A stretch of DNA of 64,000 bases, taken from positions 64,001-128,000 of the forward strand of contig CAWEJX010000015.1 in the NCBI GenBank assembly GCA_963809485.1. Reading direction: 5' to 3'. Source of the DNA: an uncultured Acidobacteriota bacterium. Lineage in GTDB: Bacteria > Acidobacteriota > UBA6911. The position numbers and the translations under genes were made by a program. The notes under the pieces are model-generated. The model did no database searches. It was not told where the DNA came from and saw only the letters and a list, made by a program, of their open reading frames with translations. Below, one piece after another: positions 1 to 64,000 of this stretch. How positions within the stretch are numbered: the first letter of the stretch is position 1; the number at the start of each line of letters is the position of its first letter.

Positions 1-1
1 C

Positions 2-262
2 GTGACCGACTACATCCGAAACTGCATCCTGGATCCCGACAAGACGCGACTGCTGCGCGAAGCCATCGCCGCCGGAACATCTCAGTACGGCATGCAGACC
101 TTCGACCAGTCCATTTACGACCATTATAAAGGCGGGCGAATTACCCTTGAAGACGCCTTCGGATACGCCACCAATCCAGAGGAATTCAAGCTGCGCGTCC
201 AGGGCATCTATTCGACGAAGGACGCCGCCATAGAAGCTATGGAAAACGAACTCGCAAACTGA
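2..262 (+). CDS. Type IV pilus PilT/PilU-family ATPase, C-terminal part (cut by window edge)
   Basis: C-terminal pattern YGMQTFDQSIYDHY...ITLEDAF.YATNPEEFKL is typical of PilT/PilU ATPases. Confidence 0.85.
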   Translation: MTDYIRNCILDPDKTRLLREAIAAGTSQYGMQTFDQSIYDHYKGGRITLEDAFGYATNPEEFKLRVQGIYSTKDAAIEAMENELAN

Positions 263-285
263 TTCGTTCCGCCTTGCAGGTATTA

Positions 286-405
286 GTGAGGACGGGTCTC
301 CAGATCGCGTACGCAGAGTTAAGCTAAAACTTATTGGTCACCCAATCGGTCTACGACTGTCGCGAGATCCTCGCGAAGTATTGAAGATTGGAGATCCGTG
401 CTCAC
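286..405. repeat. Inverted pair of REP-like sequences
   Basis: GTGAGGACGGGTCTCCA (286-302) faces TGGAGATCCGTGCTCAC (389-405), 2 mismatches; related copies at 35809, 46429 and 46767. Confidence 0.7.
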
Positions 406-475
406 CAGGAAGCCCATAATTTTATTTTGAAAACCGTCTAGTTCGTGGCATGGTTTTAGTTTGCGGAAATTTGCC

Positions 476-968
476 ATGGACGACGAACTGCGCAGCATCC
501 TTATGAAAAAGGCTGGTGCGATCCTCGCCCGGCGCGCCTACAGCCGGGGAGAATTGCGCAACAAGCTTGCCAAAATTGCCGGTGAAACGCTCGGTGGAGG
601 AAGTCCTGGACCGCCTCGAACAGGTGAACCTTCTCAACGACCGGGAATATGCGTATAATTTCGCCCTTCATCGGACCCGGCAGGAGGGATGGGGACCGGC
701 GAAGGTGCTCGATTCCCTGCTCCGGCGCCATGTGGAACCGGAAATCGCCGAATCGGCTCTAAAACGTGTGCGCGACGAAGTCGATCAGGCGTCCATTCTG
801 GCCGATTACGCCCGGAAATATTTCGGCAAAAGCGCCCCCGACGCGAAGCAGGTCCGCAAACTGATCGCGCACCTGCACCGGCGCGGTTTTGCGGAGGACA
901 GCATACTGGACGCGCTGAGACGCGTGGTCCCCGCGGCGCTCATGCAACGCTATGAAACAGGAGAATGA
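476..968 (+). CDS. recX: Regulatory protein RecX (frameshifted near 590, probably a sequence error)
   Basis: ORF 461-658 has [15 protein letters not shown]; ORF 516-968 continues with [19 protein letters not shown] and LHRRGF; directly upstream of alaS. Confidence 0.85.
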
Positions 969-969
969 A

Positions 970-3610
<2,641 letters not shown>

Positions 3611-3614
3611 AGTT

Positions 3615-3769
3615 TTGGAGGAGTTACGCCGGTCTTGAACGCTGAAGCACGCTGAACGGACGCCGACCCACGCCGACAAAAATTTATATATTTTTTCAGC
3701 GTACGTCAGCGCTTCAAAATATGGAGCTGTCAAACTCTTTGAGTCCCCCGGCAGAGCCGGGGGTTTACC
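3615..3769 (-). mobile_element. Truncated non-autonomous element with an IS200/IS605-like left end and CGCTGAC hairpin cargo
   Basis: Minus strand reads GGTAAACCCCCGGCTCTGCCGGGGGACTCAAAGAGTTTGACAGCTCC...CTCCTCCAA, nearly identical to the element at 23169; right-end hairpins absent. Confidence 0.75.
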
Positions 3770-3836
3770 AATGTAATTATTTAGACTTTTTCCTGTCTGC
3801 CGATATCTATTTGGAGTGTTTGCCAGGGACATTATC

Positions 3837-4529
3837 ATGAGGTTGAAGCACTACTGCATTTTCCTGCTGTCGATGGCCGTCATCGGAATATTCGGGCACA
3901 ACCTGTACAGTCAGGCTCTCTATTCCTATCTCGACCAGAACGGCACGCGCGTATTCACCAACATCCCGCCGGTAAACGCCGTTTGGGATCTCACGGTCAC
4001 CGGTTCGCCTGCGCCCGCACCGGCCGTGGACGAATCCAGGCCAAAATCCGAAAAATTTGATCCCATCATTGAAAAATATGCCGGGGAGCACAACCTGGAT
4101 CCGTCCCTGATCCGCTCCATCATAGCCACGGAATCCGGTTTTAATCCCAAAGCCGTGTCCCGCAAGGGCGCCCAGGGTCTCATGCAGCTGATGCCCGCGA
4201 CCGCCGCGCGTCTCGGAGTCACCAACAGCTTCGATCCCGAGCAGAACATACGGGGCGGCGTCCGCCATTTCCGTTCGCTCATGGATACCTTCGACAATGA
4301 CCTGCATTTGAGCCTTGCGGCCTATAACGCAGGGGAAAACCTGGTGATGCGCCTGGGCCGCGTGCCTGCCATCAAGGAAACCCGGAATTATGTCCAATCC
4401 ATAACACGGCGCCTGAATCCGGAGGGAGAAGGCACGCAAGCTGAGGAAAAGCCCAAACATACGCCGACGTTCCGTTATGTCGACGGCGCCGGTATCCTCC
4501 ACCTTACCAACATCCCGCCTTTACGGTAG
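3837..4529 (+). CDS. Lytic transglycosylase (SLT domain) with DUF4124-like segments
   Basis: Signal peptide; ATESGFNPKAVS.KGAQGLMQLMPATA and LAAYNAGE motifs. Confidence 0.9.
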   Translation: MRLKHYCIFLLSMAVIGIFGHNLYSQALYSYLDQNGTRVFTNIPPVNAVWDLTVTGSPAPAPAVDESRPKSEKFDPIIEKYAGEHNLDPSLIRSIIATESGFNPKAVSRKGAQGLMQLMPATAARLGVTNSFDPEQNIRGGVRHFRSLMDTFDNDLHLSLAAYNAGENLVMRLGRVPAIKETRNYVQSITRRLNPEGEGTQAEEKPKHTPTFRYVDGAGILHLTNIPPLR

Positions 4530-4612
4530 GCCGCCTTTGAGTCTTGGCATATTCAAGGCCGTCAGACATCCCGCAAGTGCCTTATTTATCAATATGTTCT
4601 AACAAGATGACC

Positions 4613-4641
4613 TTGACACGGTTACGGCCTGAGTCTAAGAT
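4613..4641 (+). promoter_or_regulatory. Sigma70-type promoter of the amidase gene, possibly leaderless
   Basis: TTGACA-N17-TAAGAT, with an in-frame ATG at 4649. Confidence 0.6.
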
Positions 4642-4648
4642 GGGGATC

Positions 4649-6715
4649 ATGGCTCTCGCACGGAAGGCAAATGGGATGGCGCGTTACCTCCCGTGCCTGC
4701 TCGTTTTCACCCTATTTTCAGCTTTCTATGCGCCGGCAAAAACCTGGGAAACGCAGGCCGCCGCGCAGGCATTTCAGGAAGCTCAGCAAAAACGCAGCGA
4801 GCTCGCCCAGAATCCCGATTCGACCATCAGCCAATACCGCCAGTGCGCACTCGCCTACCGGAAGGTTTATCTCCACGATCCGCATTACAGCCGTGCTGGC
4901 GACGCAATCTACGAGGAAGCCCTTCTCTACCAGGAAATGGGTGAAAAATCTTCGGATCCGAGATCCTATGCCACCGCCGCAAGACGTTTCGAATTCCTCG
5001 CCAGCGACTACCCGTCGAACCAGAACTGCCCGGACGCCTTATTGCGCGCAGGGAATATCTACCTGAACAATCTGAACAACGAAGAGGCGGCCAGGGAAAC
5101 ATTCCTTCGCCTCAAAACCGTTTATGGCAGGCCCGGCGCCCTGGCGCGGCTGGAGCAAAGCCGCCCGGCTCAAAAGCCGGTTCCGCCGCCGGCAGAAGCT
5201 GCCGTAACGGCGGCATCTTCGGCTGCCGCCACTTCAGTCCAGAATATAAGATATTGGATTACGGACGAATACACGCGTGTCGTTATCGATATGGACATGA
5301 CTACGTCCTACGAGAGGGCTCGCCTCTATTCGCCGTACAGGATCTATTTTGATATTTCCAATGCCCAGCTGGCCGGCGGCGTGAAAAGCCGGACATTTTC
5401 CATCGAGGATGAGCTCGTCAAGCAGGTCCGCGTCTCCCAGAACCGACCTGATCTGGTTCGCGTGGTGCTCGATCTCTCGTCCGAAGGGACCTATTCCGCA
5501 TTCGAGCTTCATGATCCATTCCGGATCGTCGTCGACCTGTATCGCAAAGCCGGCGAAAAAGCCGCAATCAAGCATTCGCCGCTCGAATCCGTTCCCCGCG
5601 CCGACGAATTCGGCCCGAAGCCGATTTCGAAGCAGGCAGCCGTGGCAGTTCAGGCTGCAAACAAACTTCCGGAAAACCAGCCGGGCGCCGCGATGAAGAA
5701 GGAAGCTTCTCCTACTCCCGCCCCAACAGTCACGAACATCAAACCCGAGGCCAAAAAGCCGGAAACACCGGCATCGACTGCCGTGCTCAAGACTCCGCCC
5801 CCTCCTCCCGCCGTTGTCGAGGTTGAGCCTTCTCCGGCCAGGGCCCAGCCGAAGCCGGCCCCGGATAAAGAAATCAAGGCCGCCGGCGAGGTATCCGCAG
5901 GCCCGGACACCAAACCTTCGCCCCCTGTAAAGCCGGACATATCGGCAGCGCCCAAGGGCGCAACGCCCACCAGCCGCGGAGACCGCACGCTGACGCGCGT
6001 CCTCGGCCTGAAAGTAGAGCGCATCGTCATCGATCCGGGGCATGGCGGGCACGACCTGGGCAGCGTCGGCCCCGGCGGACTCATGGAAAAAGACCTGGTT
6101 CTCTCAGTGGCGCTGAATCTCAAACCCATGCTTGAGGAGAACCTGGGAGCCGAAGTGTTTCTGACGCGCACGGATGACAGCTTCGTCCCGCTTGAAGAGC
6201 GGACCGCTATCGCAAACCGCTGCAAAGCGGACCTTTTTATATCGATCCATGCAAATTCGAGCCGTATCCGTTCAACCAGCGGAGTTGAAACGTATTACCT
6301 CGATTTTGCCAAAACGAACGCCGAGCGCGAAATAGCCGCCCGCGAAAATGCCACCAGCGTCAACAATGTTCATGAGCTCGAAGATCTCATCAAGAAAATC
6401 GCGCAAGCCGATAAGTCTATGGAATCCAGGGAACTGGCCACGATTATTCAGAAAAAGCTTTTTGCGGGAGTGAAAAAAATGTTTTCTTCGGCGCAGGATC
6501 GCGGCGTGCGGCGCGCTCCCTTTATCGTGCTCATAGGCGCAAACATGCCCTCTGTGCTCTCGGAAATCGCCTTTATCAGTAATCCACGGGATGAGCGGCT
6601 TCTGCGCAAGGATGCCAACAAAGAGCGCCTGACCCGTGCCCTGTATTCCGGCATTGAAGATTACATCCGAACGCTGGGAACGAATGTAGTCCAAAATCAG
6701 CCGGGCCCTAATTAG
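4649..6715 (+). CDS. N-acetylmuramoyl-L-alanine amidase (TPR, AMIN, Pro-rich linker, Amidase_3)
   Basis: IVIDPGHGGHD.G, EKDLVL, FISIHANS and SVLSEIAFISN motifs; AMIN-like RVVLDL and RIVVDL. Confidence 0.92.
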   Translation: MALARKANGMARYLPCLLVFTLFSAFYAPAKTWETQAAAQAFQEAQQKRSELAQNPDSTISQYRQCALAYRKVYLHDPHYSRAGDAIYEEALLYQEMGEKSSDPRSYATAARRFEFLASDYPSNQNCPDALLRAGNIYLNNLNNEEAARETFLRLKTVYGRPGALARLEQSRPAQKPVPPPAEAAVTAASSAAATSVQNIRYWITDEYTRVVIDMDMTTSYERARLYSPYRIYFDISNAQLAGGVKSRTFSIEDELVKQVRVSQNRPDLVRVVLDLSSEGTYSAFELHDPFRIVVDLYRKAGEKAAIKHSPLESVPRADEFGPKPISKQAAVAVQAANKLPENQPGAAMKKEASPTPAPTVTNIKPEAKKPETPASTAVLKTPPPPPAVVEVEPSPARAQPKPAPDKEIKAAGEVSAGPDTKPSPPVKPDISAAPKGATPTSRGDRTLTRVLGLKVERIVIDPGHGGHDLGSVGPGGLMEKDLVLSVALNLKPMLEENLGAEVFLTRTDDSFVPLEERTAIANRCKADLFISIHANSSRIRSTSGVETYYLDFAKTNAEREIAARENATSVNNVHELEDLIKKIAQADKSMESRELATIIQKKLFAGVKKMFSSAQDRGVRRAPFIVLIGANMPSVLSEIAFISNPRDERLLRKDANKERLTRALYSGIEDYIRTLGTNVVQNQPGPN

Positions 6716-7014
6716 CTTCTGTCGCGTAACTCGGATTTCGCGAGGAAACCGGCCTTTTTTGAACAGTCGATAGGAAATTTGATATTACACAGAAACCGGA
6801 AATTGAAGCAGGCCGCGTAGCGGCCAGCTGAATTTAGCCGGGCCTTTTAAGGCCTGGATCTAAAGAAGTCAGGTTTTCCGTCGCGGAGCGACGGCTGAAT
6901 CTCAGGCGTCGCTACGCGACGCGCTGTTCCCAATACCATGGCTTCGGCCTTAAAAGGCCGGGCTAAAATCTTGGTGCCGCTACGCGGCGCAAACCAGTTT
7001 CGCGACGGAAACTA
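6713..7014. mobile_element. 302-bp MITE-like element with terminal inverted repeats and internal REP-like palindromes, copy 1
   Basis: Ends TAGCTTCTGTCGCGTAAC and GTTTCGCGACGGAAACTA; second copy of the same length at 46460-46761. Confidence 0.85.
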
Positions 7015-7019
7015 AATCG

Positions 7020-8108
7020 ATGCGCGTCCCATATTTTCTGCTGCTTGCCGTATTGTCTTCAGCGGCCTGCGCGGCTGCGCAGGTATCGTTCGTCGCGGAC
7101 AGCTATTTCCCTGCCGATCAGGAGTTCCAGGAACTTCAGAAGACGGCCGGACAGGAAAGTTTTGAGGATCCCGCCCTTCTTGCTAAGGTTGCGGACGGAA
7201 CTCTTTTTAAGGATGTGGGTTTTGAAAAATATTCGCGCCGGGTATATAAAGCCGCGGGATCGGAAATTTCCATCGAGGTCGTCACCCTCATCGACAGCCG
7301 CGCAGCTTTTTCGCTGCTGACGATTTTGCGCAGCAGCAATCTCGAGGAAGGCCCTCCCGGCGACAGATTTGCCTTCGACGCGGACACTCTCCGCTTCGCC
7401 CAAGGCAGAAACTGGATTCGAATCGAGGGCAGGGGCGCCCCCGCGGATCTGCTCCGGCGCATTGCCATTTCCATGAGCAACCGCATAGGGTCCCAAAAGA
7501 GAAAACCTCCTTCCCTTATCTCCCATTTCCCGAACCCCGGCTACGATCCTTCGAGCCTGCGCTATTTTGTAGGACCGGATTCCTTTAAAGCTCATTCCGA
7601 AACCCGGCCCGGCGGCTATGTCGAGTTTGCTTCCGGCATGGAACTGGCCCAGGCGCGCTATTCGCTGCAGAACCAGACCGGCATCCTCTCGCTCTCGATC
7701 TTTCCGACAACTCAGGTCGCAGAAGGCTACTACTCCGAACTGGCCGGCGTCGCTTCCAAAAAGGAATCTGCAGTCCGGACCTATGCCAAAAGGGCCGGGC
7801 CGCTGGTTGCCATTCTTGAGGGTTCATTCGAACCGGCCGTCGCGGACCGCATCCTGGATTCCCTTCAATACAGCTACTCCATTCGATGGATCTATGAGAA
7901 ACCCAAAGGGAAAACAGTCTGGGGAATACCCACGGCAATTCTGGGATCTGTGGTCAATTCCCTTCTCTTCGTGGCGCTGCTTTGCGTGACCTCGATTGTG
8001 CTGGGCGCAGGATACGCTATTTTTCGGGTCATTCTGCGCGGGCATGCGCCGAACAATCCACTGGACCGTCCCGAAAGGACGGAAATCACCCGGTTGAAAA
8101 TGCGATGA
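7020..8108 (+). CDS. Exported/membrane protein, DUF6599-like
   Basis: Signal peptide, C-terminal TM helix, LRYFVGP motif; resembles an acidobacterial family (recognised by eye). Confidence 0.6.
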   Translation: MRVPYFLLLAVLSSAACAAAQVSFVADSYFPADQEFQELQKTAGQESFEDPALLAKVADGTLFKDVGFEKYSRRVYKAAGSEISIEVVTLIDSRAAFSLLTILRSSNLEEGPPGDRFAFDADTLRFAQGRNWIRIEGRGAPADLLRRIAISMSNRIGSQKRKPPSLISHFPNPGYDPSSLRYFVGPDSFKAHSETRPGGYVEFASGMELAQARYSLQNQTGILSLSIFPTTQVAEGYYSELAGVASKKESAVRTYAKRAGPLVAILEGSFEPAVADRILDSLQYSYSIRWIYEKPKGKTVWGIPTAILGSVVNSLLFVALLCVTSIVLGAGYAIFRVILRGHAPNNPLDRPERTEITRLKMR

Positions 8109-8776
8109 AAGTAGATCTGATACGAAGCGTTCCGCTTTTTTCCACGCTTACCGATGAGGAATTCAATCAACTGCGGCACATCTTTGCCGTCAAGGCTTAT
8201 CACAAAAACCAGATCATCTTCCTGGAAGAGGAAACCGGAAACTACATGTACCTGGTCCTCTCGGGCAAGGTGAAGGTAGCCAAGTCCGGTTCGGCCGGCA
8301 AGGAAACCATCCTGGCTATTCACAGGACAGGAGATTTTTTTGGCGAAATGTCGCTGCTGGACGGCAAGACCGCCCCGGCCACAGTTTCCGCCATGGAGGA
8401 CGCCAAGATCATTTCGGTGAGCGGCGCCGATTTTCACAAATACCTGATGCACAACGAAAAGGTCATGCTGCAGATCATCAATGTCCTTTGCTCAAGGCTG
8501 AGGCAGGTCTGGCAGACCCAGAGCCTGAGTTCAAGCACGGCCGATGCCAGAATCCGCATGGGCATTCACCAGCTTGCCACGCGGCACGGGATACGCGACG
8601 CGCACGGGATCATCATCGACCTCAAGATCACGCACCAGGAACTGGCGGAAATGGTGGGCACCTCCCGGGAGACAGTCACGCGTGTTCTGGCGCGTCTTCG
8701 CGAACAGGGAATCATCGAAATCGACCAGCGCCGCATGACGCTGCTGGACGACGAGGCTCTCGTGCGAGACACCTAG
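8105..8776 (+). CDS. Crp/Fnr-family transcriptional regulator
   Basis: cNMP domain GDFFGEMSLL; HTH ITHQELAEMVGTSRETVTRVL; ATGA overlap with the upstream gene. Confidence 0.93.
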   Translation: MKVDLIRSVPLFSTLTDEEFNQLRHIFAVKAYHKNQIIFLEEETGNYMYLVLSGKVKVAKSGSAGKETILAIHRTGDFFGEMSLLDGKTAPATVSAMEDAKIISVSGADFHKYLMHNEKVMLQIINVLCSRLRQVWQTQSLSSSTADARIRMGIHQLATRHGIRDAHGIIIDLKITHQELAEMVGTSRETVTRVLARLREQGIIEIDQRRMTLLDDEALVRDT

Positions 8777-8858
8777 TTCAAACGCTGACGAACGCTGAAA
8801 AAATATATAAATTCCTATCCGCGTTCGTCAGCGTTACTTTCAGCGTTCGTCAGCGTTA
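8777..8858. repeat. CGCTGAC/GTCAGCG micro-repeat hairpin
   Basis: ACGCTGACGAACGCTGAAAAAATATATAAATT...GCGTTCGTCAGCGTT between convergent genes. Confidence 0.8.
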
Positions 8859-10617
8859 CCTGCTTCATCACGGCTTGCCGCCATTTGCGTACGGAATTGA
8901 TCAAATAGATATTCCCGCACCGCTTCAAGTCCTCAAGCTTGATCACGCGCTCCCGGATTTTGCCCTGTTCGAGCAGCAGGGCGCGGAATGTCCCGGCCAG
9001 CAGTCCCGAGGATACGGGAGGCGTGTACAGGATCCCATCCATTTCCAGCACGAGATTCGCGATGCAGGATTCCGTCAATTCGCCGCGCTCGTTCCACAGC
9101 AAGACGTCGTCACAATCAGGGCAGGCCTGTTGCGCGGCTTCGTAAACCTCCCGCCGCGTTGTCTTGTGATACAGGAATATATCCGATGAATTCACTGCCG
9201 AGGATGCGATTGCGACAATCACGGGACGGTCTTCACCCCGGGATGCCGGCTCTGCAGCCTGCAGGACGGGAATCCCGTCGGCTCCCAGGAGAAGCCGCAC
9301 CCGCTGCGGCTGGCCGCCGAAAGCGGATGCCAGAGCATCCAGTCTGCTTTGGATCAGACCGGTGTCGGCTCGATACGCGAAATAGCGCGCCGAATCCACC
9401 AGCCTTTTGAGGTGATACTCCAGCAGAAAATACCCTTCTTCCGGCGTCCACAAAAGGGTTTCGAGCAATGAAAACTCCGGATACCGCTCCGTCAGCACGC
9501 GCGCCTTGAGCAGGGCTTCGGCATATTCGTCGCCGGGCTCCGAATCCCAGACGATCCCTCCGCCCGCCCCATACTCCAATTGCCCCGACAGCCGATTCAC
9601 GACAGCCGTCCGTATGGCCACATTGAACTGGGCAGAGCGGCCGGGCGCAATATATCCGATGCTGCCCGTGTAAATCCCGCGCGGATCCGGCTCAAGCTCG
9701 GAAATGATATGCGTAGTCCGCACCTTCGGAGCACCGGTGATCGAGGCGCAGGGGAAAAGCGCCGCCAGTATCTCGCCCACGGGTTTCGTGCAGTCCGCCT
9801 CGACCGTGGACGTCATCTGCCAGAGAGTGGGGCGCCGTTCCACCTCGAACAGTCGCGTAACTTTTACCGTGCCCGTCTCGGCTACACGGCCCAGGTCGTT
9901 GCGAATCATATCCACGATCATCAGATTTTCGGCGCAGTTCTTCTCCGAACCGCGCAGCCATTCGGCCAGAGTCTCATCTTCGTCCAGCGTTCGCCCGCGC
10001 TTGACGGTGCCCTTCATCGGCTTGCCGGTCAAGCGCCGACCTTCCAGGCGGAAGAAAAGCTCCGGAGACGCGCAGCATATCCAGTGGCGTCCGGTCTCGA
10101 TCCACGCGGCATAGCCCGGCGACTGAGCCCTCGCCATGGCCAGGAATAAATGCCACGGGTCTCCGCTGAGACGGCTCCGGAGCCGCAGTGTGTAGTTCAC
10201 CTGATAGGTTTCCCCGAAGAGTATGTACTCCCGGATGCGGCGGATCGCCCGCTCGTAATCCGGCTGCGAGACGGAGGGAACGACCTCCCCCAGGGAATAG
10301 GCTCCGAAGTCCGGCGGCGGAAGCTCCAGTACCTCAGGAGCAGAATACAGGCCGAACCACAGCAGAGGAATATTGTCCGGCGCAGCATGCGTGCGCAGTG
10401 CCGAATCAAAAGCCGGGGCCGCTTCGTAGCTGATAAAGCCCGCAGCGTGCCAACCCTTTTCATGCACCAGTTTTTCGATGCGGCTCAGGGCACTCGCTAT
10501 CTCATCAAGCCGGCGGCACACAATAATCTCGTGCGCATCCCCGAATCCGATCCATTGCCCTGCCGCAGGGTCATGCAGGACGACTTGACAGGGCGCCGTG
10601 GCAGCATCCATAGGCAT
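8815..10617 (-). CDS. pabB: Aminodeoxychorismate synthase component I fused to an aminotransferase-IV (PabC-like) domain
   Basis: GETYQVNYT, SPELFF, KPMKGT, AENLMIVDMIRNDLG and FPCASITGAPK; C-terminal LLETL, HKTTRR and GLLAGTFR. Confidence 0.9.
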   Translation of the reverse strand: MPMDAATAPCQVVLHDPAAGQWIGFGDAHEIIVCRRLDEIASALSRIEKLVHEKGWHAAGFISYEAAPAFDSALRTHAAPDNIPLLWFGLYSAPEVLELPPPDFGAYSLGEVVPSVSQPDYERAIRRIREYILFGETYQVNYTLRLRSRLSGDPWHLFLAMARAQSPGYAAWIETGRHWICCASPELFFRLEGRRLTGKPMKGTVKRGRTLDEDETLAEWLRGSEKNCAENLMIVDMIRNDLGRVAETGTVKVTRLFEVERRPTLWQMTSTVEADCTKPVGEILAALFPCASITGAPKVRTTHIISELEPDPRGIYTGSIGYIAPGRSAQFNVAIRTAVVNRLSGQLEYGAGGGIVWDSEPGDEYAEALLKARVLTERYPEFSLLETLLWTPEEGYFLLEYHLKRLVDSARYFAYRADTGLIQSRLDALASAFGGQPQRVRLLLGADGIPVLQAAEPASRGEDRPVIVAIASSAVNSSDIFLYHKTTRREVYEAAQQACPDCDDVLLWNERGELTESCIANLVLEMDGILYTPPVSSGLLAGTFRALLLEQGKIRERVIKLEDLKRCGNIYLINSVRKWRQAVMKQVTLTNAESNADERG

Positions 10618-10669
10618 AATCCGTCTCGAGGCAGGACAGGCGGTTTGGCCGAAGGCGTTTTGTCCGGCG

Positions 10670-11632
10670 CTAGGATTTTTCGAAAAGGGAATTGACAAAG
10701 GCTTCGGGCGAAAACTCCAGGAGATCCTCCAGCGATTCCCCGATGCCGATAAAGCGCACCGGAATGCCCAGTTCCTGGCAGATGCTGAAGAGAATCCCTC
10801 CCTTTGCCGTGCCGTCCAGTTTCGTAATAATGAGTCCCGTAATCCCGGTGAACTTTTTGAACTCCTGGGCCTGGGTCAGCCCGTTCTGACCCGTGGTGGC
10901 GTCCACCACCAGCAGGACCTCATGCGGCGCGCCGGGGACCTTGCGGCCGGCCACCCGCCGCATCTTTTCCAGCTCCAGCATCAGGTTGCTTTTGGTGTGC
11001 AGCCTGCCCGCCGTGTCGACGATCACCACATCGCTGCGGCGCGCGACGGCCGCCGAGAGCGCGTCGTGCAGCACCGCGGAAGGATCCATGCCGGTCTTGC
11101 TTTTGACCAGCTCCGCGCCCGACCGCTCCACCCAGACCGTGAGTTGCTCGATGGCCGCAGGACGGAATGTATCCGCCGCGCAGACCAAAACTTTTTTATC
11201 TTCCCTGGAGAGTCTCGCGGCAAGCTTTCCGATGGTCGTGGTTTTTCCCGTCCCGTTCACGCCGACCACCATCCACACCTGCAATGCTTCTTCCGCCGTC
11301 TGCGTTTCGGAAAGGGGCCGCGCGTTCAGTATTGACAGGAGCTCTTCGCGGATTACCTTTTGGGCATCCTCAGCGGTCCTGACGGCCTGCTTCTTGCGCT
11401 GCTCGCGCACGGCAGTCATGATCCGCTCGGTGACACGCACGCCCAGATCGGCACCGAGCAGGGTGCCCTCCAGATCCTCCAGCACCGTCTCATCGATTTC
11501 CGGACGGGAAGAAAGCACGGCCTCAATCCGGCTCACCAGGTTTTCCTTGGTGGCGCCGAGGGCTTTTTTCATCCTCGCGAACAGCCCCGCCTTCTTCTCA
11601 GGAGTCTCGTTTGAGGATTTTCTGAAAAGCAT
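10670..11632 (-). CDS. ftsY: Signal recognition particle receptor FtsY
   Basis: GVNGTGKTTTIGKLA, DTFRPAA, DTAGRLH, TKLDGTAKGG. Confidence 0.97.
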   Translation of the reverse strand: MLFRKSSNETPEKKAGLFARMKKALGATKENLVSRIEAVLSSRPEIDETVLEDLEGTLLGADLGVRVTERIMTAVREQRKKQAVRTAEDAQKVIREELLSILNARPLSETQTAEEALQVWMVVGVNGTGKTTTIGKLAARLSREDKKVLVCAADTFRPAAIEQLTVWVERSGAELVKSKTGMDPSAVLHDALSAAVARRSDVVIVDTAGRLHTKSNLMLELEKMRRVAGRKVPGAPHEVLLVVDATTGQNGLTQAQEFKKFTGITGLIITKLDGTAKGGILFSICQELGIPVRFIGIGESLEDLLEFSPEAFVNSLFEKS

Positions 11633-11676
11633 CCGTTCTCCTTTAATAATAAGCTGACCCTGGCCTCAAAAGGCCG

Positions 11677-11713
11677 CGTATGTCAGCGCCTTTGTCGGCG
11701 TCCGTCAGCGTTA
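11677..11713. repeat. Short GTCAGCG repeat remnant overlapping the birA stop codon
   Basis: CGTATGTCAGCGCCTTTGTCGGCGTCCGTCAGCGTTA. Confidence 0.6.
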
Positions 11714-12690
11714 CGCTGTCCGGTTCAGACGCACATCGGCGGCGAGCACTGTCTCAACGGTTCCCTCCGCCGTGCGCACAAGCAATGCCCCGTTTTCGTT
11801 CAGTCCGCAGGTGACCGCCGGGCGGCGGCCCGCTTCATCGGAGATCCAGACTGCGGCTCCATTCCACATGGAGGACAGACTCTTCCATCGATCGAGCACT
11901 TCCCGGCGCTTCCCCTGCTCGAAAATTTTATACCAATTTTGAAATTTCTTCAGGAAGCCGACGAGAATCTGCCGGCGCGGGACAAAGCTGTCGGCCATTT
12001 CATCCAGGCATCGCAGCCTCGATCCTTCAAATCCGGCGGCACGCTTCCTTCGTGAACATTCAGGCCCACCCCGACAATCGCGGTCTGGCTTTCTCCCCCG
12101 CCCGGCCCGGTTTCGAGCAGGATTCCCGCACATTTCTTTGCCGAAATCAGCACATCGTTGGGCCATTTAATGTCGATTGCGAGGGAGGCCCGTTTTTGTC
12201 GGAAGAAATCTTTCAGCGCCTCCACCAGTGCAACGGAGGCAACATGCGTCAACAGAGGCCACGCCGCGACAGGCTGTCCCGGCCTCACCACCAGGCTGAA
12301 ATAAAGCCCCGACCGGGCCGGCGAAAACCAGCTGTGCCCCTTTCTTCCCCGCCCCGCTGTTTGCTCTTCTGCAACTACCAGGGTTCCTGCCGGCGCGCCC
12401 TGCTGCGCCATTTTCAGCGCCTCTTCGTTCGTGGATTCGATGCTCAAAAATCCATGGACGCGCAGCCAGTCCCAGGCGACGGCCGGCGTTTCCCTCTGGA
12501 TCCAGTAGGGCACAAGCTGCTCCTGATCGTAGATCAGGCTCACCCGCTCATCGGCGGTTTTCAGTTGAAAGCCCCATTGCCGGCACAGCTCCAGCTCCAT
12601 TTGAAACGGGGCGGAGGCGCTCAGCGGCAGCCCGTGTTGCCCCACATGACCGAGATCGGTCAGAATCGACGGATATTTGAGTGTAGGCAT
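11711..12690 (-). CDS. birA: Biotin--[acetyl-CoA-carboxylase] ligase (frameshifted near 12010-12022)
   Basis: STNEEA, EQTAGRGRKG.SW.SP, IKWPNDV and KKCAGIL.E in ORF 11950-12795; C-terminal GLNENGALLV in ORF 11711-12166. Confidence 0.88.
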
Positions 12691-12691
12691 A

Positions 12692-15370
<2,679 letters not shown>

Positions 15371-15491
15371 TACCTCATTTCCGTTGGAAAACCCTGCTAG
15401 GGCAATAACAAAAGGAGAAATTCTATTCGAATCGGGAGACTTAGTCTAGCAGTTCGGCAAGCCGAAGATAAACACCATTTCACCCATTCTT

Positions 15492-15575
15492 AACACTAAC
15501 ACACGCAACACACGCCGATTTTTATTTCGATTTTCGGCGTTCGTCGGCGTTTTCGTCAGCGTATATCAGCGTTAT
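15492..15575. repeat. Degenerate CGCYGA/TCRGCG micro-repeat hairpin
   Basis: ACACGCCGATTTTT...TTTTCGGCGTTCGTCGGCGTTTTCGTCAGCGTATATCAGCGTTA. Confidence 0.7.
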
Positions 15576-15594
15576 GGATTCGTGGCGTTTTGGA

Positions 15595-16371
15595 TTAGGG
15601 TTTGTTGCGTTCTTCGATGATCCGCCGGATGATGGATTCGGAAAGCTCCGGGACGACTTCCCAGGCCACCTCGCGCACGACATCGGCCGATATCCGCTTC
15701 ACGACTCTTTCCACGATGGCGTCCAGGACTTCCTCCGACATCGGAATTCCGGAAACGGATGAAGACCGCGCAGCCACGACGGCCGGAGGCTCGAATTGTT
15801 TTGTGCCTGCAGCCGCCAGCGCATCCGAATCGAATAGATCCAGGATGCGATCGGAGCCCACAAAGGAATTCCAGATCCGAGCATTCACCATGCTCTTCAT
15901 TTTCATGCCTCCAGCCTTCCCGTTATACACGATCCCGGGAGGTTCCTCACGATTCGCGCCGGCGCTGTATTCGGCGAGGGTATCGCTGATTTCGGGATGC
16001 GCCCCGGCGCCCGTCAGCCTGTGAACGGTCTCGATAAGCTCTTCGGTGTCGAAAGGCTTCGTCAGGCGGCCGTCGCTCCTCACCCGCGACGCCTCCGATT
16101 CGTCAAAAGGCTCAAAAGCGCCCACCAGCAGCAGAACCGGCGTCTGAGACAGCGCAGGATCCTCCTTGATGCGGGCACAGACCTCGTAGCCGCTGCACCC
16201 GGGCATTAAAACATCGGCAAGAACGATGTCAGGTTTGAAATCTCTTATGGCATCCAGGGCGGAATCGCCGTCGGATGCCGATTCGACTACGGCATCCTCG
16301 CCGCTGAAGGCAAGCGATACAATTTTCTGAATCGTGACGCTGTCGTCCGCTACGAATATTTTCAGAGTCAT
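15595..16371 (-). CDS. Response regulator, RomR-like (receiver, linker, RomR-C-like helix)
   Basis: Receiver motifs VADD, LADVLMPG and TKPF; C-terminal VAWEVVPELSESIIR. Confidence 0.8.
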   Translation of the reverse strand: MTLKIFVADDSVTIQKIVSLAFSGEDAVVESASDGDSALDAIRDFKPDIVLADVLMPGCSGYEVCARIKEDPALSQTPVLLLVGAFEPFDESEASRVRSDGRLTKPFDTEELIETVHRLTGAGAHPEISDTLAEYSAGANREEPPGIVYNGKAGGMKMKSMVNARIWNSFVGSDRILDLFDSDALAAAGTKQFEPPAVVAARSSSVSGIPMSEEVLDAIVERVVKRISADVVREVAWEVVPELSESIIRRIIEERNKP

Positions 16372-16392
16372 CCCCAACTCAATTCATAAAGG

Positions 16393-17550
16393 TTATTTTC
16401 CGGTCTTTCTTTTCCGCTTGGCGGGCTCCTTCTTCTTCTCCTCGCTGCCCGTCGCGGCGCTGCCCGCCCCGGATCCCAATACCGTCGTGTCCTGCACTTC
16501 CCCCGTGGAGCTCTTTCTCAGGACGGTTTCAATCTGGATGCCATCCGTCGTCGTCTGCCCGCCGGCGCCCTGTTTGGCCAGTTGGGTGTCGCCGGTTTGA
16601 GGCTTTTCCGTTTCGATGGTTTTCTTGGCCTCCTCATACCGGTCGGGAGTTCCCACAAATCCCAGCGCCTTGCCGAAATCTATAAAAGGCTTCAGGGGAG
16701 AAAAGCCTTCGTCGGGCTTCAAACGCGCCTGGTTCTCGGCCGCAAGTTTCGTATCGACAATAGGCAGCGGCTTGCCCAGCAAATTCATGCGGGCTTTTGC
16801 CTCCTCGGCACGCTGGCTGAACGGATACCCTGAAATGACTTTCCCGTAATAAATGGCCGCCTCGTCGGGATTATTGCTTTTCTCCAGCGTGTCGCCCAAT
16901 CGGAAGTAAATGTCGTCCATGCGGGTAAAATTCGGATAGTGGTCGATGACTTCCTGGAAACGCCCGCGCGCTCCGGCATAGTTGCCGCGTTCCAGGTAGA
17001 ACTGCCCCACACCGAAATCCCCCAACGCGAGATTTTCCTGGACCTCGACCAGAAATCGCTTTGCGATCGGAATGTAATCGCTGTCAGGAAACTGCTCCAT
17101 CATTTTTCTTATGGCCGCTTCCGCCTTATAGGAATACTGCTGATCCCTGTCGGGAGTACGCATCATTTTCATGTTTGCCGAAATGATCTTCATCTGCGCA
17201 TCCGGAGCTTTGGGGTGCGCCGGGAAAAACACGATGAAATTGGTGTACTGGTCCTCCGACTGGATCCAGTTTTCGGTACCGCCTTCTTCATAAAACGAAT
17301 CGCCGATAGCCAGGTAGGATTCCGCGGCCATTTCACTGTCGGGGTAGGTATTGATCAGGGTCTGGAACGCGAGGCGCGCTTTGATGTACTGACTCTTTTC
17401 GAGATATTGCGATCCCGTCTCGAAAAGGGTCTTGTCGGGCGGCACGACGCTTTTCTGAAGCTTTGCGCCTTTCTGACCGCACCCCCAGGCGCAAAACAAA
17501 AGAATGCCCGGAAGCACACAGCGTAATATGGATTTCATCGCCGATTTCAT
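16393..17550 (-). CDS. bamD: Outer membrane protein assembly factor BamD
   Basis: Lipobox AWGC; TPRs with ARLAFQTLINTYPDS and DRDQ; VGQFY.ERGNY.GA.GRF. Confidence 0.88.
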   Translation of the reverse strand: MKSAMKSILRCVLPGILLFCAWGCGQKGAKLQKSVVPPDKTLFETGSQYLEKSQYIKARLAFQTLINTYPDSEMAAESYLAIGDSFYEEGGTENWIQSEDQYTNFIVFFPAHPKAPDAQMKIISANMKMMRTPDRDQQYSYKAEAAIRKMMEQFPDSDYIPIAKRFLVEVQENLALGDFGVGQFYLERGNYAGARGRFQEVIDHYPNFTRMDDIYFRLGDTLEKSNNPDEAAIYYGKVISGYPFSQRAEEAKARMNLLGKPLPIVDTKLAAENQARLKPDEGFSPLKPFIDFGKALGFVGTPDRYEEAKKTIETEKPQTGDTQLAKQGAGGQTTTDGIQIETVLRKSSTGEVQDTTVLGSGAGSAATGSEEKKKEPAKRKRKTGK

Positions 17551-17608
17551 CGCCTAACCGCCTCCTCATTCATCCAAAGGGGACGAAGCGTGGATACGAG
17601 GATTGGCG

Positions 17609-18292
17609 CTAGCCCGCATTTCTCATATACCGCTCGGCAATCCCCTTCATTTCCCGAAACGCTTCGGAAGCGTTTGCATGATTAAAAACAGCGGATCCGG
17701 CCACAATGATCTCAGCGCCCGCCGCGAGGACCTCGTGAAGATTATCCGGACCGATTCCGCCGTCGACTTCAATTCTGCACTCATACCCGTTGGACGCGAT
17801 CATTTCCTTGAGCCTGCGGATTTTCTTCAGGGTCGAAGGAATGAATTTCTGCCCGCCGAAGCCGGGGTTCACGGTCATGATAAGGACGTGGTCCGCCAAG
17901 TGCAGGACTTCATCCAGCAAGCTCAAAGAAGTGCCCGGGTTCATGGCGATCCCAGCCCGCACCCGGCTCTCCTTCAGGTAGCGCAGCGTGCGTTCCAGGT
18001 GCACATCCGCTTCCACATGCACCGAAATCCAGTCGGCGCCCGCCCGGATAAAGTCGTCCAGATACCGGTCCGGCTTTCGGATCATCAGGTGAGTATCCAG
18101 TTGCAGCTTCGTGATTTTCCGAACCGAAGCAACTACCGGCGGGCCGATGGTTATGTTGGGGACAAAATGCCCGTCCATTACATCCAGATGGACGAGTGAT
18201 GCCCCGGCGCTCTCCACTTTACCGATTTCGCAAGCCAGGTTGGAAAAATCCGCGGCTAAGATCGAGGGCGCTATCTCTATCGCCTGTCCCAA
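17609..18292 (-). CDS. rpe: Ribulose-phosphate 3-epimerase
   Basis: IAPSILAADF, HLDVMDGHFVPN, MTVNPGFGGQ, VDGGI. Confidence 0.97.
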   Translation of the reverse strand: MGQAIEIAPSILAADFSNLACEIGKVESAGASLVHLDVMDGHFVPNITIGPPVVASVRKITKLQLDTHLMIRKPDRYLDDFIRAGADWISVHVEADVHLERTLRYLKESRVRAGIAMNPGTSLSLLDEVLHLADHVLIMTVNPGFGGQKFIPSTLKKIRRLKEMIASNGYECRIEVDGGIGPDNLHEVLAAGAEIIVAGSAVFNHANASEAFREMKGIAERYMRNAG

Positions 18293-18427
18293 TTTCCTGT
18301 ACCACCTCAGAAGTCGTAATCCATTACGCCGTGAAGGGTATCACAGCATACCGGTCGATTTCAAGGCGCTACCCGTCTAAGGGCTTGCGCGAAAATAACT
18401 TGGACTTTCAAGGCACAACGCCTTGCG

Positions 18428-19723
18428 CTACGGCCGCCGCACCATCAGGGCGGCAAAAAAACCATCCCAAAGCCGTGTGGATGGAAAGGTGCGCACCATT
18501 ATGTCCTGCCCCGTCCAGGCCTCTATGCCCGGCGGATGGAGCGGCCGCGCCAAACCGAAATCCTTGTTTCCGGCAAGAAAGGATTCCACCACCCGTTCAT
18601 TCTCCTCAGGTTCCGTGGAGCAAGTCGAGTAAAGCAGCCGGCCGCCTGCCCGGACAGCCTTGGACACGGAGTCGAGCATGCGCTCCTGGGTCTGCTGCAG
18701 GGACGCCAGCCGCTCCGGCTGGAAATGCCACTTGATTTCCGGATTCCTGCGCAAAGTCCCCAGCCCGGAACAAGGGACATCCGCAACAACGGCATCGAAA
18801 CAATCCCGGAAAGGCGCCGGAGCACAGGCATCCGCAACCAGCACATCCGCCCGAGGGCCCTGAGCTTGTTTCAGGAGCCTCACCAGACGCGTAATCCGTT
18901 CGCCGCGCAAATCGCTTGCGACCGCCAATCCCCCGGTCCCGCATTGGCGGCGCAATATGTCGTATTTGCCTCCGGGAGCCGCACAAGCATCCCAGATCTT
19001 CCACCCCCGGATCGGTCCCAGCAAATGAGCAACAAGCTGGGAGGCCTCATCCTGGTAATGAATCCAAGACGGTTCACTTTGTTTACGACCGGAACCGGAA
19101 GACGTTTCAAAATATGCGTCCGGGACGATGTCCGACGGCTCCATCTCCGAATCCGGCCGCTCATCGGGATTCTCATTGATGCGCACGGTTGCACGCGGCG
19201 GAACATTGAGCGACAGGGCGAAGTCGCGAGCCTGCCCTTCCCCGTACCGTGCGGCCCAGCGGTCCCAAAGCCAGCGAGGCAGCGAAACACGCGCCCAGGG
19301 AGGCGCCTTGCGCAGGAAAGCCTCCTCCTGCCACGGACGGGCGCGCGCCAGGCGCCGCAACACTGCGTTCACAAAGCGGTCGATGCCGTCGCCCAACTCA
19401 ATCTTGGCCAGCTCGACCGCGTCGTTCACCAGCGCGTGGTCCGGCACGCGATCCATCCGCCACATCTGATAGAGGCTCATGCGCAGTAGAATCCTGGCGC
19501 CGGGCGTTACCTCCTGCCAGGGCCGGGAACTGGCGGCGGTAAGCACATAATCGAGCGTTCCCTGCCAACGCAGGGAACCGTATACGATTTCCGTCGTGAA
19601 ATGCCGGTCCCGGAGATCGAGCCGCTCCACGGCCGGCGAATTCAGCGCATCGTCGCTGAAAACCGTCCCGGCGTCGATGCGCCGCAGAAGGTCGTAGCAG
19701 GTCTTACGGGCAGGAGAAATCAT
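18428..19723 (-). CDS. rsmB: 16S rRNA m5C967 methyltransferase RsmB/Sun
   Basis: NusB-like N-terminus, QDEASQ, DACAAPGGK, DVPCSG, YSTCS; downstream of fmt. Confidence 0.93.
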   Translation of the reverse strand: MISPARKTCYDLLRRIDAGTVFSDDALNSPAVERLDLRDRHFTTEIVYGSLRWQGTLDYVLTAASSRPWQEVTPGARILLRMSLYQMWRMDRVPDHALVNDAVELAKIELGDGIDRFVNAVLRRLARARPWQEEAFLRKAPPWARVSLPRWLWDRWAARYGEGQARDFALSLNVPPRATVRINENPDERPDSEMEPSDIVPDAYFETSSGSGRKQSEPSWIHYQDEASQLVAHLLGPIRGWKIWDACAAPGGKYDILRRQCGTGGLAVASDLRGERITRLVRLLKQAQGPRADVLVADACAPAPFRDCFDAVVADVPCSGLGTLRRNPEIKWHFQPERLASLQQTQERMLDSVSKAVRAGGRLLYSTCSTEPEENERVVESFLAGNKDFGLARPLHPPGIEAWTGQDIMVRTFPSTRLWDGFFAALMVRRP

Positions 19724-19725
19724 CT

Positions 19726-19903
19726 GTTGAACGTTGAACGTTTGTACGTTTGCACGTTTGAACGTGAAACGTGGAAGGTGGAAACAGAATGGCCGGTATG
19801 AGCTAATCTTTCACTTTCCACGTTTCACTTTTCACGTTCCATTTTCCACGTCGAGGTTGAACGTTTAAACGTTCCAACGTGCAAACGTTCAACGTTCAAC
19901 GTT
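19726..19903. repeat. AACGTT-core 7/8-mer repeat array in inverted arrangement
   Basis: GTTGAACGTTGAACGTTTGTACGTTTGCACG...AACGTTCCAACGTGCAAACGTTCAACGTTCAAC fills the fmt-rsmB gap. Confidence 0.85.
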
Positions 19904-20840
19904 AAGTTATTGGGTCGCCGGGGCGGAGACGCGCGCCGCTGGCGAATGCACGGCCGCTCACGCGGCTTTTTCCCGGCATCTGCACTTCCAGAACATCCAG
20001 AACGGTCCCTTCGCCGCACTGCACACGAATGCCGTCCCGGGATAATCCCAACACTGTGCCTGCAGCCTTTGTTCCGGCCGTGCCTTCCTCTTCCGGCAGG
20101 CTGCGCCAGACCTGCAGGCGTTCGCTTCGGAAAAAGACGTACGCCCCCGGCCACGGATTCATTGCGCGGATACGGTTGTGAATGGAGCGGGCCGCGCTGC
20201 TAAAGGAAATTTGCGCCATCTCCTTGGTTATGCGCGGCGCCCAGGAAACCAGCTTTTCATCCTGGACGACGGGATGCACCGACTCCCGCTCCAGTTCTTT
20301 GAGTGTCTGGATCAGCAGGTCGGCGCCCATGACCGAAAGCCTTGCGGTAAGCTCGCCGGCTGTCATTTCGCGCGATATGGGGATTTCCCGCTGCAGCAGG
20401 ATCGGGCCGGAATCCAGCCCTTCCTCCATGAGCATGGTCGTGACGCCCGTAACGGCATCGCCATTGAGGATGGCCCAGGCGATCGGGGCCGCTCCCCGAT
20501 AGCGCGGAAGCAGCGAAGCATGGACGTTCACCGGCACAAGGCGCGCCGACCTCAGAACCCATCCGGGGAGAATCTGGCCGTAAGCTGCGGCAACGATAAA
20601 GTCCGCCTCGATGCCTCCAAATATTGCACGGTTTTCTTCACTGCGGATTCTTTCGGGTTGATAAACAGGAATCCCTCTCTGCAGGGCAGCCGCTTTGACC
20701 GGGCTTGCCTGCAGCTTGTGCCCGCGGCCCGCAGGACGGTCGGGCTGGGTGAATACGGCGGCAACTTCGTAGGAATGGTCGAGCAGCGCCTGCAGCGCCG
20801 GAACAGCAAATTCCGGGGTGCCCAGGAAAGCGACGCGCAT
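19902..20840 (-). CDS. fmt: Methionyl-tRNA formyltransferase
   Basis: FLGTPEFA, TQPDRPAGRG, NVHASLLPRYRGAAPI. Confidence 0.97.
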   Translation of the reverse strand: MRVAFLGTPEFAVPALQALLDHSYEVAAVFTQPDRPAGRGHKLQASPVKAAALQRGIPVYQPERIRSEENRAIFGGIEADFIVAAAYGQILPGWVLRSARLVPVNVHASLLPRYRGAAPIAWAILNGDAVTGVTTMLMEEGLDSGPILLQREIPISREMTAGELTARLSVMGADLLIQTLKELERESVHPVVQDEKLVSWAPRITKEMAQISFSSAARSIHNRIRAMNPWPGAYVFFRSERLQVWRSLPEEEGTAGTKAAGTVLGLSRDGIRVQCGEGTVLDVLEVQMPGKSRVSGRAFASGARLRPGDPIT

Positions 20841-20843
20841 GGA

Positions 20844-21353
20844 TCACCAGTCCCCGGCCTTTGCCAGTTTCTTGATCTTGTTTCGTATGAGGGACCGCTT
20901 CAGGGGGCTGAGGTGGTCGATGAAAAGCACCCCGTTGAGGTGATCGATTTCGTGGCTGAAACAGCGGGCCAGCAATCCATCGCCTTCAAATTCAACTTCC
21001 TCTCCCTCGGCGTTCCGGCCGCGGACTTTTATTCTCAAGGGGCGCGATATGGTCTCGCTGAATTCGGGCAGGCTCAGGCACCCTTCGTCGCACTTCTGCT
21101 CTCCTTCCTGATAAATGATCTCAGGGTTGCATAGCACGATCAGCTGGCCGGGATCTTCGCCGACAGACAGGTCGATGGTTGTCAGCTGGATCCCAAGGCC
21201 TACCTGAGGGGCCGCAAGGCCGATGCCCGGCGAACTGTACATAGTATCGATCATATTTTTGATGATTTTGCGTAATTCATCATCAAAAGTCTCAACCGGC
21301 TTGTTGACGGCCCTCAGCTCGGGCGCCCCATATCTCAGAATAGGCAGTATCAT
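20844..21353 (-). CDS. def: Peptide deformylase
   Basis: GIGLAAPQVG, EGCLS, HEIDHLNG. Confidence 0.97.
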   Translation of the reverse strand: MILPILRYGAPELRAVNKPVETFDDELRKIIKNMIDTMYSSPGIGLAAPQVGLGIQLTTIDLSVGEDPGQLIVLCNPEIIYQEGEQKCDEGCLSLPEFSETISRPLRIKVRGRNAEGEEVEFEGDGLLARCFSHEIDHLNGVLFIDHLSPLKRSLIRNKIKKLAKAGDW

Positions 21354-21402
21354 AAACACTAAATTTTAATAGAGATAACGCCATGTGTAAAGTGACAATC
21401 AA

Positions 21403-21917
21403 GTTGAAACGTGGAAACGTTGGAACGTTTGCACGTTGGAATGTTGAAAGGCCGGCAGTAGCCCCTAATTCTATTGGTAAACCCACGGCTCTGCCGGTGG
21501 ACTCATAGAGTTTGACAGCTCCGTATTTTGGAACGCTGAGATACGCTGACAAAAGCGCTGACAAACGCCGATCTGTTCGGCGAGGGTCGGCGAGCAAAAG
21601 CCGATGAGGCGCTTCCGATGGAGATTTCTGCGGCGGCACTGTGGCAAGCGCCGTGCGGCAAGGAGATTGAGGTTATGTGAAACAGGGCGTTTGCCACAGT
21701 GCCGCCGCAGAAATCTGTCCAGCGCGGAGCGCTGGCCCCTGCGGGGATCGGAAGCGCCTCATCGGCTTTTGCCCGCGTAAGTCAGCGTTCAAGACCAGCG
21801 TAACTCCTCCAACCGCTTTGAGCGGTTCCAATCTTTCAAGCCTCCGGCTTTGCCGGAGGTGCCTGACAGTCATTATTTTTCAACGTGCAAACGTTCCAAC
21901 GTTTAAACGTTCAACGT
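21403..21917. repeat. Nested composite of inverted repeats bounded by AACGTT arrays
   Basis: 21417-21440 matches the reverse complement of 21879-21902 at 23 of 24 bases; encloses the IS200-like element. Confidence 0.85.
21476..21867 (+). mobile_element. Non-autonomous element with both IS200/IS605-like ends and an extra inverted-repeat insert
   Basis: Left end GGTAAACCCACGGCTCTGCCGGTGGACTCATAGAGTTTGACAGCTCC; right end CCGCTTTGAGCGG...AAGCCTCCGGCTTTGCCGGAGGTGCCTGAC; no transposase ORF. Confidence 0.8.
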
Positions 21918-21968
21918 CCCAACCGGCGGTCCGGAAAGCAGCCTGAGCGCCACAGCAGGTTGCGGGCC

Positions 21969-23138
21969 TCAGTATTCATCAAGCAGCTGCAGGTAGTTGT
22001 GGTAGTTTGCCTCGATTTCGCCGACGGAATCGCCGCCGAATTTTTCCCGGAAGGCGCCCGCAAGTACCATGGCGAGCATGGCTTCCGCAACAGTGCCTGC
22101 GGCCGGGACCACGCAGGTGTCTCCCCGCTCAACTGCGGCATCGAAAGCTTTCTTGGATCCCACATCGGAAGACATTAGCGGCCGCCGCAGCGTCGGGATC
22201 GGCTTCAGGAAGACGCGCACGCGGATATCCGCGCCGTTGCTGATGCCGCCCTCGATGCCGCCCGCCCGGTTCGTCCGTCGAAGGAATCGCCGGGTCCCGG
22301 CATCATAATAAATTTCGTCGTGAAAGCCCGAGCCCGGCAACCGCGCTCCCTCGATCCCGCTTCCGATTTCAACCGCTTTGGCCGAAGGGATGCTCATCAT
22401 GGCCTGTGCAATCTGACCGTCCAGCCTCCGGTCCCACTGGATGTACGAACCGAGGCCGGGCGGGACGGGCCCTGCCGCCACCTCGATGACCCCGCCGAGA
22501 GTATCCCCTGCCTTTTCCGCTTCCTCGATGCGCGCCATCATGCGTTTTTCGGCCTCGGGATCGGCGCAGCGCAGGGGAGATGCCGCCAGTACCAGGATTT
22601 TTTCAATAGCCGGCTCCTCGAATCCGGCCGCAATGCGCTCGGAGCCGACTGCCACGCAGTGGCTCCCGATGCGTATGCCGAAACGATCGAGGAAGAGCCG
22701 GCAGAACGCCCCTCCGGCGACCCGCACCGCGGTCTCGCGCGCGCTGGCGCGTTCCAGCACGTCGCGTATATCGTGGGTCTGGTATTTGAGCGCGCCCGCA
22801 AGATCCGCGTGGCCCGGCCTGGGCCGGGTAACGGACCGCAGGTCCGACCCTTCCGGCGCCTCTTCCACCGACATCGGGATCTTCCAGTTTTCATAGTCCC
22901 TGTTGCGGATGCAAAAGGATATCGGGCTGCCCAACGTCTTTCCCTGGCGCACTCCCGACAGGATCTCGATATGATCCTGTTCTATCTGCATGCGGCCCCC
23001 GCGCCCTGGCCCGGCCTGGCGCCGGCGCAGTTCAAGGTCGATGAAACCGGTGTCAATCGCGATCCCGCGGGGCAATCCCTCCAGCACGCCAATCAGGCAT
23101 TTCCCGTGCGATTCCCCTGCCGTCACAAACCGGATCAT
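21969..23138 (-). CDS. aroC: Chorismate synthase
   Basis: TAGESHG, RPGHADL, ERASARETA.RVA, NRAGGIEGGISNG. Confidence 0.97.
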   Translation of the reverse strand: MIRFVTAGESHGKCLIGVLEGLPRGIAIDTGFIDLELRRRQAGPGRGGRMQIEQDHIEILSGVRQGKTLGSPISFCIRNRDYENWKIPMSVEEAPEGSDLRSVTRPRPGHADLAGALKYQTHDIRDVLERASARETAVRVAGGAFCRLFLDRFGIRIGSHCVAVGSERIAAGFEEPAIEKILVLAASPLRCADPEAEKRMMARIEEAEKAGDTLGGVIEVAAGPVPPGLGSYIQWDRRLDGQIAQAMMSIPSAKAVEIGSGIEGARLPGSGFHDEIYYDAGTRRFLRRTNRAGGIEGGISNGADIRVRVFLKPIPTLRRPLMSSDVGSKKAFDAAVERGDTCVVPAAGTVAEAMLAMVLAGAFREKFGGDSVGEIEANYHNYLQLLDEY

Positions 23139-23168
23139 ATCCCCTCGCTTCCCAATATTAATTACATT

Positions 23169-23420
23169 GGTAAATCCCCGGCTCTGCCGGGGGACTCAAA
23201 GAGTTTGACAGCTCCGTATTTTGAAACGCTGACATACGCTGACATACGCTGACATACGCTGACATGACGCTGACGTACGCTGAAAAAATATATAAATTTT
23301 TGTCGGCGTGGGTCGGCGTCCGTTCAGCGTAAGTCAGCGTTCAAGACCGGCGGAACTCCTCCAACCGCTTTGAGCGGTTCAAATCTTTCAGGCCTCCGGA
23401 TTTGCCAGAGGCACCTGACT
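23169..23420 (+). mobile_element. Non-autonomous element with both IS200/IS605-like ends and CGCTGACATA tandem cargo
   Basis: Same ends as 21476-21867; internal (ACGCTGACAT)x3 then GCTGAAAAAATATATAAATTTTTGTCGGC. Confidence 0.82.
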
Positions 23421-23559
23421 TCTATTTTCGTGCGAACGGCTCTCCGGAGATCGTCCGGTAAGGCGAAGGCCCGATATTCGCCTTTCGGCCACACATGCCT
23501 TTGCCCTTGACTTAATAAAGCGCCGCCCCATAAACTTTCGCGAGGCTCATTAGAAAGCT

Positions 23560-24366
23560 ATGCAAAACATACTGAGCAGAATGCTTGGATTTCCCTTCCG
23601 CATTCTCGCAAAATCCATCCTGGAAATTCAAGCCTACACCCTCTTGTCCGCCCGAGCCATCGCAAACCTTTTTACGCGCCCGATTTATTTTCGTGAGGTC
23701 CTGCTTCAGATGGATCGCATGGGCATCGGGTCGCTCATCATCATCATCCTGACCGGATTCTTTACCGGTGCGGTCATGGCTATTCAATCCGAGGGCGCCC
23801 TGCGCAGGTACGGCGCCGTCAGCATGACGGGCCAGCTTGTTTCCCTGACGGTGATCCGCGAGCTGGGCCCTGTGCTCTCCGCGTTGATGCTGGCCGGGCG
23901 CGTGGGCGCGGGCATCGCGTCGGAATTAGGCTCGATGGTTGTATCGGAGCAGATCAGCGCCATGCGTTCTCTGGGGACGGATCCCACCCGCCGGCTGGTG
24001 ACCCCCCGCATGATGGCCCTGGTCCTGATGCTGCCGCTCCTCACAATAGTCTGTGACTCGGTGGGCATGTTCGGCGGCTGGCTGATCGCGAAATACAAGC
24101 TCCTCATCAGCTCGAGCCAGTACTGGGCGGACGCAATCGACGCGATCCAGTTTTCCGACCTCGTCGGAACCTTCGTCAAGCCCGTCGTCTTCGGATTCAT
24201 CGTGTCGATCACCGGCTGCTACGTCGGGCTGCGTACCAGCGGCGGCACCGAGGGCGTCGGGAGATCCACGACCCAGGCGGTCGTCAGCAGTTCCGTCCTG
24301 GTTCTTGCGGCCGATTTTTTACTGAATAATATACTGATTTATCTGGCCCCCTATCTGAATGCATGA
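23560..24366 (+). CDS. mlaE: MlaE-family lipid ABC transporter permease
   Basis: RELGPVL.ALM.AGRVGAGIASELGSM...EQI.AM, GG.EGVG.STT.AVV. Confidence 0.93.
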   Translation: MQNILSRMLGFPFRILAKSILEIQAYTLLSARAIANLFTRPIYFREVLLQMDRMGIGSLIIIILTGFFTGAVMAIQSEGALRRYGAVSMTGQLVSLTVIRELGPVLSALMLAGRVGAGIASELGSMVVSEQISAMRSLGTDPTRRLVTPRMMALVLMLPLLTIVCDSVGMFGGWLIAKYKLLISSSQYWADAIDAIQFSDLVGTFVKPVVFGFIVSITGCYVGLRTSGGTEGVGRSTTQAVVSSSVLVLAADFLLNNILIYLAPYLNA

Positions 24367-25151
24367 TCGAATTTAGAAACGTTTACAAATCATTCGACAA
24401 TGAAGCTGTCCTGAAGGACATCAGCTTCAGGATCAGCCGCGGCGAGACCAAGATCATCCTGGGAGAAAGCGGATCCGGCAAATCCACCATCCTGAAGCTG
24501 ATCCTTGGCTTGATTCAGGCCGACTCGGGCCAGATCCTGGTGGAGGGCCAGGATATCACTCGAATGACGGAGCAGCAGCTGGTCTCCATCCGGCGCGACA
24601 TCGGCATGGTGTTCCAGGAAGGCGCGCTCTTCGACTCTCTCAGCGTAAGGGAAAATGTCGGCTACCGGCTCTTTGAAGAAAGGCGCTTGAGCGAGAGCGA
24701 AATCGAAAACGAGGTGGCCGAACTCCTGGGCTTCGTCGGCCTCGAGGACGCCATCGACAAAATGCCGGCCGAGCTTTCAGGCGGCATGAAGCGCAGGGTC
24801 GGCATTGCCCGGGCTCTCGTCGGAACCCCGAAGATCGTCCTCTACGACGAGCCCACGGCAGGACTGGATCCCATAACCAAGCGCGTCATAATTGAGCTGG
24901 TAATCAAGCTGCGTGATATGGAGGGCGTGACCAGCGTTTTTGTCACGCATGATTTGCATGCGGCGTCCATCATCGCAACCGAATTCGCGTCGGCGGGCAA
25001 GGACGGCGAGATATCCTTCGGGTCGCGCAGGGGATCCTCTCACAAGGAGATCAATTTCATCATGCTCCAGAACGCCTCAATCTGCTTCGAGGGCGGCTAC
25101 CGGGCACTGATGGAATCCAAAATGCCTTACATTCAGACATTCGTAGCGTAG
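24363..25151 (+). CDS. mlaF: MlaF-family ABC ATPase
   Basis: GESGSGKS, FQEGALFDSL, LSGGMKRRV, YDEPTAGLDP. Confidence 0.92.
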   Translation: MIEFRNVYKSFDNEAVLKDISFRISRGETKIILGESGSGKSTILKLILGLIQADSGQILVEGQDITRMTEQQLVSIRRDIGMVFQEGALFDSLSVRENVGYRLFEERRLSESEIENEVAELLGFVGLEDAIDKMPAELSGGMKRRVGIARALVGTPKIVLYDEPTAGLDPITKRVIIELVIKLRDMEGVTSVFVTHDLHAASIIATEFASAGKDGEISFGSRRGSSHKEINFIMLQNASICFEGGYRALMESKMPYIQTFVA

Positions 25152-25233
25152 CCGCCTGAAGCGTGTCTCAAAACCGGCCTGCCCGGGCCGGCAGCAACAG
25201 AGCACCGAAATTGCGCCCGTAAAAAGGAGCGAC

Positions 25234-26457
25234 ATGGCATCCAATAAGCAGGTTTCACTGGCAGGGATGAAGGTGGGGATCTTCGTCACGATTGCCTTGA
25301 TTCTGTTCACGATTTTGATACTTCAGCAAAGCTGGGGATTCCGATGGTTTTCCAAAGAGCCCAAGGCCATCACATACCTGCCGGATGTCGGTGGTTTGAA
25401 GCCGGGCGCCCCCGTGTGGCTGGCGGGACTGGAAATAGGCCGCGTCCGCAAAGTTTCGATCGTCCCTCCCGAAGCCTATCCCGGCAATGCCGCAATTTAT
25501 GCGCAGATCGAAGAACTCAACAAAGAGATTGCGGGAATGGATGCGAAAGTTCCATCAGACCAGCGCGGCATTGAGGATCTCCAGGACCGAATCCGCAACC
25601 TCAAGGATGATATAAGGCTGGTCGAAGTTCAGCTGGAGATCCGGCAGGAGTACCTGAACCGGATCGGTAATGATTCCGAAGTCAGCATCGAATCGAGGGG
25701 GCTGATCGGCGATTCGTTCATCAACCTTTCTCCCGGGACTGCCGGCGTACTCCCGGAAAAAAGGGGAGAGTTCTATATTATTGAAGGCCTCCAGCGCCCC
25801 GGCTTCCGTGAGATCATGACCGGCGCCAACGACGTGGTGGCGAACTTCGGTGTTCTTTCCGAAAGATTCAAAGACATCGCCATGAAGATCCAGCCCGGCA
25901 AGGTCGGAGACAGCCTTGCCGCAACCGTGCAGGACGTGCAGACGACCGTCCGCCAGGCGGGCAGGACCTTCGCCCGCGCCACGGATCTGATCGAGGAGTT
26001 GCACTCCGGGAAGGGCACCATCGGCAGAGTTGTGTCCGACCCGGAATTGTACGAGCGGCTCACCGCGTCCCTGGAGAAATTCAACAACATCGCCGAAAGC
26101 ATTCAGAACGGGAAAGGCACCATCGGCAAGCTCATCAACGATCCTTCCCTGTTCAACACGGCCAACGATACCCTCAAAAAAGCCGAGCTGGTTATGGGCA
26201 GGATCGAGAAAGGCGAAGGGACACTGGGGAAGCTTTCCAGGGATACCGAGCTGTATGACAGGAGCAGGACCGCCCTGGAGCGTTTCGCTTCCCTGGCAGA
26301 GCAGATCGATCAGGGGAAAGGCACCCTGGGCAAGCTGATCAAAGATCCCAGCCTGTACAACAACCTGGATCAGTCGAGCGCCGAGATAACCAAGCTCCTG
26401 TATGATTTGAGACAGGATCCCAAGAAGTATCTGACCATCCGCGTCCGGATCTTTTAA
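25234..26457 (+). CDS. MlaD/MCE-family protein with a long helical repeat tail
   Basis: TM helix, GLKPGAPV.LAG.EIGRV, GLIGDSFINLSPG; four GKGT(I/L)G repeats. Confidence 0.9.
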   Translation: MASNKQVSLAGMKVGIFVTIALILFTILILQQSWGFRWFSKEPKAITYLPDVGGLKPGAPVWLAGLEIGRVRKVSIVPPEAYPGNAAIYAQIEELNKEIAGMDAKVPSDQRGIEDLQDRIRNLKDDIRLVEVQLEIRQEYLNRIGNDSEVSIESRGLIGDSFINLSPGTAGVLPEKRGEFYIIEGLQRPGFREIMTGANDVVANFGVLSERFKDIAMKIQPGKVGDSLAATVQDVQTTVRQAGRTFARATDLIEELHSGKGTIGRVVSDPELYERLTASLEKFNNIAESIQNGKGTIGKLINDPSLFNTANDTLKKAELVMGRIEKGEGTLGKLSRDTELYDRSRTALERFASLAEQIDQGKGTLGKLIKDPSLYNNLDQSSAEITKLLYDLRQDPKKYLTIRVRIF

Positions 26458-26459
26458 CC

Positions 26460-26488
26460 TTGACAAGAATTTTGAATCTGTCTAGCCT
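26460..26488 (+). promoter_or_regulatory. Sigma70-type promoter, probably leaderless
   Basis: TTGACA-N17-TAGCCT, with ATG at 26495 and no Shine-Dalgarno sequence. Confidence 0.6.
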
Positions 26489-26494
26489 AACGCC

Positions 26495-27109
26495 ATGTTT
26501 AGCAATGTGATCGGCCGTGGGGGGAAATTTGTCCTCGACCTGATTGTCAGGATCCTTACCCATTTCCGGATCAATCCCAATATTCTCACCTTCACGGGTG
26601 TGCTCATAAGCCTTTGGGCAGCTTTCGAGTTCAGCTATGGCAATTACCGCCGCGGCGGGCTCGTCATAATCCTTGCGGGTTTGTTCGACATGCTCGACGG
26701 CGAAGTCGCGCGCGTGAGCAAGTCCGAGACACGCTTCGGCGCCTTCTACGATTCGGTCATCGACCGGTATTCCGACATCATCATCCTTCAGGGACTGATG
26801 GTTCACTATGCCAGGCATATGATGCTCGGGTATGTCGTCCTGGTCGGCGTGGTTTTCATGGGCGCCGTCCTGACCAGCTACGCCCGGGCCCGGGCCGAGT
26901 CCATCATCCCTTCGTGCAAGGTGGGATTCATGGAGCGCCCGGAAAGGATCGTGCTGCTCATCATCGGCGGTCTGGCCAACCGCATGGAAGCAGTGCTGTG
27001 GATACTCGCGGTCCTGGGCAACTGGACCGTCATCAACCGGATCTACTACACCTGGAAAGAACTCCCCAAACCCAAAGAGATCGCACATCCCCACGCCTCA
27101 AGTCTGTAA
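26495..27109 (+). CDS. CDP-alcohol phosphatidyltransferase family protein
   Basis: NPNILT and DMLDGEVAR......FGAFYDSVIDRYSD signature. Confidence 0.93.
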   Translation: MFSNVIGRGGKFVLDLIVRILTHFRINPNILTFTGVLISLWAAFEFSYGNYRRGGLVIILAGLFDMLDGEVARVSKSETRFGAFYDSVIDRYSDIIILQGLMVHYARHMMLGYVVLVGVVFMGAVLTSYARARAESIIPSCKVGFMERPERIVLLIIGGLANRMEAVLWILAVLGNWTVINRIYYTWKELPKPKEIAHPHASSL

Positions 27110-27110
27110 T

Positions 27111-27187
27111 AAAACACTGACGAACGCCGATATTAAATAGATTTTTTCAGCGTGCGTCGGCGTTCTGTCGGCGTGCGTCAGCGTAAT
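27111..27187. repeat. CGCTGAC/GTCAGCG micro-repeat hairpin between convergent genes
   Basis: ACACTGACGAACGCCGA...TTTTTTCAGCGTGCGTCGGCGTTCTGTCGGCGTGCGTCAGCGT. Confidence 0.8.
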
Positions 27188-27919
27188 TTACTGTATTCTC
27201 TGGATGTCCACACCGGAGGGCAATTTCTGTTCGAATCTGGAATCGGGAATTTTTGTATTCAGCTTTTCTTCGAAAAAGCTGACCAGCAGGTAATCCCCGC
27301 TCGGTTCCTGGAGTTTCTGCTGGATGGGGATTCCGCTGGATTTTTTTACCCATAGCGTGATCGAGGAAAACATGGCGGCTGCTTTCGCGCTCCTGGGTTT
27401 GAACAGAAGAACGGAGCAGGGCGCCCCGTTAACCGTTTCATTTCCTTGATAGGAAATTTGAAACGTCTCCTGCAGCTTGGCCGGCGACTGGCCGATGCCC
27501 AGCGCCAGGTATTCGGCCTTGTCCTTGTTCTGCCCCAGGTTGGCGATTTGAGCCTGCTTAATGTCGGGCTGATAGATGGTCGCGCTCCCGCCCTTGATGG
27601 TCAGGATCCGGCGGCCCGGGCTGGTGGCATCCTGGCGCAGCATCGCCGACCCGTCCCTGGCGCGGGCGTAATAAAACTCGCCCGTCTCGGGAGTGTCGAA
27701 CTCCTTCAGCACGGCCGTATATTTCTTCTGAGAAAACTTCGCAGCGAAAGTCTTGAAGCCTTTGCCGACCGATTCCATCTGGGCGAGGACGCGATCCAGG
27801 TCGCTTTTCTCCTTGCCCTGGCCGCCGAAGACGGAAACACTCAACAGCAGGCAGCACCAGGCCGCGAGCGCAATCCGGCCCCTTCCCGCAGGCAGGTGAC
27901 TATGGCCATAGGTTTTCAT
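27188..27919 (-). CDS. LolA-like periplasmic lipoprotein carrier
   Basis: Signal peptide, TFAAKFSQKK, IYQP.IKQ, LN.KIPDSRF..KLPSGV; likely start MKTYG at 27919. Confidence 0.75.
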   Translation of the reverse strand: MKTYGHSHLPAGRGRIALAAWCCLLLSVSVFGGQGKEKSDLDRVLAQMESVGKGFKTFAAKFSQKKYTAVLKEFDTPETGEFYYARARDGSAMLRQDATSPGRRILTIKGGSATIYQPDIKQAQIANLGQNKDKAEYLALGIGQSPAKLQETFQISYQGNETVNGAPCSVLLFKPRSAKAAAMFSSITLWVKKSSGIPIQQKLQEPSGDYLLVSFFEEKLNTKIPDSRFEQKLPSGVDIQRIQ

Positions 27920-28128
27920 CGGTGAAGATCCGTTTTGGCGCCTTGGGGGGCGCTGCTGACCGGAGGATGGGCGATCCGCGCCCTGTCGGCTCTTTTGGCT
28001 ATGAAGCAGCTGGGGGGGACGAAGAAGATGAACGCCAGGATCAGGGCGCAAATGATGTCGTACTGGATCGTGCCGCGCCCGTACGCCCACACGAAGATAT
28101 TCCGGGCTGTGCTCCTGATATTCGTCAT
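27916..28128 (-). CDS. Small membrane protein
   Basis: W.Y.RGT.QYDIICALILAFIFFVP; lies inside the operon with an ATGA overlap. Confidence 0.7.
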   Translation of the reverse strand: MTNIRSTARNIFVWAYGRGTIQYDIICALILAFIFFVPPSCFIAKRADRARIAHPPVSSAPQGAKTDLHR

Positions 28129-28146
28129 AGGCTTGCAGCAAAACCC

Positions 28147-28875
28147 CTAATACACGAGTTCATAGGAAAATCTGGAGGCCGGATTCAGAATGTGTCCGTC
28201 CTTCATTTCAACCACGCGGCTGGCGATCGAGGCTGCCTCGGAATCGTGCGTAATCATCACGATGGTCTGGTGAAGCTTCTCGTTGAGGTCCCGCAGGATC
28301 TCGAGGACGATGCGGGAGTTGCGCGAATCGAGGCTGCCGGTCGGCTCATCCGCGAGCACGATCGAGGGCCGGTTGATCACAGCCCGGGCTATGGCTACGC
28401 GCTGCTGTTCCCCGCCGGAGAGCTCGGCCGGCCGGAAATTGATTTTTTCCTGCAGCCCGAGCATGTTCAATATCTGGTCCACGCCGTTGAGGCTCAAATA
28501 GCCGTTGCCATGGATCTGTTTGGCCAGCTCGATGTTTCCTTTGGCCGTGAGCGTCGGCAAAAGATTGAACCGCTGGAACACGTATCCGATTTTTTTGCGG
28601 CGCATCGCCGTGCGCTCGGAATCCGAGAGCTTGGCAATATCGATGCCGTCGATCATGATCCGGCCGGCGGTCGGCTGGAGCAATCCGCCCAGAAGGTGGA
28701 GCAGGGTGGATTTTCCGCAGCCCGAAGGCCCCATGACCGCGATGAATTCGCCCTGTTCCACGTTGAGATTGATATGCTGCAGGGCGGGAACGTCCACTTT
28801 TCCGGACCTGTAGGTCATGCACAGGTCAACGGTTTCGATGGCATTGCTCGAAGTAAATTCGGCCATAGTCTCCAT
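28147..28875 (-). CDS. LolD/MacB-type ABC ATPase
   Basis: [40 protein letters not shown]. Confidence 0.92.
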
Positions 28876-28879
28876 GTCC

Positions 28880-29974
28880 CTACTCGAAACTCAGCGCTCT
28901 TACGGGATCCATCCGCGCGGCCTTGTAAGCCGGATAAAGCGCACCCAGGGTTCCTGCCACCAAACCCAATATCAAGCCTCGAATCAGGTCGTCCATGCTC
29001 ATTGCCACCTGCAAAGTCGGGAACTTCGTGATGATGATCTTACGAACAACCTCACTGATGCCGATTCCAAGAAGCGCGCCTAAACAGCATATAATAACAG
29101 ATTCCTTCAAAATCATGCCAACTATAAATCGGCGGGAAGCTCCCAGCGATTTAAGAATACCTATTTCCCGGGTGCGCTCGAAAATGGTCGTGTACATCGC
29201 AAGCAGGATTACCATGAAGCTCAGCATCATCGACACCAGCACCACGGTCATGCGGAATTCCTTGAATCCGGGCAGCCTCGCATCCGCCAGCAGCAGGTTG
29301 GAATCCGATGCCCGGGCCAGAGAGTAATTGGGAAATTGCCCGCGCAGGTCCTGGAATACCGCAGGGATATCGGAGCCGGGAACGGCTTTGATGAACATGA
29401 TGGTGACGTTATCGGGCGTTCCATTCAGCTTCTGGAGCGTTTTGAGAGGCACGAAAATCCTCACGATGGCGCCGGGCCGGCAGATGCCGGAAACGGTAAA
29501 TTCGTGGTTCAGCACGGACATCTTCATGCCGGGGGCAAGCTTTTTGGACTCGGCATAAAGCTGATCGACGATGACTTCGTCGTCCTTCAGTGATTCCCTG
29601 CCGGATACTACCTTCAGGCGGCCGTCGAACTGGTTGTAGCTCTCCATGTCGATCCCGAAGACCAGGCTGAAATCCGAAGAGCTGAACTTGGCCAGGACGG
29701 GCGTTACCGCCGCAATTCCCTGAACCTCCGCTATTTTGCCCGCCAGCTTGATATTTAAAGCCGCATTGCTGAAAGCGTAGAAAACCGAAGAGCCTGTCGG
29801 CTGAAGAATGTAGTCGGCGCCCAGCCCCACCGTTCGTCCCAGGTAGTCATCGAGCGTCCCCCTGGCTATCCCGCCTATGATGAGCATGAGAACCACACCC
29901 AGCGCAACCGCGAAAATGCTGATGAAGGCGCGGGTAGGACGGGAACGTATATTGGCAGTGATGAGATTTTCCAT
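28880..29974 (-). CDS. MacB/FtsX/LolE-type ABC permease
   Basis: N-terminal TM, periplasmic domain, [28 protein letters not shown]. Confidence 0.92.
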
Positions 29975-30922
29975 TTATGAAGCTGTGCTCCTTCCCTTCT
30001 CCCTAAAAGGAACGATCTGTGCCCCCTCGGGAGGCGCCAGAATAAATGCATCCTCCGGCAGGTCCGGATTTACACGCCAGGCCTTGAACTCCATGTCGAG
30101 GGCATAGCCATCCATGGGCCTATCGATGTGGATTTTCCCGGGCAGATGATAGCTATCCACAAATAACTCACCGGAATAAATGATATCACTTATCACGTGC
30201 CCTTCTTCCTGATAAACCTGTTGCCGCTCGACCGTAAGCCCGGACCGCTCGATCCAGATATCGCGGACCGGATGGATCCTCCGGGAAATACCTTCCCTGT
30301 ATAAAGATAAGACATAATATTTGGCGTGAGCGGTCATTTCCTCCTTAACCGCAGCGTAAATTCCCGGGGCATCCAACGGGATGCTCGGGGGAAGTATCGC
30401 CTCGAATATGTGCGTCGCGCGTATCGTGAACCCGGGAGAATTGGGCAAATCCTCAGCAACCAGTTCCCTGGCGCTGTTTTTGCCTGTATAAAATTTGTTC
30501 TCCCTTGGGACCCATACGCAAAACTCGTCTCCCACCGATAGAAGATCCAAAAGCGCGGTCTTTGTTACAGGGATCTGCACGACCAGCCGGATTGAGTCCG
30601 GCCGTTTCAGCAAAATATAACCCGGGGCGCTCCGGTACTTCTGAAGCTCGCCGCTCTCGATTTTCCCGGATGTAAGAGTAAACCGTAAATTATTGCATGA
30701 CAAGGCGCTAATATTTGCGAAGCTTTGCGCAATGCTCAGCAATTCTTCAAACGTTGCCGATTTCGCCTGAAGAATTTTCGGATGAACGGCGGTCCGGACT
30801 GTCCGCTTAATGCTGCAACCCGAGCCGGCGCACCATACAAACGCAAGCAGAATAGATCCCAGAAGGAAGGAATTTCGGCGCCGTTTCGCCGCAAGTGCTG
30901 GCAATATAAAAGTTTTTTTCAT
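29975..30922 (-). CDS. Putative lipoprotein, possibly Lol-like fold (DUF4292-like)
   Basis: Lipobox-like GSGC; GYILLKRPDSIRL; ends VNPDLPEDAF.L.PPEGA like Lol-fold proteins. Confidence 0.6.
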   Translation of the reverse strand: MKKTFILPALAAKRRRNSFLLGSILLAFVWCAGSGCSIKRTVRTAVHPKILQAKSATFEELLSIAQSFANISALSCNNLRFTLTSGKIESGELQKYRSAPGYILLKRPDSIRLVVQIPVTKTALLDLLSVGDEFCVWVPRENKFYTGKNSARELVAEDLPNSPGFTIRATHIFEAILPPSIPLDAPGIYAAVKEEMTAHAKYYVLSLYREGISRRIHPVRDIWIERSGLTVERQQVYQEEGHVISDIIYSGELFVDSYHLPGKIHIDRPMDGYALDMEFKAWRVNPDLPEDAFILAPPEGAQIVPFREKGRSTAS

Positions 30923-30995
30923 CAAAGCTTCAGACCACACGTTTGCCGGCGAGAATCTAACAGAGAATGAAGAACATGTCAACCTATTGAAGCAA

Positions 30996-31016
30996 TTCGA
31001 GATTCGAGATTCGAGA
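30996..31016. repeat. Heptamer tandem (TTCGAGA)x3
   Basis: Seen directly in the intergenic gap. Confidence 0.55.
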
Positions 31017-31050
31017 CCCAAAGCCTGAGTGGGCGGATTTGAGGTATAAG

Positions 31051-31698
31051 TCAAGCGCCTGCGCCTTTGCCGGCTTTCGCGCGGCGCCGGTAGAAGGCCA
31101 TAGTCGCAACCAAGGCCAGCGCAAAAATGCCGCACAGAATCATCCCGATTACCTTAAGATTCTGCTGCATATAGAGTTTAACCGCATTACCGTAAAGCAC
31201 CGCCAGGATTCCCCACATAGAGTAACGGATCGATCGGCCGATCACGACTGCCGCTATGAACTCGGCGGTTTTAACGCGGAACACTCCCGCGCTGAGAACG
31301 AAAATCTTGAAAGGCATGGGCGGGGGAAAGACGCTGGGAATCGCAATGGTCAGGATCCCGTATTTTTCATAAAGCTTTTCCGCACGAGCGACGCTTTTTT
31401 CGGAAAACTTTTTCCTCAGGATCGGGCTGCCTCCTTTTCGGCCCACCGAGTAAAGCAGCAGGCAGCCGATAACCGAACCAATGATCGTCATGCTGACGTA
31501 ATAGGCCATGTTACCCCAGGACCCCCCCGTCGAAAGTATGACAATCAGCAGGTCGTTCCCTTCGGGAATGCTAAGAAAGGAGGAGTCGGCGATAGCCAGC
31601 AACAACACTCCCGGGCCGCCAAAGCTCGCGATCAGAGCACTTGCGGAACTACCCAGCTTTGCCAGCCAGTGCTGGCTCGATAAAAGCAATGAAACCAT
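31051..31698 (-). CDS. VTT/DedA (YqaA-like) membrane protein
   Basis: ADSSFLSIPEGNDLL, GSVIG...LY.VGRKGG, PPPMPFKIF, GRSIRY. Confidence 0.88.
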   Translation of the reverse strand: MVSLLLSSQHWLAKLGSSASALIASFGGPGVLLLAIADSSFLSIPEGNDLLIVILSTGGSWGNMAYYVSMTIIGSVIGCLLLYSVGRKGGSPILRKKFSEKSVARAEKLYEKYGILTIAIPSVFPPPMPFKIFVLSAGVFRVKTAEFIAAVVIGRSIRYSMWGILAVLYGNAVKLYMQQNLKVIGMILCGIFALALVATMAFYRRRAKAGKGAGA

Positions 31699-31828
31699 TC
31701 GCCAAACACTCCGTCCCCAAATTGCCGGAGGGAAATTCAACGCGAGTGAAATTAACACAGCAGTCGAGCACCCGCAATGGAAAGTCCGCGCTGTAGTCGC
31801 GGGTTTTGGTGGGGAACGGAGGATCAAA

Positions 31829-31884
31829 GGGATTAGGGATTAGGGATTGGGGATTAGGGATTGGGGATTGGGGATTGGGGATTA
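31829..31884 (+). repeat. G-rich heptamer tandem (GGGATTR)x8
   Basis: gggatta gggatta gggattg gggatta gggattg gggattg gggattg gggatta. Confidence 0.9.
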
Positions 31885-31986
31885 GAGAATTAGGATTAAG
31901 GAGCAGAGGACTCGAAAACCGCATCGGTGTTTTGCAAATTTGACGAATGCGCTGCTCCCCAATCCGCCTATTGTTGTCTCCCACCA

Positions 31987-32145
31987 TGATCCTTCGCCCC
32001 TTCATCCTTCTGATCCTTTGTTCCCTTATTCCTCTGCGCCTTCATCCCTTTGATCCTCTGATCCTCGACTGAATCCTTTGATCCTTGAATCCTCATCACC
32101 TCCATCCCTTTGATCCTCTGATCCTTTGATCCTTGAATCCTCTAC
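31987..32145 (+). repeat. Pyrimidine-rich octamer array (ATCCTYTG-like)
   Basis: Repeated ATCCTTTG/ATCCTCTG/ATCCTTGA with an internal duplication; complementary unit GGAGGATCAAAGGG at 31818. Confidence 0.8.
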
Positions 32146-32237
32146 CCCATAACCCACCACGAAACGCATTTCAAAACACTCAGCGTTACGGAAAATTGAA
32201 CGATAAGGAACAACGGCGGCTAACATGTTGATATCAA

Positions 32238-32266
32238 TTGACATGGCATGTAAGACAAAGTACAAT
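32238..32266 (+). promoter_or_regulatory. Sigma70-type promoter of the rodZ-like gene
   Basis: TTGACA-N17-TACAAT. Confidence 0.7.
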
Positions 32267-32336
32267 GGCCGCATTTGGGGTAAGAATCAGCAGAATTCAA
32301 CAGGAAAAAACGGTTTTTATAACGCCCTAGTCAACT

Positions 32337-33269
32337 ATGGCATCTGTTGCATCCGACCTGAAATCCGAGCGAGAGAAGCGAAACATTCCACTTGCTCAGA
32401 TTGCCGCAGACACTCGAATCAGCCTGCATCATCTTGAAAGCCTGGAAGAGGGGCGCTACGGCGAGCTGCCGGGCGGGATGTATAATCGCGCCTTTTTAAG
32501 AGCCTATTGCGAAAGCCTTGATCTGGACCAGAAGGAAATAATGCGGCGATACGAAGCGGAAATGTCGCCTGCTGTCGAAAAGCCTTCCAAGTCCAGAAAA
32601 AAGATTCCCCAAACGAGCCGGTTGGCCCGGCATTACACGATTATGGCCTGGAGCGTCATGCTCCTGGTTTCCGCAACCGGGCTTTTTTTCAGCAGAAACT
32701 GGATTGCCTCGGTTTTTTCACCCTATTTTTCGCGCACCCCGATAGCCGCCGTCCGCAACGAACCTGTTTCACCCCCTGCGGTGACTCCTGCCGCTGCATC
32801 GCAGCCCGCGGCTGATACACCGGCCCCGGAGCCGGCCGCTCCTTCTCCCGAATCGGTGATGCCGACCGAGACTATAGCCGCGTCCTCGGAAACTCAGGCA
32901 GGTGTGGCAACGGTTCTCTCAGCGACGGTTCCAGCGCCCTCCGTTCCTGCATCTGCGGTTGCCGCTTCGCCTGTGCCGGCGGCCCCTGCTTCGGCGTCCC
33001 CGCTGCGTGTCCGGATCGAAATAACGGAAGAATGCTGGATGTCGGTTGACAGCGACGGACGGCCCTCAATTCGAAGAGTGCTGAAAGCGGGTGAAACTCA
33101 ATCGTTTGAAGCCTCCCGCAAAATCAACCTCATTATGGGAAACGCCGGAGGAGTGCGGTTGCAGATCAACGGCAAGCCGGCGAAGCTGCTGGGCAAAACG
33201 GGAGAGGTTGTGAAGGTCGAGATCAACGAGACGAATCTGGCCGACTTCATCGACCAAACCGCAGGCTAA
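32337..33269 (+). CDS. RodZ-like protein (HTH, TM, DUF4115)
   Basis: IAADTRIS..HLESLEEG.Y..LPG..Y.RAFLRAY; C-terminal GNAGGV.L.INGK. Confidence 0.88.
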   Translation: MASVASDLKSEREKRNIPLAQIAADTRISLHHLESLEEGRYGELPGGMYNRAFLRAYCESLDLDQKEIMRRYEAEMSPAVEKPSKSRKKIPQTSRLARHYTIMAWSVMLLVSATGLFFSRNWIASVFSPYFSRTPIAAVRNEPVSPPAVTPAAASQPAADTPAPEPAAPSPESVMPTETIAASSETQAGVATVLSATVPAPSVPASAVAASPVPAAPASASPLRVRIEITEECWMSVDSDGRPSIRRVLKAGETQSFEASRKINLIMGNAGGVRLQINGKPAKLLGKTGEVVKVEINETNLADFIDQTAG

Positions 33270-34310
33270 TTGATGGCCCAAAGCGATCTGCTGAAATCTC
33301 TCCTTTCCGGCGCCGCTCCTGCAAATCTGCGCATGGCTATTGCCCGAAGGATGGCGCCTCTTCCTCCCGGCCAGATGCTCGAACTGCTGGTGTGTCTCCT
33401 CAAAGACGCCGACCCCGCCATTGCATCCCAGGCGGCTGAAAGCCTGCACCAATATGAAGAGCCGGAGATCGTTTCGCAGCTGAAACTTCCCGATTGCCCT
33501 CCTGCGGTGCTCGAGCATTTCGCGGCGCCGGGAAATTCCCACGCTTTGCTTCTGGCCGTTATTACCAATCCGGCCAGTCCGGACACGTTGATCGGGTCGC
33601 TGGCACGCACGGTCCCCGCGCCGCTCCTGGAATCCCTGCTCGACAACCGGGTTCGCCTGATAAGGTCTCCGGATATTTTGGAGGGCATCAAGCAAAATCC
33701 TTCCGCGACACCCGAGGGTTTGAGGCTCGCGCGGGAGATCGAAACGGAATTTCTCGGGGCCAAGAAGAGGGAATATTCCGTCGAAGAACCGGCCCAGACC
33801 GCGGATGCCGTCATCGAGGCGCTCGGGCTGGACCTCGAAAAGCCTCCGGAAGATCTTAGGCTGGAGGGCCTGCCGGTTGAGGAAGAAGCGCGCGAGGCCG
33901 CGATCAGCCAGCGCCTTACCGGCCTTTCATTTCCGGAAAAGGTCCGGCATGCCCTCTTCGGCAACCGTGAACTGCGCATGATGCTGATCCGCGACACCAA
34001 CAGGGAAGTGGCGCGTTCGGTGCTTCGGAGCCCGAAGCTTACCGACGGCGAAATCGAGACCATCGCCGCCATGAGGGGCGTGGGGGAGGATATTCTCCGC
34101 GAAATAGGAAATAGCAAAGAGTGGACCAAGAGCTACAGCGTCCTGCAGAACCTCATCAAGAATCCGAAAACCCCGGCCTTTATCTCGCAGCGCCTGCTGA
34201 TCCGTCTCCACACCAGGGACCTGGCTCAACTGGCGCGCGACCGGAGCGTTCCCGACGCCGTGAGGTACAATGCGGCCCGGGCGTTGAACCAGCGGTCCTC
34301 TTCGAGGTAG
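33270..34310 (+). CDS. Conserved hypothetical helical-repeat protein
   Basis: 346-aa ORF abutting the rodZ-like gene; LIRDTNREVARSVLRSPKL and NPKTP motifs. Confidence 0.75.
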   Translation: MMAQSDLLKSLLSGAAPANLRMAIARRMAPLPPGQMLELLVCLLKDADPAIASQAAESLHQYEEPEIVSQLKLPDCPPAVLEHFAAPGNSHALLLAVITNPASPDTLIGSLARTVPAPLLESLLDNRVRLIRSPDILEGIKQNPSATPEGLRLAREIETEFLGAKKREYSVEEPAQTADAVIEALGLDLEKPPEDLRLEGLPVEEEAREAAISQRLTGLSFPEKVRHALFGNRELRMMLIRDTNREVARSVLRSPKLTDGEIETIAAMRGVGEDILREIGNSKEWTKSYSVLQNLIKNPKTPAFISQRLLIRLHTRDLAQLARDRSVPDAVRYNAARALNQRSSSR

Positions 34311-34315
34311 CGAGT

Positions 34316-34834
34316 ATGAAAGAGCGGAAGCGGAGCGAATTTCGCGCCAGGCTGCCGGAAGTCCTCAAGGCATCGGGCACGACCATCGCCGTGCGCGATC
34401 AAAAAATCCCCCACAGCAAAATTCTGAAAGCCATCCAGCGCGATCCGGATCTTCCGGGAGACCTGGCGGATATCTATCGCCGGAAGGTGCTCACGCAGAA
34501 AACCCGCACCATCCGGCTGCTGGGGAAAAAGGCTCCGGCAAAAATTCTCAACACCCTTCTCGGATACGAGGTCCAGGCCTCTTATAAAAGGATTCAGTGC
34601 CCCGACATGGTCACGGCCCGTTACATCAGGCTTTTTTCCGAACTGGGCTGCCACTCCATCCAGCTGCCCTATGATCCGACCGTCACGGCCGCTCTGATCC
34701 CGGAGATGGAGGCCGCAGTGGAAAAAATCACGGAAAGCGCGCGCGAGATGTTTCCCGGAGACCCGCAGCTGCAGAATTATGTGCTGCGAAATATTTACGC
34801 CATCATCCGTCAGTCTCTTAGATTTTCTCAATAA
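34316..34834 (+). CDS. Hypothetical protein
   Basis: ATG at 34316 after GAGG; continues the operon. Confidence 0.65.
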   Translation: MKERKRSEFRARLPEVLKASGTTIAVRDQKIPHSKILKAIQRDPDLPGDLADIYRRKVLTQKTRTIRLLGKKAPAKILNTLLGYEVQASYKRIQCPDMVTARYIRLFSELGCHSIQLPYDPTVTAALIPEMEAAVEKITESAREMFPGDPQLQNYVLRNIYAIIRQSLRFSQ

Positions 34835-35094
34835 TATTTATAGCAAGAGACGACGATTGTGTTATAAGAAGACTAAACTGGCACTCAGCAATTTGTTCGT
34901 GGAGGAAAAGGGATTGTCAAGTTCGCAGCGGCCCTGAGGAAGCACCGCGATCTCAGGAGACTCGCAATCCCCGGATCCGTCGTATTTGAAACCGGCAGGC
35001 TCGGGATCCGGATAGCAAGGACAATGGCAAATCTCCCGGAATAATGTTGAACAATGAAACAGCTCCGTTGAGCCTGACTTGAGAGGATGAGGTT

Positions 35095-35553
35095 ATGCGA
35101 TTTCGTAACGTTTCGGTGTTTACAGCCTTCGCATTCCTGCTTTTTTCCTGCAGTTCCTGGGCCCAGGATGAAGTTATTCGCGAAGCCGCAATTCATGAAA
35201 ACATCAAGATGACCGCAGCAGCCCCTGCAAAGGACATTCCCGAGGATATTGCAGCCCAGTTCCGGAATTTCCTTCCCATTCTGGAAGAGGCTTTGAAGGA
35301 AAGCACCACAGACCAGTCCGACGAGTGCTCGCTGACTATCCGGGCAGCTGTCGCGGTCAAGGAAGTCGGATCGGCGAAAGTCAAGCGTGCGCAGGCGCGC
35401 ATCACCGCCTACCGGAGAAACTCAAGGCAGGAATATTTCGGTACTTTCATCCTATATAGCTACCTGACCAGCGGTCCCGTGAACAAGGAGGAGACGAAGC
35501 AGTTTCTTCAAAAGCAGATCCTGGAACCGGCTGCATGCCAGCAAGCCAAGTGA
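35095..35553 (+). CDS. Exported hypothetical protein
   Basis: GAGG ribosome-binding site; signal peptide ending SWA-Q. Confidence 0.7.
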   Translation: MRFRNVSVFTAFAFLLFSCSSWAQDEVIREAAIHENIKMTAAAPAKDIPEDIAAQFRNFLPILEEALKESTTDQSDECSLTIRAAVAVKEVGSAKVKRAQARITAYRRNSRQEYFGTFILYSYLTSGPVNKEETKQFLQKQILEPAACQQAK

Positions 35554-35680
35554 CCGGCCCGGCATCCGTCCGCAGAAAGCTCTAAAACAAAGCACCTGGC
35601 GTGGTCTATAGCCAATATCGGGATGGTTTCCCTCCCCGCGCTTCGAGATTTCGTGTGCACAGCTCTCCGGTTCTATAAAT

Positions 35681-35774
35681 CAACATTAGCGGATCAACTG
35701 CTGAGAAAATAGTATTTATAATTTTTCAGCGTGCGTCAGCGTTTATCGGCGTGCGTCAGCGTTAAAATTTATGG
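35681..35774 (+). repeat. About 90-bp CTGCTGAGAAAAT...TCAGCGTTAAAATTTATGG element
   Basis: Close copies at 45459, 50527, 54535 and 59672. Confidence 0.88.
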
Positions 35775-35808
35775 ACTGCCGATGGGCGAATGACCGGTTA
35801 TGGCTTAG

Positions 35809-35836
35809 TCGGACAGGTCTGGAGATCCGGCCTCAC
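35809..35836 (-). repeat. REP-like hairpin
   Basis: Minus strand GTGAGGCCGGATCTCCAGACCTGTCCGA, same family as 286 and 46767. Confidence 0.65.
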
Positions 35837-35846
35837 GAACACCGCA

Positions 35847-36554
35847 TTACGGGATAAGGTCTTTGCGGACGACCTCGATTTCCTGGATGGGAATGACCAG
35901 GCGCACCAGCCTGCCATCTTTGTCGATACTCGCCGTGCCGCTGGATATTCCCACAAACTCGACCTGGAAATTTCTTACACGGATGGATTTGCCGTTCGCC
36001 TTCAGGTCCGAATCGCCCTGGAACGTAATTGCGAGCGGAATGTCATTGCCGATCAGCGGAACAAAGTTGGTAAAAATCTGCCGCCCGCCCCTTTTCATAT
36101 CGTACCTGCGAACCACATAGTCGTACTGGTGATACACGTTGAAATCCAGAATCACCATTTCGGGCGTAAACGGGACGCTGATCTCGCTGGTCCGGCCGCC
36201 TCTGGTCAGAACGCGCTGGGCCTGGGCATCGCGGATCGCAACGGAATAGGCGTCCCCGGTGCCGCCCGAGGTGTACCTGTACTCGTAGGACGCCAGCGAT
36301 CTCGGCTTCCCGGAAAAAACCATCCGGGTCGCAAACGACATGCTCTTCGTTTCAAGGCCGTCCGTAACCAGCATTTCGTGTTCGGAATCGGATACAAGGT
36401 CGCCGTTCTCCGAGACTGTTTCCTTGACGGTTTCACGCCCGGCTGCGCTGCCCTTGATAAAAATCGCATAGGACTGCGAATACGCGCTGTCCTGCGCATA
36501 GCCGCTTCCGCACAATAGAATCAGGCCTGTCCAGATGGAAAATAAAACTCTCAT
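35847..36554 (-). CDS. Exported beta-rich hypothetical protein
   Basis: Signal peptide ending GYA-Q; alternating beta-strand pattern. Confidence 0.7.
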   Translation of the reverse strand: MRVLFSIWTGLILLCGSGYAQDSAYSQSYAIFIKGSAAGRETVKETVSENGDLVSDSEHEMLVTDGLETKSMSFATRMVFSGKPRSLASYEYRYTSGGTGDAYSVAIRDAQAQRVLTRGGRTSEISVPFTPEMVILDFNVYHQYDYVVRRYDMKRGGRQIFTNFVPLIGNDIPLAITFQGDSDLKANGKSIRVRNFQVEFVGISSGTASIDKDGRLVRLVIPIQEIEVVRKDLIP

Positions 36555-36559
36555 GAAAT

Positions 36560-36934
36560 CTACCGTTGAGACCGGACGATTTTGGTTGCCGGCACGCGGA
36601 CCAGGGCGCTGCGGAAAGAATCGGACGCCGAGGCGTTGATCTGCTCCCGGACAAACCCGATCATTTCCTCGACCTGCTCCTGCATCTTTTCCATCTTCTC
36701 GCGCATATTCAGGATGACCTCAACCCCGGCTAGATTCACACCCAGTTCACGAGTGAGCGTGAGGATGATCTCCAGCCTGTGCAGGTCCTCCTCCGAATAG
36801 AGCCGTGTGTTCCCGTCGCTGCGCGACGGCATCAACAGCCCCAGGCGCTCATACAGGCGGAGCGTCTGAGGATGGATCTGATACGACTCCGCCACCGAAC
36901 TGATCATGTAACCTGTTTTTTTCCGCGGGCTCAC
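36560..36934 (-). CDS. hspR: MerR-family heat-shock repressor HspR
   Basis: YMISSVAE...IHPQTLRLYERLGLL.PSRSDGNTRLYS, LGVNLAGV; follows dnaJ. Confidence 0.9.
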   Translation of the reverse strand: MSPRKKTGYMISSVAESYQIHPQTLRLYERLGLLMPSRSDGNTRLYSEEDLHRLEIILTLTRELGVNLAGVEVILNMREKMEKMQEQVEEMIGFVREQINASASDSFRSALVRVPATKIVRSQR

Positions 36935-36950
36935 AATTCACTCTCCCAGA

Positions 36951-38090
36951 TCAGATTGGAGACATGCTGTCCCGGGGATTTTCCGGGTTCAGGCGGGCCA
37001 ATTCCCGCAGAAGCTCCTTGGAGCGTTCATCCGCCACTTTGGGCACGATGACGCGCACCTCCACAATTTGGTTGCCGGGCAAATCACCGCGAAGCGAAGG
37101 TGCGCCTTTTCCTCTCAGCCGGAATTTCTGGCCGCTCTGGGTCCCCGGCGGGATGCGCAGCAGGCTTTTTCCGTTAATCGATGGGACCTCGATCTTCGTT
37201 CCCAGCGCGGCTTCCGTTACCGTGATGGGCACCGTGCAGACTATGTCGTTCCCTTCCCGACGGAAAAATTCGTGCGGCCGGACGGTAATGATCAGATACA
37301 GATCGCCCGGGCCTCCTCCGGACACGCCGGCGTTCCCTTTGCCGGGGACGCGCATTCGATAGCCGTTGGCTACACCCGGAGGTATGCGGACGGTGATGGT
37401 TTCCTGGAAAGGCTTCGCGCCGGAACCGCCGCACACGGCGCAGCGGCCCCCGACCCGGCCGGTTCCGCCGCAGGCGCGGCAGGGGCCGGAAAACCGCATG
37501 AATCCATGGGCCTTCGCCTCCTGCCCCGTTCCCTGGCACTTCGAGCACGTCTGCTGGCCCGCATTGCGGTCCCTTCCGGTTCCTTCGCATGCGGAACAGG
37601 CGACATGCCGGTTCAGAACCATTCGCGTGGACAAACCCTGAAGGCTTTCCATGAAGGAAATATTCAGGTGATGCTCCAGGTCTTCTCCCCGAACCGGTCC
37701 TGTTTCGCGGCTGCGCGATGCGCCGCCGCTGAAAAGATCGGAAAATAGATCCCGGAAACTGCTCTGCCCGGATTCCCCGAAATCCATTCCAGAAAAATCG
37801 AATCCCTGGCTGTGTCCCCCGCCGAATCCCCTGCCTTGCCCGCCCGGATGCTCCTTGAAGTTTTCCGAGTAGAAGCCGTATTGATCGTAAACCGCGCGCT
37901 TCTTGGGATCGCTAAGAACGTCGTAGGCCTGCTGGATCCTCTTGAAACGCTCCTCCGCCGATTTGTCCCCCGGGTTGACATCCGGATGATTTTTCCTTGC
38001 CAGGCGTCGATAGGCCTTCTTGATTTCCGCCTCTTTCGCGTTCCGGGAAATGCCCAGAATCGCGTAATAATCCGGTCCCTGATTTGCCAT
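36951..38090 (-). CDS. dnaJ: Chaperone DnaJ
   Basis: J domain HPD, G/F region, four CxxC zinc-finger repeats. Confidence 0.96.
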
Positions 38091-38245
38091 ACCTTAGCCT
38101 GCGGACAAAAATTGCGCTGCCTCACGCCGTCATTCGCCGGCGCGCGCCGATAGAAAACCATTTTATCCGCGTGCGCCGGCGTTTAATTTTGTCGCGGGAC
38201 AGCCTGTACCGTTTCGTGCCACCACATGCTGCTTAAAACGCAGCC

Positions 38246-40174
38246 TTACTCGTTTTTGTCCATGTCGACGTATTCCGCGTCGATTACCTCATCTTCCTTT
38301 TTGCCCGATTCCTGCTTCGGGCCGCCGCCCGCTGCTCCGTCGCCGGGCGCGCCATGCGGAGGAGTCTGCGCCGCGGTCTTCTGGTACATGATCTCGGCAA
38401 GGCGGTGCGACGCGTGGGTCAGTTCCTCGAAGGCCTCGTTGAGCTCGGAGGCTTCCGCCTGTCTCTCGAGGACCAGCTTGGCTTTGGAAAGCGCCGAATC
38501 CAGGGTCGCAGCATCCGACTCCGGCACTTTCTCCCGGTTTTCTTTCAGGATCTTCTCCGTGTTGTAGACCAGGCTGTCGAGTTTGTTTTTAGCCTCGATC
38601 TTTTCCCGGTTTTTCTGGTCTTCATCCGCATGGGATTGAGCGTCCTGCTTCATTTTATCAATTTCTTCCTTGCTCAATCCGCTCGACGCGGTGATGGTGA
38701 TCTTCTGCTCCTTGCTGGTGGCCAGGTCCTTGGCCGAAACGTTCACGATGCCGTTGGCGTCGATGTCGAATGTCACTTCAATCTGCGGCATCCCCCGCGG
38801 CGCCGCTGGAATTCCCACCAGGTGGAATTTGCCCAGTGTCCGGTTGTCCTTCGCCATCGCCCGCTCGCCCTGTAAAACGTGGATTTCCACCGATGTTTGA
38901 TTGTCGGCGGCGGTGGAAAATATTTCGGATTTCCTGGTCGGGATGGTCGTGTTTCTTTCGATCAGCTTGGTGAAGACTCCGCCGAGGGTCTCGATGCCCA
39001 GAGACAGCGGCGTCACATCCAGGAGCAGCAGGTCCTTCACGTCCCCGGCAAGCACACCGGCCTGAACGGCAGCGCCCACGGCAACCACCTCGTCGGGGTT
39101 CACGCCTTTATGGGGCTCTTTGCCGAAATATTCCTTCACCATCTGCTGAACGCGCGGGATACGGGTCGATCCGCCAACCAGGACCACCTCATCGATATCG
39201 CTCGGCTTCACGCCGGCATCCGCCAGCGCCTGTTTCAAGGGAGGAATCGACCGCTGCAGGATGTCCTCGACCATCTGTTCGAATTTGGAACGGGACAGCT
39301 TCATGTTCAGGTGCTTCGGCCCGGCGGAATCGGCGGTGATGAAGGGAAGGTTGATCTCCGTTTCCATTACGGTCGAAAGCTCCATTTTTGCCTTTTCGGC
39401 GGCTTCGCGCAGACGCTGCAGGGCCATCTTGTCCTTCGACAGGTCGATTCCCTGGTCTTTTTTGAACTCGTCGATAATCCAGTCCATAAGCCGCTGGTCA
39501 ATGTTGTCCCCGCCGAGGTGGGTGTCCCCGTTGGTCGATTTGACTTCCACTACGCCTTCGCCGACTTCGAGGATTGAAATGTCGAAGGTCCCGCCGCCGA
39601 AATCGAAGACCGCAATGGTTTCGTCTTTCTTCTTGTCCAGGCCGTAGGCCAGGGCCGCCGCCGTCGGTTCGTTGACGATGCGGACCACTTCCATGCCCGC
39701 TATTTTGCCCGCATCCTTGGTAGCCTGGCGCTGGCTGTCGTTGAAATAGGCAGGAACCGTGATCACGGCTTTTTCCACTTTTTCGCCCAGATATTCCTCC
39801 GCCGCGGCGCGCATCTTCTGGAGGATCATGGCCGCTATTTCCGGCGGGTTGTAGGTCTTGTCACCCATTTTTACCTGCGCGTCCGAGTTTGAACCGGACA
39901 CGACCTTGTAGGGGACCAGTTTCGTTTCCTCACCGACCTCACTGGTTTTGCGTCCCATGAACCGCTTGATGGAAAAAATGGTGTTTTCCGGGTTTGTAAC
40001 TGCTTGGCGCTTGGCAACTTGCCCTACAAAACGTTCTCCGTTTTTCCCCACCGCCACTACCGAAGGCGTGAGCCGGGATCCTTCAGGATTGGTGATAACC
40101 TTAGGCTCGCCTCCCTCCATGACCGCCACTACTGAATTGGTAGTGCCAAGGTCTATTCCGATGATCTTACCCAT
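38246..40174 (-). CDS. dnaK: Chaperone DnaK
   Basis: [37 protein letters not shown]. Confidence 0.99.
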
Positions 40175-40267
40175 TGGTTCCTCCTTAATGAACGCAACTA
40201 AAGTGTTTTAAAAGACATCCATTCATAATTGCCGATTGTCATTCCCAGCATTTTTTAGCGCATCAGT

Positions 40268-40297
40268 TATATAGGATGTGAGTGTCTCGTTGTCAAC
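40268..40297 (-). promoter_or_regulatory. dnaK promoter overlapping a degenerate HAIR-like (HspR) operator
   Basis: Minus strand gTTGACAacgagacACTCAca compared with HAIR CTTGAGT-N7-ACTCAAG; TTGACA-N17-TATATA. Confidence 0.55.
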
Positions 40298-40355
40298 TAT
40301 TCTTGCCGCCGCGGCCGATTTTGTTGAAGAAAAACTCCGGCCGCTCTGTGTGGGG

Positions 40356-40486
40356 GTTGAACGTTTGAACGTTGAACGTTAGAATGTTTGAACGTTTACG
40401 GGTTGCACGTTCGAAGTCTGCACTTTCGACTTACAACGTTCAACGTGCAAACCTTCCAACGTGCAAACGTTCAAACGTTCAACGTT
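40356..40486. repeat. AACGTT-core repeat array in inverted arrangement
   Basis: GTTGAACGTTTGAACGTT...AACGTTCAAACGTTCAAC. Confidence 0.85.
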
Positions 40487-40532
40487 ACTGCAGGTAGCCT
40501 CCACCTGCATTTCCTGCTATCATGGCAATACT

Positions 40533-41174
40533 ATGAAGAAAATCGCAGCCATGGCATGGATTATTTTCGGAGCGGCTCTCCTGATGGCCGATGACTACCT
40601 GATAAAGACGGTCAAGGTTCAGCCGATGGAATCCTATCCCGCCCAGGCATCGGTCGGGAATGTAACGATCGCAGCGGATCCCTACGACACCAATAAAAAA
40701 TCATTAACGGCATTCGACGTAAAAAAACTCAATTCGCGCGGATATTTCCCTCTTCACGTGATCATCCGGAACGGCTCGTCGGATTTCCTCAAAATACACA
40801 CGCGAAATATCATCGTTGTCACTTCCTCCGGTCAGCATCTTTACACCACGCCTGCGACGCTTCTGGTCGACGATATCGGCAAAGCCGGGATGACGAGCAA
40901 AATCCCTCTCATAGGATCGGACGGCGCTCCGGGAATGGGCAAGGAAGGCAGCGCCCTTTCGGATTTTTCGGCGAAAGAATTGACCAATCGGACCGTGGAT
41001 CCCGGCTCGGTTTCCGACGGATTCCTCTTTTTCTTCACGCCCGATCCCAAGATAAATCCTTTCGCGGGCAGCACGCTTTACATCCCCAAGCTCGAGACGG
41101 AAGGCACCGGCAAAGGGATTGGGCCTTTCTCCATAGCGCTTGAACCCGCGCTGACAAAACCCAAGAAAAAATAG
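40533..41174 (+). CDS. Exported hypothetical protein
   Basis: MKKIAAMAW signal peptide at 40533; the upstream extension lies in the repeat. Confidence 0.72.
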   Translation: MKKIAAMAWIIFGAALLMADDYLIKTVKVQPMESYPAQASVGNVTIAADPYDTNKKSLTAFDVKKLNSRGYFPLHVIIRNGSSDFLKIHTRNIIVVTSSGQHLYTTPATLLVDDIGKAGMTSKIPLIGSDGAPGMGKEGSALSDFSAKELTNRTVDPGSVSDGFLFFFTPDPKINPFAGSTLYIPKLETEGTGKGIGPFSIALEPALTKPKKK

Positions 41175-41214
41175 AGCTCCGGCTCCCGTAAGCAGGGAGT
41201 GCGAATCGTATCCT

Positions 41215-42369
41215 ATGGATGTATCGGAGTTGATTGCCGCTTTTCGGGCCCGTTACGGCTCCGATCCACGGATATTTTGCGCCCCCGGACGCGTGAACCT
41301 GATCGGCGAACACACCGATTACGGCTCAGGCTTCGTCCTGCCCATGGCCATCGATCGGGGCATAGCCGTGGCCATTGTCGCGCGTCCCGGCCGGAAACTG
41401 CGTGTCTGGTCGATCAACCTGGAGGCTGCCGCGGAACTGGACCTCGACCGGCCGGGTCGCGGGCGCAGCGGCACATGGACGGATTACGTTGAAGGCATCG
41501 TGTCCGCAATATCCGCCCCGGGCAATCTTCTTGTCGGGGCCGATATCGCATTGAAGAGCGACGTTAGCATAGGCGGCGGATTGGCCTCTTCGGCGGCGCT
41601 GGAGATGGCTGTGGGCGCCGCTCTCATCAGCCTCTCGGGCATTCGGATGGACAAAACTTCCTTGGCGCTCGCAGGTCAGACCGCGGAGCACGTTCATGTG
41701 GGTATCCAAAGTGGAATTATGGATCAGTACGTTTCCGTGCACGCTTTGGAGGACCATGCAATCCTGCTCGACTGCCGCTCCCTGGAAGCCCGGCAAATAC
41801 CGCTGCATTTATGCGGCCATGAAATCGTCATCTGCGACAGTCGCGTGCGCCACACCCTGGCCTCGTCGGAGTACAACCGGCGCCGGCAGGATTGCGAGTC
41901 GGGGGTTAAGCTTCTGAGTTCCGCCCTCCCCGGCATTCGGGCTTTGCGGGACGTCTCCTCGCCGGAGTTTGAGGCGCACAGATCCTTGCTGCCCGAAATC
42001 GTTGAGCGCCGCTGCCGGCATGTCATAGGCGAAAATGCCCGGACGCTTCAGGCGGCCCGCGCCCTGGCCGAGGGAAGAATGCAGGAGATGGGCTCGCTGA
42101 TGTCCGCGTCCCATCGATCCCTGCGGGATGACTATGAGGTCAGTTGCCGTGAACTGGACCTGCTGGTGAACATCGCCGAAGATCAGCCGGGCGTTTTGGG
42201 CTCCAGGATGACGGGGGGCGGGTTTGGCGGCTGCACGGTCAGCCTGGTAGAAAGCCGCCGGGTAGAATCGTTTTGCGAAGCGGTTTCAGGCAAGTACAAG
42301 GCCGCGGCCGGAATCACTCCGGACATTTTCCCTGTCCGCGCCAGTGCCGGCGCTCACGAGATTACATAA
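41215..42369 (+). CDS. galK: Galactokinase
   Basis: APGRVNLIGEHTDY, GGGLASSAA, GIMDQ, GSRMTGGGFGG. Confidence 0.97.
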   Translation: MDVSELIAAFRARYGSDPRIFCAPGRVNLIGEHTDYGSGFVLPMAIDRGIAVAIVARPGRKLRVWSINLEAAAELDLDRPGRGRSGTWTDYVEGIVSAISAPGNLLVGADIALKSDVSIGGGLASSAALEMAVGAALISLSGIRMDKTSLALAGQTAEHVHVGIQSGIMDQYVSVHALEDHAILLDCRSLEARQIPLHLCGHEIVICDSRVRHTLASSEYNRRRQDCESGVKLLSSALPGIRALRDVSSPEFEAHRSLLPEIVERRCRHVIGENARTLQAARALAEGRMQEMGSLMSASHRSLRDDYEVSCRELDLLVNIAEDQPGVLGSRMTGGGFGGCTVSLVESRRVESFCEAVSGKYKAAAGITPDIFPVRASAGAHEIT

Positions 42370-42377
42370 ATAATCCA

Positions 42378-42437
42378 ACCACGAAACACACGAAAAACAC
42401 GAAATTATAATTTTGCGTATTTCGTGACTTTCGTGGT
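42378..42437. repeat. CACGAAA 9-mer micro-repeat hairpin between convergent genes
   Basis: ACCACGAAACACACGAAAAACACGAAAT...ATTTCGTGACTTTCGTGGT. Confidence 0.8.
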
Positions 42438-42457
42438 CAGATTTTGCTGATCCCGCT

Positions 42458-43066
42458 CTACTTGCGTTTCTTCCTGTAGACGTCCGCGTACGCCCGCCTC
42501 AACGGAGCCACGCAATACTGGTGGATGAGCTCCATAAAAATGGGCGGATCGGAAACGAGATCTTCGAGGTACTCCTCTTCTACACCGAAAGCCAGGCGCA
42601 CGATGTCGGCTTTCCCTTCCCTTGTCTCGATCTTGATGCTGTCCTGCACATCCTCCTGCAGGATGAAGATCTCTCCGTTGCGGACTTTTTTCAGCTTCTT
42701 GAATCCCTCGACCGGCTTGTCGCTGTTGGCCAGATAGTAGTCGGCGAGCCGGCGCGCGAGTTCGTTGTAGTTGAAATTCGGGACCTTGTTGTTGACGCTC
42801 ACTTCGAGGCAGCAGTTGTCCGCCTCCTGGAGCAGGCTCAAGCCATAGGTAAAATCGAGGTCGCCTTTGTTGAACTTAATCCTGTGGCCGGTTTCGTCAT
42901 GAAAGCGTTTCAGTTCTTCAGGGACCTGCAGGTCGGGATTCTCGGCTTTTTTTTCAGAAGTGACGTAATAATCGCTGACGCTCAGGTACCACTGATCGAT
43001 GATGGCTTCCAGCGCTTTGTCAATCAGTGAAACAGTTTTGGGTGGAATCTTCCTCTTTCCAGGCAA
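42458..43066 (-). CDS. Hypothetical protein
   Basis: 202-aa ORF, TTG start after GAGG; no recognised motif. Confidence 0.7.
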   Translation of the reverse strand: MPGKRKIPPKTVSLIDKALEAIIDQWYLSVSDYYVTSEKKAENPDLQVPEELKRFHDETGHRIKFNKGDLDFTYGLSLLQEADNCCLEVSVNNKVPNFNYNELARRLADYYLANSDKPVEGFKKLKKVRNGEIFILQEDVQDSIKIETREGKADIVRLAFGVEEEYLEDLVSDPPIFMELIHQYCVAPLRRAYADVYRKKRK

Positions 43067-43165
43067 TCGTGTAGTCCTCGGGTTAGGTTAACAAGCAGCT
43101 ATCGGCAGTTGCCTGCCGGACGCAGCAGTATATCACGGAGTTTTTCGGATGTGGAATTGATTCAT

Positions 43166-43194
43166 TTGACAGTGTGCGGAGTATCGGGGATAAT
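43166..43194 (+). promoter_or_regulatory. Sigma70 promoter of tRNA-Ala
   Basis: TTGACA-N17-GATAAT. Confidence 0.7.
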
Positions 43195-43216
43195 TCGGTG
43201 CCGTCATGCTGCATAT

Positions 43217-43292
<76 letters not shown>

Positions 43293-43297
43293 ATATT

Positions 43298-43879
43298 CTA
43301 CTTCGCCAGCACGGGAAATCTGAAAACCAGCACAACATAGGCGTGCGAGGGGACCTCTTTCCCGCGGCTGTCCGCCGCAGGCACGAATTCCCATTCCCGG
43401 ACGGCATTGATGGAGGTTTCCGTCACGGCTCCCAGTGACTTGATGGCGCGCACATCGGCGACCCGTCCTTCGGCAGAAACATCCGCCCGCAGGACCACGC
43501 TCCCTCTGGCCATGGCGTTGGCAGGATAGGCAGGAGAAGTCACGGATCGGGGGTACGGCAGGGATGAAGCCGCCTTTCCGGGGCCGACAGCCTGCCTGGA
43601 GCTGCCCACAGAATAGAGCTGCGGCGCGCGAAAGTGCACGACAATCAATACACGATCGCCCTGCTCCTGGGGCAAAGCCCATTGAGCCAGTGCCGATTTG
43701 CATGAGCCGGCGAACGGCTCTTCACCCGAAAGGATCCCGACATTTTTCACCGCCCCGGCCGCGAGCTCGAGCTCGGCGACGACCGTGCCTCCTCCCGCTG
43801 CGCTCGGCGGGTATAAAGGTTCCACGACCGAAAGACCGTCGGCAAACATGAATAGAAATGCAAAGGCTATTGATTTCAT
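43298..43879 (-). CDS. Protein with two TonB C-terminal-like domains
   Basis: PLYPP.A..GGTV and PAYPANA.ARGSVVL...V..EGRV; AVREWEFVPA. Confidence 0.75.
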   Translation of the reverse strand: MKSIAFAFLFMFADGLSVVEPLYPPSAAGGGTVVAELELAAGAVKNVGILSGEEPFAGSCKSALAQWALPQEQGDRVLIVVHFRAPQLYSVGSSRQAVGPGKAASSLPYPRSVTSPAYPANAMARGSVVLRADVSAEGRVADVRAIKSLGAVTETSINAVREWEFVPAADSRGKEVPSHAYVVLVFRFPVLAK

Positions 43880-43910
43880 TCTTTAAGCGTAAGCCCGGCC
43901 GCGGGCAAGT

Positions 43911-45398
43911 TCAAGCGCCGCTGAATTCGCGGTCGCGGACCGTGGTTGTGTCGTGCAGGGTGATCTCGAACTCAGGCAGCAGTATGGACTGAAGAGTGTG
44001 GACCGCCTGGAACAGCGTGGAACGCACGCCGGCGTCTTTCTCCATGCAAAGATGCTCCTTGAGCGCGCGCAAGGCGTCCTCGGAGGCCACGGTGGCCAAA
44101 GCGTGCACGGCGGCCCGGCGCAGGGAGGGCATCTCGTTGTTCAGGTAGCGGCGCAAATACCGTATGCTTCGCTGCTTCCCGGTTCGCGCCAGGGGAAGCA
44201 ACGCATGCGCGGCGGATTCGGGATGCTCCATCAGATATTCCCGGATCGCGTGAAAAGCCTCATCGGAGCCGATCTTCCCCAAGGCTTCCAGCGCATGCTC
44301 GGTGAGAAAAGGATCTCTCAGGTCGTTCAGGATCAGGCAGGTGGCTGCCTGTATTTTCAGCTCTCCAAGAACCCGTATGAGCCCCCAGCGCACGTGGTCT
44401 TCTTCTTCCGAATAAAGCTTCAGGATTGCCTTTGCTTCGGAGGGATCGATTTTGTCGACCATATCCCTCACGGCGGCAAGCCGTTCCCTGGCGGTGCCGG
44501 TTCTTAAAACAGCAAACCAGGCCTCGATGCGGTCTGTTTTGGCGGGCAGCCGGACCGGATCATCCGATGCGCGCAGCGCCCGGATGTAGGCAACTGAAAC
44601 CTTATCCGGATCCCATCCGATTTCCTCCCCGCACTTCACCATTTCCGTCAAAAGGAAACCGGCGTGAGGGAATCTATGTTCCGGCTCGAAGGCCAGGCAT
44701 TTTTCCAAAATTTTCTGCAGAAATTCGGGAAAACCGTTTTGAACGTCGCGCGGCCAGGGGAAGGTGCCCAGAGGGGGGAATCCCATCAGCATCTCATAAA
44801 AAATCGCGCCCAGGGAGAAGACATCGGACCGCTGACTGGGTTTCTGGGTTGCGAAACGCTGCTCGGGCGACTGGTAGCCGATTGCGCCCAGGATCCCTCC
44901 CGGCGGTCCGGCACTGGCCCTGTCGATGTCCAGCACCCGCGCTATGTCGAAATCGGAGATCACCGGCGAGCCGTCCGGCCGGAGCAGGATGTTGGATGGC
45001 TTCAGCTCCAGGTGAAGGACGCCTTTGCTGTGAGCGTGCGCCATGGCCTCGCAGATGCCGGTGAACAGCCCGGCGGCCTTTTCCAGAGGCAGGATGCCGC
45101 GAGCCAGCAGGCGGTTAAGGTTGCCGCCTGCAAGGTACTCCATCGCGTAGTAGCAGCAGTCTTCAAAAACGCCTATGTCCAGGATTTTGATGATGCCCGG
45201 GTGCGCAAGCCGCTTGATGACCTCCAGTTCGCGCAAAAAACTGGCAAGCGCCGAGGGCTTGACAGTGGTCCGTTTGCCGAAAATTTTGCAGACGCGCTTT
45301 TCCCGCGTGCGCGGGTTGGCGGCGAGGTAGGAGTCGGAAACCCTGCCGGAGCCGATGTGCCGGACAATAAAAAAATCGCCGATTTTTTTCCTCAGCAT
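43911..45398 (-). CDS. Hanks-type kinase-like (probable pseudokinase) domain plus HEAT repeats
   Basis: Kinase fold with HLELKPSN and DFD; C-terminal VRWGLIRVLGEL, ALEALGKIG and LRRAAVHALA. Confidence 0.85.
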   Translation of the reverse strand: MLRKKIGDFFIVRHIGSGRVSDSYLAANPRTREKRVCKIFGKRTTVKPSALASFLRELEVIKRLAHPGIIKILDIGVFEDCCYYAMEYLAGGNLNRLLARGILPLEKAAGLFTGICEAMAHAHSKGVLHLELKPSNILLRPDGSPVISDFDIARVLDIDRASAGPPGGILGAIGYQSPEQRFATQKPSQRSDVFSLGAIFYEMLMGFPPLGTFPWPRDVQNGFPEFLQKILEKCLAFEPEHRFPHAGFLLTEMVKCGEEIGWDPDKVSVAYIRALRASDDPVRLPAKTDRIEAWFAVLRTGTARERLAAVRDMVDKIDPSEAKAILKLYSEEEDHVRWGLIRVLGELKIQAATCLILNDLRDPFLTEHALEALGKIGSDEAFHAIREYLMEHPESAAHALLPLARTGKQRSIRYLRRYLNNEMPSLRRAAVHALATVASEDALRALKEHLCMEKDAGVRSTLFQAVHTLQSILLPEFEITLHDTTTVRDREFSGA

Positions 45399-45458
45399 CG
45401 CCGCTTCTCCAACGATTCAGTTATCGGCGGCGCCGGGAATGCGCAATACAAAAAAACG

Positions 45459-45519
45459 CTGCTGAGAAAATGGTATTTATTTATATTATTTCAGCGTGCG
45501 TCAGCGCTAAAATTTATGG
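45459..45519 (+). repeat. Shorter copy of the 90-bp element
   Basis: CTGCTGAGAAAATGGTATTTAT...TTTCAGCGTGCGTCAGCGCTAAAATTTATGG. Confidence 0.85.
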
Positions 45520-45558
45520 ACGAGCCTCCGGAGCCGTCCTTCACCAAAACCCGGAGGG

Positions 45559-46107
45559 TTATTTCAGTTCCTGCCTGGCTTGTCGGAGGATTTTATCCTG
45601 CCCGATCATGCTGCCCTGGTTATAGATCCTATAAGTGGTGTCGAGCAGTTCCTTGGCTTTTTTCTGGAGCGGATTCCCGATCAGGTAGGCCTTGGCGAAG
45701 CAGTTCACCGCCTTCTCCAGGTTTTTTTCCTTCCTGAAAACCACTCCCTGGAAAAAGTAGGCCTCCCCGAACTTCGGCCGGACTTTCAGCGCGCGTTCGC
45801 AAAGGCCTTTCAGCGCGATGGAGTTGTCCTGTTTCATCAGCGTCTCGAGGTCCTTGGCGAAAAGGTTGTCGCAATAGGCCCGCAGCTTGAGATCGAGGTC
45901 GGGCCTCTCACCGTAAAACTTAATCAGCTGGTCCGCCCGTTTGACCGGTTGGGTTATCGCCGCGATTTTTTGAATGCGGTCGTAATCTTCCTTGTATTTG
46001 ATCTGGGCAAGCGTTTCGTCCTGAGCCCGGACGGCGGCGGGCAAAACCAGAGAAAGAATCAGAACGGGAAGGAAGAACCCTGCGAAAAAAATTTTATATT
46101 CGCGCAT
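45559..46107 (-). CDS. Exported TPR-containing protein
   Basis: Signal peptide ending VRA-Q; TPR ERALKVRPKFGEAYFFQG. Confidence 0.75.
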   Translation of the reverse strand: MREYKIFFAGFFLPVLILSLVLPAAVRAQDETLAQIKYKEDYDRIQKIAAITQPVKRADQLIKFYGERPDLDLKLRAYCDNLFAKDLETLMKQDNSIALKGLCERALKVRPKFGEAYFFQGVVFRKEKNLEKAVNCFAKAYLIGNPLQKKAKELLDTTYRIYNQGSMIGQDKILRQARQELK

Positions 46108-46169
46108 TGTGCCATTCTCCTAAATGCCTATTTACAAATGTGGACCGGGATGCTAAAACCTTCTTGCTC

Positions 46170-46245
46170 GGGCGCCTAGCTCAGCTGGTAGAGCACTGCG
46201 ATCACACCGCAGGGGTCACAGGTTCGAGTCCTGTGGCGCCCACCA
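46170..46245 (+). tRNA. tRNA-Val(CAC)
   Basis: 76 nt; acceptor GGGCGCC/GGCGCCC; anticodon arm CTGCG-ATCACAC-CGCAG; encoded CCA; TTTACA-N17-TAAAAC upstream. Confidence 0.96.
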
Positions 46246-46459
46246 ATTTCCTTTTCTGCCATCTATTTTCCAATTCAGCTTCATACCCGATATATAATTC
46301 ATACGAAAATGCATGAGCCCCGGGGCAATGCGCGTAGTCTGCCACGACCGTCGATTCGTTTGCAAGTCCCGCACGCCTTTGGATGGCTTCGGCATTTTCG
46401 CAGGCAGAACGGGGAAGTATTAGTTTGAGTGAGGACGGGTCTCCACAGATCCATTAATC

Positions 46460-46761
46460 TATTTTCTGTCGCGAAACTCGGGTTTTGCGAGGAAACCGGA
46501 TTTTTGGGCAATCGATAGGATATTTGATATTACATGGAAGCCGGAAATTGGAGCCGGGCCGCGTAGCGGCCAGTTGAATTTAGCCAGGCCTTTTAAGGCC
46601 TGGATCTAAAAAGATTAGGGTTTCCGTCGCGTAGCGACGGCTGAATCTCAGGCGTCGCTACGCGACGCGCTGTTCGCAATACCATGGTTCCCGGCCTTGA
46701 AAGGCCGGGCTAAAATCATAGTGCCGCTACGCGGCACAAACCGGTTTCGCGACAGACACTA
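46460..46761. mobile_element. 302-bp MITE-like element, copy 2
   Basis: Ends TATTTTCTGTCGCGAAAC and GTTTCGCGACAGACACTA; colinear with 6713-7014. Confidence 0.85.
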
Positions 46762-46766
46762 ATTTG

Positions 46767-46794
46767 GTGAAGACGGGGCTCCAGCCCCGTCCGA
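46767..46794 (+). repeat. REP-like hairpin
   Basis: GTGAA-GACGGGGCT-CC-AGCCCCGTC-CGA, perfect stem; partial copy at 46429. Confidence 0.7.
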
Positions 46795-46876
46795 CGTAGC
46801 GTAGATGATTAAATAAAAATCCAGGTCGCAAGTTATCTTTTTAACCTATGACTGGTAACCTTCAACCTGAATCGCT

Positions 46877-49864
46877 ATGACTGCCGAGATGATGGCCCAT
46901 TATGAAGTGCTGGAAAAGCTTGGTGCCGGAGGCATGGGCGTCGTGCACCGGGCCCGCGACACCAAGCTCGGACGCGAAGTCGCGCTGAAGCTGCTGCCCG
47001 AAAACCTCGCCGCCGATCCCGTTTACCTGCAGAGGTTCCAGCGCGAAGCCCGCGCAGCCTCGGCCTTGAACCATCCGAACATCTGCACCATTTACGAAAT
47101 AGGAGAGCACGAGGGCCGGCACTACATCGCCATGGAAATGCTCGAAGGGCAAACCCTGCGCGGCATGATCCAGGGCAAGCCCCTGCCGGTCGATCAGATC
47201 CTGCGCATCGCCCTGCAGATCGCCGACGCCCTGGAGGCGGCGCACGCCAAAGGGATCGTGCACCGGGACATCAAGCCCGCCAATATTTTCGTCACGCAGC
47301 GCGGGCATGTCAAAGTGCTCGATTTCGGCCTCGCGAAGCTGGCCGCGTCGAGCCGCGCTCCGGCTCCCGGTGAACCGGGCTCCGCGGAACCGCGCGAAAT
47401 CCCGGCGGAGTATGTCAGCACTCCTCACGCCGCGATCGGCACGCTCCCCTATATGTCACCCGAGCAGGCGCTGGGCGAGGAAATCGACGCCCGCTCCGAT
47501 CTTTTCTCTCTCGGATCGGTGCTCTACGAGCTGTCGACGGGCTTTCCCCCTTTCACGGGCAACACCCAGCCGCTACTGTTCCAGGAGATTCTGACGCGCA
47601 CACCCATACCGCCCGGGCGGCTGAACCGCGAATTGCCGTCCAAACTGGACGACATCATCGGCAAGCTGCTCGAAAAGGACCGGGACCTCCGCCAACAGAC
47701 CGCGGCGGATCTTTGTGCCGATCTGAAGCGGCTGAAACGCGATCTGGACCTCCAGCGCGGCCTGGCCTCCGGGCCGGGAATATCCGCAATCCAGGGAACA
47801 GGTCCGGCGCCTGCTGCCGCAGCCTATGCTGCGCCGACGGCGCTTGACGTAAAAACGCGCGGCGGTAAGATCGCGGCTATCTTCCGGACCCTGCGCAGGC
47901 CGCGTTTCGCATTGCCGGCAGCCGGACTGGTCCTGCTCCTGGCGGCGCTCGCCGTTTTCTGGAGCATTCGGAGTTCGACCTACTACCCATGCATCGAAAT
48001 CGGCGAATTCTCAGGCGGATCCGAGTCGCTGGATGCCGAGATGGTGGGGCTCGCGCTCAAGAGAACGCTCTCCCAATTCCCCGACATCACCGTAGTGGAT
48101 CGCCAGGAGTTCAGCAACCTGCTGACCGTGGAAAAAACCCGCAGGGAGGCGGAGCGGTCCAAGGAACAAAATCCCGGTCTGCTCCGGCGTCTGACACTCT
48201 GGCGGCCGGATGTCCGTGAGCCTTCGGTCACGGTCAGCGGGCGAGTCAGCGACTCGCTTGGCCAGTCGGAAATCAGGCTGGAATGCACTGTCCGGGGGAA
48301 AAAAGATACCTATGTCAGCCGATTCCGCGGAGTGGACCAGTTGCTGAACACGGGCATCGATGCGCTGGCTTTGTATACGCTGAAACAATACGACGCGCGG
48401 CTGGCCGGCCGCCACCTTGACGGCCGGCAGGCGGACCACCGCACGGCGGTTCAGTTGCTTTCCCCGCGCTGGGACGCGCTGCGGCATTATTACCGCGGGG
48501 CGCGGGCTTGGGAACGTCTCGACATGAACGCGTCGGAGCGCGAGCTTCGGTCAGCGCTCGAGATCGACCCGAATTTCGCCCTTGCTCATCTCATGCTGGG
48601 GGAGGTGCGCGTCTTTCAGAACCAGTGGGATGCCGCCCAGTCGGAGATACTCTCCGCGCGCAAGCAGGCGGCGGCCCTCACCGAAGCCGACCAGCTGCGG
48701 GTCGAGGCCTTCCTGGCGCGCGTCTTCGGCAAGCCCTTCGAGGAAAGGGTCTATCTTCAAAAATTGATCGGACTGAAGCCTTACAAGCGGGAATACCTTT
48801 ATGAATTGGCCGAGTCCTATTTCCACACCGCCGATGCCGAGGAAGCTATCAGCAAATACCAGGACGCTCTGAGCCTCGACAACCGTTACGCCCTGGCCTA
48901 CAACCACATGGCCTATTGCTACGCGTGGATGGGCGAGCATGCGCGCGCGCTCGAAGCCTGCCGCCGCTATCTCGAGCTCGACCCTTCGGCCAATGCCTAC
49001 GACAGCCTGGGAGACGCTTACATGCAGGCGGGCGACTACGCCCGGGCCGCGGAGATGAAGACCAAAGCCATCCAGATGGATCCGCAGCTGTACTACGCCA
49101 GCCGCAACCTGGCCTTCATAGAAATGCTGTGCGGCCGCAATCGGGCCGCAGGCGAGAGGCTGAGACAGCTCCGGGCTTCCATCGACGACAGGTCGCAGGA
49201 GGCGCAGTATTACGCGGCGCTGGCGTTTTTGAATTATCGCAAAGGGGATCTGGAAACCGCGCTGAGCATGTGCGCGCAGGGCATGAAGCTCGTGGGCACG
49301 GTCCAGTATGACGCCCCGCACGACGAGCTGTTGTGGATCATCGGCCTGATCGAGCTGCAGCGCAATAACCTGCCCGCCGCCAGGCGCGCCCTCGCCCAGC
49401 TTGGCAACATCATCGCCTCCAATTCGATCACCGCCATGAACTACAAGCCTGCGTACAAGCATTGGCTGCATCTTCGCGCCCTGGTGCTGGCCCGTGAGGG
49501 CAAGATTCAGGAGGCCTCGGCGGCGATCAACGATCTCAAGTGGATCAAAGTCAAACTCGGGTACTGGAGCACCCCGTACGACCGGGCGTTTTTTTATGAT
49601 GCCATGGGGCAGATTTACGAAACCATGCAGCGCCTGCCAGAGGCGGAACAGGCCTATCAGGATGCCCTGTCGTACAACCCGAATTTTTCATTCGCGCGTT
49701 TTCACCTCGCCCGCCTGCTTTACAAAAAAGGCTCGGCGGCCGATGCGCGCAATGAGCTTGAAACATTTTTTAAAGGATGGCAGGAAGCCGATCCCGACGC
49801 GGCCGAACTGTTGGAAGCCCGCCGCCTGCAGCTGCAATTGGGTGCGACGCATGAAAAAAAGTGA
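46877..49864 (+). CDS. Membrane Ser/Thr protein kinase with extracytoplasmic TPR repeats
   Basis: [26 protein letters not shown] and [10 protein letters not shown] all intact; TM helix; many TPRs. Confidence 0.95.
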
Positions 49865-50528
49865 AACAGGGATGCGCAGGATCCGAGGAGTGCTTTTCGA
49901 TCTGGACGGCGTCATCGTCGACACGCTGCATTACCACTACCTGGCGTGGAAGCATATGTTCGAAAAATTCGGCGGCAGCATCAGCGAGCAAACGGTGCTC
50001 CTGCACGAGGGAAGAAGCTCGCGTGAAATCCTTCCAATACTCATGCAGGAGTCCGGTATAAATATCCCCGAGCACCAGCGCGATGCATTTATCGAGGAAA
50101 AGCGCGCCTATTACCGGAGCATCGTTCAGGTCGAGCAGTACGCGCACGCTTTCGAAGTCATTGACGAGCTGAAGGGACGCGGATTCAAAGTCGCGCTTGT
50201 GACCGCCTGCGCCTTGAAGAACATGCAGCACTCGCTCGACAGCGAGAGGCAGGCGCACTTTGATTTCATCATCACGGGAGACGAGGTTGCTCGCGCCAAG
50301 CCGTTTCCCGATCCCTATCTTGCCGCAGCCGGGCAGCTCGGGCTCGAGCCGTCGGAATGCCTGGTAGTGGAAAACGCACCGCTGGGAATCGAGGCAGCCA
50401 GGAATGCCGGGATGTTGTGCGTAGCTATCGAAACAACCCTGGGGAAGGAATATCTGGCAGCCGCCGACTGCATCCTGCAGAAAATCGCCGACCTCCCTTC
50501 CCTCCCCCTCCTCACCCCCCCCGCATAA
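49851..50528 (+). CDS. HAD-family phosphatase (beta-PGM/YqaB-like)
   Basis: [28 protein letters not shown]. Confidence 0.92.
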
Positions 50529-50611
50529 CATTAACTGCTGAGTAAATAGTATTTATAATTTTTCAGCGTGGGTCAGCGTTTATCGGCGTGCGTCAGCGTT
50601 AAAATCTATGG
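50527..50611 (+). repeat. Copy of the 90-bp element, overlapping the HAD stop codon
   Basis: AACATTAACTGCTGAGTAAATAGTATTTATAATTTTTCAGCG...TTAAAATCTATGG. Confidence 0.88.
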
Positions 50612-50635
50612 GCGAGCCTCACCAAAATATTTACT

Positions 50636-51862
50636 TTATTTAATCCGCTTGAGGTTGCGGCGGCTGTTCATCAAGCCTTCCGGCGGGTCCGGCGTGCGAT
50701 TTGCAGGGCTGAATGGATCATGCAATACATTGGCGGGCTGAGTTCTCAGCACCAGGTCATAGGCCGAGTCGGCGACGATTCGATCGTCGATCACCTGAAG
50801 GTCCGCCCGCGCCGCCAGAGACAGCGAATGCCGGCAGAGCATGTTGATGTTCAGCGGGATGCCGCGCGAATACAGCGCAATCGACGCCAGCGCCTCGGAG
50901 CTGAACATTTGCCGCGTGCAGCCCGCAATCCGCAGCCGGTGCAGGACGTAATTGCGCACCTCGGCCTCATCCAGGGGTGCGAGCCGGCAGCTGATGTTGA
51001 TCCCGGTGCTGACCGGAGCCAGACGGCCGCCGCTGAGCTTTTCCATCAATCCCTGTCTTCCCGCCAGCACGATCTGGACGAGCTTGTGCCGGGATTCTTC
51101 GAGCTGGGAGAAGAGGCAGAGGTTTTCCAGGGTATCCAGGTTCAGCTCCTGGGCTTCATCACAGATCAGGGTGACCCTGCGTCCCGCCTGGTCTTTCGCG
51201 AGCAGCCGGCTTTTCAGATTCTGCAGGTTTTCCCAGACGTCGGTCCCCGCGCATTCCATGCCCAGAAGGCCCATGACGGCGCGGATGAACTCCGCCCGGC
51301 TGTCGAAGGAGCCCGGCACAACCACGATTTCCGATTCGGCCCGGAGGCTTTCGGCCAGGTAGTTGAGCAGGACTGTTTTTCCCATTCCCGCCTGCGCGAA
51401 TAGCACTCCGATGCCCCGGGCTTCGCGCACCATAGCGCACAGGGCGGAAAACACCTCGTGGTGCACGCGGCTTTGGTAGTAGTACCTGGGATCGGGCGAG
51501 AAGCTGAACGGATCTTCGTACATCCCGCCGAACTTGCGGTATTTCCTGGTGCGGCCCGGAGGCCCGGGCAGCCCTCTTTCCAGTAGCAGCGCGATCCTGG
51601 CTTCCTCCCCGCCCCAGCGGTTCTCCAGCAGGAAGGCCCGGCATTGATAGCGCCTGCGGCCCGACTGGAATTCCGTGACGAACACGACCGGGGTGCAGGC
51701 GACGTGGCGCGGCAGGAAAGACAGGATCTTCTGCGTCAATATCCCGTCCAGGGCTTCGGGCCGGGAGACATTATTCGGATACCCGAGAATCCTGATGGAT
51801 TCCGGGTCCGCATAAACAGGCCGGAAAGAGGCGTCGATCAAGAGAAACCCGGACGAACCCAA
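50636..51862 (-). CDS. ExeA/GspA-like AAA ATPase with an N-terminal PAS-like domain
   Basis: DPFSFSPDPRY, Walker A AQAGMGKT, Walker B ICDEAQ, SRGIPLNIN.LC; TTG start after GGAGG. Confidence 0.85.
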   Translation of the reverse strand: MGSSGFLLIDASFRPVYADPESIRILGYPNNVSRPEALDGILTQKILSFLPRHVACTPVVFVTEFQSGRRRYQCRAFLLENRWGGEEARIALLLERGLPGPPGRTRKYRKFGGMYEDPFSFSPDPRYYYQSRVHHEVFSALCAMVREARGIGVLFAQAGMGKTVLLNYLAESLRAESEIVVVPGSFDSRAEFIRAVMGLLGMECAGTDVWENLQNLKSRLLAKDQAGRRVTLICDEAQELNLDTLENLCLFSQLEESRHKLVQIVLAGRQGLMEKLSGGRLAPVSTGINISCRLAPLDEAEVRNYVLHRLRIAGCTRQMFSSEALASIALYSRGIPLNINMLCRHSLSLAARADLQVIDDRIVADSAYDLVLRTQPANVLHDPFSPANRTPDPPEGLMNSRRNLKRIK

Positions 51863-51957
51863 GGAACTCCTCCGCTCAGATACACTTTCAACTGGATATG
51901 GATGAGGGAAGTTTAATTATCGCCTTTTTTGATGATTGGGTCAACCAAATTCCTATT

Positions 51958-52082
51958 ACGTTGGAACGTTTGCACGTTTGCACGTTTGAATGTTTGAACG
52001 TTTAAACGTTTTAACGTTCTAACGTGCCAACGTTTTAACGTGCCAACGTTTTAACGTGCCAACGTTCAACGTTCAACGTTTC
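51958..52082. repeat. About 16-unit ACGT-core 8-mer array
   Basis: acgttgga acgtttgc acgtttgc acgtttga ... acgtgcca acgttca acgttca. Confidence 0.9.
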
Positions 52083-52115
52083 TGCTACAATAGGTACAGA
52101 ACGGATGCAAATTCC

Positions 52116-54521
52116 ATGAACGTAAATGCGGCACCCGAGCCCTTCCCACGAAACGTGATTCTTACCGATTATGCCATCGCGCATCGCAGCCGGCTCGCAA
52201 GCATCATTGCGCGGCAGGAGGTCTTTTCCGGAAAAGCCAAGTTCGGCATTTTCGGCGACGGCAAAGAAGTCGCGCAGGTTGCGCTGGCGCATGCTTTCGA
52301 AAAGGGCGATTTCCGGAGCGGGTACTACCGCGACCAGACGCTCATGTTTGCCCTTGGCCTGTTGAGTCTGGAGCAGTTTTTTGCCCAGCACTATCAGCAC
52401 GCCGATCCCGCCGCCGAGCCTTTTTTCGGCGGGCGGTCCATGACCGGGCATTTTGCCACGCGCCTGCTCAATCCCGACGGCAGTTGGAGAAATCAGCGCG
52501 CTTCCGTCAACTCATCCGCGGACCTTTCCCCGACCGGCGCCCAGATGCCCCGCCTCGTCGGCCTGGCGCTGGCTTCGAGGCTCTACCGGCAGATTGATGG
52601 AAAAAAGTCGCAGACAGGCCTTTTCAGCGATACCGGCGACGAAATAGCCTTCGGCACCATCGGCAACGCGTCGTGTGCCGAGGGAATTTTCTGGGAAGCC
52701 GTGAATGCCGTGGCGGTGCTCCAGGCGCCGATGCTCCTGTCCATATGGGACGACGGCTACGGCATTTCCGTCCCCAACGAGCTGCAATTCGCCAAAGCAG
52801 ATCTGAGCAAGATCCTCGCTGGATTCCGGCGCCAGGAGGGCGAGGTCTCCGGGATCGATGTATACACGGCGCGCGGCTGGGATTATGTGCAGTTGTGCCA
52901 GACCTATCGGGATGCGTCCGCCCTGGTCCGGCGCACTCATACACCGGCGATTGTGCACGTCATCGAGCTGACCCAGCCCCAGGGGCATTCGACATCGGGC
53001 AGTCACGAGCGGTACAAGTCCGCCGAAAGGCTGAAATGGGAGCGCGAATACGACTGCCTGCGCAAAATACGCGAGTGGATCCTCGGTGAAGCGATCGTGA
53101 CGCCCGAGGAATTGAACGAGCTTGAAGCGATCGAAAAGCAATACGTGCTGGATGCCCGCGAGCGTGCGTGGGAATCGTTCCGCGCGCCCATTGAGAAGGA
53201 GCGCGGGGACCTGCTGAAGTTTCTCGGTCTGGCGGCCAAAGATCATCCAACCTGCCCCGCTCTCGGCAGCATCTGTCTGTCGCTCGAGCAGATCAAATAT
53301 CCTTTCCGGCGGGACCTGATGGCGGCTGCCGGCGAAGCCCTGGCGGCCTTGCGCGCTGAGGCCTCCGCCTCGAAGCAGAAACTGGTCGACTGGAAAATCA
53401 GCCAGGACGCCGCCAGTTTCGACCGCTACAATTCAGGCCTTTACAGCGAGTCCGATCAGTCCGCCTGCAAGGTAGATTGGGTTCCGGCCGTATATTCGCC
53501 CTCTTCGCCCGTCAAACAGGGCTTCGAGATTCTCAACGCCTGCTTCGACGCCGCCTTCGCGCGCTATCCCGAGCTGCTGGCCATGGGAGAAGATGTCGGC
53601 CGCATGGGCGACGTCAACCAGGGGATGGCGGGGCTGCAGGCCAAATACGGCCCCTGGCGCATCATGGACACGGGGATACGCGAGGCCACCATCGTGGGAC
53701 AGGCGATCGGCCTTGCCCTACGCGGTTTCAGGCCGATTGCCGACATCCAGTACCTCGACTATCTGCTCTATGCGCTGCAGACCATGTCGGACGACCTCGC
53801 GTCTCTGAGGTGGCGCACAAAGGGCGGGCAAAAGGCTCCGGTCATTATCCGCACGCGGGGCCACCGGCTGGAAGGGATCTGGCATTCGGGTTCCCCGATG
53901 GCGGGGATAATAAATCTCATACGCGGGATTTACGTGTGCGTTCCCAGGGATGCCACGCAGGCTGCGGGCTTTTATAACACCATGCTTCAGTCGGACGATT
54001 GCGCCCTGATCGTGGAAGTATTGAATGCCTACCGGAAAAAAGCGAAACTGCCGGACAATATCGGTGAGTTCACCATTCCTTTAGGGGTGCCCGAGATCAT
54101 CAGGCCGGGTAAAGAAGTTACGGTGGCGACCTATGGCGCCTGCTGTCCCATAGCGATGGAAGCGGCCGATCAGTTGCATGAGCTGGGCATCGAGGTAGAG
54201 CTGATCGATGTGCGCACGCTTCTTCCTTTCGACCTCGGCGGCATGATTGTGGAATCACTCAGGAAGACCAGCCGTATTCTTTTTCTGGACGAGGATTACC
54301 CGGGAGGAGCGACAGCTTATATGATGCAGAAGGTTCTTGAGGAGCAGGGCGGATATGAATTTCTCGACGGCGCTCCGCGGACGCTGACCGCGAGGGAACA
54401 CAGGCCCGCGGCCGGTTCGGACGGCGATTATTTTTCCAAGCCCAACCGCGAACAGATATTCAGCATCATCTACGATATGATGCGCGCCGCCCACCCCTCC
54501 CGTTTCCCGAAGCTTTTTTGA
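52116..54521 (+). CDS. 2-oxoacid (likely branched-chain) dehydrogenase E1, alpha-beta fusion
   Basis: FRSGYYRD, GNASCAEG..WDDGYGIS, GEDVG..G.V, DTGIRE..I.G, ELIDVRTL.PFD. Confidence 0.9.
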   Translation: MNVNAAPEPFPRNVILTDYAIAHRSRLASIIARQEVFSGKAKFGIFGDGKEVAQVALAHAFEKGDFRSGYYRDQTLMFALGLLSLEQFFAQHYQHADPAAEPFFGGRSMTGHFATRLLNPDGSWRNQRASVNSSADLSPTGAQMPRLVGLALASRLYRQIDGKKSQTGLFSDTGDEIAFGTIGNASCAEGIFWEAVNAVAVLQAPMLLSIWDDGYGISVPNELQFAKADLSKILAGFRRQEGEVSGIDVYTARGWDYVQLCQTYRDASALVRRTHTPAIVHVIELTQPQGHSTSGSHERYKSAERLKWEREYDCLRKIREWILGEAIVTPEELNELEAIEKQYVLDARERAWESFRAPIEKERGDLLKFLGLAAKDHPTCPALGSICLSLEQIKYPFRRDLMAAAGEALAALRAEASASKQKLVDWKISQDAASFDRYNSGLYSESDQSACKVDWVPAVYSPSSPVKQGFEILNACFDAAFARYPELLAMGEDVGRMGDVNQGMAGLQAKYGPWRIMDTGIREATIVGQAIGLALRGFRPIADIQYLDYLLYALQTMSDDLASLRWRTKGGQKAPVIIRTRGHRLEGIWHSGSPMAGIINLIRGIYVCVPRDATQAAGFYNTMLQSDDCALIVEVLNAYRKKAKLPDNIGEFTIPLGVPEIIRPGKEVTVATYGACCPIAMEAADQLHELGIEVELIDVRTLLPFDLGGMIVESLRKTSRILFLDEDYPGGATAYMMQKVLEEQGGYEFLDGAPRTLTAREHRPAAGSDGDYFSKPNREQIFSIIYDMMRAAHPSRFPKLF

Positions 54522-54534
54522 AAACAAACCCAAT

Positions 54535-54623
54535 CAGCATTAACTGCTGAGAAAATGGTATCTATCTATTTTTTTCAGCGGGCGTCAGCGTTTTTCAGCG
54601 TGCGTCAGCGTTAAAATTTATCG
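54535..54623 (+). repeat. Copy of the 90-bp element
   Basis: CAGCATTAACTGCTGAGAAAATGG...TCAGCGTGCGTCAGCGTTAAAATTTAT. Confidence 0.88.
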
Positions 54624-54637
54624 AGGACCCAACTGCC

Positions 54638-57600
54638 ATGATTACCAAAGATCCTGTCAAAAGAGCCCGGGTAGTTTCGCAGGTCATCGAAATACTCAAC
54701 CGCATCGCGGCCCCGGAGGACAAACACCTTGCTCTGTCCATCGCGCCCGTAATCCTGGGGGAAGCATCGGACCGGATCATGTTCCTGCTTGATCCCGAAA
54801 TACTGGCCAGGCGCCTCATGTACCACTTCAAATTCATCGTCCACGAAATGCCCCCTTCGATCCAGCTCGTAAAAGGCCCGCCGGGCATCCACGTCGCCGT
54901 CTACAATCCGGACGACGAGGAAGCCCTCGCTATGGGCGGAGGCGCCGGCGCTCCCCTCGAATCTACGGTCGTGCGCACCCACACTCTCGACGCGCCCTTC
55001 ATCTTCGACAGCCTGAAAAACTACTTCAGCAAGGCCGGCCTGAGGGTTTTTTCTGCGGTGCATCCGACCTTTGCCGTGCGCCGCCAATGGGAACGCATCG
55101 TATGGATCGGCCCCCCGCACGAAGAGGGCATCCGGGAATCTTACTGCCAGTTCCAGATCGAGCCGGTGGACTCGCAGGAGCGCCTGCGCCGAATGCAGCA
55201 CGAAATCTTTTCGGTCCTGAAATGTGTCTTCCTCGCGGTCGAGGATTTCCAGCCCATGGCCGCACAGACGAAGGAAATCGCGCGCCTGTTGCGGGGCAAA
55301 TCCGAAAATGCCGCGGAGCTGGCTTCCGCGCGCGCGTTTGCCGATTGGCTGCCGGAGGAAAACTACATATTTCTCGGCCTGGCGCGCTATTCCCAGGGGG
55401 AAGACGGCCGTCTGCACCGGAGCGAGGACACGGTCCTCGGCGTTTTCCGCGACCCGGAACTGCTGCCCGTCGTGTTTCCCAATCTCGTGGACGAGGCGGA
55501 ATCGCACATCCTGCCGGCTGCGGACGATGCCAGGATCGTCTGCCTCGATTTCAGCAAAAATTCATCGGCCCTGCATCACCTGGAGCCGATCGATTACGTC
55601 ATCTTCCGCGAGTGGGACGCCCAAGGCAACTTCAGCGGCGCTTCCCTTCTACTTGGAAGGTTTTCCCGCGGGGCCTATTCCCAGCGGTCGGAGCGGATCC
55701 CTTTACTCAGGGAAAAAATCCAATGGATCCTCGAGGACAGCCAGGCGGACCGCAATTCCTTTATATACCGCGAGCTGGTTTCAACCTTCAACCGCATGCC
55801 CATGCGCGAACTGTTCTACGCTCCTCCCGCCACGCTGAAGGGGCTGATGGAGCCGATCGCCTTCATGCTCAGCGATGAGGAAATCGTGGTGCGCATGCGC
55901 CGGGGCGCCGGCTATATCTCTCTGGCCATCGCCTTCTCGCGGTTGCGCTACTCCTATGGGCTGGAGGCCGGCATACGCAAGGCGTTTGCCGAGGCGTTCG
56001 GCCCGGTGGCTTTCGAGACCCTGGCGGATTGCGGCTCCGCCAACCTGCTCCTGTTCTATTTCGACCTGGACCGCCTGATCCACCCCATCGACGAAGAAGC
56101 GGTGCTGAAAATTGCCTCGACGCTGATTCGCAATTGGGAAGACAAGGTTTTCGCCGAAGTTGAAGCTGTTTATGGGGAGCGCGAAGGCCGTCGCCTTTTC
56201 CAGCGCTTCGTCACCGCCGAAACCCGCAGCGGCCTTTATCGGGAGATTACTCCGCCGGAGATGGTTCCGGAAGACCTGCGCCACCTCAACCAGCTGGAGT
56301 CCCGCCTGGAAGTGCGCATCGTCCCCAGGTCAGCCGATACGGCCAGGCTTCATCTATACTCCATGCACGCCCTGGGCTTGACCGAAACCCTCAGGACTCT
56401 CGATAACCTGGGATTCGAGGTCACGGATGAGATTCGTATTCCGCTGCTGCTTCCCGAAGACCGCAAATGCTACCTCTACCGCTTCGAGATACGCGGCGCG
56501 CCGGCTCAGATTCAGGCGCTGAAGGAGGGCGAGGACCGCTTTGTCGAGGCTCTGCGCGTGCTGGACGAGGACCGGGCGACGAACGACGCGCTGAACGGCT
56601 TGATATTGTCTGTCGGCCTGGGCTGGCGCGACGTCGAAGCCCTGCGCACAGTGCGAAATCACCTGGTGCAGATCCGCCAGTACTACAACGCCGATACGGT
56701 CAACCGCGTTCTTCTGAACAACAGTTCTGTGGCCGGAGCTTTGTTCCGGTGCTTTTCGGCCCGTTTCGACCCGGCTTTACCCGGCGACCGGCAGGAAGCG
56801 ATGCAGGCGGCTGAAAGGGTTTTCCAGACTGCGCTGGATACGGTGGCCAGCCTCGCCGATGACGAAATCCTGCGGGCGATGCACAACCTTATACTGAGTT
56901 CCCTGCGCACCAACTTTTACCAGCTTCCCGAGCGTCCCGTGTTTTCGATCAAGGTGGAAAGCGGCAAGGTCGAAAACATGCCGGCGCCGATACCCATGTT
57001 CGAAATATATGTCCACTCCAACAAGATCGAGGGGATTCACCTGCGCGGCGGGCGCGTCGCCCGGGGCGGCATACGCTGGAGCGACAGGCACGACGATTTC
57101 AGGACAGAGATCCTGGGCCTGATGAAGACTCAGATGCTGAAGAACACCATCATTGTGCCGGTCGGGTCCAAGGGAGGATTTGTGCTCAAGGGCGATGTGC
57201 CGGCCCGCCCCGCGCTCGACGCCTATCTCGTCCGGCGTTACAGCGAATACATTTCAGGATTGCTGGACGTTACCGATAACATCGCGGACGGGCAGATTCT
57301 GCATCCCCCCGAAGTAGTGCGGCAGGACGAGGACGATTCCTACCTGGTTGTGGCTGCGGACAAGGGTACGGCCCATCTTTCGGACACGGCCAACGGCATT
57401 TCGGAACATTACGGGTACTGGCTGGGAGACGCCTTCGCGTCCGGCGGCAAGACGGGGTACGACCACAAAAAGATCGGCATTACGGCCCGGGGCGCCTGGG
57501 AGTGCGTCAAACACCATTTCCGAAATCTTGGCACGGACATCCAGAAGGAGCCGTTCACGGTCTGCGCAATCGGCGATATGGCGGGCGATGTTTTCGGCAA

Positions 57601-58873
57601 CGGAATGCTTCAGAGCAGAACAACGCGGATGGTTGCGGCGTTCAATCACATGCACATTTTTATCGACCCCAATCCTGATCCCGAAAAAAGCTACAGGGAG
57701 CGGGAAAGAGTGTTCAATCTTCCGCGATCGACGTGGCGCGATTATGACGCATCGGCGATCAGTGAAGGGGGCGGCATTTTCGATCGTTCGGCCAAGGCCA
57801 TCAAGCTGAGCCCGCAGATGCAGGCGCTGCTGGGCATTCAGGCCGAGAGCGCCAGCGGCGAGGAGTTGATCCGGCGCATTCTGACGGCGCAGGTTGATCT
57901 GCTTTACAACGGGGGCATCGGGACGTACATCAAGGCGACCGGCGAATCCGATGCCGAGGTCGGCGACCGGACCAACGACCGTGTCCGCGTGAATGCGGCG
58001 GAAGTCCGGGCCCGCGTCGTGGGGGAAGGCGGCAATCTGGGCATTACTCAGAAGGGGCGGATCGAGTACTGGATGCACGGCGGGCTGATCAACACCGACG
58101 CCCTGGACAATTCAGGCGGCGTGGACACATCCGACCACGAGGTGAACCTCAAGATTCTGCTCGACCTGCTGCTGAAAAAAGGGATTGTGCGCAGCAAGGA
58201 GGAACGCAACACGCTGCTGGCGGAGATGACGGAGGAGGTGGCGGCGCTGGTGCTGGCCGACAACGTGAACCAGTCCCGGGCGCTTTCGCTGGATGGACTG
58301 CGCAGTGCAGCGGATTATGCGTCCTATGTGAAGCTTACGGATGAAATGCTATCGCGCGGTATTGTGGACCGGCATTATGCGCATCTGCCGTTAAGCGAGG
58401 AATTGCGGCGCAGCGAGCAAAGGAAGCGCGGGCTGCCCAGGCCGCTGCTGGCGGACCTGCTGGGATACACGAAGATGTGGGGCTCCGACGGAATCATGGG
58501 CGGGGATCTGCCGGACAGCGATGTGGCGCTTCCCTACCTGCAGGGTTATTTCCCGAAGCGCCTGCACAAAGACTTTGGCGCGTACTTCAGGGAGCATCCT
58601 TTGCGCCGGGAGATCATTGCGACTGCGGTGATCAATTACGTGGTGAACAACGGGGGAATTGGTCTGTTGCCGCGTCTGATGCTGGCAAGCGGCAAGGGGC
58701 TCAGCGAAGTGATTGCGGCTTATTTGACGGCGGACCGGGATTCTGCTGCGTGCACCCGCCGCCAGCAAATCCTCGATGCGGGACTTGCAGCCCACCCCGA
58801 GCACGAAGCTCTGCTTGAAATCGAGAACGCCCTGGAATCCGCCACCCTGGCATGCCTTGCCACAAGTCCTTGA
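54638..58873 (+). CDS. Large NAD-specific glutamate dehydrogenase
   Basis: HLRGG.VARGGIRWSDR, VPVGSKGGF, YLVVAADKGTA, DAFASGG, GDMAGDVFGNGML, GVDTSDHEVN. Confidence 0.95.
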   Translation: MITKDPVKRARVVSQVIEILNRIAAPEDKHLALSIAPVILGEASDRIMFLLDPEILARRLMYHFKFIVHEMPPSIQLVKGPPGIHVAVYNPDDEEALAMGGGAGAPLESTVVRTHTLDAPFIFDSLKNYFSKAGLRVFSAVHPTFAVRRQWERIVWIGPPHEEGIRESYCQFQIEPVDSQERLRRMQHEIFSVLKCVFLAVEDFQPMAAQTKEIARLLRGKSENAAELASARAFADWLPEENYIFLGLARYSQGEDGRLHRSEDTVLGVFRDPELLPVVFPNLVDEAESHILPAADDARIVCLDFSKNSSALHHLEPIDYVIFREWDAQGNFSGASLLLGRFSRGAYSQRSERIPLLREKIQWILEDSQADRNSFIYRELVSTFNRMPMRELFYAPPATLKGLMEPIAFMLSDEEIVVRMRRGAGYISLAIAFSRLRYSYGLEAGIRKAFAEAFGPVAFETLADCGSANLLLFYFDLDRLIHPIDEEAVLKIASTLIRNWEDKVFAEVEAVYGEREGRRLFQRFVTAETRSGLYREITPPEMVPEDLRHLNQLESRLEVRIVPRSADTARLHLYSMHALGLTETLRTLDNLGFEVTDEIRIPLLLPEDRKCYLYRFEIRGAPAQIQALKEGEDRFVEALRVLDEDRATNDALNGLILSVGLGWRDVEALRTVRNHLVQIRQYYNADTVNRVLLNNSSVAGALFRCFSARFDPALPGDRQEAMQAAERVFQTALDTVASLADDEILRAMHNLILSSLRTNFYQLPERPVFSIKVESGKVENMPAPIPMFEIYVHSNKIEGIHLRGGRVARGGIRWSDRHDDFRTEILGLMKTQMLKNTIIVPVGSKGGFVLKGDVPARPALDAYLVRRYSEYISGLLDVTDNIADGQILHPPEVVRQDEDDSYLVVAADKGTAHLSDTANGISEHYGYWLGDAFASGGKTGYDHKKIGITARGAWECVKHHFRNLGTDIQKEPFTVCAIGDMAGDVFGNGMLQSRTTRMVAAFNHMHIFIDPNPDPEKSYRERERVFNLPRSTWRDYDASAISEGGGIFDRSAKAIKLSPQMQALLGIQAESASGEELIRRILTAQVDLLYNGGIGTYIKATGESDAEVGDRTNDRVRVNAAEVRARVVGEGGNLGITQKGRIEYWMHGGLINTDALDNSGGVDTSDHEVNLKILLDLLLKKGIVRSKEERNTLLAEMTEEVAALVLADNVNQSRALSLDGLRSAADYASYVKLTDEMLSRGIVDRHYAHLPLSEELRRSEQRKRGLPRPLLADLLGYTKMWGSDGIMGGDLPDSDVALPYLQGYFPKRLHKDFGAYFREHPLRREIIATAVINYVVNNGGIGLLPRLMLASGKGLSEVIAAYLTADRDSAACTRRQQILDAGLAAHPEHEALLEIENALESATLACLATSP

Positions 58874-58892
58874 GGAGCCTTCTGACTTTATT

Positions 58893-58938
58893 GTCAGCGT
58901 ACGTCAGCGCTCATCGGCGTACGTCAGCGTTAAAATTT
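58893..58938 (+). repeat. 3' half of the 90-bp element between convergent genes
   Basis: GTCAGCGTACGTCAGCGCTCATCGGCGTACGTCAGCGTTAAAATTT. Confidence 0.8.
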
Positions 58939-58958
58939 CCGCGATAAGCTACTATCCT

Positions 58959-59621
58959 TTATGCCATCTCCAACACCTTCGCCACCAGCTTCTCCGCTCC
59001 CTCCCCCACTTCCTTAATGCTCTGCGCCAGCATATAGCACGGCGTTGTGACGATCTTGTTCTTCTCATCCACAACAATCTCGTTCACCTGCGCGTTCTTA
59101 TGCTTTGCGCCCATCTTCTCCATGGCAGACGCAGTCCCGGGATCGGTCCCGATGGTGAGCTCAACGCCAAAGTCCTTGCCAAACAACCGCGCGATTAGCG
59201 CCGGAGCGATGCAGAGCGCGCCGATAGGCTTCTTCTGTCGATGCATCTCGCCAAGCAGCCGGGCGACATCCTCGTCGGCCTTGCAATCCGTGCCATCCAT
59301 GGCGAAGGTGCAGAGGTTTTTGGCGGATCCGAAACCGCCGGGTATGACAATGGCGTCCAGATCGGCCGCCTTGACCGTTTTTACGTCTTTGATATTCCCC
59401 CGGGCGATGCGCGCCGCCTCGACCATAGCGTTGCGTTTTTCCGCAACCGGCTTTTCGGTGATGTGGTTTACGACATCGTGAAGATCCTTGTCGGGCGCCA
59501 TACAGATGTATTCGGCGCCATGTTTATCGAGAAAATAGAGCGTGAGGGTCGCCTCGTGAATTTCGCTGCCGTCTTTGACGCCGCAGCCCGCCAGCAGAAC
59601 GCCGACTTTTTTCTTAGCCAT
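58959..59621 (-). CDS. elbB: Glyoxalase ElbB (DJ-1/ES1 family)
   Basis: GCGVKDGSEIHE, EAARIARG, PGGFGSAKNL, CIAP, TTPCYM. Confidence 0.93.
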   Translation of the reverse strand: MAKKKVGVLLAGCGVKDGSEIHEATLTLYFLDKHGAEYICMAPDKDLHDVVNHITEKPVAEKRNAMVEAARIARGNIKDVKTVKAADLDAIVIPGGFGSAKNLCTFAMDGTDCKADEDVARLLGEMHRQKKPIGALCIAPALIARLFGKDFGVELTIGTDPGTASAMEKMGAKHKNAQVNEIVVDEKNKIVTTPCYMLAQSIKEVGEGAEKLVAKVLEMA

Positions 59622-59671
59622 AACGCCTCCTTTAATCTTTTCCCCGAATTAAACCAAAATCCTCCCTCAAT

Positions 59672-59760
59672 CAACATTAACTGATGAGAAAATATTATTT
59701 ATATAAAATTTTTCAGCGTGCGTCAGCGTTTATCGGCGTACGTCAGCGTTAAAATTAATG
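59672..59760 (+). repeat. Copy of the 90-bp element just left of the IS
   Basis: CAACATTAACTGATGAGAAAAT...TCAGCGTGCGTCAGCGTTTATCGGCGTACGTCAGCGTTAAAATT. Confidence 0.88.
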
Positions 59761-59878
59761 TGCAGGCTTCCCTAATCCCGCGCTAAGGGGCCGAGGGGCG
59801 CGTCATCCCTGCAATTCCTAAAACTTTTCTGGAGAAAATGCTTGACTTTTTATTATGGATGGGATACATAGCCAATCC

Positions 59879-60226
59879 ATGGAAACCTTACAACGGATTC
59901 AGCTCGAAAAACAGCGGGATGCTTTGCTGGAACAATTGCACGGAATTGGCAACCTCATGCGCGGAACCCTGGTTCAGACGAAGGTCCGCTGCGGACGCAA
60001 AGGTTGTGTCTGCGAAACTGGCGAGAAGCATGTGAAGGTGCATTTGTCTCTGAATCTCCACGGGCGCACCCGAGGCTGTTATGTGGGAGAGCGGGAAGAA
60101 GCAGTTGCTGCCCTGATCCGCGAATATCAGCGTGCGTGGCACCTGATCGAACAGTTGACGGAAGTGAACCTGGAACTGATCCGCGGGAATCATCCGGGCG
60201 GACGACGGAGCAAGAAACGGAGATGA
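59879..60226 (+). CDS. IS accessory protein, DUF6788-like (putative Zn-binding)
   Basis: RGTL....RCGRKGCVC..GEKH motif; ATGA overlap with the transposase. Confidence 0.75.
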   Translation: METLQRIQLEKQRDALLEQLHGIGNLMRGTLVQTKVRCGRKGCVCETGEKHVKVHLSLNLHGRTRGCYVGEREEAVAALIREYQRAWHLIEQLTEVNLELIRGNHPGGRRSKKRR

Positions 60227-61626
60227 AAAATCAACGGATACTCCCTTATGTGGTTGAAGTGATGGATAAGCCGGAGGGGATCACGGCTTGGGCGGGACTG
60301 CCATCGGTGCTGGATGCCATGAGGGCTTTCGGTCTGGCCGAAGTGACTCGGGAACAGATTCGAGTGCGCAAGAGAAATCGGGGCTACAGCGAATCAAAGA
60401 AAGTCGAGGCGCTTGTTCTGCTTATGGCTGCGGGCGGCGAATGCGTCGACGATATCCAGATGCTGAAAGCCGATGCGGGATTATGCCGGCTGGTGGGGGA
60501 TTTTCCGAGTGCGGATGCGCTCCTGACGTTTTTGTACGCTTTTCACGATGAGGCGCTGATCGAGAAAGCTCGGTCGCAATTGACGGGAGATCGAGTGGCC
60601 TTCATTCCTGAAGAGAACAGAGCGCTGCAGGGATTGGCGGAAGTCAACAAAGCCCTGGTGCATCGGGTGGCGGCGCAGGGGAGCTGCAGGCGGGCAACCC
60701 TGGACCATGATGCGACCATTCAGGAAAGCCACAAGCGCGAAGCCCAGCCGCACTACAAAGGAGGACGCGGGTACCAGCCCTCGGCCATTTACTGGGCCGA
60801 GCAGGATTTGGTCGTTGCCGATGAATATCGGGATGGGAATGTTCCGGCGGCGATGGAGAATCTGCGGCTCATCCGGCGGGGATTTGCGAGTTTGCCTGAC
60901 TGGATTGAGGAGCGATACTTCCGAGCCGACAGTGCCTGTTACGACGAGCAGATACTAAAGTGGTTGACCAATCCTGAGCGTGAGGGCGGACCGAAGGGAG
61001 AGATTGGCTTCACGATCAGCGCGGACATGACCGCTGCCCTGCACGACGCGTGTGCGGCAGTGCCGGAAAATCTCTGGCAATTAGTGGAAGAGCGAGTCCA
61101 TGAAACAGTGTGGTGCGCCGAGGTGGAATTTACACCGGGCAACTGGCCCAAGGATGCCAGGCCACTACGCTACCTGGCTGTACGGTTTCGCGCCCGACAG
61201 GGAGAGCTGTTTGGCAACGGCAACTGCCTGAAGTACCTTGCCGTAGTGACCAACCGCAGCGGCGAGGCGGTGGACCTGTTGCGGTGGCACTGGCAGAAAG
61301 CCGGCACGATAGAATTGGTCCACGACGTGAGCAAAAACGAATTGGCGGCCAGGGTGCCGCCCTGTGGCCGCTTCGGGGCCGACGCAGCATGGTACCGGCT
61401 TAGTTTGCTCACCTACAATTTACTGAGCGCGCTGAAGTCGGTGGCCTTACCCGCAGCCATGAGCAACGCACGTCCCAAGCGATTACGCTTTTCCCTGTTC
61501 AACATCGCCGGACGCATTGTCTCCAGAGGCGGGAAGCTCATCCTGCGAATCGCGGCCGACATCGAGCGGATTGTCAAGCTGATTGAAGCGAGGGCTCGTC
61601 TGGCAGCATTGCCAGCGGTAACCTGA
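60223..61626 (+). CDS. IS1380-family DDE transposase
   Basis: TAWAGL, TLDHDAT, YQP, RDGNVPA, FRADSA, IE....SKN, RFGADAAW, LRFSLFNIAGR. Confidence 0.9.
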   Translation: MKNQRILPYVVEVMDKPEGITAWAGLPSVLDAMRAFGLAEVTREQIRVRKRNRGYSESKKVEALVLLMAAGGECVDDIQMLKADAGLCRLVGDFPSADALLTFLYAFHDEALIEKARSQLTGDRVAFIPEENRALQGLAEVNKALVHRVAAQGSCRRATLDHDATIQESHKREAQPHYKGGRGYQPSAIYWAEQDLVVADEYRDGNVPAAMENLRLIRRGFASLPDWIEERYFRADSACYDEQILKWLTNPEREGGPKGEIGFTISADMTAALHDACAAVPENLWQLVEERVHETVWCAEVEFTPGNWPKDARPLRYLAVRFRARQGELFGNGNCLKYLAVVTNRSGEAVDLLRWHWQKAGTIELVHDVSKNELAARVPPCGRFGADAAWYRLSLLTYNLLSALKSVALPAAMSNARPKRLRFSLFNIAGRIVSRGGKLILRIAADIERIVKLIEARARLAALPAVT

Positions 61627-61909
61627 AACTAATCTTCCGCCTGATCCCTCACCTCTCAGGGCGAAGGCTCGCCCAGCCGCATAATATTTCCTCTTGGGAC
61701 TTCCCCTCACCCGAATCACTTCGTTCTTTATTGGGAATGAGTGGCCGCGTCGTCAGTCCAGACCGGTTTTCTGCGGAGGCGTAGTGCCCCTCGGCGCCTT
61801 AGCGCGGGATTAGGGGGCCTCCTCTTTTCTTGCTTCTTCCCATATAACGCATATAATTACCAGTTTTGCTTGCCCCAAGGCACGCAGCCAGAAAGCTTAG
61901 GCGATATTA

Positions 61910-63317
61910 ATGGATAAGAAATTCGGCAGAGATTTGACCGTAGGGAGCATCCCCCGGCACCTTTTGGCATTTTCGTTACCGATGCTGGCCGGGAATGCTC
62001 TCCAGAGCGGCTACAGCATCATCAACATGATCTGGGTGGGCAACATTGTGGGAGAAGGCGGCCTGGGAGCGACCGCGATCAGCTTCCCGATCATGTTCAT
62101 CATCATCGGGCTGGCCTCGGGCGCGACCATGGCCACTTCGGTGCTGGTCGCCCAATATTACGGTGCAAAAAACTTTTCGAGGATGAAGCGGGTCATTGAT
62201 AACTCGGTATCCATCGGCCTGGTTGCCAGCATCGTTCTGGCTGCGCTCGGGATCATCTTCAGCGCTTTCCTCCTGGGATTGATGGACACTCCCAAGGAAA
62301 TCTTTCTCGATGGCTGACAGCTATCTGAAGATCTCTCTTGCCGGCGTTATTCTGATGTATCTCATGTTCACCATCAGCTCGATTCTGCGCGGAATCGGGG
62401 ATACGGTGACACCGCTGATGTTTATGGGATCGGGAATCGTGATAAACGCGATCCTGGATCCTTTCATGATCATAGGCATCTGGCCCTTCCCCAAGATGGG
62501 ATTGAACGGAGCCGCGTTGGCTTCGGTGATTTCTCAGCTCATCAGCCTGACCATGCTGCTGGTCTATTTGAAGGTCAAGAAACACGCAATTTCCATAAAT
62601 TTCCGGAAGCTGACATTCGACAAAGACATCCTGCTCCTTATTTTCAAAATCGGTTTCCCGTCCATGATTCAGCAGTCGCTGGTATCGATCGGGCAGGCTT
62701 TTGTCACGACATACGTGAATTTCTTCGGCGCCTCGGCAATTGCGGCGTTTGGCGCGGCGGGCCGGATCGACATGGTAGCCACAATGCCCGCAATGGCCAT
62801 CGGCATGGCGGCGACGGCCCTGACGGGGCAGAATCTCGGGGCAAGAAAGCCGGAGCGCGTGAAGGAAATCTTCAAGTGGGCGGTGATGCTGGGAACTGCG
62901 CTTTCGGGTGTAATTTCACTTCTGGCGGTAATATTCCCGCGCCTGATCCTTAGGATGTTCATCCATCATGAGCCGGTTCTGGAAATCGGCATCATGTACT
63001 TGAGGATCGTCGCTCCCTGTTATTTCCTCTATGCCCTGATGTTTGTCTCGACAGGGATCGTGAATGGCGCCGGCCAGACCATGGTAACGATGGTCTTCAG
63101 CCTGCTCTCGCTCTGGGCGGTGCGTGTACCGCTGGCCTGGTACTTGTCCCAGCACACCCGACTGGGAATGACGGGCATCTGGATTGCGATGGCGGCAGGA
63201 TTCGTGGTGACCTCGGTCATCAGCTACCTGTATTATCTATCCGGCCGCTGGAAAAAATTCGCCACCGCCTCCCAAATGCCCGTTGAAGAAAAAATGGGCA
63301 TGGCCTTGGAAGGCTAG
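61910..63317 (+). CDS. MATE-family efflux transporter (frameshifted near 62310)
   Basis: DLTVGSI...LL.FSLP, LRGIGDTVTPL, GQNLGA....RV across two consecutive ORFs. Confidence 0.88.
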
Positions 63318-63336
63318 GGGACACGGGCGCATCCCT

Positions 63337-64000
63337 CTAAATCCCATGGCGATTCTTTAGTGAATAGACAAACACCGGCGTGGGATGATCCGGTACTGGA
63401 TAAGTACCAATCAGATCATATTTTGGAAGAATTGTCTGGATTGCAGTGAGAACTTCGCGAATAGCGCTTGGTTTTCCGGCTCGAAAAAATGTTTCTTCCA
63501 GCGAAAGATCCTGAGGTGTGTCCGGATGTATCACCATGACCGTGGGCGGCTCGGCCGAAAGCTTTTTGGCATCCAAATGGGCTATGTAGTCTGGGCAGGT
63601 ATCCACCCAATGATTGAGACTTCTGGTAACCGGCATTCTCTCGGACAAAGCGTAAAATATAGGCATGTTGGGGTAGACGAAGATTCGATCTGTGGGCTTA
63701 GAATGCGCAACAATCTTTTCAGTGACGCTCTCAAAGAAATCTGCGGTATAGGGTGAGAGCAGAAAGCCGGACAGGGCTTCCAGCTTCGGTTGGACCCTGG
63801 ATGTAGCGATAGGTGGCTCATTCCATCGGCCCCAACTCTGCGGAAATGCGTATTTGCGCCAGGTAACCGAAACAATGACAAATAGGCAAATAATAATTAC
63901 GACGACCCGATAGCACGCTGCAATAGGTCTGCCGTTAGCTTTTTGAAGCGAATTTGCGAGCAGGTAAGATAGGCCTGGAAATATCATGACCTCAAATGCA
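63337..64000 (-). CDS. C-terminal part of a membrane protein, possibly glycosyltransferase-like (likely cut by window edge)
   Basis: TM helix then DRIFVYPNMPIFY.LSER, like the periplasmic tails of ArnT-type proteins; more AT-rich than its neighbours. Confidence 0.5.
   Translation of the reverse strand, partial: AFEVMIFPGLSYLLANSLQKANGRPIAACYRVVVIIICLFVIVSVTWRKYAFPQSWGRWNEPPIATSRVQPKLEALSGFLLSPYTADFFESVTEKIVAHSKPTDRIFVYPNMPIFYALSERMPVTRSLNHWVDTCPDYIAHLDAKKLSAEPPTVMVIHPDTPQDLSLEETFFRAGKPSAIREVLTAIQTILPKYDLIGTYPVPDHPTPVFVYSLKNRHGI

Follow-up and report, generated by a model that had tools for sequence, protein, structure and literature searches.

PATEs, the closest described systems, are characterized in the passages cited here as elements that have no inverted terminal repeats, carry palindromes near their termini with the longer distance on the 5' side, cause no target duplications and are associated with a short targeting oligonucleotide (PMC3119063, PMC7290912, PMC10055086). 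Core deletions mediated by repeats are reported for them, as are 192 cases of one element lying within another (PMC3119063, in the portion cited). The features of the IS200/IS605 family were taken from the relevant part of PMC7290912, and the PATEs used for comparison are the HqIRS families of Haloquadratum walsbyi and the PATE-like elements of Geobacillus stearothermophilus and Halanaerobium. A smaller element of Haloquadratum, SMR-A, is about 110 bp long and has prominent terminal inverted repeats; it makes no target duplication and inserts in the near-terminal palindromes of PATEs, as described in the same portion of PMC3119063. The intergenic REP palindromes are insertion hot spots for mobile elements, ISPpu9 and ISPpu10 being the ones named in the cited section (PMC1525189). 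The idea that small repeats and insertion sequences insert into palindromes is already in print, at least in these sections (PMC3119063, PMC1525189). Finally, the class 1 global regulator binding sites of Geobacter metallireducens are described, in the parts of the source cited here, as paired intergenic arrays of tandem octanucleotides, one on each strand, separated by a variable distance; ISGme8 or ISGme9 is sometimes inserted at a fixed distance from these arrays, and the function given for the sites in those parts is conjecture only (PMC2700814).

The window analysed here, that is, the whole stretch of DNA with its 64,000 nucleotides, encodes aroC and def on the minus strand, with fmt and rsmB coming after them according to Pfam. 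In the spacer between aroC and def, the region 21403–21917 is taken up by inverted repeats that lie one inside the other. The first-pass annotation counted five layers from the outside inwards, namely AACGTT arrays (layer 1), IS200-like ends (layer 2), CGCTGAC/GTCAGCG repeats (layer 3) and two long inverted repeats (layers 4 and 5), and took them for elements that insert preferentially into each other's hairpins. Our preferred reading, to which we assign a probability of roughly two in three, is that the spacer holds two things and not five: an AACGTT palindrome of the host and a single non-autonomous PATE-like element of about 400 bp that bears layers 3–5 as cargo. The coordinates of all features are collected in Table 1.

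Table 1. Features of the aroC–def spacer, its neighbours and the copies of the PATE-like element in the window
Feature	Position	Strand	Remarks
Chorismate synthase aroC	21969–23138	minus	Pfam E 3e-111; upstream neighbour of the element
Peptide deformylase def	20844–21359	minus	Pfam E 6e-51; downstream neighbour of the element
Layer 1, left arm	21401–21453	.	Tandem 8-nt units on AACGTT; inverted pairing with the right arm
Palindrome loop remnant	21454–21469	+	Ends in TAAT (21466–21469)
Layer 1, right arm	21875–21925	.	AACGTT octamer units
PATE-like element, A subfamily (layers 2–5)	21466/21470–21867	+	Non-coding, ~400 bp; 402 bp including TAAT
Left-end hairpin	21482–21500	+	8-nt stems, TCT loop; 12–16 nt inside the boundary
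Layer 3, left arm	21531–21567	+	CGCTGAC units; partner arm 21765–21790
Inner palindromic module	21590–21776	+	Layer 4 arms enclose layer 5; unpaired 30 nt (21717–21746) with two mini-hairpins
Layer 5	21622–21716	+	Perfect 26-nt arms 21622–21647 / 21691–21716; 43-nt core 21648–21690
Right end	21811–21867	+	Two hairpins, 21811–21827 and 21841–21859; last 8 nt end in CCTGAC
Copy A, A subfamily	21466–21867	+	Between aroC and def
Copy B (sister copy), B subfamily	23159–23419	+	Same ends, 89–91% identity; without layers 4–5; CGCTGAC arrays, AT-rich loop
Copy C, B subfamily	3615–3783	-	Right end missing

Repeat detection over 21200–22100 returned four inverted-repeat pairs. The arms of the AACGTT arrays (21408–21441 / 21878–21911) are 34 nt long and 91% complementary, those of layer 3 (21531–21556 / 21765–21790) 26 nt and 85%, those of layer 4 (21590–21619 / 21747–21776) 30 nt and 97%, with a single mismatch, and those of layer 5 (21622–21655 / 21683–21716) 34 nt and 94%, a 31-nt version of the latter having one mismatch. 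Within the 64-kb window, each of two 26-nt test strings from the inner arms matches its own pair of arms and nothing else, with 0 matches expected from 100 shuffles. When 21395–21925 is folded as DNA, the energy is -185.8 kcal/mol compared to -90.9 ± 5.8 kcal/mol for 100 shuffles (z -16.5); the RNA of the minus strand gives -294.5 kcal/mol compared to -179.7 ± 7.1 kcal/mol (z -16.2), and in neither case was any of the 100 shuffles as stable. The five nested inverted repeats are thereby confirmed as real and far above chance. On this point the first-pass annotation was right, both in the positions of its five layers and in taking the region for a true nest of repeats.

Layer 1 is a separate intergenic repeat of the host, and the PATE-like element lies at its centre, where pairing is loose, immediately behind a TAAT. 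The window has four AACGTT palindromes, and an uninterrupted example was also found in the Acidobacteriota MAG described below. Three of those in the window (19722–19903, 40357–40493 and 51950–52080) are inverted arrays with no insert; the one between aroC and def is interrupted at its centre by layer 2, and to this extent the first-pass reading is supported. The first of them fills the spacer between fmt and rsmB; its loop resembles, by eye, the loop remnant next to copy A and likewise carries CTAAT at its end. With the element deleted in silico, the flanks of copy A form a hairpin of 34 pairs (-36.8 kcal/mol, z -9.2).

A search of genome contigs with a pattern of 23 nt taken from the element's conserved left end gave at least 14 loci, and all those listed belong to one Acidobacteriota MAG, which is the source of all comparison copies beside the window's own three. 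None of the 14 MAG loci overlaps the window and they share only repeats with it, so the window represents either another region or a related genome. BLAST located 17 left ends in the 14 loci among the matches listed, making 20 with the three of the window. In the window and the loci listed, the copies that match the scan pattern number 17 and fall into two subfamilies, 11 being of the A type (including copy A) and six of the B type (including copies B and C). Complete copies range from 192 to 650 bp, and their flanking genes differ among loci. The B-type interior consists of a hairpin of CGCTGAC units with an AT-rich loop; the A-type interior has a shorter loop and, in its right arm, a 187-bp compound palindrome, which comprises layers 4 and 5. 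The lack of layers 4–5 in the sister copy, correctly noticed in the first-pass annotation, is thus due to its membership in the other subfamily. Similar CGCTGAC arrays with an AT-rich loop between them are also found on their own, at 8782–8857 and several times elsewhere in the window.

The ends of the element were defined from 20 aligned left ends and nine long right ends (the window and the 14 loci among the matches listed). Terminal inverted repeats are absent from all nine complete copies: comparison of the first 16 nt with the reverse complement of the last 16 nt yielded at best 4–6 matches in 13–15 positions. Repeat detection over 21200–22100 likewise joined the two termini of copy A by no repeat pair. 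A target duplication is seen in none of the nine complete copies if TRAT is counted as flank; if it is not, eight of them have none and the copy at L010 shows one 4-nt coincidence. The sequence T[A/G]AT stands at the left edge of 16 of the 20 left ends, and sequence conservation starts there; it could serve as a motif for targeting or cleavage and may lie inside or outside the element. A GC-rich hairpin lies near each end of the complete copies; in copy A the right one (21841–21859) is 8 nt from the end of the element and the left one farther from its boundary. The assignment of IS200/IS605-like ends to layer 2 in the first-pass annotation is supported. Across 20 copies, the left stem is paired in 88% of 159 cells; no compensatory change was seen, and the covariation values lie within those of the shuffles. 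In the consensus, the two end hairpins agree at 16 of 19 positions on the same strand and at 14 of 19 when one is inverted; the hairpins are near-perfect palindromes and the difference comes from the loops alone, both of which are T-rich on the same strand. Open reading frames cross the element, for example 21503–21697 on the minus strand, and the copies differ by indels and one inversion. The open reading frame across the L012 copy has no match in Pfam.

Judged by its architecture alone, the element is probably a PATE of the IS200/IS605 type. For such an element, a Y1 HUH transposase encoded elsewhere would recognise the end hairpins on one strand, the element would be excised as single-stranded DNA, and it would then be inserted into a single-stranded target, 3' of T[A/G]AT. 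Y1_Tnp and TnpB/OrfB-type Pfam domains were absent from the 50 open reading frames of the window. Neither Y1_Tnp nor TnpB was found in 108 open reading frames from the MAG loci among those listed, 95 size-selected ones being covered at E ≤ 1e-10 only; the set included 13 frames beside truncated left ends and 10 around L002, L008, L011 and L012. The defining tie to a Y1 transposase was thus not found in the ~0.31 Mb covered, and the element is a putative member of the PATEs. A classical MITE derived from a DDE element was considered and rejected, because none of the nine complete copies has terminal inverted repeats or a target duplication.

It is unlikely that the element is mobile by means outside the IS200/IS605 family, either through another HUH enzyme (RAYT/REPIN-like or IS91-like) or as an atypical DDE MITE. 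Such a reading would fit the failure to find a Y1 transposase in the frames scanned and the fact that either orientation can be assigned to the end hairpins; in addition, the window encodes a DDE_Tnp_1_4 transposase (60004–61626), and the sole outside match of the right end adjoins a DDE insertion sequence. This match, the only one in a search of 72,556 plasmid records, covers 49 bp of the right-end double hairpin at 90% identity and is located on a Desulfolutivibrio plasmid. However, the DDE element of this plasmid is bounded by terminal repeats of its own, with the hairpin block beyond them (by eye), the T-rich loops of both end hairpins are on the same strand, and a DDE origin is again at odds with the nine copies that show neither terminal repeats nor duplications. 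The plasmid element was also rejected as a parent of the family, since the 49-bp match falls outside it. A search of 50,697 phage records gave no match.

The evidence for layers 3–5 as cargo comes from locus L012, where a copy of the element sits after kdpD-like genes without surrounding AACGTT arrays. This copy holds the full A-type interior with identical layer-to-layer junctions (343 bp, 87.8% identity). The presence of the same junctions of layers 3–5 at an unrelated locus indicates that the nest was built before it arrived between aroC and def. Layers 3–5 thus appear to be cargo of the A subfamily that moved together with the element, the L012 copy being the single second full-length copy in support. 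The proposal that layers 4 and 5 are later insertions at the aroC–def site is not supported in view of this copy. Nor do the inner repeats behave as independent families: in the window and the 14 loci listed (~0.31 Mb, with an overlap of ~9.7 kb between L001 and L008), BLAST found the inner module only inside the PATE-like element. The sole isolated match to the inner arms is 16 nt long (L011:6319, E 0.011) and has no partner arm.

These data bear directly on the stepwise model, according to which five elements were inserted here one after another, each in the hairpin of the preceding one, by structure targeting. The strictly nested geometry of the spacer and the position of the outer insertion in a palindrome loop speak for this model, as does a 108-bp sequence that lies exactly within the right-end hairpin loop at L004; small repeats are also known to insert into PATE hairpins in Haloquadratum, according to the passages cited (PMC3119063). 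Nevertheless, we regard the model as very unlikely. Besides the identical junctions at L012 and the finding that the inner arms never occur alone in the ~0.31 Mb of the window and the loci listed, seven of the nine complete copies lie outside palindromes. Furthermore, comparison of A-type and B-type copies by eye places the inner module in an arm of the CGCTGAC hairpin and not in its loop, and an extra element in the L012 copy was inserted at CTAG between hairpins. Within the two-component reading, the inner module could have entered the ancestor of the A subfamily in one step, as a small inserted repeat bounded by terminal arms of 30 nt, or it could have arisen there through growth of the palindrome by template switching.

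The L012 copy also bears on the possibility that the nest is a fold-back (palindromic) assembly artefact. The window does show signs of indel errors: alaS is spread over at least three open reading frames (1424–3610) and a MatE gene over two (61910–63317), and such split genes are compatible with an error-prone long-read assembly. However, the arms of the nest are imperfect and its structure is asymmetric, with 30 unpaired nucleotides at 21717–21746 and a left end that differs from the right one; at a different locus (L012), an independently assembled MAG contig shows this architecture too, and partial versions are found at four further loci. On these sequence comparisons an artefact appears extremely improbable and is, in practice, excluded.

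Among the matches listed, the inner module is retained whole or in part in six of the 11 A-type copies, and among the copies listed it is complete only in copy A and at L012. The right arm of layer 4 remains at L002 and L011 (35–36 nt), and a 15-nt remnant is left at L008. One common deletion junction, with only the right arm of layer 4 left, is found at three different loci (L001, L002 and L011), which indicates that this deletion form moved after the deletion had taken place. A second deletion junction is present at L008 and larger deletions at L004 and L005 (junctions by eye, with BLAST confirming the arm matches); the copies at L006, L013 and L014 are truncated ahead of the inner module. 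At least four different repeat-mediated deletion forms can be distinguished, with 3–10 nt of microhomology at their junctions (by eye). The 43-nt core of layer 5 shows a different kind of rearrangement. Aligned directly, the cores of copy A and L012 are identical at only 16 of 43 positions, as opposed to 37 of 43 when one of them is inverted. Judging from this alignment, the core between the 26-nt arms has flipped at least once.

General targeting of hairpins or palindromes by the element is not supported. The flanks pair across the insertion point in copy A, as noted above, and weakly at L008 (z -2.3); in the other seven of the nine complete copies they do not, which leaves the suggested preference for insertion into each other's hairpins without a general basis. 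Other nestings do occur. The 108-bp sequence at L004 is unique, no other copy of it being found in the window and the loci listed. The extra element at L012 is about 245 bp long and has its own terminal repeats; only its termini are common to it and a 300-bp repeat with terminal inverted repeats that is found in the window at 6714–7012 and 46464–46759. Nesting is therefore common in this lineage, and a structure-directed rule is not established. A more specific version, in which an HUH-type element would prefer T[A/G]AT where extrusion of a palindrome lays it bare in the loop and the 43-nt core would flip recurrently as a flip-flop switch, draws on the position of copy A in a palindrome loop, the L004 insert and the one core inversion, and we consider it improbable.

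A further alternative is that the nest has been kept for a function: it might serve in the RNA between aroC and def, as an insulator or a site of processing, or it might be an array bound by protein. The genes on both sides are co-directional, the RNA of the minus strand has the very stable predicted fold given above, and a promoter-like site (21391→21363, minus strand, 10 of 12 consensus positions) is located just downstream of the nest, ahead of def. Comparable octamer arrays of Geobacter metallireducens are proposed, in the parts cited, to be global regulator sites (PMC2700814). Against a local role, copies of the element are found at unrelated loci in both orientations and their interiors decay by deletion. 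No terminator-like site was found in a search for one. At gathering score, Rfam recognizes only two tRNAs in the whole window; at E ≤ 1, the region 21300–23600 gives only microRNA-precursor and U4 matches far under their gathering scores, so that no Rfam family can be assigned to the nest. Nothing that we observed requires such a function, and we find it improbable that the nest was kept for one.

What looks like a striking palindrome of five layers is accounted for, in the two-component reading, by two events plus inherited cargo, which calls for caution when nested repeats are read as a history of insertions. On this reading the spacer holds a bacterial repeat mosaic of a commonplace type, most of which came in as a single piece, and the biology of aroC and def is unchanged by the finding as it stands. 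The PATE-like family with its two subfamilies, from an Acidobacteriota-like lineage, is previously undescribed; our literature search found no paper on such repeats in Acidobacteriota. Its decay series, which runs from full-length copies through mobile shared deletion forms to truncations, provides a compact example of palindrome instability. Should the core inversion or the loop targeting prove recurrent, the family would offer a natural system for single-strand transposition into extruded hairpins.

Comparison with the known systems shows partial likeness to each of them. The AACGTT palindrome recalls the octanucleotide arrays of Geobacter metallireducens, as far as these can be compared from the legends of the source, but the unit is GTTGCTYN there and AACGTTNN here, and the two bacteria belong to different phyla. 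As an insertion target, the AACGTT palindrome resembles the REP, BIME and REPIN sequences in the form in which the cited sections present them. Unlike a REP of 20–40 nt, however, the target here is a long palindrome of tandem octamers, and a single event was seen. The REP-seeking insertion sequences that have been published are elements of the IS110 and IS3 families, and the inserting element described here belongs to neither type.

The 187-bp inner module, with its 30-nt terminal arms and no visible duplication, and the 108-bp insert at L004 are both similar to SMR-A as it is described in the portion cited above. In contrast to SMR-A, neither of them was found as an independent repeat in the window and the loci listed, and the inner module lies in the arm of an internal hairpin and not in a near-terminal palindrome.

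The likeness is closest to the PATEs, with three differences. Neither a parental IS200/IS605 element nor a Y1 transposase turned up in the sequence searched; the interior consists of stacked long palindromes (the CGCTGAC arrays and the 187-bp compound palindrome) and not of a tnpA or tnpB remnant; and the host is an Acidobacteriota-like bacterium. Otherwise, within the descriptions of PATEs cited here, the correspondence is extensive. The element has neither terminal inverted repeats nor a target duplication, it carries palindromes near both termini with the longer distance on the 5' side, a short conserved oligonucleotide stands at the 5' edge of most of its copies and may correspond to the targeting motif of PATEs, and it is too short for a transposase gene. 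Like the PATEs, it is present in many copies with heterogeneous interiors, undergoes repeat-mediated core deletions and is frequently nested with small repeats.

The two full-length A-type copies of the element, copy A between aroC and def and its counterpart at L012 in the related Acidobacteriota MAG, carry the 43-nt core of the innermost palindrome, which is flanked by perfect 26-nt arms, in opposite orientations, the identity between the cores being 37/43 when one core is inverted and 16/43 in direct alignment. At the related MAG locus L004, the loop of the right-end hairpin holds a 108-bp insert, placed exactly in the loop; this insert is unique, with no further copies in the sampled sequence (the window and the MAG loci). 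The L012 copy contains a second, small element, which is inserted at CTAG and has terminal repeats (TTTCTGTCGCGAAA... at both ends).

A three-hairpin block on the Desulfolutivibrio plasmid NZ_CP045507.1 includes 49 bp that are 90% identical to the right end of the element. The block adjoins a frameshifted DDE insertion sequence but lies outside its bounds. This match hints that ends related to those of the element occur in another phylum.

The interior of B-type elements, the second subfamily, is the same CGCTGAC module that forms free-standing arrays at ~10 sites in the 64-kb window, often with an AT-rich centre. In the Pfam search of window ORFs, no transposase domain was detected besides that of the DDE_Tnp_1_4 protein. 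The alaS gene is spread over three or more consecutive ORFs, and a MatE transporter gene over two, which suggests either frameshift (indel) errors of the assembly or pseudogenes.

Features of the window and of related loci (plain coordinates are window positions)
Feature	Position	Remark
43-nt core	21648-21690; L012:10141-10183	
108-bp insert	L004, ~9760-9867	minus strand
Small element	L012:10298-10541	
Three-hairpin block	L015 (NZ_CP045507.1), 3950-4056	
CGCTGAC/GTCAGCG arrays	8782-8857, 11674-11714, 15535-15575, 27115-27174, 35693-35781, 45459-45526, 50530-50618, 54542-54630, 58861-58949, 59680-59768	without element ends
Paired inverted AACGTT arrays	19722-19903, 40357-40493, 51950-52080; L005:3476-3567 (related MAG)	8-nt units
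DDE transposase	60004-61626	540 aa; Pfam DDE_Tnp_1_4, E 2e-35
alaS	1424-3610	
MatE transporter gene	61910-63317	
~300-bp repeat	6714-7012, 46464-46759	non-coding; 88% identical
tRNA-Val	46170-46245	
AGGGATT array	31828-31897	tandem heptamers
ATCCTTTG-like array	31973-32149	tandem 8-nt units

Two other kinds of repeat were observed in the window. The ~300-bp repeat contains several hairpins between its terminal inverted repeats, and its second copy lies just past tRNA-Val. The AGGGATT and ATCCTTTG-like arrays, ~80 bp apart, are roughly complementary and form a further inverted tandem-array pair, which partly overlaps a 118-aa ORF with no match in Pfam.

Paired inverted AACGTT arrays occupy entire intergenic spacers and are found at 4 sites in the 64 kb of the window, as opposed to 1 in ~0.25 Mb of the related MAG loci. 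They resemble the octanucleotide arrays of Geobacter metallireducens, which are proposed to be global regulator sites (PMC2700814).
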